Source: Octopus vulgaris (lineage: Eukaryota). Taken from it: 64,000 nucleotides of DNA. A program made the translations under genes and the position numbers. Every line of letters begins with the position of its first letter. Position 1 is the first letter of the stretch. The notes under the pieces are model-generated. The model was not told where the DNA came from. It saw only the letters and a program-made list of their open reading frames with translations, and did no database searches. The DNA lies in contig OX597814.1 of NCBI GenBank assembly GCA_951406725.2, positions 158,224,001-158,288,000 on the forward strand, read 5' to 3'. Of this stretch, positions 1-64,000 are shown piece by piece.

Positions 1-316
1 CGTTGCAAGTGTTTATTAAGCGAAAACACCTATAAGCTTCACGAGGCTCCGGCAGGGAGTGTGTGGGCGAACCCTGCTGTACTCTTTCACGATAACTTTC
101 TCTTACTCCTTCTTCCTGTTTCTGTTGTACCTGTATTTCAAAGTTGTACCTGTATTTCAAAGGGCCAGCCTTGTCACGCTGAATCTCTCCAAGAGCTACG
201 TTAAGGGTACACGTGTCTGTGGAGTGCTCAGCCACTTGCACGTTAATTTCACAAGCAGGCAGTTCCGTTGATTGGATCAACTGGAACCCTCGTCGTCGTA
301 ACCGACGGATTGCCAG
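1..316 (+). mobile_element. 3' part of an interspersed retroposon (SINE/LINE tail), unclassified
   Basis: GC-richer block ending in an A-run at 317-326; internal 19-bp tandem duplication GTTGTACCTGTATTTCAAA (125-162). Family assignment is inference. Confidence 0.35.
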
Positions 317-741
317 AAAAAAAAAATATAAACGTCTGTGATTTTGATGTGGATAAAGGAACTACTGTGATTTCAGAAGCCTTAAAAATTAGCGTAAAGC
401 TTTACCTGTTGATAAATTTTGACATAGACCAAGTGATGGCAATATTCTTCGAATATATCTTCTAATAGTTCTGTTTTTTATTTTTCCTAAATGCGGACAG
501 CATAATTATTATTTCTTTCATACATTCCGTTATATGATTTAGAAGAGTAATTAATATCGTAAATACTTGCTAAGTTAATGATATGGTTAATGATATAAAT
601 TTCTATGCGGCATGATTTTTTATTCTACCCATTGCACATACCATCCCTGTCTTTATTTTTTACAGTTTAAAGAAATATGTGTAGGTCTGCAAAATAGGTG
701 AGGATGGACAAAGGTGCTAAATAGGCGGGTTTTGAATAAAT

Positions 742-796
<55 letters not shown>

Positions 797-799
<3 letters not shown>

Positions 800-2020
800 T
801 CTGCCAAACGATGACTTTCGACAAGCCCGAAACTGTAAAAACCTGGCAATCTAGAGTCAATAAAATCTTGGAAGGCTTGTTTTACAGCATCATCGGAATT
901 CAAACTTTTCCTATCAAAATGTTATCCAAATTCCAGAAGAAGTGGTAATCGGTGGGGTCAAGATCAAGTGAGTATGGTGGATGATGGAGAAATTCCAACT
1001 CCAGCTCCTGTAGTTTCGCCAATGTTATTTTTGCGATGTGTGGTCTGACGTTGTCTTGCAATTAAATAGGTGGATTTGTTGACTAATCTAGGCTGTTCTT
1101 TTTTTGTAAGTTTCTGCATCATTTGGTCCAGTTGGCTGCAGTATACTTCAGCTGTGATTGATGAGCCATGTTTAATAAAATTATAATGGATCACACCTGC
1201 GCCAGACCATCAAACAAACACCATCAGCTTCTTTTGATGAATTTTGCTTTTTGGACTGTGTTTTAGTGGCCCGTCTTTGTCTAGCCATCGTGCTGAATAT
1301 TTACGGCTGTTGTATTTAATCCATGTCTCATCACATGTTACAATTCGATTCAAAAATGATTAATTTTTGTGACGAGAAAGTAACATAATACAGGCTTCCG
1401 AACTTTGATGTTTCTGATTTTCATTGATTTCATGTGGAACCCATTTATCCAACTTTTTCACTTTACCGATTTGAACTAGGTGAGTCAATATTGTGTTTGC
1501 TTGCTAACCCCAAACAACAACGATAATTCACGGGCACTTTGAAATGGTTCTGACTGGACGATGGCCTTCAGTTCGTCAGTGTCTACCTTTGTTTCTGGTC
1601 GACCGCGTTGCTCATTTGTGAGGTCAAGTTACGAGAACGAAATTTTGCAAACCAATTTGATACTGTCAGCTGTGTAATAACATTAGAATGAAATACCCCA
1701 TTAATATTCCGAGCCGTCTGTGATGCTGTACTTCCAAGAAAAACTCATATTTCAAAATTGTACGAATTTCCGACTTATCCATCTCTAAACTCATATTTCA
1801 AAACTGTACGAATTTCCGACTTATCCATCTCTAAACAAAGATAGCAATTTATAGACGATTTATAAATACTTTATAAATCGCAAAATTAGTTAGAATAAAG
1901 GAATAGATGTGTCAGCTTTGTACCAAAATATATTGTCAAAATATAATAATGGCGCAAAATGAGCAGCTGTCAAAGTTTACCATATACCTTACTACAAATT
2001 TCATACTGAACGACCTAATA
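797..2020 (-). mobile_element. Decayed mariner (DD34D) transposon, 3' end lost at the (CT)n tract
   Basis: Minus-strand translation gives MDKSEIRTILKYEF (ATG at 1782), KWVPH, FLNRIVTCDETW, HYNFIKHGSSITAEVYCSQL, HPPYSLDL and DAVKQAFQDFIDSR, with frameshifts. TIR-like end TA-TTAGGTCGTTCAGTATGAAA at 2020. A 46-bp tandem duplication covers the start codon (~1741-1836). Confidence 0.9.
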
Positions 2021-2140
2021 TAATCAGGCAGAGCATGATGGTACAGCAATATGTTCTCAAAAGAATCAAACTGGTACGATTTCAATGCATTTATAAGGAC
2101 TGTTTTTTTCGAATCTGTACTTGTACAGTAGAATTGACAG

Positions 2141-2156
2141 AATGAAGCTGATGATG

Positions 2157-2188
<32 letters not shown>

Positions 2189-2458
2189 GAAGATGATGAG
2201 GAGGAGGATGAATTTCTGTGCTTACATTGTCAGTAGAAACAGCACTGCATCAGAAAACCCAATAATATATTTGATGAAAAATATTAAACACACACACTAC
2301 GCGTGCGCGCACACACGCACACACCAGCTTGATCCGTTAACACACGGCGTGGACGGTTCTACGATACCCCACGTGATAGTGAGCGGGTTATTATCAGCCT
2401 TCATGTCTCAGATATGGTCAGCTGAGATCTGTGTGTCAGAAAGAAGACTGTTTGCTGG

Positions 2459-2535
<77 letters not shown>

Positions 2536-2836
2536 GTCTGTCTATCTATCTATCTATGACTTGTCCCATCTGTGTGCAGCCCTGTGTGGCCAATAAAGAA
2601 ACTTATCTCTATCTTTATATCTATCTATCTTTGTCTATCTCTATCTATCTATCTCTATCTATCTATCTCTATCTATCTCTATCTCTATCTACGTCTATCT
2701 CTCTATATCTATCTATCTATCTATCTCTATCTATCTCTCTATCTCTATCTCTCTCTATCTATCTCTATCTATCTCTCTATTTCTATCTCTCTCTTTTCTA
2801 TCTATCTATTTCTATCTAAATATAGATAGATAGACA
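2141..2836. repeat. Microsatellite blocks (GAT)n at ~2147-2210 and (TATC)n/(TATCTC)n at ~2458-2836
   Basis: Read directly; these account for ORFs 2121..2819 and 2572..2829. Confidence 0.95.
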
Positions 2837-2953
2837 GACATTTCTTTTTACTATATTATTTTATATCTTATACTAATATTAAAATATTATAAATAAAATA
2901 TGAAAAACAGAGTTGAAATTCCTTTGAATAATATATGTATATATACATGTATA

Positions 2954-2984
<31 letters not shown>

Positions 2985-3073
2985 ATATGTGTGTGTGTGT
3001 GTATATATATATATATGTATACATATGTATGTGTATATATATGTATATGTATGTATATACGTACACACATACT

Positions 3074-3130
<57 letters not shown>

Positions 3131-3670
3131 TATATAGAGGGCATTATTACACATAAATTCCACACGCTATGAGGGACTTTTAAAGTCAAAACTACTAAAA
3201 TAAATAAACATATCGTACCGAATGCAACTCTCGAAGCAAGTCATTTAAAAACAGAATTCAGCTGCAGATCACCTGTGATTTAGTAATCAGTGCAGTGATT
3301 TGCAGTCTTTACTCCTCAGTGCAAGCATAATTCGAGATTTATAATGAATGAACAAAATCAGCATACCAGACGAACAACCATCGTATCCATCGTAGTATAT
3401 AGAACTGTTCACCCCTTATATATCTATGTAAATAGCGGGCTTTTTCGAATTGCATTTCGGTAACAACGTGCATATTCGGAATGAAAATTCAGTATTGAAT
3501 ATACTCCGGTTAAATTTATAATTTAAAAATAGGATAAAATCTTCATAAGAATCTATCATTACGTGTAATAATACCCTCCTTATAATATAAATAAATATAT
3601 GTAAGTGAAAATATTTGTGGATTTCTTCTCTTATGAGGTTTTTTCATATATATATATATATATATATATG

Positions 3671-4487
3671 TATAGAAATTAAATATAAAATATAAATTAC
3701 AAAGTGGGACAAGAACGCAAAAACACACAAGGAGACGACACAAAAAAACAGACGGGTCACTCGAAGCCTCTAATCTTCAGTCGGGAACCGGATCATCTTA
3801 GTAATTTCCGCTGTTTAATCTCGATATTACTCCGACCCGGCCAGCCCCAAGGAAAAACCAAGCCACAGGCATTGGATTTCTTGGAATGAGGGTCGAATTT
3901 ATACGGAACAAAGACAGAATGCCACACGAATATAAATACAAGAAACAAAAATATATATAAAAAAAAACAGAAATAAAAAACACGAATGGTGGACAGTACA
4001 AGGACAGGAGCGTCTTACGACTTTAGACAATTTTTAACTTATCTTGGCTGGCGTATATGAAAAAAGCCTTCAACGGCAAAAACGAAAACAACGTAAGCGT
4101 GGCCGCGATCAGGCCGAAATGACCAGTTTGAACGCGGTCACGTGAGAGCACGGAAGAAAGAGAAAGAAAAAAGAAAGGCAGGGAGCAAGGAATCAAAGAG
4201 AGAGGGAAAGAAAGGGACGAAGGCACCAGGGGAGAGAGAGAGAGAGAAGGGAGTAATAAGAGAGGGGAGAAGAAACAGGATTGGCACAGCAATAGAAATG
4301 ACGGTGCAAATAAGCTGGGGGAAGAATCAGAGGCAAGAAAAGAGAAAGACACATACTATAGAGAGAGTGTGTAAAGACGTCGTACAAGGTAAAAATGTGT
4401 AGTATACATAGGAGATAGGGTTACGTAACGCCGCAATAATATATGTATAGAAATCAAATATAAAATATAAATTACAAAGTGGGACAA
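3671..4487 (-). mobile_element. Non-autonomous PLE-like element with a ~45-bp terminal direct repeat, flanked by (TA)n
   Basis: TATAGAAAT(T/C)AAATATAAAATATAAATTACAAAGTGGGACAA occurs at 3671-3712 and ~4446-4487. Homologous to 25545-25997. Carries a rearranged HHR. Confidence 0.6.
3774..3848 (-). ncRNA. Rearranged (non-circularly permuted) hammerhead ribozyme, copy A
   Basis: Minus strand: GGGGCUGG-CCGGGUC-GGA-GUAA-UA^-UCGAGA-UUAAA-CAGCG-GAAA-UUAC-UAAGAU-GAUCCGG-U-UCCCGA-CUGAAGA. Predicted cut between 3825 and 3824. Confidence 0.7.
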
Positions 4488-5040
4488 ATATATATATATA
4501 TTTCGTTACACACACGCGCACACATATACACACATTGCTTAAACATATACATCACTCTTACACACATTCAATCTACTCGCCACTAATACTACCACGACAC
4601 TGGACACACACACACACTACTACTCAACACACGCTGGCACGCTACATACGCCCCCACCCCTTCCCCTCCCTCCCTTCCTCCTTCCTCCCTTTTCTCACTA
4701 CTGACCTTTGTCTGCTATGCTGCTGCTATGCTGACCACCGTCTCGCCCTACCTCACACGCCTACACACAGACGCACACACTAACACATACATATATTTTT
4801 TGTTTTTTTACCTCGCCTCACACACACACATACACACACGCACACGCACACACTCACACATACACACACATCTGTTGCGTTACCAACCTTGTCTCCACTC
4901 TTTTGCCTTTAAAAACCCACTTTGCTCTTGTTATCGTAAACATCCGCCTTTCACCATGTGCTTCTGCTAACACCAGCCGTTTTTTTCTCTATCTCCGTTG
5001 CCCGCTCCGGGATCTTTCTTTCTCTCTCTTCCTTCTTTAT

Positions 5041-5072
5041 GTTTCCGACGAAGAGCTCCGCTCGAAACGTCA
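5041..5072 (+). ncRNA. Minimal type-I hammerhead-like motif (degenerate) near the 3' end of a CT-rich PLE-like remnant (~4510-5165)
   Basis: CCGACGA-A-GAGC-UCC-GCUC-GAAA-CGUC. Core has U4>C and helix I is poor; (TA)n follows at ~5168. Confidence 0.55.
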
Positions 5073-6033
5073 TACCTCCCTGCTTCCATTTCCTGAGCGC
5101 CTATTAATAATAATACTGTAATTGTTCCCTTGTTGTTGTTTTTTTGTTTCCCGTTTGGATTAAAATTATATATATATATATATATATAGGTACTGTAAAT
5201 TTAGAGTGAATACTTGATAAATGTATGCACCTGTGTATGCCAGACAGATTTATATATATATATACATACATATATATACATGTATATATTATGTTTATAT
5301 ATAAATCTATTTCCCTATATACTGACCCAGAACAAGAAAGACAATGACGTCAGTGGTGTGTTTCGATATAGTAGAAAATTAGTACTGTTTAGGGCTTGAT
5401 AAATTAAGGGATTTGAATAAATTTTCATCGTATTTATACATCTTACTACATTTAGTGACCATATATAGCTTTAAGTTATATTACTCGCTGTGGGCATATC
5501 AAATGTTGTTTTATCTGTGAAGAAAATCAATAAGATTTGAAACCGTTCGGTTTGGTTCATTTTTGTGCTTACGGGAAGACTATAAAAGTCACTTGTTAGA
5601 TACCTCACGATACAATGTTGATTGCAAAAAAAATTATGCATAATTAAATGATTATGTATATATGTACACAAGCCCGCTTTTGATCAATGTCATAAACAAA
5701 ACATTTTCAACATTACATGACATACAAAAATAATTGATAAATGAAAAATCCTGATTATAATCGATAAGCTTTCATATTAGCTTGTTCTTAAGCTGGTTTT
5801 GTATATTTGAGGAACTCGCTCAGCAGGTGAGCGTGTTTGTCTTGAGCATGTTAATTACATAATCATTTAATGCTGTAACTCTCTCAACTTTGTAGATAGA
5901 GCTGCTACAATAAACAAAACTGTGAACTTTACTACTCAATGAAGGACCCCTAGCTGTAAAATTCATTCTAAAGCCTTGCGTTTATTAATGATTTTCTTTT
6001 AACAACAACGCAACATTAACAATAATGATAACA

Positions 6034-6222
6034 ATCCTTTCAAAGCCTGAAATGTAGTTGGAAGGGCTTGTCAATCACATCGATCCCAGTACTTAATTTA
6101 CCGACCTTGAACAATGAAAGGCACAGTTGACTTGGGAGGAATTTGAATACAGAACTTAAAGGCAGATAAAATGCTGTTAAACATTTAGTTCGGCATATTA
6201 ACGATTATGCCAGTTTGCTGCT
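6034..6222 (-). mobile_element. tRNA-derived SINE, family B (diverged copy)
   Basis: Aligns by eye to 59976-60202 (ATCGATCCCAG...ATGAAAGGCACAGTTGAC...GGAATTTGAA). Confidence 0.75.
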
Positions 6223-6244
6223 TTAGCAATAATAATAATAATAA

Positions 6245-6337
<93 letters not shown>

Positions 6338-6341
<4 letters not shown>

Positions 6342-7173
6342 GGACTAAACTAAACGCAAAAGAAATAGACAAAGAAAAATCCCAGCAATGGTTGAGAAGC
6401 TCAGGACTCAAAGCAGAAACAGAGGGATTTTTAATTGCAGCACAAGACCAAAGCCTCCCCACCAGAAATTACCAAAAACATGTAATGAAAAGAAATATTA
6501 CAAGTAACTGCAGAATATGTGGAGATGGACAAGAAACAATAAATCATATTATCTCTAGCTGCCCAGTCCTGGCTAAGAAGGAATATATTCACAGACATGA
6601 CAGAGTTGGAACCTACATACATTGGAAGCTATGCCAACATTATGGAATAACAACAGAAAAAAGATGGTATAGGCACACACCAGAAAAGGTCACAGAAAAC
6701 GAGAAAGCAACCATACTCTGGGATATGCCGATACACACAGATAGAGAAATTAAGGCTAACAGACCAGATATAGTTGTCAGAGATCATGGAGAAAAAAAAT
6801 GCTTTCTAATTGATGTATCAATACCGGCTGATGACAACGTGTCTCTAAAAGAAATGGAGAAACTCTCAAAATACAAAGACCTGGAAATAGAGGTAACTAG
6901 AATGTGGAATCTGAAAACAAACAATTCCTATCATAGTAGGTGCATTAGGCATGATAAAAAAATATTCAGACAAATACATAACAAAAACACCAGGACTTAC
7001 AAACACATATAACATACAGAAAATTGCACTACTAGGCACTGCACACATCCTACGCAGAACACTTTCCATACAATAACCATCAGAGCATCACAACAAATCA
7101 CAGCACATACCCAAGGCACACAGAGCTGTGCTCGGTAGTGAAGTGAAAGCACGCTATAAAAATAAAACTACTG
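6338..7173 (+). mobile_element. 5'-truncated R4/Dong-clade non-LTR retrotransposon (CCHC finger + restriction-like endonuclease) inserted in (TAA)n
   Basis: ORF 6392..7012 shows AAQDQ, CRIC-x5-ETINHIISSC, RHD, ILWD, RPDIV, LIDVSIP and EKLSKY. Frameshift near 6918, then IPIIVGALG...GTAHILR with a stop at ~7076. (TAA)n on both sides (6228-6338, 7174-7263), the known Dong target. Confidence 0.9.
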
Positions 7174-7180
7174 AATAATG

Positions 7181-7262
<82 letters not shown>

Positions 7263-7263
<1 letters not shown>

Positions 7264-7477
7264 CTTTTCTACTATAGGCACAAGGCCTGTAATTAGGGAG
7301 AAAGAGACTGGTAGATTACATTAACCCCAGTGAAACACTGGCACTTAATTTATCGACCCCGAAAGAATGAAAGCCAAAGTTGACCTGGGCGGAGTTTGAA
7401 AGCAGAACAAAAAGGCGGATTAAATACCGCTAAACATTTAGTCAGGTGTGCTAACGATTGCGCAAATTTTCTGCCTT
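7263..7477 (-). mobile_element. tRNA-derived SINE, family B
   Basis: ATCGACCCCGAAAGAATGAAAGCCAAAGTTGACCTGGGCGGAGTTTGAA core shared with 59976-60202. Confidence 0.8.
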
Positions 7478-7514
7478 ACCAACAACAGCAACAACAACAA
7501 CAATAACAATAACT

Positions 7515-8053
7515 AGGCAGTTACTCTCATGGCTTTTGATATTAACTGATTGGAAGTGTTATCATGTACATTGTCTTGTCTTGGTATCAAAAGATGGGTC
7601 ACAGCAAATATTTTGTTCAATACCACAAATTTACTTGTCATTTGTTTGACCTTAACCAGCTGAAGATGTCCCTTAGTGGCTGACGATATGTGCATTTCTA
7701 GTCACATGCAGAAATAGTGGGGGAGCATCACAGCCATGTGCTGAGAGGAATTCTTTGGGGTTTCAATAATTCACCTCAGGAAACATGAGTATTTTGTTCA
7801 TCATTCTTAAAACAACACTTATTCAGGGACTTTTGAGCAGGATGGGCTACTCGACCTGAAGAAAATTCTAACTGGATTCCAACTGCAAGGTCATGCGCTG
7901 TTTGTCTTGATATGAGATCACTATGTCGTGCACGTATGGTTGTGATGCATGTACCTGGTGTACCCTTATCGGATGGTAGACATGATGGGTATATTGGGAT
8001 TCGTATATTTGTATCCCGGTGTCACTTTGATAGTATGCACTGCTCTCTCACTC
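7515..8053 (+). mobile_element. Non-coding (TAA)n-associated element; an internally deleted copy lies at 15535-15640
   Basis: Both ends match the reverse complement of 15535-15640; both copies end in ...CTCTCTCACTC followed by (AAT)n. Confidence 0.7.
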
Positions 8054-8054
8054 G

Positions 8055-8121
<67 letters not shown>

Positions 8122-8134
8122 GGATGATGATGAA

Positions 8135-8194
<60 letters not shown>

Positions 8195-8334
8195 AAGGAG
8201 GAGGAGGAGGAGGATCTCATTTTCGATTGGGTATCAAATGAGGCAAGGCAAAACAAAGAAAAATTACAATCTGTATGTGGAGGTACATAAAATTAAACGT
8301 CGGTAGACATTTTTATTATAATCAGTAACAGATG

Positions 8335-9500
8335 TTATTGTATACATATATTTGTCCGTTTAAATATGGCAAAAGCTATATTCATACAGAGAAAAATCCC
8401 ATTATATTTGATTAGTCTGAGTACCTGAGGAGAATACTTAGTTAACATGTTGCCTCGTATCTTTCGCAGACAAAATGATGAATGAGGTATTTTAAAGGCA
8501 GGTGACGGTAACACTTTCAAAGAGCCATTCCAGCTCGTAGGGATCGACTGATTAAGAATACTCACAAACGATGTTTTCCATACTTTATGAAACCTATCAG
8601 AGTGCAGCCGGTCAATAAAGTCTGGAATTGACACTGATTTCATTAGTTCGCCACCTGAGAAAGTGCCACGTCCCAGCTTTGGCTCTTGTCGCATCGAACA
8701 GGTAGTTTGTGATGCCGCTCACTCTTATACAGTTCCCTTAGTGTAACCCAATCGGCTCTTGTTGCGATGGAAACAATTGACAATATAATTGAGTTGGCAC
8801 TAGGTGACGTCCTTTTCATGTTGAACTGATGGAGCGTTCGATAGATTAAGGCTCTGCTGCATCCAGGTCCTTTAGGCTGTTTCGTACACCCAGATTGCAT
8901 AGGTTCTGCTGTGTTGGGAACCTTGTTGTTTATCAGCACAAAAAGAGGCCATTGTTGATAATAGGCATGCTGACAGCCCTAATTTAACAAGGGGCCGAAC
9001 ACAAAGGCTTCTATAACTGTAACATAACCATTTGGTGTCGTCAAATAGGAAGTAATATATATTTGCACTACACGTGCTAAAACTTTCGGATTCGGTGAAG
9101 CAGTGCACGTGGTTGTAACAGAGGCACTGCAAAAGTAGGACAACAGTTTCAGTATGGCGCTACAGTTCTTCGACAGGAAAAGGATTAGACGCTTGTGAAA
9201 CAGAAGATGCAGTTTGCTCACGAATGTTTCGAGCTGATGGGACTTGGATTTAATGGTCAGCTGGACAACGATTAATCTCAAGTCTATTTCTTGACAAATC
9301 GAGAACTGCTGTTGCAGATCTGTCAGCAGAACTGTCTATCGTATCAAATACTAAAAGATAGTGTGATACGGTGGTGTTGTGAACAAAGAGAAGTACAATG
9401 GATCTGCTTGTTGGGTGTCGGCTGAAGGTTATATGACATGTGGATAGACGTACGATTTCATCTAAGATAGATTTCGGGTGATCTTGACACATACAGCTGA
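8335..9500 (-). mobile_element. Highly decayed non-LTR retrotransposon C-terminal region (L1/Tx1-like, tentative)
   Basis: Overlapping non-repetitive minus-strand ORF fragments, including a Zn-knuckle-like stretch (TLRELYK...PVRCDKSQ). No catalytic motif is intact. Confidence 0.35.
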
Positions 9501-10564
9501 AGACATCTTCATATAAAATTTCTATAATATATGCAATCAGATAAACAATTACGTTTGGTACGACACGGACACTTTATCTAATTTCATGCTCGAAAAGTTA
9601 GATTTTACTCTTTTCCTTGTGGCAACATGGTCTATTCCATTTTGCAAGCTTCTTCTACTAAATATTTGCTGACACACAGCCTCCCTAATTTCTTAGGTTT
9701 CTAATTTAATCACCAGGTAAATGGTAAAATGTTATATTTTCGTACAGACATATTGTCACGAATTCCTAAGATTTGAGTGAATCGACTGGCACTTGACTTA
9801 TTTCGTTGACGCAAAATTGAAAAAGGAAAACTCTGTAGTATTTGAACTCAGAACGTGAAGTTACGAAACTAACTTCTACTAGGCACTTAATACGCCAGCC
9901 TATTGTTTATTCAGCGGTGCGAGTTTTGTTTAATGAAGTTGTTGTTGTTCAACCTCAACTCAACCCATCTGTAGCAGACCTAAGATCAAATTCGGTCCAG
10001 CTATGACCATCCCGTTGTCTATTCAAACACACACACACACACACAAAAAAAAAAAACACACAAACACACACACTCACTCACATGAATATATTTGCCAATG
10101 TTCTATTAAGAGATATGGCCACCATTCCGAGCTATCGCATAGGGACGTCCTGTTTGGTTTAGAAGGCCTACTCGTCCTTCCTCCTTCCTTTTACAAGCTC
10201 TAAACCACGTCTGTAGATTTGAATATTTGGATTTCTTATCAACAAATTACGAAGTTTATAAAATGCATTTATAATGTTCAAATAAATTTAAAATATTTCA
10301 ATTTATCTGAGACTACAATGTTAATTCAACAAAAGATCCTTTACATAGTCACATGAAATAACAGTCAAGTCTCCCTCAAAACACATCGTTTTACGAAAGG
10401 ACACATTAAGTGATGTATGCTTAGAAACATTAAATTACAAAACAGAAAAACCGGATGATCATAGCTGGAACACTTTTGATCATTGCTCTGCTGAGCGTAA
10501 TAATGAATGTTATATTACGATATGTACGTAAGATGCTGTATAGTTGTTAAATGTTTGGAGAGAA

Positions 10565-10800
10565 TGAATTGACCGAGATGTTAGAAAGTCAGACAGAAAC
10601 CCTTTGTTCCGACGACCAACATCCTGAGTTCAAATACAGCTAGAATCAGCTTTTTCTTTTATTCATCCGTGATCGATAAAAAAGATTTAAAAGAAAAATC
10701 CCGTTCTCCGGATTGGCGGAACTGTTGGTACGTGGGATAGGATGCCTTGTAATTTGCTCCGATTCATAGCGTTCTGACTTCAAATCCCTCCTCAGTTGCC
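10565..10800 (+). mobile_element. Two decayed family-B SINE heads
   Basis: GAGTTCAAATAC...TTCATCCGTGATCGATAAA and TTGGCGGAACTGTTGG...GTTCTGACTTCAAATC. Confidence 0.45.
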
Positions 10801-11015
10801 TCCGATTAAGTAGTTGACTTAATTAGTCACCCGGTCTAACACCATCACCAGGAACTTTGAATGTCTTCAGCACAGATCAATCTATTGCAATCATTCGGGC
10901 TTGATTTCCGGTATGAGTATATCGTCCGCCTCCCCTCATTTCTAACAGTATTGGAGGCCAATGAGCATTGCTTTTGCTCCTTAAAGAGCTAAAGAAATTC
11001 AACAAATATTTTTTT

Positions 11016-11253
11016 TATTCTTTTACGTGTTTCGGTTATATTACTGCAGCCGTGCTGGAGCACTGCCTTGAAGGGTTCTACTTGAACATATCGGCCCTAT
11101 GACTTATTTTTTAAGCCTAGTACTTATTCTATCGATCTCTGTCGACCGAACTACTAAGTTACAGAAAGGTAAACAAACCAGCACGGGTTGTCAAGAGGTG
11201 ATGGAGGAACAAACACAAAAACACACGCAAATACACACACACATACACACACA
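11016..11253 (-). mobile_element. SINE family A, 3' half
   Basis: Matches 43118-43330 (GCCGTGCTGGAGCAC...AAGCCTAGTACTTATTCTATCG...GGTTGTCAAG). Confidence 0.8.
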
Positions 11254-11501
11254 CAGTAAGTCACATGAAAGTCTTCATGCCCAGATAGATAATGATCTTG
11301 GACACCAACCGCCTCTTACAGCTTATGTCAAAAAACTTGTAAAACAATATCTGGACTTAAAAAACATGCTAATTCACAAAAAATTCCTTTAGAATCAGAT
11401 TCCAAAGGGCAAAGCTATGAGAGCAACTTGAATAATATCTGTCACTTGAGTTTTAAACCCTGTCAATCAGCAGCTGGTCTTAAAAGTTAACTAAGTGATC
11501 C

Positions 11502-12645
11502 CGCCCACACTGCCGCACTTGCCCTTACTTCTCCAACACCATCCTCCACACCGGCACCCATCATCGACCCTATCATATCATTGACTCCTTCACTTGCACT
11601 TCTACCAATGTCATATACTGCATCTCCTGCTCTCTCTGCCCTTCTCTATACATCGGGCAAACGGGACACCGGTTCGCGGAACACCTCCGAGACATCCGAC
11701 TCTGCAATGAAACCCCGGTTGCGCGCCATTTCCGCTCTACTGGTCACTCTTTGCAACATCTGTCTGTGTTCGGACTGCCCTTGCGCAGAGGCCATCCAGA
11801 CTCCCGTTTGCGCCGTAAACAGGGATTAATCTTCTCTCTTCGCTCCTTTGCCCCACATGGGCTCCCCTCTTCCTCTGACTCCTTCACTCTCCTCTCTCCC
11901 TCTCACACTTGCTTCCTCCCACCCACCTCTCCTCTCTTGCTCCGACTCCTACCTCTTCTCTTCATTTCCACCCAACTTCTCCCTTCCCCTCTCCCTTCAC
12001 CGTCACTCCTCCCTCGTAACCTGCACAATCTAACCCCACCTTCCCTATCCACCCCATCCCACCCACCCCATCACTAACGTTCCCTCCCATATATCCCACC
12101 TCTACCCCACCCTCAGCTTAACCCACACTCCACCTTTGCTTTCCCCACACTCGCCTCCCCCACATCCCAACACCATCACACCATCACACCACACACCACT
12201 ACGCTATACACCACCATACCACACAACACCACACAATATCACATCACACCACCACGCACACTCTAGCACTGACCACTTCCCTGCCCCACATCCACACACC
12301 TACACATACACACACGCACACGTCAAGGTCACCAGCCCTCTTACACATGCACATAATGCTCTTTATACACACTCACGCGCACCTTCGTTTTGGGATCACC
12401 ACTACTTTATTATATCCCCTTCTTCCTAGCTCTCCTGTGTGACCCCTCTGTTCGGCATTTGCCATGAGAGATCGCTAGCCACTACACATTCTTTATTTTC
12501 TCTCCTTGTTTCTTTGTGTTCCTTTCTGTGGAAGAACGTAGGCTCGAACGTTAAAGACTTTTTCACTTCCCGAGCTTTAAACTAATACATGTTTGTTGTC
12601 TACACCACTTGTCTTCGTCTTTTGTTTTTTGTGAATTCTCTCTAC
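11502..12645 (+). mobile_element. Penelope-like element 3' remnant: GIY-YIG endonuclease + tail with degenerate HHR
   Basis: 11502-11865 reads RPHCRTCPY...SFTCTSTNVIYCISCSLCPSLYIGQTGHRFAEHLRDIR...PVARHF...LIFSLRSFAPHGL. HHR-like CUUU-CUGUGGA...GGCUC-GAA-CGUU-AAAG at 12522-12556. Ends at (CA)/(TA)n. Confidence 0.85.
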
Positions 12646-12653
12646 ACACGCAC

Positions 12654-12710
<57 letters not shown>

Positions 12711-12719
12711 CACATATAT

Positions 12720-13765
12720 AATAATGTGCTTTGAATGTCACAACAATGCACTATAATAACAAAATGGACTATAATAACTGATGTAATTTAATCATCCATA
12801 GTCTGTTATAATATTTCGGAATATAAGAATTCTTTCTTCAGATATACATCCCTAGGGATTGATCGGGTCACTGCTACAATCGGTTTGCGAACGTTTTTTT
12901 TCTTCTTTTTTTTTCCGGAAGTATCTCACGAAGCTCCTTCCGCTATTCCTCGTGCGTGAGGACGGCCATGTCAACTAGCCCACTCCGGTCCCTCTCTGAG
13001 AAGACACTTTGCAAGGAAATGGGCAAGGGACAGCAATCAATGCACACTAGCAAACTGTCCCATCCGTGACACAGACTTATGCCAACGGGTAAATGTTATG
13101 TATAGAATGCAATGTAACAAATGCAATAAGTTCTATATGGGTAGCACAACAAGACCGTTACACATTCAGATCAAAGAACATTTGAACATGAGAGCCTTCT
13201 CTTTCAGAAAACATCTAGACAGATGTTGGAACACCGACAAAACCATAAGCTACAATTGAGGCTAATGAAAGAAATTTGGGTAACCTAAGAATTAAGGAAG
13301 CTATTCTCATAGACAGACTAGAGCCCCAAATCAACAACAGGCTGGGACTTGGTAGTCAATATATTTTTTAGGTACATCTGGATACATGTAGGTTCTTTTT
13401 TGATGACATGTTCATGTATTATTAAAAAATGAAAATTTTTAAGGGTAAAAAGGGGGGAAGGAAACGGCACATATAATACATAACTTAGAAGCGCTACGGA
13501 TGTGCCTCCACACACGAGCTTGAGACATGGCCGCCCTAACGCACTTCTCACGAGGAATTCCGGAAGGAATGAGGAGACACTTCCAGGGAGAAAAAAGTAC
13601 CGTTGGAAAACCGATTGTAGCAGTGACGCGATCACTCCCTAATGATTATTATAGTCCATTGTTATTATAGTGCATTGTTGTGCTATCAAAACACATTATT
13701 ATTATTTGTTATGTTTTACAAACAATATACAATGCTTCAAGCGAACTACAATACTCTCATATAAA
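12720..13765 (+). mobile_element. Penelope-like remnant with GIY-YIG fragment and inverted terminal arms
   Basis: 13089-13340 reads VNVMYRMQCNKCNKFYMGSTTRPLHIQIKEHL...NLRIKEAILIDRLEPQINNR. 12720-12975 is a diverged reverse complement of ~13515-13705. (TA)n on both sides. Confidence 0.8.
12807..12844 (-). ncRNA. Minimal type-I hammerhead motif
   Basis: UAU-CUGAAGA-A-AGAAU-UCUUAU-AUUCC-GAAA-UAUU-AUA. Confidence 0.55.
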
Positions 13766-13787
13766 TTTATATATATATATATGCATA

Positions 13788-13947
13788 TACGACGGGCTTC
13801 TTTCAGTTTTCCTTTCATCAAAACTACTCACAAAGCATTGGCTGGCCCGAGACAACAGCAGAAGACATTTGCCCAAGGCGTCAAGCAGTGGGGCTGAACA
13901 GGGAACCTTGTGGGTGGGGAGGAAGCTTCTTATCATATAGCCACGCC
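13788..13947 (-). mobile_element. SINE family A, 5' half (tRNA head + core)
   Basis: GACGGGCTTCTTTCAGTTT...GAAGACATTTGCCCAAGG...GCTGAAC. Confidence 0.85.
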
Positions 13948-14358
13948 AGATGCCAAACTTTATTTTGTTGTATCTCGGGAGGTTTATAATACCAATAATA
14001 AAGACACGCGCTGATTCGATTTTGCTTCATTATTATTTGTCTGTTGGTTAGCTAGGTAAACAACGAAATAATCGATTTTGTGATAAATCATTCGAATAAT
14101 CAATTAATGAATCAATAAAAACAATGGATAAGCAAATAAGTTATATAGCTAAAATATCAACGAATTATAGAGAAGTGAAATTGAAAGTGGGTGTGATTTT
14201 TATTAGCATAATGACATTCCCGAAATACAATACACTCTGCTTCAATACATAAATTCACATCAAGAGTATTGGAAATCAAATACAAAAACGAAATATATCA
14301 AATACTATTTAGCTGCGGATGTCAGCCCATTACAGCCTTCTGACATGTTGCTGCTTGT

Positions 14359-14391
<33 letters not shown>

Positions 14392-14714
14392 ATACGTTTC
14401 CAAAGAAACACTCATCTGATCACTTCATTTTTGAGAGAGAGAGAGAGAGGAGACATTATCTGTACAACACAAAATAAAGCACGTATCAGCATAAAGTATT
14501 GTTCAGAAGTAGACTTTTATCGGTTTTTTTCTCTCTCCATTGTTTATATCTTCCATTGATATTCACACAGACACACACACTTACGTAGACACACGCACAC
14601 ACAGACGAACACACGCACACACGCACGCACACACACACACTCATTCACTCGCTGTTCGGTTGTCATCGGAGGTCTGCCGCAAAATAATAAGTAAATTATC
14701 AATATGCATATTCG

Positions 14715-14972
14715 ATGGTGCGTGGCATGGTGGTTAGGGGGCATTGCAATCTTAAATGTAAGATCTTGGTTGCGATTCCTGGACCAGGCGGTGCGTTGTG
14801 TTCTAGAGTGAAACATTTCTTTTCACACAGCTCCGGTCATAGTATTATTCATTTTGGCCAGCTGGCCAAAATGAATAATTCAATGACGGACTGGCGTTCC
14901 GTCTAGCAGGGAATATTTACATCAGAGAATTCAGAAAGCCGACCTTAAGGATCTATGGCTGGGAATGAACCT
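14715..14972 (+). mobile_element. tRNA-derived SINE, family C (diverged)
   Basis: A-box TGGCATGGTGGTTAG and B-box-like GGTTGCGATTCCTGGACC; related to 57285-57600. Confidence 0.6.
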
Positions 14973-15022
14973 TTGATTTGCATTTTTACTTTGTTTGTTT
15001 GCTTGTTTGCGTGTGTGTGTGC

Positions 15023-15071
<49 letters not shown>

Positions 15072-15377
15072 ATTTATAGTTGATTCGAGATTGTGAGTGG
15101 GATCTTGAAATAACAACCCCGTCAGAAACATGGCAGCTTTCTAAACAAAAGTGTATATTCACTTCCGTCTCATTTTTCGACACTGCATACTATAAAAATA
15201 TCAAATCATTTCGTCCGAAAAGAAAAACAAAAAACAAATCTCATCTACGATCTGCTTCTTGTCCCAATCCTGATTCAAACCAGACATTAAGAATGACATT
15301 AAAAAATATTTATTGCTAAATGGTGTTTGCATATCCTTTCATTTGCTACGCAAAATCTATTATGATTTTCATATATC

Positions 15378-15533
15378 ATTCATTTACATTATTTACATTA
15401 TTTACATTATTTAGATTTGACGGATATTTGTCCTCATCTGCTGATATACTCTCCAGCCTCCATTAGGTGTCTTGAGGAAATTTCGAAGCTGGGTTCTCAT
15501 TCCTAAGGTATTTTTCGATGTTATTATTATTAT
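15378..15533 (-). mobile_element. Partial second copy of the HHR-bearing SINE-like element (HHR GAAA segment deleted)
   Basis: Reverse complement of ~15838-15985. Confidence 0.8.
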
Positions 15534-15534
15534 T

Positions 15535-15640
15535 GAGTGAGAGAGAAGTGCATGCCAAGACAAAATAATGTACATGATAACTCTTCCAATCAGTTAAGAT
15601 CAGAAACCATGAGAGCCACTGCCTGGTACTGCATCAGGTA
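15535..15640 (-). mobile_element. Internally deleted copy of the 7515-8053 element
   Basis: Only the two ends are retained, joined at ...GTGCATGCC|AAGACAA...; (ATT)n on both flanks. Confidence 0.7.
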
Positions 15641-15669
15641 ATTTATTATTATTATTATTATTATTATTA

Positions 15670-15708
15670 TACTAACCCCAAAACTCCGAGTTCGATTCCA
15701 GTCAGTGA

Positions 15709-15794
<86 letters not shown>

Positions 15795-16016
15795 GTAGTA
15801 GTAGTAATAGTAATAGTAATTATAATAATAATAATAATAATAACATCGTAAAATACCTTAGGAATGAGAACCCAAGTTTGAAATTTCCCCCAAGACACCT
15901 GATGAAGGCTGGAAAGTATATCAGCCGAAACGTTGGTTTAACAACAAAGATGAGGACAAATATCTGTCAAATGTAAATAATGTACGTAACTCATCATCTC
16001 TTAAATATAGAACTGT
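15670..16016 (+). mobile_element. SINE-like element: tRNA B-box, (AAT)n spacer, hammerhead-like tail
   Basis: GAGTTCGATTCC at 15688-15699; CUGAUGA-A-GGCUG-loop-CAGCC-GAAA-CGUU at 15899-15934. Confidence 0.7.
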
Positions 16017-16042
16017 ATTATCATTCATTTGTATATATATCA

Positions 16043-16090
<48 letters not shown>

Positions 16091-16859
16091 TGTGTCTGTG
16101 TCTGTGTGTGTGTACGCATATATTACATATTTGAGTATCTTACATAAACGTTGTTGAATATGCAGTTTATAAATAACTTCTTTAGAGACTATATTAAGGG
16201 AGGGTATTATACTTGGTGCTGCTAAGGAGTTATCTCCCTTACAATATTTATTGACTACTAATGAGAAATAAAGGAACTTCACTACAAGTCAAACATCGTT
16301 GCTTTTTTTTTTATCCTGTCACCATATGGAGTTCATAGATCATATTTCTAGAATAAACATATAGTATTATGCGACAATCATGAAATTACCGAATCTGAAT
16401 CCTTTACTTACGTACCCCAGTTTATGATAGTTTAGTTTATAGAATCTTGTATTTGAAATTAGCACCTTTTTCATCGACCACAACTGCTTAACCCCCATCC
16501 CCACCCCAATCTGACCTGTCATATCTGTCGACTTTTCTTTCTTCCTTAACGCATACCTTGTTGTCAGCTGGGCATGCTATATCTATGATCCAGCATCGTT
16601 TGCTTTCTTTCTCAATTAACACTATGCCTGGTTTCCCCTTCTCTATTCTATGGTCATAAAATATTCTCTATCTCCTGAATCATAAAATCCCACATCATTA
16701 TTTCTGATGAGGCCTTCGGGTTTATGGTCGCGTCACTTTTATACTCTGTCAAGTCCATACTTGTTGCAAAGTATCCAATAGACAATCCTTGCTATATTGT
16801 CATGACGTCTCTTATATTCTTTCTGGGCTAGTGGCGTACATTGACTGGTAATATGCCAT

Positions 16860-16862
16860 TAC

Positions 16863-16931
<69 letters not shown>

Positions 16932-16968
16932 GATTATTATAATTATTATTATTATTATGATTATTATG

Positions 16969-17036
<68 letters not shown>

Positions 17037-17050
17037 CATCATCATCATCA

Positions 17051-17132
<82 letters not shown>

Positions 17133-17147
17133 CATCAATTATTATTA
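16860..17147. repeat. (ATT)n/(ATC)n microsatellite
   Basis: Read directly. Confidence 0.97.
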
Positions 17148-17275
17148 AAGATAGGAAATGATCACAAGTAAATTTATTAAAGAAACCTTGGCGTAGGAAT
17201 TAAATGAAAAATCTATGCCTATCATTTACTAACATCTCGTTGTAAGAAACAAATTTGTTTCTACCAAATCTTTTT

Positions 17276-17666
17276 ATTTTTTTATTTGTTTCAGTCATCT
17301 GACTGCGACCAAGCCGCAGTGCCGCCTTTAGTCGAACAAATCCACCCTAGAACTTATTTTTTGTAAGCCTGTTACTTATTCTATCGGTTACCGCTAAGTT
17401 ATGGGGACGTAAACACACCAGCATCGGTTGTCAAGCGATGGTGGGGGACAAACACACACTCACACACACACACGCACACACATTCACACACACACACACA
17501 CACACATACGACGGGCTTCTTTCAGTTTCCGTCAACCAAATCAACTCACAAGGCTTTGGTCGGTTCGAGGCTATAGTAGAAGACACTTGCCCAAGGTACC
17601 ACGCAGTGGGACTGAACCCGGAATCATGTGGTTGGTACACAAGCTACTTACCACACAACCACTCCT
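17276..17666 (-). mobile_element. SINE family A, near full length
   Basis: Colinear with 43118-43506; internal (CA)n. Confidence 0.9.
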
Positions 17667-18319
17667 GCACCTATACTTAAATTTGATCTAATGGTCTTTA
17701 ACACAGGAAAAGTATTAGAACATTATAATGGCTTCTGACTCTCACTCATGTACCTAGTTATTAAGCTTGAAGTTTTCAAATATATCAATTGTTATTTTGT
17801 TCTAAGAGCCGGCAAGCTAAATAGCTCCGTCCCTAACAAATCAGCATGTAGAAGGGTGAACCGACGAAGGAGACGAAATTACAATGTGACAAGTAGTTGA
17901 GTAACCTACTACAATTTATTATTTCTCTTAGATACGCTGTTGCTTTGCCTGAAATAATAGTCAATACCTATTCGGAAACACTAAATAATAATGAATCGAA
18001 CAAACAAACCAGACATCATTCTGTTACTTGTGGAAAAGACTCCCCCTTATTTCTTCATTATTTTCGGCTTTATGTTACCAATTTTATTTATTTAATTAAA
18101 AAGTAATAAATGACTGAATTGATTGGGCACCAGAAAGAAAACCTTATATAATTAAACCATATTAGATTCAGCGTCCAAGGCATTTCCTTCCAACATCCTA
18201 AGGATGATGATATAAATTTAAGCCTAAAAAAGTAAAAAAAAAAAGTAAAATTTTTAGGGGATCTAACTCCTTATTTAACACTACACTTAATAACTTCCCT
18301 TTACTTTGATTTTGTAGAG

Positions 18320-18517
18320 CAGTGGTTCCCAAACTACGAGTCGCGACCCAGAGATGGGTCGCGAACAGAATCTTAGTGGGTCGCAAAAAGTTATAAAATT
18401 ACGCATTAGCTTTGATTAACTGATGTCTATCGAGATAGTTCAAGACTTATAAGTGGGTCGTCATAAACTGGTGTGATAAATAATGAGTCACGACTCTAAA
18501 AAGTTTGTGAACAACTG
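18320..18517. mobile_element. hAT (Charlie/Buster-like) MITE
   Basis: TIRs CAGTGGTTCCCAAACT / AGTTTGTGAACAACTG; 8-bp TSD TTGTAGAG / TCGTAGAG with central TA. Confidence 0.85.
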
Positions 18518-18565
18518 TCGTAGAGTATCAGCGATTTACTGAAATTAGCGATGTCCTATACCAAA

Positions 18566-18596
<31 letters not shown>

Positions 18597-18865
18597 ATAT
18601 AAAGGCTCACTTTTCTTTCCTGTCACAAGTTGATGATGCCGGATAGCAGTTGCTAAAATCGAAAGCATTCTTGTTGTGAGTCTCCCTAATTTTGTTTGAA
18701 GTCGTACTATATCTAGGACTACATTATACATTGCGTTCCTTTTTAAAGGCAAAGGTATGTGACTTGAATAAAATATGGGTGCGGCATACATACATACATA
18801 TATACATACATACATACATACATAGTGCAACTAGTGCAACGCTCTAACTACAGTCATGCGCCTTC

Positions 18866-18933
<68 letters not shown>

Positions 18934-18943
18934 ATATGTAAAA

Positions 18944-19765
18944 CAGGTCTGATCTATAAGTATCCGGTATGTTACCATAGTGACGAAGCTAAAGCACGCA
19001 AAGTGAAGCCGCTGGACATATATTGACCTTGAACTCTCCTGTGCATGCGCATTAAATTTCAACGTTCAAGCTCCCTGCCACTGTTTACAGCAGTGCTTGG
19101 AAGGAAAATGTGTAGCGTGTGATCGTCGCATTGACCATAACAGAGAAAGTTGTTGTAGTGATATTTGCTCCGAAGCCTACACAAAGTTGCAGGAAGTGTA
19201 TGGAGTGGCACACAAGTGTATGAACCGCACACAAGTATACGAGTGTTTCGGACGTTTCCAAGACGGACGAAAAAATGTCAATATTGACGAAGTTTCTTAG
19301 AGACACGCAACCAGCAGAACTGAGAAAAACATTGTACATGCGCGTGCAGCTGTGATGGGAAATCATCGAATCACCATCCGTGAGTTATCAGAGGATGTGC
19401 CAAAAAGGCACCGGATTTCATTTTCATGAAATATATTTGATTGTGTGGTGAATGAAAAAATTTTTTGAAGCCTTTGCGTAGGCTTCTGGGCAGGTACCGC
19501 CATGCTTTTGGCAAAATTTCATGCAGATTCTCTGCTAAACGTTCTCTGTCATGGTCAATGCGACGATCACACGCTACACACCTTCCTTTCGAGAAAAAAT
19601 TCGTCATGAATTGTCGGACTGTAATCAGCGGAAGTGAGCTAGAACGTCAAAACTTGGTGCACACGCACAACAGACTTCAAGGTCAGCCTATGCCTAGCAG
19701 CTTTACTCTTTATGCTCTAGCTTCGTTAATTTGGTAATGGTCCGTATACTTATTGATCACTGCGC
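18944..19765. mobile_element. Two related mariner-derived pieces in inverted orientation
   Basis: Outer inverted ends TGATCTATAAGTATCCGG / CCGTATACTTATTGATCA. The left part encodes a transposase N-terminal HTH (EAYTKLQEVYG...MNRTQVYECFGRFQDGR...ITIRELSED). 19100-19148 is inverted at ~19542-19590. Confidence 0.8.
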
Positions 19766-20519
19766 AGATATATATTTAAATATGTATATATGTGTGTGCG
19801 AATGTTCCCTGACACAGTATATGAGAGTGTATTAATATTTATCGGTATATGCGGATGTGCGTGTGAGTGTGTGTGTTAGTGTATAGACCCTGCTGCCTGT
19901 ACTGATTTGTCTATAAGCCATGCGATGACAGACATACACTCTGCAATTTAGTGAATGTGTAAGGATGTGTCGGAGTGTATTCAGGTGTGTGTGCATGTGT
20001 GAGTTTTTGTGTGGACGTGTGGGTTTAGGGTTGGATGTGGATGTGTATGTTTTTCTTGTGCAGTGTGGTGGAGGTCGGGCGGCTCTCAGCGGACCAACCG
20101 TGAGGAAGACAATGATAATTTAAATTCAAATCCAATAGTGTATTTATGTCATAAGGAAAATTACTAACTGGAACCCGGACATGCATATATGCCACTTTGG
20201 ATCCTAATGTAAGCGTTATTAATAATATTATGAATGATAATAATGGTAGCATTAATGGTATTGACAACGATAATGATGCTAACTTTAATGACACTTTGGA
20301 AATTAGTAGGAAGTAATATAATGTACTATTGACTATGTATATTTGCATCTAGGTACTAATATGTGTATGTTTATTATCACAATATTAAGTTGAAAAACTG
20401 AAACATTGAATGTGGAACATATATATGTTTACTAATTTATATTATTTATTTACATCATTATGTATATGTATATTTTTATATGTATAGGAGTGTGAGTATA
20501 TGCACTCATATGTATATGT

Positions 20520-20650
20520 ATATCTCCGAAGAGGCCTTATGATATTTTTGTAAATGTCTCATTTATATCTATATATTGACCTACCATAAAAGGCTAATAT
20601 TGGTAAAATGAGAGATACTTATCTACATGGCCGAAACAGCTGTAAGATAT
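20520..20650 (+). ncRNA. Type-I hammerhead with ~100-nt helix II, in a PLE-like tail ending at (TA)n 20915
   Basis: AUAUCU-CCGAAGA-GGCC-[92 nt]-GGCC-GAAA-CAGCUG-UA^-AGAUAU. 6-bp helix I and palindromic helix III; core has U4>C. Confidence 0.7.
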
Positions 20651-20910
20651 AATATTTACTTATATTTATATTTACTTATATTTATATTTACTTATATTTG
20701 TATTCTCTTTTTTATATATATTCTACTTACTATACAACATTACTCTTTTATGTACACTTTTTTATGTACATTCCTTTATGTACACTGATTTGTTCTGCTT
20801 TTTTATGTTTAACCCTACAGTCTCTTAGGTGGTGGTTTAATAAAGTATGTGATTGAGTATTATCTGGTAATTGATATTTGATTTAGATGTATTTCTCCAT
20901 TTTCTTATCT

Positions 20911-20948
<38 letters not shown>

Positions 20949-20987
20949 AAAAAAGGTTTGAAAATGCAATTTAAACGATGTTTATTT

Positions 20988-21028
20988 ACTTAACCGGTTT
21001 CACTCTTTGGTAAAAGATTGTCAAAAGT
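20988..21028 (-). ncRNA. Variant minimal hammerhead-like motif, left palindrome arm
   Basis: ACUU-UUGACAA-UCUUU-UACC-AAAGA-GU-GAAA-CCGG-UU^-AAGU. Core UUGACAA retains 3:8 pairing (U-A in place of C-G). Confidence 0.55.
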
Positions 21029-21041
21029 TACATTTAAGGAA

Positions 21042-21265
21042 ACATTGAATAATATGGGTTCAAAAAAAGTTTTTTACATAATTGTCACATTGAATATTAT
21101 GCATTCAAAAAAGTTTTTTACATAATTGTCACATTGGATATTATGGGTTCAAAAAAAGTTTTTTACATAATTGTCACATTGAATATTATGCATTCAAAAA
21201 GTTTTTTACATAATTGTCACATTGGATATTATGAATTCAAAAATGTTTTTTTATACATAATTGTC
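21042..21265. repeat. ~44-bp minisatellite x5 (alternating variants), mirrored at ~24289-24513
   Basis: ACATTG(A/G)ATATTATG(CA/GG)TTCAAAAAAGTTTTTTACATAATTGTC. Confidence 0.9.
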
Positions 21266-21837
21266 ACATTATTTGGGAAAATTTGGCAGAAAAGGATAAA
21301 ACAAATATATTATTGGGAATTGGTTGCGTTAATTATTGGTTGTCGCAAATTGTCACATTACATGTATATATATACAATCTTTGGTATATATATACAGCGT
21401 TTTGACAGCAAAAATTAAAATGGATTTTTTGTACATCTCAGAATATTTTAAGTATGTTTTTACTGACCTGTCAGTATTAGCAGAAAGGCTGAACTGAGAG
21501 AACAGAAGAAGTAGCCAATGTGGTGTATACTTCCCCTTTATGCATGAATGATTTTGGGGTTATCAGGAGGTTAGTATGCGGGTGTGAATAGATGTGTCCG
21601 TGCCTGCTGGTCAGACAGCGTCTGTTTGTCACACACATATATATACACACAAACACACACACACACAACAACACACACACACACACACACACACACATAG
21701 CATACAAACACACACCACATACAAACAACACACACACACACAGAACACACACACCCACACACAACGCACCCACATATATCACATATACACACAGCACACA
21801 AATATAACATGTATCTATATATAACATACACAGATAT

Positions 21838-21890
<53 letters not shown>

Positions 21891-22607
21891 CACACGCACA
21901 CATACATACATAATATAAATATCACACAAATACACCTAGCATATATATACACACATACAATACACACATACAGCATGTAAGTAATATACATACACAATAT
22001 ATGCATGCAATATACATACGCAATACATACATATAATATATATATATATAGACAATGCATATACATATATACACATATACATATAAATAGTGTATACATA
22101 CACATACATAGATGTACCACATATACACACAACACACATACATACAATGCATACACATACACGTACGCATACATATAATATATATATACACACACACATA
22201 ACATACATACACACACAATGCATACATATATATACACGCAATGCATATACATGTATTCATGCACATATAGCACACCTACAATATACATATATACAGTGCA
22301 CACATACACACAAATATATACACTTAATTGTACACGTACATATACAATACACATACATACAATATACATATACACAATGCGCATGCAAATAATGTACATG
22401 TTTATACACACATAAACATGCAAATAAATATACACATACACACACATACACACACACACATATATATACACACATATATATATATATATACACACATACA
22501 TACATACATACATGCACATACATATATTTTTTCACACACATACACACACATACGTGGCATGCACACGCATGCATTATATATATGTAGGTGATGTATGTGT
22601 GTGAGTG

Positions 22608-22639
<32 letters not shown>

Positions 22640-22810
22640 ACTGTGTGCGTGTGTGTGTATATGTGTGTGTGCGCGCGTTGTATGTGTGTGTGTGTGCACG
22701 TGTGTATATATGTGTGTGTATGTGTGCACTGTGTGCGGGTGTGTGTGTATGTGTGTGTGTGTGTGTGTGTGAGCATTGTGTACGTGTGTATGTATTTACA
22801 TATGTATCTG

Positions 22811-22852
<42 letters not shown>

Positions 22853-23043
22853 TGTGTGTGTATATGCATGGTATGTGTGTATATGTTAGTACTTTGTTTG
22901 TGTGTATGTGCGGCATGTAGAGATATATTTGAGTGTGTACGCTATAGGTTTGTAATTTGTGTGTGTGGGTGGTGGTGAATTTTTTATATATATATATGTG
23001 TGTGTATGTGTGTGAAAAAATATATGTATGTGCATGTATGTAT

Positions 23044-23083
<40 letters not shown>

Positions 23084-23652
23084 ATATATATGTGTGTGTG
23101 TGTATGTGTGTGTGTGTGTATATTTATTTGCATGTTTACGTGTGTATAAACATGTACATTATTTGCATGCGCATTGTGTATATGTATATTGTATGTATGT
23201 GTATTGTATATGTACGTGTACAATTAAGTGTATATATTTGTGTGTATGTGTGCACTGTATATATGTATATTGTAGGTGTGCTATATGTGCATGAATACAT
23301 GTATATGCATTGCGTGTATATATATGTATGCATTGTGTGTGTATGTATGTTATGTGTGTGTGTGTGTATATATATATTATATGTATGCGTACGTGTATGT
23401 GTATGCATTGTATGTATGTGTGTTGTGTGTATATGTGGTACATCTATGTATGTGTATGTATACACTATTTATATGTATATGTGTATATATGTATATGCAT
23501 TGTCTATATATATATATATTATATGTATGTATTGCGTATGTATATTGCATGCATATATTGTGTATGTATATTACTTACATGCTGTATGTGTGTATTGTAT
23601 GTGTGTATATATATGCTAGGTGTATTTGTGTGATATTTATATTATGTATGTA

Positions 23653-23702
<50 letters not shown>

Positions 23703-24526
23703 GTGTGTGTATGTGTGTTATATATCTGTGTATGTTATATATAGATACATGTTATATTTGTGTGCTGTGTGTATATGTGATATATGTGGGTGCGTTGTGT
23801 GTGGGTGTGTGTGTTCTGTGTGTGTGTGTGTGTTGTTTGTATGTGGTGTGTGTTTGTATGCTATGTGTGTGTGTGTTGTGTGTTGTTGTGTGTGTGTGTG
23901 TTTGTGTGTATATATATGTGTGTGACAAACAGACGCTGTCTGACCAGCAGGCACGGACACATCTATTCACACCCGCATACTAACCTCCTGATAACCCCAA
24001 AATCATTCATGCATAAAGGGGAAGTATACACCACATTGGCTACTTCTTCTGTTCTCTCAGTTCAGCCTTTCTGCTAATACTGACAGGTCAGTAAAAACAT
24101 ACTTAAAATATTCTGAGATGTACAAAAAATCCATTTTAATTTTTGCTGTCAAAACGCTGTATATATATACCAAAGATTGTATATATATACATGTAATGTG
24201 ACAATTTGCGACAACCAATAATTAACGCAACCAATTCCCAATAATATATTTGTTTTATCCTTTTCTGCCAAATTTTCCCAAATAATGTGACAATTATGTA
24301 TAAAAAAACATTTTTGAATTCATAATATCCAATGTGACAATTATGTAAAAAACTTTTTTGAATGCATAATATTCAATGTGACAATTATGTAAAAAACTTT
24401 TTTTGAACCCATAATATCCAATGTGACAATTATGTAAAAAACTTTTTTGAATGCATAATATTCAATGTGACAATTATGTAAAAAACTTTTTTTGAACCCA
24501 TATTATTCAATGTTTCCTTAAATGTA

Positions 24527-24567
24527 ACTTTTGACAATCTTTTACCAAAGAGTGAAACCGGTTAAGT
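24527..24567 (+). ncRNA. Variant minimal hammerhead-like motif, right palindrome arm
   Basis: Identical to 20988-21028 on the opposite strand. Confidence 0.55.
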
Positions 24568-24648
24568 AAATAAACATCGTTTAAATTGCATTTTCAAACC
24601 ATTTTTCTTATATAATCCCACTCGTGCGATACCCCACAACTCAACTTT

Positions 24649-24700
<52 letters not shown>

Positions 24701-24704
<4 letters not shown>

Positions 24705-25502
24705 AATACACATTTTGTACGGGCTATCACCAACGAGTGAAAAATACGTACCCACAAGACAAAACACCAAAAGAAGAAAAAATTCATCATGAATTGTCGG
24801 ACTGTTTATTACTCCTATTTCCTGCTTTTAACGACAATATAGGGAAACTTCATAAGACAACAGCATCCAGAAATGATATAAAATTCATAGAGAGTTAGAG
24901 CTTCGAACGAACAAATAACGACAGAGTGGACGTACAGAGTAAACAATCGCCGAAAACAAACATCAAGAGCCGTTGCGTCAAGACGAATTAACGCCTGGCA
25001 GAAATTGTTTCAAGGAAAGATAAGAAAATAGTAGAATAGAATGATTAGAAGAGAATAAAATAGTAGAAGAATGTCGGGAGCCGAGAAAAATGACATCCAA
25101 CCCGATAAACGTCTAGTCTAGAAAAGACAGGGAGCAAGAGAAATGACCTGTAGTCACGTATGAGTAGTAGAGGCAGAGGAGATGGGGGACAAGAGAGAGG
25201 ATGAGACAAAGAAATAAAAGGAGTGAACTGATAGGAGAAGAAACGATAGATAGTAGGGAGTGGAAGACAGAAAGACATGGGAAGCAAAGTAGGTTATAGC
25301 GGGATAGAGGAAAAGAAAGAGAACAGTGTGTGGCCACAGACATTATATAAAGAGGTAAGAACTTACTGTGGTCAAGACTATGTGGCGTTCGATTATAGAT
25401 AAATAAAATTAAAAATATACATTGCGTAGAGGACATCACCAACGAGTGAAAAATACGTAAACACACGATATATAAATAAAGGACAAAATACCAAAAACAT
25501 AC

Positions 25503-25505
<3 letters not shown>
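24701..25505 (-). mobile_element. Non-autonomous PLE-like element with terminal direct repeat between two (TA)n tracts
   Basis: ATCACCAACGAGTGAAAAATACGTA at ~24726-24750 and ~25435-25459; AG-rich body; degenerate rearranged HHR at 24784-24865. Confidence 0.55.
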
Positions 25506-25544
<39 letters not shown>

Positions 25545-25545
<1 letters not shown>

Positions 25546-25997
25546 CAAAATGGCACAAGAACGCAAAACGTCCGGACAGTTAGGTGATACAAAAAGGAGA
25601 CAACAAAACAACCAGATAGACGATACAAAGAAACCAAGGAAGTTTTTTTTCTTCAGTCGAGTACCAGATTATCTTCGCAATTTCGGCTGATTATACACGA
25701 GATTGCTCCAATCTGGCCAGCCCCAAGGAAAAACTAAGCTAAAGGCATTAGATTCTTTGGAAGAATCAGCGATTATAAAGAAAAAAGGACAGAAAAAAGA
25801 GACAATGTGACACAAATACAAAAAAAAAAAAATACTAACATGACATAACAACATGTATTTTTCGAGTTAGGACGAATAAATTAAGCTGGCATGTGTGGAA
25901 ATAAAGCCTGACGGCAGGGATACAAGGTTTCACAGGCACAGGGAGGAATATTGATATTGCACGGAGAACGGCCAGAGCAAGAAAGAAAGATCAGAAG
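25545..25997 (-). mobile_element. Second member of the 3671-4487 family
   Basis: Shared CAAGAACGCAAAA, CTTCAGTCG, GGCCAGCCCCAAGGAAAAAC and GCTGGC...AAAGCCT blocks. Confidence 0.7.
25650..25724 (-). ncRNA. Rearranged hammerhead ribozyme, copy B
   Basis: GGGGCUGG-CCAGAUU-GGA-GCAA-UC^-UCGUGUA-UAA-UCAGCC-GAAA-UUGC-GAAGAU-AAUCUGG-UACUCGA-CUGAAGA. Predicted cut between 25701 and 25700. Confidence 0.75.
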
Positions 25998-26737
25998 GTT
26001 AAGATTAATCTTTCCTAATAAGCCTGATTTATGGAAATTTAGCAAGATAATTTTAGATGAATATATACCGATCTTGAAAAATAACATTAGACTAGAACTA
26101 TGGTTTAACATCCAGAATGCAATTAAATGGTTCTCAAATATATATAATAAAAATAAACAGAAATTCCTACAAATAGATATTGACATTCATTACTCTAGTA
26201 TTAACCCTACTATTTATAATAATGACTTGATATTTGCCAAAAAAAAAACACACATCTATAAGCGTGAAAAAATTAAAGTAACTTTAACAGCCCGTAAATC
26301 AGATATAAATTTCGATAATAATTTATGGAGATGAAAGGATACCTCTGTTTCGATATTTCTATGGGAGCGTCAGATTCCGAGCAAATAACTGATATAGTGG
26401 GAATATATTTATTGGCTAATATACAAGATACATTCTTAGAGCTCAAAGAGATTCTATATAGGGATGATGCACTCTTCATAATTAACAATACATCTAATAG
26501 ACGCCTAGAACTTATAAAGAAATGTTTTTTTTAAGTTTTAAAAAGATTTGGACCATCTATAACTATAGAAATAGGATATAATTCAATTAACTACTAAGAT
26601 ATGAACTGTAACTTATCATCTGGAATACATGAGCCCTATATTAAGCCTAATTCTAAATTAGAATATATAAATTATCGAGGCAATCATACACCTTCAATTA
26701 GAAAAGCATTAGTATATAATATTACTAGAGAAATAAC

Positions 26738-26811
<74 letters not shown>

Positions 26812-27919
26812 TGAGGATGATAATAAAGTTATATCAATATTAATAGTAATAATCATAGATATATAAAAATGCTGAATAAACTTAAATACAATATCTGCTT
26901 ACAGAATAAAAATATATATACGACGCTTACTGATATTAATAATAATAATAGAGTAGATACTAAAAAGAGCGTTTGGCTTATAGTCCCATATGCCATGCAG
27001 ATAAAAACTAATTTAGTAAAATGTATTCGTAGGCTAATTAATAAATATTTTAATACGAATAAGAAATATTATGAAATTATTGACAATAATAAAATAAGGA
27101 TAGGATATAGTTTAACTCAAAACTTAGCTACCAGTATAGCTTCTATAAATGATAAAAAATTAGATTTATTTTACTTAAATAGAAAATGTGCTAATAATAA
27201 CTCCCCTAATACCAGGGTTAATATAGAAGATATTAGTAATGATACTAGGTATTTCATCAATAAACAGAGTATCATTAATAAAAATCGCAACTCAGTGCCA
27301 TGTAAAGCTCCCTCTTCGACTAATATAACTGATAATTCTTATAAAACATTAGATTGTAAATATATAGATAGTGATTTAAAAATTTATGTGAAATGGAAAA
27401 TGTAGCATATCAATGTAAAGTTACCACAGAAATTAATAAATATATTTATATTGAATCAACTAGAAAAGAAATGAAGAAGCATTTCTCAACACGTCACAGG
27501 AACAGACAAAATTCAACGGGTTTAAGTAAGTTTATTCGGGAGCTTCCGGTTAAAAAATTAATGTCAATTTAAAACTGGATATTTCGGTTTCTGAACCTAG
27601 CAACATTATGAGAAATAAGAAGCGCTTTCTTTGTTTGAATTAAAATTTATTTATTTTAAGAGCTACATTTCCCTTACTTAACCTGAGGGAGGAAAACAAT
27701 TTTTGTTGCCTACATAAAAATAAATATATATTTATTAGATATAAATGATTTTTATAATTCTTATAGTTGATATGTCTCTATAATAGATAACTTGAACTAT
27801 TATTTAACATAAATATACATTTTTATAATTAAAATTAAAATATAGATCTTAAATAATTCACCTTTCCACAAATTATCAATATGAGTATATAGATATAAGT
27901 ATAAATAGTCTTGACTACA

Positions 27920-28084
27920 TACAACGGGCTTCTTTCAGTTTCCGTCCACCAAATCCACTCACAAGGCTTTGGTCAGCCAGAGGCTATAATAGAAGACATT
28001 TGCCCAAGGTGCCATACAGTGGGAATGAACCCAGAACCATGTGGTTGGTAAGGAAGCTACTTACCACACAGCAAATCTTGCGCC
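27920..28084 (-). mobile_element. SINE family A 5' half, inserted in the PLE 3' tail
   Basis: AACGGGCTTCTTTCAGTTTCCGTC...GCTACTTACCACACAGC. Confidence 0.9.
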
Positions 28085-28112
28085 TCATGAAATATTTTAA
28101 GAAGATATGCCT

Positions 28113-28192
28113 GTCTGAAGAAACCTCATTATATTTTTTTTAAAAAGTAATCCTAAACAAAACCTAGTTAATGAAGAAGAAACAGCTGTAAC
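28113..28192 (+). ncRNA. Hammerhead motif in the PLE 3' tail (long helix II, weak helix I)
   Basis: CUGAAGA...CUCAUUA...UAAUGAAG..GAAA-CAGCUG-UA. Confidence 0.55.
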
Positions 28193-30256
28193 TTGATTTG
28201 TCATTTGTTTATAAAGAAATAATAAAACTGAATTGAACATATCATTTATTGATTCAATTATTTTAATTCACTATTTTGTTTCCATTTCTAATTTATATAC
28301 ATATATAGCAAACTTCGATACTCTCTTAACCCTAGAATGATCAGGAATGTTATCATTTTCTGCAACCGTAGAACATCTCGGAAGCAGAACAAGAAACTGG
28401 CGGATCAACGAGTTGTAAAGAATTTACTCCTATTATTTTATGGTGCAAGCGTTTTTGAATTGAATCAACATGCAACCAGCCAGTTCATGGTAAACATATA
28501 CACCAAAATTCAAACTGGAACACTGAATTTGCTGCAAAGAAATCAAAACTAGTTAAGGACTGAGTAACACATTACTGTAGGTTGTCATCAGTTCTGCTTG
28601 TGGACGTAAGTTATACTACTATCAAGCATCACAGGTGGAGCCACTTGCATGCATGAGCAAATTCAAGATGCAATGGCATTAAAAAAAACCAAAGGATTGA
28701 CTGTATCTCACCAGAACATTCCGCTGCAATTCGAGATGGACAGCAACAATTCGCGATGGACGGCAGCTTCCAGGTAACTTCTTCGATATTAGAAGGTGAA
28801 GAATATACGTGACCACACAGGCTATTTTTCTATGAGTTGTCAAAAAAAAAAAATGATAACACTTTTCTGGCACTTAAAATATTGAAAATTATCGATGAAT
28901 TTTATTGGGTGAATAATTGTTATTGAAAAGCAGAGGACTTCCTAACTCTCACATATTGATCTGGTATAGGAAGATAATGTCAGATATGTACAAAATCATT
29001 TCATCCGAGCTATCTGATAAAGATGATGTTCTACAGCTCTTTAAAGCAAACAATAATCTCCTCTGTGGTCCTATGTAGAGCTATCAGTCCAGCTCTACCA
29101 TTCTCCATGTAAGATAAAACATGCACCAAAAGATATCCTAGAATATTTAATCAGGATATTTAAACCGACAATTAAGGACACCAACTAGGCCTTTCGCGAT
29201 AAGTTTAAAGCCAGGAACTTTTCAGCGCTCTCTCACATGTATTATGTGTGAGTGTGTGTCTGTATACATTTCTAAACTGCATATTATGTGTGAGTGTGTG
29301 TCTGTATATGTAATATATTTTATGTGTATTTGTGTGAACTGATGTGCCTCACCGACATTTCACACATGTGTACACACACACACACACTCTCTCTCTCACC
29401 TATCCTCATACTCAGTTTTCTTCTCATATTATGCACATTCCATCATTCCAAAAATCAACTTAATTACGAACAATCTTCCAGAATATTTGCATCGAAAACT
29501 ACCCTCAGATTTCCCAAATTCCTTATTAATGAAGCCAATATCAAACTCCCCCTACCTTTTAGATCTGAAGCAGCGTTTCCTTTTTCTTTAGAGAGGTTTC
29601 TTGTTCTCGGCTTCCATTTACTTTGGTCTTTTTTACCTGCTCTGTTATCAGTTAAGCAGGCAAGGAAGATTATAACAATCTACTAACGTTAGAATAAGGC
29701 ATCATATACAGGATACGAACAGATAATTCTATAGTTGAGATATCAGGCATCTCATCAATCAAATCGATTGTTTCTACTTTTCTGAAATAACGAAAACCCA
29801 CGCAAAATGTGCTTGTTGATTTATATTGATAGGTTGTATATATTGTAAGAATATCTGCAGAAAGCATATTTAATTTCACTTATTTTTACCTTTAATTCAA
29901 GTTGTTTCACGCAAAGACCGTTTACATTTTACATCCATTTACTGATAACAGCATTAGAAGAGTGATTAGAAATAAAAATAAAATATGCAGGACGAAATCA
30001 TTTTCGATTTAAATAGTTTGAACAATTTTAAAGGAATTTTATAAAAAGTAGAACAATGCAGTTTAGAAATATACACAAGTATAGAAGACAGATAGAATAA
30101 GCGAGGGTGTTTTTCGTGACCTCTAGATCTACAAATAGCAAGTAAATTAGCATCAGCTCGCACCCTACGATCTGAAAACGATGCGCCAAGGATAAAGTAG
30201 TCTGTAGCATGCTACTTCAGAAAAAAGCATTAAATGAGTGACTGTGTTGTAGTCAT

Positions 30257-30415
30257 AGACGTGGCTGTGTGGTAAGAAGTTTGCTTCCCAACCACACGAT
30301 TCCAAGTTTAGTCCTACTACTGCGTGGCACCTCGGGCAAGTGTCTAGTACTATAGCCTCGGGCCGAGCAAAGCCTTGTTAGTGTATTTGGTAGACGAAAA
30401 CTGAAAGAAGACCGT

Positions 30416-30420
<5 letters not shown>
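30257..30420 (+). mobile_element. SINE family A 5' half
   Basis: GTGGCTGTGTGGTAAG...GTGGCACCTCGGGCAAGTGTC...CTGAAAGAAG. Confidence 0.9.
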
Positions 30421-30458
<38 letters not shown>

Positions 30459-30459
<1 letters not shown>

Positions 30460-31550
30460 ACGGTTTATGTAGCTGTGAAGACCTCGTCTGTAAAAGTCAG
30501 TTGCATCTGGAGCCAAGACTTTACCTCGGAAATAAGTTCATTATCATCTAAAAAGTGCTTCCTCTTAAAAAAAGACTTTGGAAAGAGGTGGAAGTCAGAT
30601 GGTACAAGGTCGGGAGAGTAAGGGGAATGAGGAAGGATTTCATAGCCGCAGACGTGTGCATTCATCTGGGGAATATGGGCATTGTGAACTGGGGCGTTGT
30701 CTTGGAGAAGGCGGACTCCTTTGGTCAGCATACCACGCCTCTCTGCTTTGTTGGTGTCCCGCAATTTCTGCAGAAGAGATGCATAATATACCCCGTTAAT
30801 TGTGGTACTCTTTGCCAGAAAATCCATCATACCTACTTTGCGCTGGTCCTAAAAGACTGTAAACTTTGCCTTGCTTGCTGAGGGTTGAACACGAGCCTTC
30901 TTTGGAGGTGGTGAGTTATCATGCTTCCATTGCTTGGATTGCAATTTAGTCTCAGGATCATAGTGATGGACCCATTTTTCATCTTCTCAGATGAGTCTGT
31001 CGAAAGAGCTATCCCCGTTTTCTTGGCACATTGCCAAATGAGTCTGGAAGCAATTGACTCATTCCTGCTTCTGGAAAGATGTGAGCATTCGGGGAATCCA
31101 TCGTGCAGACCCACGGATCCTACACGTATCTTCACTTCAAAATGGCGGCTTCCATTTTATGGATGGTGTCATTATCAATGGCGGAATGTGTTGACAAGGA
31201 ATAGGAGCAGTTTCACCCGATGTCTGACTACATTTGAACTGGCGATGCCGATGCTTGATTATGTCGCATGATAGTGCATTGACACCATAAACTTCTTTCA
31301 TCTCATCAAAAGATCTCCTATGGTGTACATCATTTCAAGTATAAGAACCTGATCATTAATCTGCATTCAACTGCCTCCTTTATAACATCTAAGTCCACTT
31401 CAGCAGCCGTAAAAGACAAACGAATATTAGTGGAAAGCTGCAATCTACAATGTGACATGTAGAGACATGTATAATTATACCTTTGCAAGTTCCGTTTACT
31501 GCAATAACAAGAAGTGGATCAGGGGAAATCTTTAATGAACAGCTCTCGTA
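30459..31550 (-). mobile_element. Decayed mariner transposon
   Basis: MDFLAKSTTINGVYYASLL...LLQDNAPVH...LPHSPYSPDLVPSDFHLF; TIR-like start TA-CGAGAGCTGTTCATTAAAG at 31550. Confidence 0.9.
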
Positions 31551-31831
31551 CATCATCATATGACGTCTTTCCCGACAGCGAAACCTGTAAACTTCTGCTG
31601 CATCATTTACACAACAGCAAATAAGAGGGGATCAACGACTTAAGATAGAAAACGTCGAAGCAGCTGAAATACAAAATATTTTTGTATAAAAATATGTCTT
31701 ATCGTAAAAGGATTTGGCGTGAATATTGCATGTTTGGTGCTTTGAAGGGACTATCATTTTTGATCTCATGCAGTTTTTTTTATTCAATAACTGGAGTAAA
31801 TTTAGTAGACGGAAACATTGAAGAAGCGTGG

Positions 31832-31882
<51 letters not shown>

Positions 31883-32045
31883 TTATCCGTAATAATGAAG
31901 GGTGAAATTAATTAATTTGGAATAATTATCAATTACACCAAGTAGTCTTCCCTTTTTAGTAGAAGAAATAGCTATAACTCTTTGACTGCTATTTCTAAAT
32001 TCGGTATGTGGTAAGGCAATTCGTTGCCAAACCCTTTATTGCTTA

Positions 32046-32083
<38 letters not shown>

Positions 32084-32270
32084 GCATATACATTATATGC
32101 ATATACATTATATACATACATATATATATATATTATATATATATATATATATGTATGTATATATGTATGTATGTATTACACAAGGGTAGTGCTACTACAA
32201 TTTTACGTATCACTGCTTAGCGCTCCCCCTCTGTAATACATACATAAATACATACATACATACATACATG

Positions 32271-32341
<71 letters not shown>

Positions 32342-32444
32342 GTGTGTGTGTATGTGTGTGTATGTGTGTGTGTGTGTATGTATGAATGTTTGTATGTATA
32401 TCTTACAGAGGGGTGCGCTAAGCAGTGATGAGTAAAATTGAAAT

Positions 32445-32763
32445 GCTATTATCAGTTAGAATATGCTTGAGGCACGTTCGAACTGGGGAACAAGTTACTG
32501 CGTTTTGTCAAGGAAAACATATCCCGTTTGTTGACAAATGGTGGTATACCCCTCGATCAGCTCGTAGCGCCGCTCGCCTAGAGGAGATAACTATTCCGAA
32601 ATGCTAACATCTCACTGTCTGGGTATATGGCGCTGCGAGTCAATCTAGTTGTATACACACCATTTGTCAACAAACGGAATATATTTTCCGTGACAAAACG
32701 CATTGAGTATCTTGTTCCCTAGTTCGAACCAGCCTCAAGTACATTCGGACTGTTAATAACATC
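32445..32763. mobile_element. Foldback element / MITE, almost entirely self-complementary
   Basis: 32445-32549 is inverted at ~32651-32763; inner CTCGTAGCGCC / GGCGCTGCGAG. Its adjacent 5' flank (32402-32440) is inverted at 32198-32238. Confidence 0.7.
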
Positions 32764-32959
32764 ACTATATATATATATATATATATATACAGACAGACAT
32801 ACAAACACACATATGTATGTATGTATTTAGGTAAGTAGGTAGGTAGTATATAATGTGTGTATGTATATATGTATTTAGTATGTCTACTCGGACACGAGTT
32901 AATGCCGACGTCGATGGCGAATATGCATATCATACGTGTGTATGTTTATGTGTACCGGT

Positions 32960-34010
32960 GTAGTGTCGTACATTACTGCAAAGTGAAAATATTCGCTGAT
33001 GACACTAAGCTCCAGCAAATCGTCAATGAAGAAGCAGACCGAACTCATCTCCAGTCTGATCTATATGCTGTGAGTCAATGGGCAGACAGAAACAGAATGC
33101 AACTGGATGAGGGAAAATTTGAGCTGATGCATTTTGGAAGAAATTCCTCACTAAAACAACCATACTCTCTTCCTTCAGGGGAACCACTCACAGCCTCTAA
33201 CAATATCAGTGACCTGGGTGTAATTGTTGATGACGATCTCAGTTGGAGTGCACACATCAACAAGAAGGTCGATATAGCTCGTAGGATGAGTTCCTGGATC
33301 TTAAGAACTTTCCGGTCCAGAGAACAAGGTGTCATGATACCACTTTTTTCCTCCTTTGTACGGCCACACCTTGAATACTGCTGCCCACTGTGGTCCCCTC
33401 ACACACGACAAAACATCTCCAGAATTGAGTCACCCCAGAGGGCTCTCACTAAACAAATTGAAGGCATGGCTGCTCTCGATTATTGGGATCGCCTTAAAGC
33501 CTTGAAACTTTACTCCCTCCAGCGTCGCCGTGAGCGGTACATCATTTGTACGATGTGGAAAATATACCGTTAACTTTGCCCAAACGACCTAAACATTAGC
33601 TTCAAGGTTCATCCAAGACTTGGACCACGGGCTATACGTCCCCTGCCAAATTCAAGATCACAACATACATGTACACTGCAACATAATTTCTTTTCCTCAA
33701 CAGGCCCTGCCCTATTTAACATTGTCCCGAGGGAGATCAAAGAGGAAAAGGATCCCATCAACTTTAAACAGAGTCTGGATAGATTCCTTCAAAGAATACC
33801 AGATAAGCCACCCATAATTGGATACAACTCACCCAACAAGAACTCACTACTTGAACAAAACTGGATACAACTCACCCAACAAGAACTCACTACTTGAACA
33901 AAACTTGATTTAAACAGGATTCGAATAATCCTATCAGGTGGTGCTATTAAGTTAGACATGGCCTGGACCAATCTTTGGTCGAAACATATCTAAGTTTATC
34001 TAAGTTTATG
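32960..34010 (+). mobile_element. 5'-truncated CR1/L2-group LINE (RT C-terminus + 3' tail)
   Basis: IFADDTKL, LQSDL, DLGVIVD, VRPHLEYCCPLWSP, RLKALKLYSLQRRRER. Premature stop at 33571 with the frame continuing (GPALFN...FKQSLDRFL). 43-bp tandem duplication 33819-33905; tail (TAAGTTTATC)n. Confidence 0.92.
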
Positions 34011-34029
34011 TATAAGTATGTGTGTGTAT

Positions 34030-34243
34030 ATATGTATATGCATGTGGGTGTGCTCCTGCACCGCCTGATAACTGCTGTTAGGTTTGTTCGTGCCCGTAAT
34101 TCAGCGGTTTGTGAAAGAGACTAATAGAAAAAGAACCATACTTAAAATAATAGTCGCTGGGATCGACTTGTTCGACTAAACCCTTTAAGTTTTTGTCCAA
34201 AAATGGCCACAGTTCAATGATTAAAACAAGTAAAAGAGTAAAA
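34030..34243 (+). mobile_element. SINE family A, 3' half (diverged)
   Basis: TGGCCACAGTTCAATGATTAAAACAAGTAAAAGAGTAAAA tail. Confidence 0.7.
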
Positions 34244-35688
34244 ATAATAAATACTCGTCCTGGCAATTGGCACAATTCTCTGTTCCTTTAGATTGAACTG
34301 TAAGTGCGTGAACAAAACAGTATGAAAAGATACACATATCATTTTACTCAGTCTATATAGGAACATACATTAATATAAAATATATATGTTTATCTTCATG
34401 CATTATGTTGCGTAATGTTTTTCATAACTAATGTGTAGTATGATTATCTCGAATACTGAAGCAGAATCAGAAGAGAAGATAATAGAATATATTTAAAGAC
34501 GTCTATATTTATTTTGTTCCTTAGGTGTTAGATATAACCTGTTAGTTAGTTACAGGAGCTTTGTAAAATCAGAAACGAAAGATGATAATCTTATCTATAT
34601 TGATAACATTTTCAAATACTCGTAATCTGTTCATATTCTTAATTATATGTTGTTGAAGCAGATTTTTCAAGGATGTCGATTATGTATTTAAAGGCCATGA
34701 CGTGCGATTTCAGTTAACAAAAGATATTTTGTAATTTCTAGTATACTTTTCTTTCGATGCATGGCTATTTAATTACTGTATGCAACTATAAACTAATATG
34801 GTAGTGCATGCTGACATTTGCAGTCACACATACACGCATAAAAGATACGTGTTATTTCAAAGAGTGGAAAAATTATAATAGATACACAAGAATAGTATGA
34901 AATCATTCACTATTTCACTTTTCCATATTTCTATTAGTATAAAAAAACGCATTCAATAAACCTGCATTATTTTATTATTGTATAATAATATACTCATTGC
35001 TTTGTTTTTTTTATATAAGTATGATGCTAAGTTATAGTATTCAATTCTATAAGGAGTGTATTTCATCAGTTCCATCCATACATATATGCATATATATATG
35101 TATATATACCTATATGTGTGGAGGGGGTGCGTCTGTGTGTGTGTTTGTGTGTGTTTGTGCGTGCGTGTGTGCATACATACATACATACATACATACATAC
35201 ATACATACATACATACATACATACATACATAAAAACTTAGGAAAATCAAACAGAAAGAAGATAACTACAACTCAGAAAACTTCAGCTTCCATATCGCGAT
35301 TACAAATTCACATTTATTCCAATAATAATTGAAGCACTTGGTTTGAAAGTAAGTGCCTAACTGTCAGTCTGGATAAGCTTGGATTTTCAGAAAAAGAAAT
35401 CAACCAGCTAACTCGCGTATTACAAATACAGTCTATAAGCGGAACAGTTAAATTATGCAAGAATTTTCTCAGGTTTAAAAAGTTTTCGTTATCTACATTA
35501 CAAAGATACACACACACACACATATATATATTATATATCTATATATATATATATATATATATCTATATATATATATATATAAAGTTATATATATATATAC
35601 ACAGATACAAGTATATAATATATTATTTCGAATTTGTGTGAATATGTATCGAATAGTAATATCAGTTCAATAAATTTATATATATATA

Positions 35689-36843
35689 TTGGATTGGCAA
35701 CTAAGTTACCGCGGTTTTTTTTTTTTTAATTTTGGAATTCATTGCATTTTTAAATTTTGGAATCTATGTTTTTTTCGAGAATTCTATTTTTGAATCATTT
35801 TGGAATCTAGTTTTTTTTTCTGCTAGTTGATTTTAGTTAATTTTTGTTTCATTTTCGACATCTTTTTGCTTTTAATAAAGGTTCGAAGGCCGCAAAAGCT
35901 GCTCGCGACATTTGTGCCGTGTATGGAGAGGGTACCATAGCTGAAAGAACCGCTAGTGATTGGTATACCAAGTTCAAATAATGGAAATTTTGACCTCAAA
36001 GATGCACCTCATTCTGGCCGTCCAGTTAAGTTCGATGAAGAGCGATTAAACCAAATTTTGCACGAAATTTCTCGGCAAACGACAAGGGAACTGGCAGAGA
36101 AAATAAAATGCTCCCACACTGCAATAGAGAAGCATCTTCACTCGATGGGAAATGTTCAGAAGTATGGAGCATGGGTTTTGTATGCTTTAAGTGATAACAA
36201 CAAAAATCAACGAGCCACAATTTCCGCTGGTTTGCTTGCTCGTCACCGCTCAACTCATGGACACAAGCAACGATTTCTTTACTGGCGATGAAAAATGGTG
36301 TCCGTTCATCAATATGTACAGGAATGACTTAGCCCCGGTAAACAAGCGACACCACGCGTAAAACAAGATCCTCATCCGCGTAAAACGATGTTGTGCTTAT
36401 GGTGGGACTGGAAAGGGATTATCCATTACGGATTGCTTGAACGGAACCAAACGGTCAACACGGAACGTTATATTCAACAGATGGAACGATTCAACACGGC
36501 TATTCAAGAAAAAAGACCTAATCGGCAGCATGGAGTTCTGCTGCACGACAGCGCCCGCCCTCATATCGCCAATATGACCAAGAAAGCCATTCAAATGCAT
36601 GGCTGGGAAGTCTTGTCACATCCGCCGAACTCTCCTGATTTGGCACCAACGGATTTCTACCTCTTTCGATCTCTTTCAAATGCTATGCGCGGAGTTTCGC
36701 TCAATACTGATGCAGAATTGAGAGCTTGGTTGGATCAATTTTTCGAGTCGAAATCGGGTAAGTTGTACCAACAAGGTATTGAAAATCTTGTTGAACGTTG
36801 GGAAGAAGTTGTAAACAACAAGGGTGAATACATCTTTGATTAA
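35689..36843 (+). mobile_element. Decayed mariner (DD34D) transposon, right TIR not seen
   Basis: TA-TTGGATTGGCAACTAAG start; DAPHSGRP, TTRELAEK, GAWVLY, TGDEKW, MLCLWWD, LHDSARPH, HPPNSPDLAPTDFYLF, LVERWEEVVNNKGEY. Confidence 0.93.
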
Positions 36844-38317
36844 GTACGTGTTTCTATTTATAGTATTCTACAGCTTGTTAAAGCTTGTTTGAGTTTCGTG
36901 TTAAGTACATTTTTGTTATTGTTGTGTGCAGCTCCGCCATACATTAACACATTCCTGGTTTATTTTATACGCATAAAGGTTCTCTACAGATAGACAGAAG
37001 AGTTCTAGTTCATCTTTCTGTACGTGCTGCTCATAATTTTCTTTTGGATGCCAAATCGCAATTTGATCTGAACTGATTTTTTTTTATATGTTGTTGGTAA
37101 CATTAACATTACTTAACTGCTGTAATGTCTACTAAACTTTATTATGTTGCTTCCTGTGCGACGTGAAAATGACGATTATCATTAATTGAGGAAATGTTAT
37201 TTTGTAAAAGTTTGTTGTTTCTTAATTTTTTTAATATCATATGTAATTGGCAACGTTTCCGTTTTTATATTTAAATCTTGCGTTTCTTTACCGGATTTCC
37301 GATGTTCGTCTTTCGTCTAAAGCTGCCTTGCCGTGAAAATTTATAATATTATATCTGGGAAAAGTTTTGCGTTCAAACGTAATATACTGAATAAACAGAC
37401 TGTTTAATAATATTGTTTTTACTTGGTCCTTCAAATTTTCTTATAAGCAATTTATGATTAACTTGGGACAATAATGTCCCTATTTTCTTCAACGTTGCTA
37501 TACCTAGGGCACGGGACAATGTTCAAACTCATTAACGAATACGATAAACCTGAACATTGTTTTAACCTTAATATAGCAAAAACGTATTATATAATAAAAT
37601 ATGCATACGTTTGAGTGGGGAAGGGGAAACCAATAAATGGGTAATTACAAATATTTCATTTGTCGTGACCTGTAATCTTAGAAACCACATCCTACCTTCC
37701 ACAAATCTTTAAAAGGCTTGACAAAGGCGAAATTCGCAATAGAAGAAATAATAGAGGTAACAAAATATGGACATCTTTGTGTGGGACACGTAAATTAACT
37801 AAAGAGAGCAAAACCAAAGAAAGGTTAATGCAAATATGAAATATAAAACAAATTAAACCCTTAATGCTTCACATGCCTACAATAATTATATCGACCAAGT
37901 GGGATCTAAATAAATAGATTGGATTAGGGTGTATGAGCAACAAATAAAAGGTTCATCTCTAAGAAATATTCCATGATGTGAACATTTAATCATCTGTACA
38001 AAATAATCCTTGTTTCAAAATAAAGCAAGAAAATGATAAAAAACGAAAGACAAAAGAACACTACGTTATGAGAATTCTAAATCCCCAACCAAACCTGGAA
38101 TAGTCAACATCGCTACGAAAAATATATACAGATGGCGTTATAACAAATGTATCTGAAAAGTTGACAAACAAGCGCGCACAAATCATTTACATCCATACGG
38201 TCTATATCACTATGTCTTTTAAAGATATTTTCATATAGTTAATACATTTTAAAGTAAGAAAATATTTCTTCAAATATAATGTCTGTATTACGATTTCCCC
38301 CCAAATTATCTACCTAA

Positions 38318-38413
<96 letters not shown>

Positions 38414-38484
38414 CCTATCTATCTACCTATCTGTCTGTCTCTTGCTCTCTCTCCCTCTGTCTCTCTCTAATTCTCTCTCTCTCT

Positions 38485-39035
<551 letters not shown>

Positions 39036-39233
39036 GAAATGTTTTACCATCGTGGCCTAGCGTGTAGAAAAACTAGTCAATAGACTATATATTATTCATT
39101 ATATGTACAGTATACATTTAAACACATAAGCGATGGCCATAATCGGACATCTAAACCGCTAGAAGGAGTAGTTAAAATCCAAATCGCAATTCGGGGTAAT
39201 TCCGAAAGGGAATGAAAAATAAAAGCATTTACC

Positions 39234-39322
39234 ATCTATTTCCTGGACCATGGTTTTAAGCTATCTTCAGAAAATAAGGTAATTTGCTAGGCGAAGCTCT
39301 CATCAGCAGGAAAGCCATAGAT
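39234..39322 (-). ncRNA. Type-I hammerhead (G12>A)
   Basis: AUCUA-UGGC-UUUCCUG-CUGAUGA-GAGCU-[32 nt]-AGCUU-AAAA-CCAUGG-UC^-CAGGAAA-UAGAU. Confidence 0.75.
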
Positions 39323-39721
39323 TAACATATAAGCCTGATGGTAAATGTTTCTATTTTTCAGTCCCATTCGAAATTGCTCCTAATTGTTGTTTGTATTTTA
39401 ACTACTACTTCTAGCGGGTTAGATGTCCGATTATGGGCATCTCTTATGTATAAATGTATACTGTATATTTAATAAATAATATATAGTCTATTGACTAATT
39501 TTTTCACATGCTAGGCCACGGTGGTAAAAAATTTCTAAATAATATTTTACTACCCTGAAATTTATTAATAATAATTTTTTGGCTAATTTTAAAAGAAAAT
39601 CGGCATTATTTCTATTTGCTGTCGGTAAAAAACTGCGCTTGCGCGGTAGATTTGAAAAATTATAACATGTAAGCACGAGGCATGTTCTGTATTGCCTCGG
39701 GCCTATATGTTAATCTTTGGC

Positions 39722-39796
39722 TTTCCTGCCGATGAGAGCTTCGCCTAGCAAATTTCTTTTTTTGCTGATGATAGCTTGAAACCATGGTCCAGTAAA
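39722..39796 (+). ncRNA. Type-I hammerhead (U4>C)
   Basis: UUUCCUG-CCGAUGA-GAGCU-...UAGCAAA/UUUGCUG...-AGCUU-GAAA-CCAUGG-UC^-CAGUAAA. Confidence 0.75.
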
Positions 39797-39839
39797 TAGA
39801 TGTCCGATTATGGCCATCTCTTATGTGTTTAAATGTACA

Positions 39840-39884
<45 letters not shown>

Positions 39885-39887
<3 letters not shown>

Positions 39888-39980
39888 GACGGGCTCCTAT
39901 CAGCTTCTGTCTACCAAATCTAATCACAAGGCTTTGGTCGGCCCGTGGTTATAGTAGAAGACATTTTCCCAAGCTGCCAC
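39885..39980 (-). mobile_element. SINE family A core fragment
   Basis: GACGGGCTCC...CACAAGGCTTTGGTCGGCCC...GAAGACATTTTCCCAAG. Confidence 0.8.
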
Positions 39981-40125
39981 TCCTTTATATATAATGTTAC
40001 ATAATATAATATATGCATACATAAATACACGCGCACACACACAACACACACATATATATATGATTATAAATTAGGGTATCTACGAGATACCACCATGCTT
40101 AAAATAGCAGTGTCTGTGTGTGTGT

Positions 40126-40183
<58 letters not shown>

Positions 40184-40919
40184 ATGTGTGTATGTATATG
40201 TATATACATGTGTATATATGCAAGTATATATACATAAATACACAAACGTACTCACACACACACGCACACACATATAGGCATGTTGGTGCAAACAGCGAAA
40301 ATAGAGCAAAAAAATTTTACTATATGTATATTTTTATTAATATTCATATTTACGAGAAGTATTTTTCCGCATATTTTGACAAAAAAAAATTCTGAAAAAT
40401 AAATTTTACAAAACTTTTTGAAATTTTTTTTTCAGAATCATAATCTCCATATTTTCCCGCATATTTTTTTTTTAAAATTCTGAAAAGTTAAAAATGAAGA
40501 ATTTGGCGGTGGGAGTCGTAATTTCAAAATGCCGATTTTTGTCATTTTTTTTTTTTTTCAGATTTGTATTCTCCGAAGCCGAAAACGGGGTTTGTATAGA
40601 AAAAAAAATTAAATATAAATAGGTCTGTTTTTGTTTTGGTGGGGTGCAAAAGGGAGTCTTGCCCTCTACACTAACACATGTGTCTATGTGTACGTGGGTA
40701 TATGCTCATGTGCGCATGTTGCTTGCACATGTCTCTCTCTCTCTCTCCCTCTCCCTCTCTGTGCATGTGTGCACATATATGTGTGTGAGTGTTTATGGGT
40801 TTACATTTTGTGCGAGTGTGTGTGTACTTATGAGCGTGCATTGTGTCTGTATGCGTTGTGTGTGTCTGTGTGTGTGTGTATTTGTGTGTGTGTATGTGTG
40901 TGTGTGTGTGTTTGTGTGT

Positions 40920-40987
<68 letters not shown>

Positions 40988-42616
40988 CTTGATGGCAATC
41001 CATATATACGAAGATTTGTTAAGCGGACGAAAGGATCTGTAATGTCAACGAAGTAAAGCAAATCACAATTATACACATCTGTAGATACATAGTAAGGTAA
41101 CTAATCATAAATACCAGTAACAAGGCACACCGGCGTCTATTTATAAGAACGTTAATGCATGCGTGTGTTTAATGTGCGTGTGTGGAGGGGGCACGCATGT
41201 GCGTGTATATGTGAGAGTGTTTTTATGTGTTCTTGTTTTATCAAAAGCAACAAGTCCGACAAAATGCATTTTGTTTCAAGTGGAGGTACAGACACTTTGT
41301 TTTTTCTTAAAGCATTGACATTGAAACTTCGTACTTTGAGTTCCACGATTCGAAGTGGCTTGACTTTATTTCCTTGCGCTAGTAACTCAGGAGCATTTAC
41401 ACATTCACGTGCCTTCATACTCACACAAATAAACATATGCACACACTCACACATAGAAAGGAAGCTAAGAATCAACTGTCTTAAAGTATATAAAAACCAA
41501 CGAACATCGAATAAAAGACTCAACGTACACGAAACAGTTTGCATATCTTCTTGTGTGTCACTGTGAATGTATAATGGATGAAATATATGATTTAAAAAGA
41601 AAATATGTATACTAGGTCTTTGCGTACATTTCTGTGTTTGTGCGTGTATGTGCGTATTTGTATCTCTCTCTTTCTTTCTCGTACCCCATCTCTCTCTCTC
41701 TTCCCTCTCTCTGTTTTATACGAGATCTTTTATGTGTGTGTCTATCTTCATCTCCTGGTCATTTTTATACTATATTATAAGATTATCTTTTATATGTTTT
41801 CTAGCTCTTATGTCGATTATTAACAAAATTAAATAAATAAGTCTTCTCGTATTTTTGTGTCTGCGTATCTCTCTTTTCATGAATAAGGTCTTCTTGATTA
41901 AGTTCACATGGGGCAAAATAACAACTACTATAGTTTATTTTGTTATAAACTGATGTTTTTTTTTACCTTGTGCCATTATATTGTTTAATACAAACTTTCT
42001 TTCCGTCAAATGAAAATATAAAACTGTAGAACGATGTAGTTAATGGCGGTATTTGTGTATCTTTCTACATAATTGTAGATCTCTGGCTTCATTTTCTGTC
42101 TCGTTTCCTTTTGTTATCATTTTCAAAAGTATAACTGGTAATTGCGTTTGCCACTTCTCAAGTCAATTAATTCCAAAGGAAAATAAGTCTTCTTACGTCT
42201 GTGAGTTGTGTTCATCAATTTTATGTGTATATGCGGTCTTCTCAATCACGGCTTAAATAGGGAAAACTACGACAGTTGCAGTAGCGACTACTTCAGGTTA
42301 CTGACTTTCCTATCTTTCTTTGTTATACTTTTTATGTAAACTTTTGTGTGAGCAATTAAGTTAATGTAAAACTGCATTGTAACGTTGTTAATAACTGCGC
42401 GCACACCTGTATGAGTATTAGAGATTGTGAATGCGCGCGTGATGGATGTACGAATATATGCGCATGTATTTCGGACTGAATCATAACTATGAAATTCCAT
42501 TACCTGCTGAAAATTGGCATAAAACTGGTTTTGTACCCAGCTTTTATTCGGTGTATGCGCTGTACTACAGACAAGGAATTCAGACAGAATTCTGTGTTTA
42601 GTTAATACACACACAC

Positions 42617-42683
<67 letters not shown>

Positions 42684-43081
42684 ACACACGCACACACACA
42701 CACATGTATGTATGTATTCATATGTTCATGCATACATACATACATACATACATACATACATACATACATACATACATGCATACATACATACATACATACA
42801 TATGACTTCATTTTTTCGGCTAGCCAGTATTGAACAGTTTGCCGAAGGCTAGCAAGCTAACCTCTTCAAGTTACTGTCATACCTATTTTTGAAAAAGTTT
42901 AATAATGTTACTAAAAAAGTGTTGAGTAATTCTGCAGGTTAATGCTAAATTGTTTGTGTGTGTGCGTTCTTGTGCGTGTTTCGTTATGCGTGTGTATATG
43001 TGTATGGGTGCATGCAAGTATGTGTGAATGTGTGAGTACTGGAGTTAGCAGTCTAAACACACAGAGCCCACTCAAGCCATA

Positions 43082-43117
<36 letters not shown>

Positions 43118-43118
<1 letters not shown>

Positions 43119-43506
43119 TCTTTTACTCTTTTACTTGTTTCAGTCATTTGACTGCGGCCATGCTGGAGCACCGCCTTTAATCGAGCAACTCGACCCCGGG
43201 ACTTATTCTTTTGTAAGCCCAGTACTTTATGTCCCCGCTAAATAACGGGGACATAAACACACCAGCATCAGCTGTCAAGCAATGCTAGGGAGACAAACAC
43301 AGACACACAAACACACACACACACACGCATATATATATACATACATATATACGACGGGCTTCTTTCAGTTTCCGTCTACCAAATCCACTCACAAGACTTT
43401 GGTCGGCCCGAGGCTATAGTAGAAGACATTTGCCCAAGGTGCCACGCAGTGGGACTGAACCCGGAACCATGTGGTTGGTAATCAAGCTACTTATCATAAA
43501 GCCACT
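43118..43506 (-). mobile_element. SINE family A, full length (tRNA head, CORE-like domain, (TG)n, LINE-like tail)
   Basis: Minus strand: GTGGCT..GGTTCCGGGTTCAGTCCCACTGCGTGGCACCTTGGGCAAATGTCTT...CCAGCATGGCCGCAGTCAAATGACTGAAAC(AAGTAAAAG/AGTAAAAG). Followed by an older 3' half at ~43509-43740. Confidence 0.92.
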
Positions 43507-43773
43507 AATCTTTTACCTGCTTCAGTCACCAGACTGCGGAGATGGTGGGGCACCACCTTAAAGAATTTTAGTCAAACGAATCGATCCTATTCCTTACTTT
43601 TTATTTAAGACTGATATTTATTCTATTGATACCCATGTGCCGAACCGCTTAGTTGCGGGGACGTAAACACACTAACACTGATTGTCAAACAGTGGTGGGA
43701 AACAAACACAGACATAAAGACACAGGCACAAATACACACACACAAAGATACACACACAAAGACATATATACAT

Positions 43774-43853
<80 letters not shown>

Positions 43854-43929
43854 ATATATATGTATAATGAAAAATGATTAAATACTACAAAACGTAGACG
43901 TAGGACAGACACAGAAGGACCCTAGTTCT

Positions 43930-43989
43930 TCATCAGTTATCGACCAAAATACTAACACTCAGTTTCATGCCTTTAACGATAAGACTGAG
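43930..43989 (-). ncRNA. Rearranged hammerhead ribozyme, copy D (perfect core and helices I/III)
   Basis: CUCAG-UC^-UUAUCG-UUAAA-GGCAU-GAAA-CUGAG-UGUUAGUAUUUUGGU-CGAUAA-CUGAUGA. Predicted cut between 43983 and 43982. Confidence 0.8.
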
Positions 43990-44298
43990 ATGGTGTCGCA
44001 AAATATATATCGTCTTTGTATCTTTCTTTCTCTCTCTCTCTCTCTCTCTCTCTCGTCTTCATATTTCTTTTCTAGCATCCCAACTTCCTCTCTCCTTCTC
44101 GTCTTCTCACTCGTAATTGTAGACCTTCTCCCTTCCTTCTTTCTCTGTTCTCTTTGTCTCTCTCTCTCTCTCTGTCTTTCCCGCTCTCACATCCTCCTTT
44201 CCTTTTATCTCCTGCCCACGCGTGATCCGTGACTAATTTGGTCAACTCGGAACCATCTGTGTGGACGGCCATGTTTGCGCTTATAAAATAATCTCACG

Positions 44299-44370
44299 TG
44301 CTGTGGCCAGGATTCGAGCCTGTATTACTACGGCCACAACGTGAGGTTCTAACCACTAGACTATCGCGGC
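44299..44370 (-). pseudogene. tRNA-His(GTG) pseudogene
   Basis: GCCGCGATAGTCTAGTGGTTAGAACCTCACGTTGTGGCCGTAGTAATACAGGCTCGAATCCTGGCCACAGCA. Anticodon GTG; acceptor-stem mismatches; T-loop GGCTCGA; no T-run terminator. Confidence 0.85.
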
Positions 44371-44499
44371 CAACAGGTTATATATAAGTAGGCTTAACTT
44401 ATCTTATTAACTGAAACGGGGTGCATCAATTAATAGATGTTGGTAAAGCAAATCCTCTACAGTAGAGAGACATTACTCAACACAGTCTGCATTCCGAGC

Positions 44500-44830
44500 G
44501 ACACATGTGCGTTACCGTTGAACGCATCTCATGAATCCTCTTTGAAATAATTCAGTTTTTCAGTTGTATTCACTTCTTCACAGCCACTTTCACCTCGTCT
44601 GTATCATTAAATCATCGTCCCCGAAGACCCTCCCTCATCGAACCAAAGAAGAGAAAGCCGGATAGTATCAAATCCGGACTATAAGGGGGATGGTAACCAC
44701 TGATATGCTGTTTATCGTTTGCTTGATTTATTGTCAGATATATATAGTCGCACATTGTCATAGTGAATGTGGGTTGTTTTCAGATTCTTCTTTGGGGACT
44801 TCTTAATAGCTCCCATAAGCTTTTTGAGCG
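44500..44830 (-). mobile_element. Mariner transposase C-terminal remnant
   Basis: PYSPDLILSGFLFFGSMREGLRGR*FNDTDEVKVAVKK*. Confidence 0.75.
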
Positions 44831-46073
44831 TGTCAGCCTATCAAAAGCTGTTCACGATATGGCTACTTTCTAGAAAATAAAGGATATAAAAAAATCACTT
44901 TAGACCAAAGTTTTTTAGACCATAGCGCATTAGACCGAAATGTTTTAGACGAAAAGTCCAAGGACCGTGTGCGTGTGTGTGCGTGTATTATGCAACACCC
45001 TTGAAGCATTTACTCAATACTAAAATGCATCTTTATGCATGACACTTCAATAACAGGATCAAAAGAAATCAAAATTTCGGCATACAAAACTGTAAAAGTT
45101 CGAATACTAATACAGTCAATTATATTAAGCCAGTTATGTGGCAATACTTAATTTACAAAGTCCAGCAAATATATGAAGAGCTGACAGCCGTAGAGTTTTA
45201 ACACAACGATTTCAATTAATTGTAAAATATCTTAATATGGGACTTTTAATCTCTGGCAGTATTCCCCGCCATATTCTATCAATGATTATGTATACCAGCA
45301 CAAGTTTTCAGATTTGAAGCGGTGGAAAAAAATTCCAAAGACTATTTATATCATAATGAAGTGGAATATCTTTTACGGTATAACCAGTTTAGGAGATTAA
45401 GTTTATTGTATGTTGTTCCGTAATCATTTCGAGAAGATTTCAGTAACGCCATCTTTTAAATTTAATGTTTGATACACTTACTGCAGGGAGCATGGAAACA
45501 AAACCAAGTAGAAATTATGCCTTGAGAAAAACGTAATTATTAGTCAATGTTTAATAATATTTTCTTTCTTTTGGCAAGATAACAATTCTCGGTATGTTTC
45601 CACGTGATAACAATCCTCACTATGTTTCAGCATTTGTTTTTCGCATTGGGAAATTAAAATGAAATATGATGTAATTGACTTACACAATAAACAATGCAGC
45701 TCATTACAAATGTGAAACAACTGCAACGACAGATTACCTCTTCACTGCACTACTTGCCGTTTAGTGCTTAGTTACTGATGTTATAAATATAAATAAATCG
45801 CATATATGTGTATTCTACACTAATAGCATGAATATACATTAATTTCGCGGTTTAATTTCGCTTGCATCTTATTATCTTTCCAGCTTTATTAAAACATTGG
45901 AATCTCTCTGTTGCACAAGTTCTTGCCCTCAGGCAAATGTGTTTATTTCTGTTTCGTTTGCTAGATGAAATAAAATCATACATGTTTCTATTTATCTTTC
46001 TCTCTCTCTCCTCTCTCTCTAGCTGTCTCTCGCTATAAACCTCTCTGCCTCACTCTTTCACTCTTTATTTCAC

Positions 46074-46131
<58 letters not shown>

Positions 46132-46357
46132 GCATACATACATATATAGAGATAGATAAATAGATAGACAGACAGACAGGTAGATAGATAGATATTGAGG
46201 CCTTCGTTAACTTTATAGCCAAGAAAATAAAACATGATGTTAATTTAATTTATAATAACTCAATAAAAACCAATCAAAATGAAAGGTTGGTACATAACTT
46301 GAAGGTTCTTCTTTAGCTAATATCATGGCGCCCACCAAATTAGCTTTTCGTAGGCCC

Positions 46358-46417
<60 letters not shown>

Positions 46418-46422
46418 GTGTG

Positions 46423-46453
<31 letters not shown>

Positions 46454-47116
46454 TTGTGTGTGTGTATGTGTGTGTGTGTGTATGTATATATCTTACTATA
46501 ATTGGCCTTATGTCTGTCCGTGACAGACAAATCTTCGTAGTCTTACTAAGGACGTGTCGAGAATGGTTTATATCTTGTTTAAAAACTTTTATTGGAAAGA
46601 CTTGCTACACTGCTTCGTTTCGTACGAAACTAAGGAAGCTATTTCCGTATACATAAATAATAATAAAGTATAAGGTAAACGGCCTCAGTAACAAGACAGA
46701 AACAAAAACCTAAATGGTATTTATGAAAGATCAAACAGTACTTTCAATTCTTCTTTCATTATTATCTTTACAACGGTTCTGGGCGTTGATGGGGTGTGCG
46801 ACACACAAAGTCAGTGAGAGACGTACAGGGACACACAGGGAGACACAGACAAAAAGAGAAAGACAGAGACAGAAAAAACACATATACACAGAACCAGAGA
46901 GAAAGAACACTGTGAGTGTGTGTGCATGCGTTTTCTTTTGCATTGATGGAGAAAAGAGAACGAGAAAGGAGAGAGAGAGAGAAAGAAAGAGAGAGAGAGA
47001 GAAAGCACTGACAGACAAAGAGAAAAAAATACAGTGTGTGTGTGTGTGCGTGTGCGTTTCTTTTAACCACATCAACACACTTCCTCTACAACGATGTCAA
47101 TTTCGTACAGCACCCA

Positions 47117-47325
47117 AGACAAAAAATAAATAAATAAAAACAATAATGTTAATGGCCACATGATTAACAACTTCCCAGGAGAAAGTCAACAATATTTAAG
47201 TTTGGACGCTATATTCGATGGAAATTATCACCTGTATCCACAGGATTTCCTCAACACCTTGAATACATCGGGACTACCTATGCATAGGATCTCACTGAAA
47301 AAGTATTGTCCTATAATGCTGCTGT
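47117..47325 (+). mobile_element. Helitron PIF1-like helicase fragment
   Basis: FPGESQQYLSLDAIFDGNYHLYPQDFLNTLNTSGLPMHRISLKKYCPIMLL matches the YPxEFLNxLxxSGLPxHxLxLKxxxPIMLLRN motif; cut by a SINE-C head fragment (47326-47348). Confidence 0.85.
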
Positions 47326-48656
47326 GAAGGCGCATGGCTCAGTGGTTATTTTAACTGTAGCTGCAATATTTTAAGTATAAATATATCTGTCCTGTACTTT
47401 TCCAGGTTTAATAACTTAAGAATATTAACCTCCATGTGTCCGCATTTTTCATTGTAATCCACATTTTTTAGGCAATGCAATTAAACTAATAGATAAAAAA
47501 GATAAATAGATAAAAACTAATGATTAAAAAAGTTTTCATTTTATTTTATACTTTTCTTGAATAATTTTTCAATTATTTTTCATGTTTGATGATTGAATGA
47601 AAATAAGAATATTAATCTAAATAAATAACAAATAAATAGTAAGAGCACATTAGTTACACTGGCTCATGATAAAATCGAAAACTGTAACTAAGATTAGAAA
47701 ATGAGCGAATGCATTCACACTGCGGCACGTGGAGCCATGCTCCCATGGTAGGTAACCTACCACCACTGTAGAGAAAATTATTAGAATAAATTAATAGAAA
47801 TTGATTTATGCTACAAAAGTGGTGCTGCTCTTCCTCGCTCTCTGTCTCTACATTTGTGGCGAGGATATGATGTTATTTCTAGCATTTGAAGTATCTCCAA
47901 AAAGGCTTTACCCCCATAGCAGCAGAAAAAAAGAGAAAGAGAAAGAAATCTTACTGTGATGTAACAAATATAACTGTATACTAAAAAAAAAATAAAAATC
48001 AATGGATTAAGCGCCACATACTTTTTTTGTCACTTCATACCTTACGTTCTACAAACTTTAATGCATAAAATAGCATTTTTAGACACCTCTCGTTTTGATT
48101 TATCATTTGAGCGTAAATGAAATATAGATTGTTTTTAAATTAGGAAAGTTTTTTGAAGCCAAAGTCGATTGGAGGTGTCCCTTACTTTTTTCGGCACCTT
48201 AGGCTTCACAAATTCTTTGTATTAAAAATTCTATTGATAATAGTGAGGTCTTTGTTCCATCATTCAAGCTTAGATGAAAATTAAACATAGTTTGCTTTTA
48301 AAATAAGAGAGTTAGAGTTACTTTGATTCAAAGTCGATATTTCGCTTTACTATCCCCTTTTGTACCTCGCATATTTTAACGTAACTTTTTCCCCCGGTAC
48401 CAAATTTTAATATTTTATGCTAAAATGTAGCTTGGGAGGTGACTATTATAGAACTGATAACAGTTTTAAATTTGTTTGAAAAATCAGTCAATGACAAAGC
48501 TTTGAAGAAGCTGCCAGTGAGTAAATGTTGGCCTTGAAAATATTATTCAACCACTACCGTGGTTGAATGATATGTGTGTGTGTATGTATTAAATAAAATG
48601 AGACAACACAGCCAAAACTATGTGGTATTTCCAGGATATTTATAAAGAGAAAGTTA

Positions 48657-48704
48657 ATCTTACAGCTGTTTCTGGGATGCTGAGGATATCCCTTCATCAG
48701 AGAC
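48657..48704 (-). ncRNA. Minimal type-I hammerhead with intact core, in a short element between microsatellites (~48585-48840)
   Basis: GUCU-CUGAUGA-A-GGGAU-AUCCUCAGC-AUCCC-A-GAAA-CAGCUG-UA^-AGAU. Confidence 0.8.
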
Positions 48705-48845
48705 GATGTGAGATGGTTAAACAGAGGGAAATATTAAAGTTCAGTATTAGGAGTTAATAATGAGTATATAGGGAAATAGGAGAATGAATGTAGAAATAAA
48801 AATGTATAAAGATGTTATAGTTGCAGTTCCATAAACGATATATGT

Positions 48846-48946
<101 letters not shown>

Positions 48947-50631
48947 CACGTGTGCAGTGCGCGTACACACATGCACACTCACACACAAAGGAAACTGAAC
49001 CTGCCATGTAATTAATATTGATACTTTTTCCACTGGATGTTGTATTTTTTCTATTCTAAAGGGAACTATTAACTACATATAGATTCACGTATATATATTT
49101 CACCAGTATCTATGTCAAGTGTGTTTACAACATTTGTTCAAAATATTCGTTTTTCAAAAACCAGTAAAGCAAACCATCGGCTGTCATAATCTAATATTCT
49201 TTTTCTTTTTACGTTATCTCTATTCCTAACATCGAATACACTCGATTACTCACGAAAATTTGACAAGTAAACCACAAAACTAAGTGGAAATATCCTGAAG
49301 GATTAGTTTAAATTTTCTACTTATACGAAATGATAAAGAAATACTGCTGTTTGATATTTGCAAATATAAACGGAAATTGATATATTTCAATCATTTTACC
49401 CTGTAGCAATAACATTTATATTAAAGCCATTTTAAGCTAAATATCATTACTTTTATGATAGAAATAATTCTTTCTAGATATAATTAACCAACCAGTTAGA
49501 TGTTTTCAAAAAATATTTTCATCGCTTGTTCAGTGAAGAGAGGTCAGCGACGATTATACTTTTTAGGGTCTCTCTGAATGGTGTGTGAAAGAGAAGTAGT
49601 TATCATCATATGAATTCTTCTCTATGTGCAATAAGAAACTGATTCACTTGCACGATGTTGTATTACACTGAAGCAATTGAACTATGGATATATCGATTAT
49701 AGGAAATTTTTGCTATGAAATTGTCTTTCTGTTACAATCAATTTGAACACTTTGAAATTGTCTTATTTCTTGTATTGTATGATACATTCAATAAAATTCT
49801 AAAACTCTTGAGAAAAAGAATAATTTTAATTCCATGCATCTTCAAATTGATCTAATTTCCAAATTTAGTTACATATTCTAAAAATCTACTATTTCTCAGC
49901 GTTTCAAACAAAAAGCATTATCAGTTTGTGTTGCTATGAAATATTTCTGTTTTATGATTACCAAAAAAATAATACAAATTAAACGAAATTAAAGTTTGAA
50001 TTATCTGAATTATATTTTATCTCAATATAGAAACAGCAGCTGTTATTCATAATGTATGACTTTGAAAAAAAACCTGCTATTGATTTACAATCTGTCAAAT
50101 GTATATGTAAATGTATTGTAGAAAAACTGCGTAATAAAAATGTGATATGTGGACATGCGATATCCACTTACAACATTGCCTTAAACTGAAAACTTGTTTT
50201 AAATCAGTACACCTACATAGTAATCCTGTATCAAAAAAATAGACTCTTTGGATGAATGACAAAATAATGCAGTAAGTTATTACATTAGATTTTCATCCAA
50301 CTGAACAGAGTCTTCATATCTTACGGGTTTTGTTGTGAAGATGCAGTATAAATGATCGTTCACTGCTTTTAGTTATAGATTTATCTATTTCATATATTTG
50401 TTTTTAGAGATTGATACATTTTATCTATCGCGTGTTTATCCTGCGTGACCTGTCTTCCGAAAACCGTTAAAAAGTTATTACAGACAATGCACGACTTAGC
50501 GTGAAAATCTCAGTAAATACATACGACGAACCGTGCATCGTAATATTAAACTGTCAGTTTGATAATAGGGAAGATAAAATATAATGATATTGAAATATAT
50601 TTAAATTTGAATTGCCTTATTAAAAAAAAAG

Positions 50632-51330
50632 GGATCTTTACCTTTTGACCTACAGATTTAAAAAAATAATTTTTTGTAACTAAACACTTTCAAACTTCTG
50701 ACACTAGTAGAATGTGTCATATAAAACATATTTTATTCTTAGCATTTTTGAGAAAAACTAATTCGTTAAAGTTCTCATATTTCGGTAATTTCAACCAATC
50801 AATGACGTGTATTCAGCTGAATAAAATTACTGCCGTTGTTTGTCAACAAGAACTTCCGGTGGTGTATTTTTCGTTTGTTACTGTTATTTATGACATCGTT
50901 CGTGCGGTTGTACTGGTTTTAAGGTTTTAGGGTTATGGTTAGGGTTTTAGGTTTAGGATTAGGGTTTTAGGTTTAGGGGTAGGGTTTTAGGGTTAGGGGT
51001 AGGGGTAGGTTTTTAGGGTTAGGGTTAGAGTTTTAGGGTTAGGTTTAGGGTTGTCATAAATAACAGTGACAAACTAAATATACACCACCGGAAGTTCTTG
51101 TTGACAAACAACAGCAGTACTTTTATTCAGCTGAATACACGTCATTGGTTGGTTGAAATTCGAAATAGGACAACTTTAACGTGAAATAACTTCGTAAATA
51201 TAAGTTTTTCTCAAAAATACTAAGAGTCAAAGATGTTTTATATGACACATTCTACCAGTGTCCGAGGTCTGGAAGTGTTTAGTTACAAACAAATAATTTT
51301 TTAAATCTGTAGGCCAAAAGGTAAAGATCC
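50632..51330. mobile_element. Foldback DNA element with ~270-bp TIRs and a telomere-like core
   Basis: GGATCTTTACCTTTTGACCTACAGATTT / AAATCTGTAGGCCAAAAGGTAAAGATCC; degenerate (TTAGGG)n at ~50915-51052; flanks AAAAAAAG / AAAAAACG. Confidence 0.88.
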
Positions 51331-54137
51331 AAAAAACGTATTCTCTAGATATATGTTTCTAAGAATCTTTTCTTTCAATGGATTTCACTTTTCAATAAAA
51401 AATAACAGCATTTCATGAAGTTTTTTTTAATGTTATTGGTTTTAGCAAGATATTTCTTAGATTGAAATTTCTAATAATTACTATTTACAGACATTTTCAA
51501 GAGACTTTTCTTATTAGTACACATCTTTCACTCGATGTACAGTTTTGTTAAAATTAATGAAACAAACACTTTAAACTGAAAGCAGAGGCAAAAAGGGAGC
51601 ATCAGAATGCATTCAGATAAGGTCGTATAAATTGTGAATTTCGTATATTTTTTATTGTTTGACATACACATATCTAATAATGAAAACACCTCTAGCATGC
51701 CTGCATTATTTTACCAATTGCATTTACCTCACATAGTTTAGATTGATGTCGTTTCTAAAACAACAAATTAACCCTCATAGTTGTACAAAACTAACAAAAC
51801 TATGTAACATATATTGAATGCAAAGTAACTTCAGACGAATATATATTTTGTTGCTTTTATCATATTTCTTCTTCGTGCTTCTACATACCGAAACCAAAAT
51901 TAAAAGACTGGTTGCATTGCACTCACATCTAACATGCTTCAGTATTATATAATATACCAGTGAGGCTACATATTTTGAAGGTCATGTATTGCTCAGAAGC
52001 CAACTTTTAGCTTCAACGAGCGAAATATTCTTCAATATACCCTACAAATAAATCGTCTACGCATGAAATACAAATGAAAGAAAAATAGAGGTTTTCTTTT
52101 CAGCAAGTTCTTTCAGAATATCTGGCGTTGTGCCTGCACCATCTAAGTAACCTTTTTATTTTATGGTGTAAGATTTTATAACTAGCAAATCTAGTTCCAT
52201 CATTATACAAAGGAAAACATATTTCTGGAGTGTTGTCAAATAATTCTGCTGTAGCAGAGAAAATTGCTGTAAATAAAATATCATGATTATTTTTCTGTAA
52301 GTTTCGAAGCCAAAATCGAATATTTGATCTTGTTAATGTTTCATTAAATGCTGACGACGAAGTCATTTGAAAAAAAGGATATATTCTTTCTGTTTTTCGT
52401 GTCAAAGAAGATAGTTTTTTGAGAAAAAGAGAGTAGCATGCGTAAAATACAATACTATTTCTGTTTAAAAATTACAGAACAACGATAATCTTTTTTATAA
52501 AAACACTAAAAAGGCATCTCCCGTTGAATCTATTTCGTAATATAATTCTTATTTGTGATTCTGACTTCATTCATTTAATAGTATTTTTGGTGAAGGTATG
52601 AATGTTAAAACTTCTCATTTTGAGTTTTAAAAATATTTCATATTTCTTTGTTGTTTCATTTATTTTGGGGGCAAATATCTCGAAAACATATTTTCGTTTA
52701 GACACGCGTTTATGAATGCTAGAAAAAAACTATTGAATTTACTAAAGAGAACAAAAAGAAAGATGCTATCAACCAGTTGTCGCTTTATTATTTTGTTTGA
52801 AAATATTAAATGCAGAAAATGAGATAAAATGTTCAATATCTTGTTTCACGAATTTGTTTGTATGCATTCATCATTCAGAGATGCCGCGTACAAAACTCAC
52901 TGTTAAAAAGACATATTACATTTATTCATCATTTAGATAAACTTTTATTCAGTTATATCCAGATTTGAGGCAAAATAATGGCATATTGTGTTGTAGTAAA
53001 TCCGTCTGAACTTTAAGTTCGAATCTAGCCGTGGTCAACTCCACGACTGCCGTAGATTGGCTGAATTGCTAAAGCGTTAGATGAGATGCCTAAAAGTATT
53101 TGTTTCACTGCTTGGCTTTCCGAAGTTTTGGTTGACAGTCAAAACTCGTTGCCTGGTTTTAGCATCACTGAGATTGGTTGCGTTTATCGAAATTCAGTGT
53201 ATCGCATGCAATCGAGCAAGGTCGCTGGTTTAAGAATTACTTCCTCCCTTCATCCAGCCGGTATCAGAGTTCTTAGCAAAAAGGGGTCATGAGGTCTACA
53301 CTTCACTCTCGGATCTATTCATTATACTTTATCGGAGAAAAATAGCATTTCTAAATTACGCTCGATATTTCTAAATCGCTACTGGTGCCCCAGCATGGCC
53401 GAGGCCTTCGGGCTAAAACATTTTTAAGGATTTTAGGGATTTATAGTGAGTCTAAGGATTATAAATTACTAAAATCACTCACAACGAAAAGAAAAGCCAA
53501 TAGCTTTATTATTAATTCTGGTCACTAGAGGTAGGAAAGACTTCGCTGAAATTTGAATAAGCTAAAACTAAATTGAGAGAGAGAGCATTTTCCTGTTGTT
53601 ATTTAATATTTCTATTCTTGATCTAGTATATAGACTCCTTACAATAACATTTAATAACACAAAAAAAAATTTCTCAAATCATAAACACAAAAGGTCTCTT
53701 CCACTAAAGCATTTATACAAATATTGCTTTTACAGAAATATTCATAGACACACCCACATGAGGTCGAATTGGATACAACAATCTTTTTATACAAATGATA
53801 GAGAAATGTAGTTTATGTTAAGATCCATGTTTTTGATCACGCTGTTTGGCCACAACAAAGTGAAAGATGTGCAAAGGAGAAGAAATGGACGGAATACAAA
53901 TATTATAGTACTTGGTCCGTTACTATACTTTTTTATTTTTTATTTTCTGTGTTTTTCAGATGAAGAAAGACATGACTCACCAATAGCACCAATAACTACG
54001 ACCTCTTTTCTTGTCTCTTAGTCTGGCGAGATGAAAGAGTGAGTTAATTTCAGGCTCGCGACCTGGTTCAGATGGTTGCAAAAACAGAGATATCTACTAA
54101 GAAATAATGCAAGCGAGCGGACGATAAATGAAGTCGT

Positions 54138-54209
<72 letters not shown>

Positions 54210-54233
54210 TTACTACTACTACTACTACTACTA

Positions 54234-54303
<70 letters not shown>

Positions 54304-56198
54304 CGAACGCTTTCTTGTTCCATTTTCCAAAACTTATTCACAGAAATTTTGGTCAGTCAGAAGCTGTGGTTAAAAGAAACTTGTTGCGTAGTGGGATTGA
54401 ACTTCTTAAATGCGTAGTCATGCCTGCTTTCAATTACAAATGCAACAGAAACCAGTAAAACTTTCATATAGCCTACATACTTACTTTGAAGTTTAATTGT
54501 AACATATGGCAAAACCTGTTCGCTAGGAATTTGCAAAAAAGACTTACGCAGCTATAGTACAAAAATAGATGAATAGATATGTGTATGTATGTGTATACAC
54601 ATAATACCAACATACATCCATACATACATAATACATACGTAAATATATTCACATTTATATACATATAAACATTCTAACACAAACACACACAAGGATGCAC
54701 ACGCACAAACACACATATATGTATACATGCATACACACACTTATATACTTTTGCCTGAGTAGCGAAAACATGACTTTGTTAATGATCTGTCTGTCTAGCA
54801 GAAGTAATATTTTACAGAGATTGTCATGACAGATGAAGAGTAAATAATCTAATGCTGTTAAGTATTTCGTAGCTCATGTTAGATGGTTGGATGAACCTAA
54901 TTATGTATGAAATCGTGTTACCTTCTAATAACTTTAGACAAATTTCTTGTTCATCGTCGTGTCAACCTTAATCGAGCAGATCTATGAACAATGGCGTTCC
55001 GAACGTAGCCATCCGTATTTTATTCTGACAAAGTGTAACAAGGACTACATTTTACAATGTGTCCCTCTGTTTAATACAGTAGCGGTAATTTGAGAAAAAG
55101 TTGGCTACTAATAGTAGGTCGAGCGAAGACGTAGATACTCGTTCATGAGCAGAGATGTTGAACAGGATGGTAATTACCGTGGTAGATGGTGTATGACATA
55201 AATATGAATGCGCATTTAGAAATGAGAAGTAAACTCACTTAACCAGACAATATGACATACACCTACAGTCTATAAATATAATTGCTAAGCTTAACACAAT
55301 CCTATTCTCCAGTTTGTCACTCTGGCATATGCCAACCGTGAAACACAGTGAGATAGAAAGACTGAAATAAAATAGCCTGCTAACACGCTTCGTCATTCAT
55401 TAAAACTCTTTAAATGCAATGTATACATCTTAGCCAGTTTGCACACACACACACATAAACACATGCAGTAAATACGGCTTGCACTGTGGAACATTCCCTT
55501 CATCAGCTTCGCCTAGTTATTACAACAATTAGATAACTTTCTATACATGTCCACCAATGGTGCCAAGGAAGACTGATGCAAACCTAGACATTTTCAGATT
55601 TTTTTCATTCAATTCGCAGTGGGCATTTTTTACAATCATCCATGCAATCTACACGAAACCAAGGGATCCGTAACTACCCAATGATTTTGTTTCACTACTC
55701 GTTGAGAATGCTTTCATCACTCAGCTTTTCTCTTTTTTAATGTGCTTCAGCAAGAAAAAGTAGAGCATATTTCTGATGAAGCATTCTATTGCTTCGCTCC
55801 GCAGATCGAAAAGAAAGTGCTTTTGTTAGGCCAACAGGTTTAAACTTGGGTAGTGCCAAAATACTTGAACGATATGTCGTCACAAAACTATAGACAAACT
55901 GTATCATTCCAAGTTAACTGTTTAACAGTGTCTGAGATAGAAGTACATTATACAGAGATTTCGAGAAGAACCGTAACTTAAATTCATCTCAGTAACATAA
56001 TTCACAATAGTTTTCTATGCTGCTAATTTTATGTTGGCGAAACTAAAATTTGCTTTATATTCGCCCGAGTCTAACTCGTGTACTCCGTACAGCTGCAGTC
56101 ATCTCTTCCATTCTCAGGTTGAATTATTCCACCCCAATCACTATTATGAGTACTCATGAATCGAACAAGAAGTGGGTCTTAATAATCTCGTAGCATTA

Positions 56199-56418
56199 TA
56201 CGAGGGTGTGCTGAAAAGTTCTGGCTTTAAGTGTGTCGCGAAACTTCTATTTGGAGGCTCAACTTCCCGATTTCTTTTACAGAGCTTAGAAAAACTAAAG
56301 GACCGCTGCAATAAGTGCGCGAAGCTGAGAGGCCAATATGCTGAATAAAGTCAAAATAGGCTGATCCTCCTGTACTTTCTTTTACCTAAAGACAGGAAAT
56401 TTTCAGCACACCCTCGTA
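56199..56418 (+). mobile_element. Mariner-derived MITE
   Basis: TA-CGAGGGTGTGCTGAAAA / TTTTCAGCACACCCTCG-TA; internal LEKLKDRCNKCAKLRGQYAE* resembles a transposase C-terminus. Confidence 0.88.
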
Positions 56419-57040
56419 TAGCAGTAGGATTTTATTACGAGTTGTGTTAAGACAATGTGAGATTATTAGTAGCATTCAACATCAAAATTACCGTATAGCA
56501 TGATGGGAGACTAGCCACTTCTGCAGGAAATTGGTAGCACATATTTTCACAGAGAGATTGCAAAACGTGTTGAAAGTGAGGCACGAAAGAAAATACGACC
56601 AGTAGCTTCGGTGATCGGTGTAAAAAGGAAAAGAGAATAAGTTTCGCCGTGTGTTTATTGTCCTTGTGTTTCTAATCCTTTAGGATATTCCTCCTGGTGT
56701 TATACTTTTCGTTTTCTGTCCGACCGTAAGGCCGTATTCTGTTTATTTATTTCAATTTGTTCATATGTCCATATTTCTTCTTGTTTGTTTTCGTCTTAGT
56801 CGTTCTTCCATCCTCTAATGGTCTCGCCTTGAGTTACACTGTCTTCATGTTTCTATGTTAACGTTCTGTAATGCATTTCTGTATATTTCTTGTTTGCTTG
56901 TTCATTTTCGCTCATTTGATCCCTTGTTCGTTGGCTCGCCATTTGCCGGCGACTTCATGCTGCCGGCACCACCAGGAGCCTCAATATTATCGTTGAAGAC
57001 GTGAGATTACGTTTGACCACCAGGCCGATTACTAATGGGG

Positions 57041-57082
<42 letters not shown>

Positions 57083-57108
57083 ATATATATGCCTGTTTGT
57101 ATGTATGC

Positions 57109-57140
<32 letters not shown>

Positions 57141-57157
57141 GTGTATGTATGTATGTA

Positions 57158-57188
<31 letters not shown>

Positions 57189-57284
57189 ATGTATGTATGT
57201 ATGTATGCATGAATGCATGCATGCATGTATGTATGTATGTATGGATGGATGGATGGATGGATGGATATGTATGCATGTATACGT

Positions 57285-57600
57285 GAAGACGCATGGCTCA
57301 GTGGTTAGAGTGTCGGACTCACAATCCTAAAATTGTGAGTTCGATTCCTGCACCGGGGTCTGTGTTATGTTCTTGAGCGAGAACTTATTTCACGTTGCTC
57401 CAGTTCACTCAACTATAGAAATAGGTTGCGACGTCACTGGTGCCAAGCTGTATTGGCCTTTGCCTTTCCCTTGGATAACATTGGTGGCGTGAAGAGGAGA
57501 GGCTGGTGTGCATGGGCGACTGCCGATCTTCCATAAACAACCTGGCCCGGACTTGTGATTTGGAAGGGAACTTTCTAGGTGTAATCCCATGCAGAATAAT
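57285..57600 (+). mobile_element. tRNA-derived SINE, family C
   Basis: A-box TGGCTCAGTGGTTAG and B-box GAGTTCGATTCC, then GTTCTTGAGC...ACTT core. Confidence 0.8.
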
Positions 57601-59793
57601 AACAAAGGAGGTTCTTTATCCTATATGTGTATATATTTATCATGTGATGTTTGTATGTTTAATTACATATTGTCTTTATTATCGTTCCCAAAAGGATTAA
57701 AAGTAAACTTGATCTGAGAAGGATTTGCACTTAAAATGCAGCGAGGCGATACAACACCCCTAAATCAGTGTATATAACGACCGTAATGACACTGCCACAC
57801 ATTCCAAAATGTATATACATATATACATATACATATGTATACAGAACTCAAAAATATATTTTACCAAACTATAAATTAATATGAATTATATTTTATACAA
57901 CAATGAACTACTAATGACGAATGTAAATTATGAATGCGACTGCACATTGAACGGCTTAAACGTCATTAAATTAGACATAGAAGTAAGGCAACCGCAGTCA
58001 ACTAACCATGACCTTACCACGATGACTGGTTTCAGTGCACTGCAGCACACGAAACAAAATTAGATAAGAAAACATTGATGAATAACACATCCCAACTGTA
58101 GAGAATTTTCAATAGAAATAAGGTTTAATAACCGACACCAATGCGTAGCACGGCACTACGTTAAAATAAAGGCACAGATAATAACACTGGCTAGAAACAA
58201 AAATTAAATCCGACAGACAACGTTCAAATTTGACGATAAAAATTTTATACTCTGGCAGTAACGTTCACGTTACCCTGGACTGCCTCTACAAAGAAGCTGT
58301 AACACACCAATATGACCCGATCCTGAAGATGAGTCTACGAAAATTTAGAAGCGTTGATGGTGGATTTAGAAACTTTACCTTTCCAAAATAACTGCCAAAA
58401 AAATGTTATAAAAAAGATCAAACTAGAACATTGTTATATTTCTAAAACAACACACTCACACGCACGCATGCACACACGCACGCACATATACGCATGCACA
58501 TAGATACATATATTCATGTATCTACATATACAAAAATAAAAGTACGATGCATACACGAAGTTAACATGCAGATGTTTGTATTACATGATAACAGTTACTG
58601 TTTCAAATTTAAGAAACTTTCCACGTTCTCTATGCACGATACATACAATATTTGTATCGCTGCTAGAAAATGAAAAGGAGAAAAGTTTCAAATTAAACAA
58701 AGTAAAAGCACTACAAATTCTTGGTCCTTTTATGAGAAATATCTTTGTTTTGTTAAAAGAAGAAAGAAAAATACAGCATTTATAAAGGAACATTTGATAT
58801 ATTATCAATATTTTGTACAACCAGATTTATTCTGCTCATGTAGACTATAAACGAAAGGCATTTCATTTGTGATCATTCTGTATTTTCTTCGGAAACAGTG
58901 TGTCTAGGACTACATTATCCATTGTGTCTGTTCTGTTTTTAAGAAAAGAGCGTGTGATTTGAAGGAGATTTGGCTAGTATTTCTAGCAAATCGCGCAAGC
59001 ACGCAACTCAGGTAGTGTATCACCACACTCTTGGTTTAGCTTAACTTCATGCCATTGCCTCATATGACTTATTTTCTTTAGCTTAATGTTTGAAAATAAT
59101 TTATATAAGGTTTTATGTTCTTGTTAATTGATACTTTCTTTATCAAGATGAATAGTTTCCAGGGTGATATTTCTGAGTATGAACTTTCTGAATACACGTG
59201 TACTATCTGCCCTATTATATGGCATACTACTAATTTTTAGATTTCTACTAGATGTCGACTATCTCAGATCTTTTATATTCTTCATATATTATGTTACAGC
59301 AGGCTATGAACCACTGTCTGTCAAAAAGGTATTTGATTATAAATATATACTTGGAGCTTCAGGAATGATAACAGGCGACTTTCAAGTGGTATTGTCATGT
59401 TCATTTATATATATACATGGCTTTGTTTTATGTGTATTTGTGTGGAACTATGTTTATGCATGTATACAATTTCAAATCTGTATTTGTGCATTGATTCGTG
59501 GGCGGTAGAGTGACAGGATCAGTTGAGGATAGATGAAAACAATTGTTTCGGTCCCTTACGTGCTGAGTTCAGATTTGTTTTTCGTCCATCCAAGGCCCAA
59601 AAGACAAACAAGCAAAAAAAGAAGCAAAGGAGGTACAACGTTTGATTTAATCGAAAACACGCAATCAGCAGTGAAGTTAACGCACAACCACAATTCTCCA
59701 ATGAAGTGACACAGTTCGGAGTACACTACTGTTACATGAATATAATTTGACTGTAAACACACTATAACACAATCTTATATCTCTGCCAACTAA

Positions 59794-59868
<75 letters not shown>

Positions 59869-59975
59869 ACACACGCACACACACATTTAGCTACAAGGAG
59901 AAAACTCAGATCGCTTCCCGCACAGAGAAGAATAGAGGACTTCGAAGACAAAGGGGTTGGGTGGTGTATACCTAT

Positions 59976-60204
59976 TTCTTTACTACCCACAAAGGGCTAA
60001 ACATAGAAGGGACAAACAAAGACAGACAAACGGATTAAGTCGATTATATCGATCCCAGTGCGTAACTAGTACTTATTTAATCGACCCCAAAAGGATGAAA
60101 GGCAAAGTCGACCTCGGCGGAATTTGAACTCAGAACGTAGCGGCAGACGAGATACCGCTAAGCATGTCACCCACTGAGCTAACGTTTCTACCAGCTCGCC
60201 GCAT
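59976..60204 (-). mobile_element. tRNA-derived SINE, family B, full length with 19-bp TSD
   Basis: TSD TTGGGTGGTGTATACCTAT at 59957-59975 and 60205-60223; minus strand B-box GAGTTCAAATTCC followed by GTCGACTTTGCCTTTCATCCTTTTGGGGTCGAT. Confidence 0.92.
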
Positions 60205-60854
60205 TTGGGTGGTGTATACCTATCGCCATTTGGTGTATTACGGTGGATAACACATTTTCATAGAGAAACTATCGTAAAACTATAATTTGTTTTTGTTAGC
60301 AAGTTCATTAACCTGCTTCGATAGCAATTTTAAGCTGATGAGAAGAGGGTGATGACTAGAAGTTGTAGGAAATTATTCCAGATAAGGGTACAAATTGTTG
60401 GATCCGAAAATGTGGCCTATGTTCTAGAGTTAAGAGAAAAGTGTACATATTGTTGGGATAGGCGAAGGAGGAGCATATTGTAAAACTAGCGTAGAGCGCT
60501 GAATTCCATATCACCGCCTCTGAGTATACATGATATCTAAAAATGTGGTATACGAAAAATGAAAAAACAAAAGAAAACAGAAGTAGCTAGCTAGTAGAAA
60601 ATAAAAGCCCAAGATAAAGAGACGTCCCAAAAATGATTTCAAAAACCCATGGAAAAATGATATGGCAAAATATGGAATGAGTTGTGATGACAACGTGGTT
60701 TAATCATTCGGTATATATATACACATATATGCCTCTGTGTGTGTGTGTGTGTACATATGTATATATCTATATATGCGTATACGTAGATATGGAACAATAA
60801 GAATGAGTACTCAGCAAAGCATCGGTGGATAGAGATTCTTTGTTTGTCTATTAA

Positions 60855-60978
60855 GGCTACCATTGGTTTCATGCTTAGGAATACTTCATCAGTTATCAAT
60901 ACTATCACATGGAACATTGGTGTTCGTCTCCATTCTGGAGTTGTTGAGGTAATCCCTAGCATGACACCGATGGTAGCC
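60855..60978. mobile_element. 124-bp MITE flanked by TTAA
   Basis: TTAA-GGCTACCATTGGTTTCATGCT...AGCATGACACCGATGGTAGCC-TTAA. Confidence 0.75.
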
Positions 60979-61004
60979 TTAACACACAAATGTATATATG
61001 TATG

Positions 61005-61037
<33 letters not shown>

Positions 61038-61323
61038 ATACGTATGTATGTGTATAGAGAGAGAAAAGGAGGGGAGAGAGAAAGAGGAGGAGAGACAGAA
61101 AGAGTGTGATAGACATAGAGTGAGGGAGGAAGAGAGAGAAAGAGAAGAGAGTTGATTATGGATTCGCGTTGCTCTGATTTGCAACGAAGCGAAAATCTGA
61201 TCCATTCTGTTGAAGAGTATAGAATAACACTTACTTAAAGCAGACTCTGCTTAAGTTTCTTCTTGGAGTTTTCTCTAAAACCAAGAAATTCCGAGTAGCC
61301 ATTCTTTTAGACTCAGCATCAAG

Positions 61324-61423
<100 letters not shown>

Positions 61424-61693
61424 TTAATAAGGGTGAGAGAATTAGATACTAATTTAATAGTATATTTATTCCACACCAAGTGGCCTAGTGCTTCGAGAAA
61501 CCTGGATTATTATAATATTTTATAACATATTATAATATTTTTACAAAATAAATATAAGAGAGTGGTCACTATATTGCTCACTCTAGCACCAGTTAATCCA
61601 AAAGGTTTCAAACACGAAAATACATGCTTACCATGAAAGTCAGTACGATTGTTAGCTCACACGGACAGGGCAAATAAAAAATAACAAAAATAC

Positions 61694-61790
61694 AGATTAT
61701 TTTGGGACAATTGTTTCGCTATTAATGAATTAAATGTAATTTTACTTACAAAAAAAAAATCCATTTGTAGCTCTTCAGCCAAGACTATCT
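61694..61790 (-). ncRNA. Type-I hammerhead, array unit 1
   Basis: AGAUAGUCUUGG-CUGAAGA-GCUA-[hairpin]-UAGC-GAAA-CAAUUG-UC^-CCAAAAUAAUCU. Confidence 0.88.
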
Positions 61791-62231
61791 GGATGAAATC
61801 CACTCAATCACACGCCAGATTTTACCATAACGATAAATACGCGTGTGGTTCAATTGATTACATCCGACGTTATAATTCAAATGCCCCAACCAACAGCGCG
61901 CCAAACTCACACGGAAAACAAATACAGCATTTAGAAATAAATGCAGCATAATTATAATTAATTAATAAGGGTGAGAGAATTAGATACTAATTTAATAGTA
62001 TATTTATTCCACACCAAGTGGCCTAGTGCTTCGAGAAACCTGGATTATTATAATATTTTATAACATATTATAATATTTTTACAAAATAAATATAAGAGAG
62101 TGGTCACTATATTGCTCACTCTAGCACCAGTTAATCCAAAAGGTTTCAACCACGAAAATACATGCTTACCATGAAAGTCAGTACGATTGTTAGCTCACAC
62201 GGACAGGGCAAATAAAAAATAACAAAAATAC

Positions 62232-62327
62232 AGATTATTTTGGGACAATTGTTTCGCTATTAATGAATTAAATGTAATTTTACTTACAAAAAAAAATCCA
62301 TTTGTAGCTCGTCAGCCAAGACTATCT
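62232..62327 (-). ncRNA. Type-I hammerhead, array unit 2
   Basis: As unit 1, with core CUGACGA. Confidence 0.88.
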
Positions 62328-62765
62328 GGATGAAATCCACTCAATCACACGCCAGATTTTACCATAACGATAAATACGCGTGTGGTTCAATTGATTACAT
62401 CCGACGTTATAATTCAAATGCCCCAACCAACAGCGCGCCAAACTCTCACGGAAAACAAATACAGCATTTAGAAATAAATGCAGCATAATTATAATTAATT
62501 AATAAGGGTGAGAGAATTAGATACTAATTTAATAGTATATTTATTCCACACCAAGTGGCCTAGTGCTTCGAGAAACCTGGATTATTATATTTTATAACAT
62601 ATTATAATATTTTTACAAAATAAATATAAGAGAGTGGTCACTATATTGCTCACTCTAGCACCAGTTAATCCAAAAGGTTTCAACCACGAAAATACATGCT
62701 TACCATGAAAGTCAGTACGATTGTTAGCTCACACGGACAGGGCAAATAAAAAATAACAAAAATAC

Positions 62766-62860
62766 AGATTATTTTGGGACAATTGTTTCGCTATTAATGA
62801 ATTAAATGTAATTTTACTTAAAAAAAAAATCCATTTGTAGCTCGTCAGCCAAGACTATCT
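62766..62860 (-). ncRNA. Type-I hammerhead, array unit 3
   Basis: As unit 2. Confidence 0.88.
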
Positions 62861-63301
62861 GGATGAAATCCACTCAATCACACGCCAGATTTTACCATAA
62901 CGATAAATACGCGTGTGGTTCAATTGATTACATCCGACGTTATAATTCAAATGCCCCAACCAACAGCGCGCCAAACTCTCACGGAAAACAAATACAGCAT
63001 TTAGAAATAAATGCAGCATAATTATAATGAATTAATAAGGGTGAGAGAATTAGATACTAATTTAATAGTATATTTATTCCACACCAAGTGGCCTAGTGCT
63101 TCGAGAAACCTGGATTATTATAATATTTTATAACATATTATAATATTTTTACAAAATAAATATAAGAGAGTGGTCACTATATTGCTCACTCTAGCACCAG
63201 TTAATCCAAAAGGTTTCAACCACGAAAATACATGCTTACCATGAAAGTCAGTACGATTGTTAGCTCACACGGACAGGGCAAATAAAAAATAACAAAAATA
63301 C

Positions 63302-63397
63302 AGATTATTTTGGGACAATTGTTTCGCTATTAATGAATTAAATGTAATTTTACTTACAAAAAAAAATCCATTTGTAGCTCGTCAGCCAAGACTATCT
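63302..63397 (-). ncRNA. Type-I hammerhead, array unit 4
   Basis: As unit 2. Confidence 0.88.
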
Positions 63398-63617
63398 GGA
63401 TGAAATCCACTCAATCACACGCCAGATTTTACCATAACGATAAATACGCGTGTGGTTCAATTGATTACATCCGACGTTATAATTCAAATGCCCCAACCAA
63501 CAGCGCGCCAAACTCTCACGGAAAACAAATACAGCATTTAGAAATAAATGCAGCATAATTATAATTAATTAATAAGGGTGAGAGAATTAGATACTAATTT
63601 AATAGTATATTTATTTT

Positions 63618-64000
63618 TGTATTTTTGTTATTTTTTATTTGCCCTGTCCGTGTGAGCTAACAATCGTACTGACTTTCATGGTAAGCATGTATTTTCGTGG
63701 TTGAAACCTTTTGGATTAACTGGTGCTAGAGTGAGCAATATAGTGACCACTCTCTTATATTTATTTTGTAAAAATATTATAATATGTTATAAAATATTAT
63801 AATAATCCAGGTTTCTCGAAGCACTAGGCCACTTGGTGTGGAATAAATATACTATTAAATTAGTATCTAATTCTCTCACCCTTATTAATTAATTATAATT
63901 ATGCTGCATTTATTTCTAAATGCTGTATTTGTTTTCCGTGAGAGTTTGGCGCGCTGTTGGTTGGGGCATTTGAATTATAACGTCGGATGTAATCAATTGA
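63618..64000 (+). repeat. Inverted continuation of the 537-bp array (runs off the window)
   Basis: Reverse complement of the array unit, starting TGTATTTTTGTTATTTTTTATTTGCCC. Confidence 0.95.

Follow-up and report, generated by a model that had tools for sequence, protein, structure and literature searches.

The window, a 64,000-nucleotide stretch of Octopus vulgaris DNA, carries a rearranged hammerhead motif on its minus strand in copies A and B, which are members of high-copy repeats in the 2.8-Gb genome, and in a third, decayed copy. A first look gave 865 candidates for copy A and 2264 for copy B, of which 40 each were scored. The features are as follows.

3665..4434, minus: family-A unit, non-coding, about 770 nt, (TA)n-terminated; a non-autonomous Penelope-like repeat with head-to-tail and partial tandem copies
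4440..4488, minus: pseudo-LTR-like partial repeat, the 3' tail of the 5'-truncated preceding copy
3887..3899, minus: closing helix X, 5' strand, inner and outer parts; family mismatch at 3899 and 3887
3847..3884, minus: hairpin Y, directly against G10.1
3842..3846, minus: helix II, G10.1 strand (GGCUG) coming from the upstream side; subfamily C has the compensatory GGCCG/CGGCC
3834..3840, minus: stem I-II interaction helix, strand after helix II and a 1-nt G; same anatomy in the CSG alignment
3819..3830, minus: block S (helix III strand, AUA triplet, helix I strand); predicted cut 3825/3824
3801..3813, minus: block G (helix II strand, GAAA at 3808-3805, helix III strand); 3809 is G against the family's C11.1
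3788..3794, minus: stem I-II interaction helix, strand ahead of helix I
3774..3786, minus: helix I strand and CUGAAGA core (3780-3774)
3758..3773, minus: closing helix X, 3' strand, beginning at A9 through a U-U pair
25648..25774, minus: copy B (family B), laid out as copy A; triplet AUC with a predicted cut at 25701/25700; a deletion has removed outer helix X
43904..43995, minus: third copy, of the unrelated family H, decayed and 5'-truncated, same layout

Family A forms head-to-tail partial tandems, family B includes inverted copies, and the flanks are (TA)n. Families A, B and C have the hallmarks of Penelope-like elements: partial tandem pseudo-LTRs, inverted 5'-truncated copies and a (TA)n target. 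The family-A unit contains no RT ORF, and its full units are preceded by (TA)n or by the tail of another copy. No autonomous, RT-bearing partner of the three families was found, the search from the family-A 5' end giving non-coding units only; they presumably depend on a Naiad element. A scan of the window with the Rfam covariance models gave no hammerhead match at E ≤ 1, only microsatellite noise.

Two other features were seen in the window. An ORF of 206 aa (6392-7012, plus strand) carries an endonuclease-like motif and matches zf-RVT with an E value of 9e-6, which is just under the cut-off; judged by these it is the C-terminal fragment of a non-LTR retrotransposon. A weak, partial tRNA match (57294-57351, plus strand; 34.1 bits, model positions 8-63 of 71), with a microsatellite adjoining it, is possibly a tRNA-derived SINE.

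Strand order and the predicted junction inside block C

The strands of the motif follow the order X5'-Y-II'-1nt-Int'-S-G-Int-I'-CUGANGA-X3', with a short linker separating block S (III, NUH, I) from block G (II, GAAA, III). The features of a hammerhead core are present, namely CUGANGA, GAAA, the A15.1-U16.1 pair and an NUH triplet. Helices I, II and III covary and G10.1-C11.1 is kept, with copy A of the window alone being G-G. The G10.1 strand of helix II sits about 65-70 nt upstream of CUGANGA. The original prediction, that helix II is supplied from upstream, is borne out in both copies: GGCUG (3846-3842) pairs with CAGC(C/G) (3813-3809) in copy A, and GGCUGG with UCAGCC in copy B. Nor is any helix II longer than 1 bp available after CUGAAGA in families A, B and C, again as predicted. 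A helix II made from the downstream GAGGCU of copy A was rejected because it is not kept in B or C.

The pairing predicted for the CAGC/UCAGCC strand exists, but position 11.1 of copy A (3809) is a G, which leaves a G-G mismatch in helix II. This change is rare; CAGCC is found in 29 of 32 family-A matches, and contigs from public sequencing runs also give C at this position. Because of the C11.1-to-G change, copy A of the window is probably impaired.

In the available sections of Eckert 2023 (PMC10085705), hammerheads are built from blocks C, G and S in six defined block orders, and the CSG alignment runs interaction-I-CUGAUGA-II-G-interaction-S-linker-G. The model given there for types SGC and CSG assumes at most 1-2 nt between A9 and helix II. 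The octopus motif lacks this short link: a junction stands in its place and the helix II strand lies upstream. Blocks S, G and C come in that order from 5' to 3' and the stem I-II interaction helix is present, as in type SGC. Block C is not intact, since the stem II strand does not come right after CUGANGA, and block C is not both first and intact, as type CSG requires. The canonical types I, II and III were rejected, their block order being incompatible. The description that fits best is a type CSG/SGC circularly permuted, with the opening inside block C, between A9 and G10.1. The split block takes the motif out of strict membership of both types, and it likely works in a hammerhead-like way.

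The helix CCGGGUC/GAUCCGG of copy A (CCAGAUU/AAUCUGG in copy B) is present but is not the helix III extension it was taken for: because the window motif is a CSG circle opened between A9 and G10.1, it corresponds to the published stem I-II interaction helix. The GGA/AAGAU internal loop is conserved within the A/B/C superfamily but not beyond it. The upstream hairpin, CCAA/UUGG against CUAA/UUAG, is found on the minus strand as proposed. The closing helix exists in copy A but is not peculiar to it. Family B has UUUCUU/AAGAAA and CAUUCG/CGAAUG and retains the whole helix, part of which copy B has lost by deletion. All the named pairings lie on the minus strand, but nested MFE folding, which cannot represent pseudoknots, did not tell the two strands of copy A apart (z -1.27 for minus, -1.66 for plus). 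The strand assignment instead rests on the core motifs and on how the motif lies with respect to the RT ORFs of other families. The broader idea of a topology beyond simple reordering is supported as regards the junction and is refined here to the opened permutation.

The strands running from A9 to X, X to Y, Y to G10.1 and C11.1 to G12 would form a four-way junction, with helix II stacked beneath the G12-A9 pair and X stacked on Y. With helix II on the core and X on Y, a strand crossover would replace the A9-G10.1 phosphodiester. The first two positions of helix X beside A9 (alignment columns 16-17/131-133) are A-U pairs or U-U mismatches according to subfamily.

Conservation of the helices

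We parsed the collected genome loci and obtained 138 cores with helices I and III, a count that includes overlapping and truncated copies. A helix II of at least 5 bp could be formed upstream in 89 of these 138, with the canonical downstream strand in 3 and with a control window in 4. The predicted break between A9 and helix II, with a multi-helix junction instead, was found in every parsable family. The cleavage triplets among the 138 cores were AUC (36), AUA (31), GUC (30), GUA (22) and GUU (17). Two families are less clear: in family D a weak canonical helix II is possible (4 bp, two of them G-U), and in family F the helix II consensus is poor (3 bp and a poly-G tract).

Covariation was measured in an alignment of 20 copies of the A/B/C superfamily, hand-picked from 65 listed, with the structure derived from the same copies. 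The pairings were maintained, as the prediction required of a family alignment, with 91.9% of cells paired and double changes in 18 of 48 pairs. In helix II, U-A became C-G in three copies, and three further copies were unpaired there. None of 500 shuffles matched the observed covariation, a figure that cannot be read as a probability because the relatedness of the 20 copies inflates it, and slid controls paired in 27-48% of cells.

Wider variation was examined in 22 selected representatives, made up of the eight in-genome families and 14 of the 19 metagenomic loci that passed the parser. Family F was left out for its poor helix II, and L378, L392, L396, L397 and L403 as near-duplicate or mis-parsed. 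In several rows the first automatic parser had placed X, Y or the interaction helix wrongly, and it left 4 of 19 inputs unparsed. G10.1-C11.1 was present in 21 of the 22, with positions 10.2-10.5 variable, and elsewhere helices I, II, III, X and Y varied freely. The linkers A9-X, X-Y and Y-II were all zero nt in 14 of the 22, although the parser prefers short linkers. When the 60 upstream bases were shuffled, the combined X and Y junction scored above the shuffles in 19 of the 22, and no better than them in family A, family E and locus L406.

Pattern searches gave many more matches than reversed-pattern controls (296 vs 4, 3032 vs 16, 5063 vs 130 and 875 vs 212), and looser patterns uncovered many additional families.

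Host elements and the 5' ends of retrocopies

In Naiad elements, in non-LTR elements of the R2 superfamily and in non-coding repeats like those in the window, the distance from the motif to the 3' end is about 100-160 nt. The available text of Craig et al. 2021 (PMC8557442) reports no canonical hammerhead in Naiads, only 'HHR_core/half_core' strings that fit no descriptor. Reading the published consensus sequences by eye, as far as that source was available, we found the opened form in 9 of 54 (Bfor, Amil, Aacu, Anas, 2_Movir, Plae, Obim, Ovul and one unassigned entry). An intact type-CSG form was read by eye in six nematode and spider consensus sequences in the accessible part of File S5 (PMC8557442): two near Pristionchus entries, Nbra-1, Nbra-2, Hpol and Smim, the last two placed by file order. 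Published examples of this type number only two. The intact CSG Naiads suggest an origin of the opened form from a CSG ribozyme that was re-registered across a tandem junction. Neither form was seen by eye at the 3' ends of Naiad-1_Chem, Naiad-2_Chem, Naiad-1_Movir and Naiad_Omin, as given in the accessible file. The 3' end of Naiad-1_Movir looks like a permuted twister when compared by eye with the printed twister consensus, and the two Chem elements have another structured motif in common, both within the sequences available.

In octopus, family E is the 3' UTR of a Naiad RT, matching the available published consensus by eye. At 12 of 30 and 9 of 20 RT loci its motif lies downstream of the C-terminus of the Naiad RT and shares its strand; Pfam gave no RT match in the short Naiad RT fragments of family E loci. 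At 5 of 16 and 3 of 4 loci, families F and G trail the end of an ORF with a CCHC knuckle and a restriction-like endonuclease motif, and in family G the ORF match stops immediately before helix X. The motif stands right behind the ORF in R2-superfamily loci (L150, L169, L162-L168; L376-L423). The proteins of families F and G and of the metagenomic loci combine RT, CCHC and a PD..D/ExK C-terminus. Full-length relatives of the F and G ORF contain RVT_1, and among solved structures R2 proteins are the nearest to them. These are elements that we take to be 'HERO-like'. Family F (L137-L169) shows almost no truncation beside (TA)n and has a sharp end about 70 nt past the core; its integration pattern differs from that of families A-E.

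Among the metagenomic R2-superfamily tails, 19 of 48 pass the parser directly behind the ORF, which are not 19 independent lineages because the source assemblies are limited in number. Nine more show the motif loosely and five have less than 300 nt downstream. The canonical helix II is at most 2 bp in all 19. Only 1 of 120 viral pattern matches passed the parser, and it was weak and G-U-rich. The motif occurs in two unrelated classes of retroelement, which would mean either transfer or convergence.

The 5' ends of truncated copies accumulate at the bond equivalent to the predicted cut at 3825/3824. The sample was taken from 815 copies in which an AT-rich flank lies 31-40 nt upstream of CAGCC, and it comprises the first 100 of them. 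The apparent 5' start lay at or after the predicted cut in 86 of the 100 (null 24/62). Nineteen started exactly on the cut, about half of these junctions being readable one base later because the T may derive from (TA)n, and 14 started within the 19 positions upstream. An AUC microhomology 3 nt upstream, with equal weight under the null, had 2 starts against the 19 at the cut (p ~1e-4). All 19 are solo inserts of about 125-175 nt with a (TA)n end and no second unit, matching, as expected, what retrocopies of a putative 3' cleavage product would look like, and they count as indirect evidence that the RNA cleaves. Further pile-up peaks at 2 nt (25) and 6 nt (22) fall on AT microhomology. The family D listing, counted by eye, has most starts at or after the cut and no sharp peak, family F gave one match against one control, and four contig sets whose RNA origin was guessed had no usable ends or joints.

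Interpretation and relation to known systems

It seems likely that the motif is a hammerhead whose blocks follow the non-circular SGC/CSG order, with an opening between A9 and G10.1 that a predicted four-way junction closes, and that it self-cleaves retrotransposon RNA near its 3' end. We also think it probable, with somewhat less assurance, that this undescribed wiring is an active ribozyme with many thousands of copies in animal genomes, sited at the 3' ends of Naiad and R2-superfamily elements, explaining the 'missing' Naiad hammerheads and leaving its cut recorded in the 5' ends of retrocopies. The RNA would fold into a standard hammerhead core and cleave in cis after NUH, and the 3' product (about 145 nt) would be retrocopied into (TA)n as a by-product. 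Its most likely role would be the processing of tandem or read-through transcripts into units.

The truncation cliff could stem from RT stalling in folded RNA, and this bears on the best of the alternatives, in which the fold is real but catalysis has been lost, leaving a hammerhead-derived scaffold in the 3' UTR for the element's protein. The motif does sit in the 3' UTR, a region that R2-type proteins bind. The available text on the Penelope element of the anole (PMC11167929) describes a hammerhead whose cleavage is protein-assisted, which is dispensable for insertion in vitro and at whose cut no reads end. As that hammerhead is dispensable in vitro, cleavage need not be essential for mobility. 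A scaffold, however, would not account for the conservation of all catalytic core bases and NUH triplets in unrelated elements despite turnover of the helices, nor for a cliff that coincides with the scissile bond, and we regard this explanation as unlikely.

Still less probable is ordinary type-SGC cleavage, or cleavage by a dimer of tandem copies, with the upstream helix II and X/Y forming an alternative, perhaps inhibitory, fold. Tandem copies do occur and family D could form its 4-bp canonical helix II, but a canonical helix of at least 5 bp is available in only 3 of 138 cores, it is no longer than 2 bp in any metagenomic pass, and the full cis fold is present in solo copies and single-copy tails. 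That the pairings are a product of chance or of shared ancestry within a repeat family can practically be dismissed: the copies are related and copy A alone folds no better than shuffles, but this topology is found again, in sequences that are unrelated, across two classes of retroelement and several phyla.

If the self-cleaving reading is true, the wiring falls outside the six block orders thought to be exhaustive for the hammerhead, and a helical crossover can stand in for the A9-G10.1 bond. Naiad elements, which are reported to lack such a ribozyme, would then have one, and their apparent lack of a hammerhead would be explained. The accumulation of 5' ends of retrocopies on the scissile bond would be a genomic readout of ribozyme activity, and one open to direct testing.

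The motif shares its anatomy with the cleavage-proven CSG and SGC ribozymes, down to the one G that separates helix II from the interaction helix, as far as the available sections show (PMC10085705); unlike them it has a split block C with the X and Y junction at the break. The search patterns given there would miss the opened form because they require G directly after CUGAUGA(U). The SGC/CSG examples in those sections come from metatranscriptomes, metagenomes and one bacterium, and none from animal genomes (PMC10085705). The present families would move such non-circular permutations from rare metatranscriptome cases to abundant animal repeats. Full-text searches of the openly readable literature turned up no account of the opened wiring, none of an SGC/CSG ribozyme from an animal retroelement and none of a hammerhead in a HERO element. 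The accessible parts of the nearest reports go no further than small insertions in the core or 'additional helices' that are not specified (PMC13725137, PMC10162972, PMC6155905, PMC3088659, bioRxiv 10.64898/2026.07.22.740005).

Non-LTR retrozymes carry the usual type I motif in shorter monomers. The window family resembles them in having a non-coding tandem unit with one hammerhead per monomer, and an origin from PLE pseudo-LTRs has been proposed for them; it differs from animal retrozymes in its rearranged core, which the available text does not describe for these (bioRxiv 10.64898/2026.07.22.740005; PMC6155905). With Naiad elements, as described in the available sections of Craig et al. 2021 (PMC8557442), it shares (TA)n targets, partial tandem and inverted copies and a motif near the 3' end; unlike them, it has no ORF (N-terminal GIY-YIG and RT) and no partner that we could find.

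The R2-superfamily elements offer a different comparison. R2 elements have an HDV-like ribozyme at the 5' end, whereas the hammerhead motif of families F and G and of the metagenomic loci is at the 3' end. A retrotransposon superfamily that is used for gene insertion would thereby have a ribozyme at its 3' end, and cleavage there would separate the coding part from the priming tail.

Follow-up and report, generated by a model that had tools for sequence, protein, structure and literature searches.

A strand switch close to a predicted hammerhead cut in a tandem non-coding array of Octopus vulgaris

A non-coding tandem array at the end of a 64,000-nucleotide stretch of Octopus vulgaris DNA (assembly GCA_951406725.2, contig OX597814.1, positions 158,224,001 to 158,288,000 of the forward strand; hereafter the window) flips strand head-to-head at 63615-TT-63618, with an RNA-sense unit running from 63618, 11 nt past a predicted hammerhead ribozyme (HHR) GUC cut (+12). 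A second, unrelated family at 39 kb is joined in the same layout, one arm again starting within the first 12 nt past a predicted cut. The inversion itself is a known feature of Penelope-like elements (PLEs), and judged from the sequence its position possibly marks the end of a self-cut RNA template. At best, some insertions are biased towards a near-cut 5' end; this is neither the cause of inversion nor a rule, and the prospects that this bias is real in some form are about even.

Results

The 63-kb array and its predicted ribozymes

The window ends in a 4.1-copy head-to-tail array at 61415-63615 with a period of 534-538 (~536 bp) and units that are ~99% identical (Table 1). The array is non-coding, and no Pfam family was assigned to its four ORFs (150 ORFs tested). 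The (TA)45 microsatellite at 61329-61418 is likely the priming or target site of the array.

The CUGANGA, GAAA and NUH core elements are present in type I order in 4/4 units. In the last unit the motif has a long helix II, GAAA at 63325, a palindromic helix III and a helix I 3' strand covering +1 to +13, the predicted GUC cut falling between 63314 and 63313. The same motif occurs in the other left units with cores at 61778, 62315 and 62848, giving four minus-strand motifs with predicted cuts after plus coordinates 61706, 62244, 62778 and 63314. Helix I comprises 13 bp with two mismatches, and at N7, the one free position of the core, all four bases are seen across window copies and public contigs. 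A strict hammerhead descriptor returned five matches over the window, the four array sites plus 15899, compared with 0.03 per shuffled window (60 shuffles, maximum one match). In a constrained fold the motif reaches -18.5 kcal/mol with helices I and II both formed. The palindromic helix III forms 8-bp self-duplexes of -6.4 and -11.2 kcal/mol, which could permit dimer activity, and helix I energies are modest at -8.5 and -10.7 kcal/mol. Rfam hammerhead models gave no match at E up to 1 for the window or up to 10 for both loci, a miss that may result from the long helix II insertions. A tandem non-coding repeat with a predicted hammerhead in each unit and high copy number fits a non-LTR retrozyme, the class to which the array is assigned on its sequence.

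Table 1. Coordinates of the arrays, junctions and related features in the window
Feature	Positions	Strand	Remarks
Left arm, 63-kb array	61415..63615	-	4.1 head-to-tail units, non-coding; 5' end at +233/+236 of predicted cut
(TA)45 microsatellite	61329..61418	.	abuts left arm's 3' end (RNA sense)
Type I hammerhead motif, last left unit	63301..63398	-	helix I 5' strand 63398-63386, CUGACGA 63385-63379
Inversion junction	63612..63627	+	8-nt direct repeat (TATTTTTG twice)
Right (inverted) arm, 63-kb array	63618..64000	+	starts +12; runs off window end
Left arm, 39-kb family	39037..39336	-	-91 to about +210; core at 39306, predicted cut after 39246
Right arm, 39-kb family	39337..39845	+	starts +10 (to +12); one 462-nt unit, then second copy
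Third-family head-to-head pair	15403..15984	.	right arm minimal hammerhead, core 15899, cut after 15934
Doubtful head-to-head pair	60843..60990	.	hammerhead-like core and GAAAC in both arms
Decayed Penelope-like element	12710..13709	+	Cys-rich linker, GIY-YIG end of ORF (~12975-13340) and 3' region

The strand switch at 63.6 kb

Unit alignment reproduced the strand switch at 63615/63618 and the start of the new arm 11 nt past the GUC cut, both as described in an earlier sequence-only reading of this DNA. That reading had also placed the start at the end of the helix I 3' strand, and it does lie within the last 1-3 nt of that strand. The left arm, by comparison, has its 5' end 232 nt past the cut when measured on the copy with a 3-nt deletion and 235 nt past it on the other copies. 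Two T, previously described as extra, are indeed present at the junction, but because they complete an 8-nt direct repeat they are better read as templated. Its first copy is made up of the left arm's last 4 nt, TT and the 2 nt with which the right arm begins, and the next 8 nt are identical to it. When random junctions with a 2-nt filler were simulated 200,000 times, 0.05% of them produced a tandem repeat of at least 8 nt across the join (P ~0.0005).

The join looks like microhomology-primed, templated end-joining, in which, after annealing by a 4-nt microhomology at +14, a short stretch would be copied from the template before the strand slipped and re-annealed at +12. Such a combination of microhomology and templated addition is usually attributed to polymerase-theta-type end-joining. 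The last 4 nt of the left arm match 13 sites in the unit, one of them at +14, and weighting for microhomology raises the null for an end within +1 to +15 to 7-8% per junction; the microhomology around +12/+14 thus makes the site attractive even without a ribozyme.

The right arm carries the majority bases of the left units and the arms are 99.2-99.7% identical, while no single left stretch is matched exactly. Alleles that are rare in the family, at the 63235/63238 equivalents, are present in both arms, suggesting one donor lineage. A private base of the neighbouring left unit, at 63029, is absent from the right arm.

The 39-kb family

A start at 39337, 9 nt past the cut, had been reported for the inverted arm at 39 kb and agrees with the alignment; a 2-nt arm overlap (blast ends 39338/39697) widens it to +10 to +12. 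The left arm has its 5' end 91 nt upstream of its own cut. The join is head-to-head with arms 85% identical and the layout is that seen at 63 kb, and each arm extends, past the 3' end of the other, into sequence absent from that other arm. The second copy in the right arm contains a hammerhead (predicted cut after 39789) and ends in (TA)21. The helix I 3' strand covers +1 to +12, so that at both loci the near-cut start falls 1-3 nt inside the distal end of this strand, and the 39-kb start does not lie in low-complexity sequence. The cores are imperfect, GAAA being replaced by AAAA in the left arm and CUGA by CCGA in the third copy; with a single core change apiece, the two copies together make up a full core. 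In constrained folds the third copy adopts the hammerhead topology and the left arm prefers another fold. The 63- and 39-kb families are unrelated, their local score lying within the block-shuffle range (reached in 235 and 170 of 300 shuffles); on this point, and on the head-to-head orientation of both joins, the sequence-only reading was correct.

Frequency of near-cut ends in the window

At each junction one arm only is near the cut, its partner lying at +233/+236 (63 kb) or -91 (39 kb). No end in the window falls exactly at the cut (+1), the ends being found at +12 and +10 to +12 instead. The chance of finding one of two ends within +1 to +13 at both junctions is 0.003, or 0.014 for a window of +/-15, P values which are nominal as both windows were chosen after the fact. 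Near-cut ends occur at 2/3 solid (or 2/4) hammerhead junctions, with P of 0.007-0.04 for +1 to +13 and up to 0.17 for +/-15, in a DNA window that was itself picked for the coincidence.

Other head-to-head pairs and repeats

The pair at 15.7 kb is a counter-example: the cut of its left arm is deleted, and each 5' end lies >100 nt upstream of the cut. Two insertions rather than one event may be involved. This family (15403-15984) carries (AAT)n; 22 nt including the cut are missing from its left copy, which contains a segment matching 7512-7587, near a zf-RVT fragment at 6338-7009. At 60.9 kb both arms keep the hammerhead-like core, which puts the junction upstream of both; this second counter-example is doubtful as helices I and II were unsupported in the constrained fold. 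The shared "rule" proposed for the inverted junctions is accordingly not upheld: the partner arms lie at +233/+236 and -91, and neither the 15.7-kb pair nor the doubtful 60.9-kb pair has a near-cut end.

The PLE remnant at 12710-13709 has an inverted 5' copy abutting (TA)n, so that PLEs and the inverted layout coexist in one genome. Its nearest proteins are 76-80% identical and are labelled Octopus by their sources. Self-blast of the arrays against this remnant gave no match. It has no recognisable cut site and was left out of scoring; the pairs at 12.7-13.7, 20.9-24.6 and 32.4-32.8 kb were all excluded from cut-distance scoring on this ground. The second of these, at 20941-24614, is an inverted duplication whose 1.6-kb arms are 98% identical; (TA)n flanks each arm on the outside, and 44/45-bp subrepeats lie close to both ends. 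The third, at 32443-32762, is an asymmetric palindromic pair, 75% identical, with its right end in (TA)n and no recognised hammerhead.

Three solo hammerhead-like motifs with the same palindromic helix III were observed at 48650-48712 (-), 20514-20656 (+) and 28110-28195 (+); the 20.5-kb motif has a very long helix II and the 28.1-kb motif a degenerate one. The window also contains 260-bp terminal inverted repeats flanking degenerate TTAGGG-like repeats (50632-51330), Mariner-type transposase fragments (Pfam Transposase_1; 967-1209, 30468-30848 and 35941-36840) and a Pif1 2B fragment (47130-47324).

The family in public contigs

One 63-kb unit was compared with the contigs of four sequencing runs from four studies. 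The family is high-copy, with 489 to 4171 contigs aligned per run and many variants. At least half of the unit's words were found in 20/24 public-run entries (10 studies), all as contigs, and none of the runs listed was an RNA dataset carrying the unit. The TA-flanked 3' end of the window (63023 equivalent, +291) recurs in five contigs of one run, X3; four contigs have another TA-flanked end, at +171.

The joints listed comprise the tandem wrap and three skips, from +268 to -12, +93 to +14 and +2 to -68; an additional contig joint runs from about -79 to +158. The skip with a 5' end at +2 corresponds to a variant in run X3 that lacks exactly the core through the first base past the cut (joint 63312 to 63381). 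No strand-switch joint, including the window's own junction, is among the four joints listed in the four runs; as contigs drop rare joints, its absence is neither support nor refutation.

Loose ends were sorted by eye for the 24 of 213 listed. Four linker rows from run X1 were excluded (a palindromic library linker, presumably a proximity-ligation linker), together with six sister-family rows leaving at 63273/4, five at an A-run indel and three local indels, and two TA-flanked 3' ends were set aside. The loose ends kept as 5' ends are +355, +244, +86 and +7 (63307), which with four ends from the joint tables give eight usable 5' ends. Two of these eight, +2 and +7, fall within +1 to +13 (nominal P 0.018, from the 24 of 213 loose ends listed and the joints), and 3/4 non-tandem contig joints have an end at most 14 nt from the cut (nominal P 0.006). 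The +2 and +7 ends both come from run X3, which has another species label; a plain deletion could account for one of them and a diverged sister family for the other. Conserved regions may also yield longer contigs. The excess of contig 5' ends near the cut is a hint and not a test.

A sister family occurs in all four runs (63269-63340); its resemblance is confined to the 3' half of the hammerhead and the 40 nt past the cut, beyond which it diverges.

Metagenome loci

An exact 21-mer of the unit had no match in metagenome contigs, and a generic minimal-hammerhead pattern matched 74 loci in viral contigs. Searching metagenome contigs for the PLE endonuclease yielded 26 loci, several with hammerheads. 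An inverted copy of element sequence was present in 2/26, at a contig edge within the ORF in one locus and next to no recognisable hammerhead in the other, and 0/26 could be scored for cut-linked ends. A representative-protein search with a PLE/MAP7 fused gene model added nothing. Minimal hammerheads with a palindromic helix III were seen downstream of the PLE endonuclease ORFs in L078 (2357-2385), L079 (901-935), L083 (2775-2810), L087 (1150-1185), L088 (2358-2393), L089 (1333-1360), L090 (4338-4365) and L091 (1896-1924); L092 and L093 carry a U3-A8-type core variant.

Discussion

Comparison with known systems

Animal non-LTR retrozymes are described as non-coding, AT-rich tandem repeats with a type I hammerhead in each unit and have been proposed to be non-autonomous PLE derivatives, most families having at most seven units (Cervera and de la Pena 2020, PMC7229834, in part; Li et al. 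2026, 10.64898/2026.07.22.740005, in part). The Octopus unit, at 536 bp, is longer than the typical ~300 bp given in the sections consulted of these accounts and has a very long helix II; the same sections describe neither inverted arms nor the position of array ends relative to the cut. Linear, multimeric, self-processed retrozyme RNAs occur in salamanders (PMC7229834, in part).

PLE insertions combine a partial tandem with a head-to-head, inverted, 5'-truncated copy, also in Naiads, which have no canonical hammerhead (PMC8557442, in part), and head-to-head is the commonest PLE arrangement (PMC3846280, in part). The Octopus arrays share with PLE insertions the partial tandem, the inverted 5'-truncated copy and a (TA)n or AT-rich target, and with PLE hammerheads the small palindromic helix III (PMC4209133). 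They differ in having no ORF, and any passenger status would be that of a PLE dependent in general terms. Since Naiads carry the same inversions, the ribozyme is not the cause of inversion. The role of the hammerhead in PLEs has been called unclear (PMC8557442, in part) and without in vivo evidence (PMC4209133, in part). Purified PLE nicks and extends both target strands, prefers AT-rich DNA and starts internally on the RNA; hammerhead mutants (PAc) left TPRT products unchanged in vitro, and RNA-seq reads with a start or end at the cut were absent (PMC11167929). Hammerhead cleavage was dispensable in this one reconstituted system, and the direct evidence on PLE hammerheads consulted here speaks against ribozyme-set ends. 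The sections consulted of PMC8557442, PMC3846280 and PMC11167929 give no cut-linked breakpoint.

With other ribozymes the idea has precedent, as cut sites are established to shape insertion 5' ends for R2 (HDV-like; PMC3774820, in part) and have been proposed to do so for Perere-3 (twister; PMC8501958, in part). There, according to the portions consulted, the junction is with target DNA and lies at, or is tied to, the cut, whereas the Octopus junction joins cDNA to cDNA 9-11 nt downstream, involves one arm only and concerns a hammerhead. In L1 twin-priming, too, two cDNAs are joined head-to-head, and microhomology or end-joining features are reported for L1 inversion junctions (PMC11702581, in part). 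In L1, however, the second cDNA is primed within ~10 nt of the first stop (PMC11702581, in part), and the corresponding gap at 39 kb would be ~230 nt. No report of inversion breakpoints linked to a hammerhead cut was found in a search of the open-access literature.

Possible run-off at a ribozyme-cut end

The array is most likely a non-autonomous PLE passenger, a non-LTR retrozyme. We tentatively favour a reading in which its reverse transcription sometimes reaches a ribozyme-cut RNA end and the cDNA loses terminal nucleotides on joining, which is possible and falls short of probable. A PLE reverse transcriptase acting in trans would insert the array, copying two cDNAs from a single donor RNA lineage; if both target strands served as primers, the cDNA 3' ends would come together head-to-head. 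The template would be a partly cleaved linear multimer with the cut site as its 5' end. One cDNA would run off at +1 and lose ~10 nt as the ends were joined by microhomology end-joining, with trimming and templated addition. Because the left arm spans four hammerhead sites, it must have been copied from a circle or from a multimer left uncut or only partly cut, unless the units multiplied once the array was in place. Run-off of one cDNA only at the cut accounts for just one arm per junction being near it. The offsets of +12 and +10 to +12 in two unrelated families support run-off, as do the contig 5' ends at +2 and +7, and the 8-nt junction repeat (P 0.0005) fits end-joining close to a cDNA end. 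Against it, the loss of 9-11 nt has to be assumed, the partner arms and the 15.7-kb and (doubtful) 60.9-kb junctions lack a near-cut end, the PAc mutants gave unchanged TPRT products, and in the retrozyme literature 8/9 Xenopus retrozyme dimers were uncleaved in vitro. In broader terms, that in vivo hammerhead cleavage sets the 5' end of PLE-copied RNA, so that 5' junctions of unrelated retrozyme families accumulate within 15 nt past the cut, is conceivable and to be held with corresponding reserve.

Alternatives to run-off

The position may instead reflect chance and microhomology, a reading we consider rather unlikely. The pairs would then be PLE head-to-head insertions of the usual kind, 5'-truncated at arbitrary points, with AT-rich ends drawn to the T-rich tract behind helix I, in a window picked for the coincidence. 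The 13 matching sites and the weighted null of 7-8% point this way, as does the observation that 0/2 of the junctions not picked by the sequence-only reading are near a cut. Inversions in HHR-less Naiads (PMC8557442, in part) and opposite-strand hammerhead pairs of Schistosoma, 100-700 bp apart with both arms keeping the ribozyme (PMC4209133), also agree with chance placement. It does not explain why the 39-kb start lies outside low-complexity sequence, and two further near-cut ends, +2 and +7 in run X3, were obtained independently of the window.

Alternatively, helix I could act as a roadblock: reverse transcriptase coming from the 3' side would stall where it meets the folded ribozyme, whether cut or uncut, and 5' ends would pile up at distal helix I. 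We judge this to be unlikely. The starts, 1-3 nt inside the distal end of 3' strands spanning +1 to +13 and +1 to +12, would require no trimming, and TPRT in vitro is templated mainly by uncut RNA (PMC11167929). Yet four such helices were passed by the left arm, helix I is modest at both loci (-8.5 and -10.7 kcal/mol), and the contig ends at +2 and +7 lie deeper in the helix.

A single cDNA that stopped at +236, folded back and re-primed on itself at +14/+12 would make the near-cut site one of DNA re-priming, involving no RNA end. One rare haplotype in both arms and the 4-nt microhomology with templated addition would be expected from such self-priming, which is described as a minor junction class for R2 (PMC11331408) and has been proposed for PLE inversions (PMC3846280, in part). 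This origin is nonetheless improbable, as each 39-kb arm has sequence beyond the 3' end of the other and the 63-kb right arm is without the neighbouring unit's private base at 63029, though this base may be later.

The sequence-only reading had gone further, proposing that the ribozyme-made RNA 5' end sets where cDNA synthesis stops and where two cDNAs join, and that this explains PLE inverted ends generally. The offsets at 63 and 39 kb and the X3 ends at +2 and +7 lend the first part some support, but the partner arms are far from the cut and the PAc hammerhead mutants gave unchanged TPRT products in vitro (PMC11167929). The general mechanism is not supported, as PLE clades without a canonical hammerhead also invert (PMC8557442, in part); with the counter-examples at 15.7 and, doubtfully, 60.9 kb, and an A. 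vaga inverted pLTR just 37 bp shorter than the full pLTR (PMC3846280, in part), this strong form is very improbable. An assembly or library foldback artefact at 63.6 kb is the least credible of all: the arms are nearly identical (99.2-99.7%), the junction is absent among the joints listed in four runs and the far end of the right arm is outside the window, but the join is asymmetric by some 310 nt with a templated-looking repeat, the right arm lacks the 63029 base and has no exact left match, contigs drop rare joints, and old loci such as the 39-kb pair show the same layout with arms 85% identical.

Implications

With a family of such high copy number, a plot of breakpoints against the cut offers a cheap and direct test of the run-off reading, that is, of cut linear RNA as template. 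If the plot were flat, nothing would set the locus apart from other retrozyme arrays whose ends are inverted in the usual way. If run-off is true, linear cut multimers would serve as insertion templates besides circles or uncut RNA, and the junctions would provide genome-scale evidence that PLE and retrozyme hammerheads cut in the germ line.
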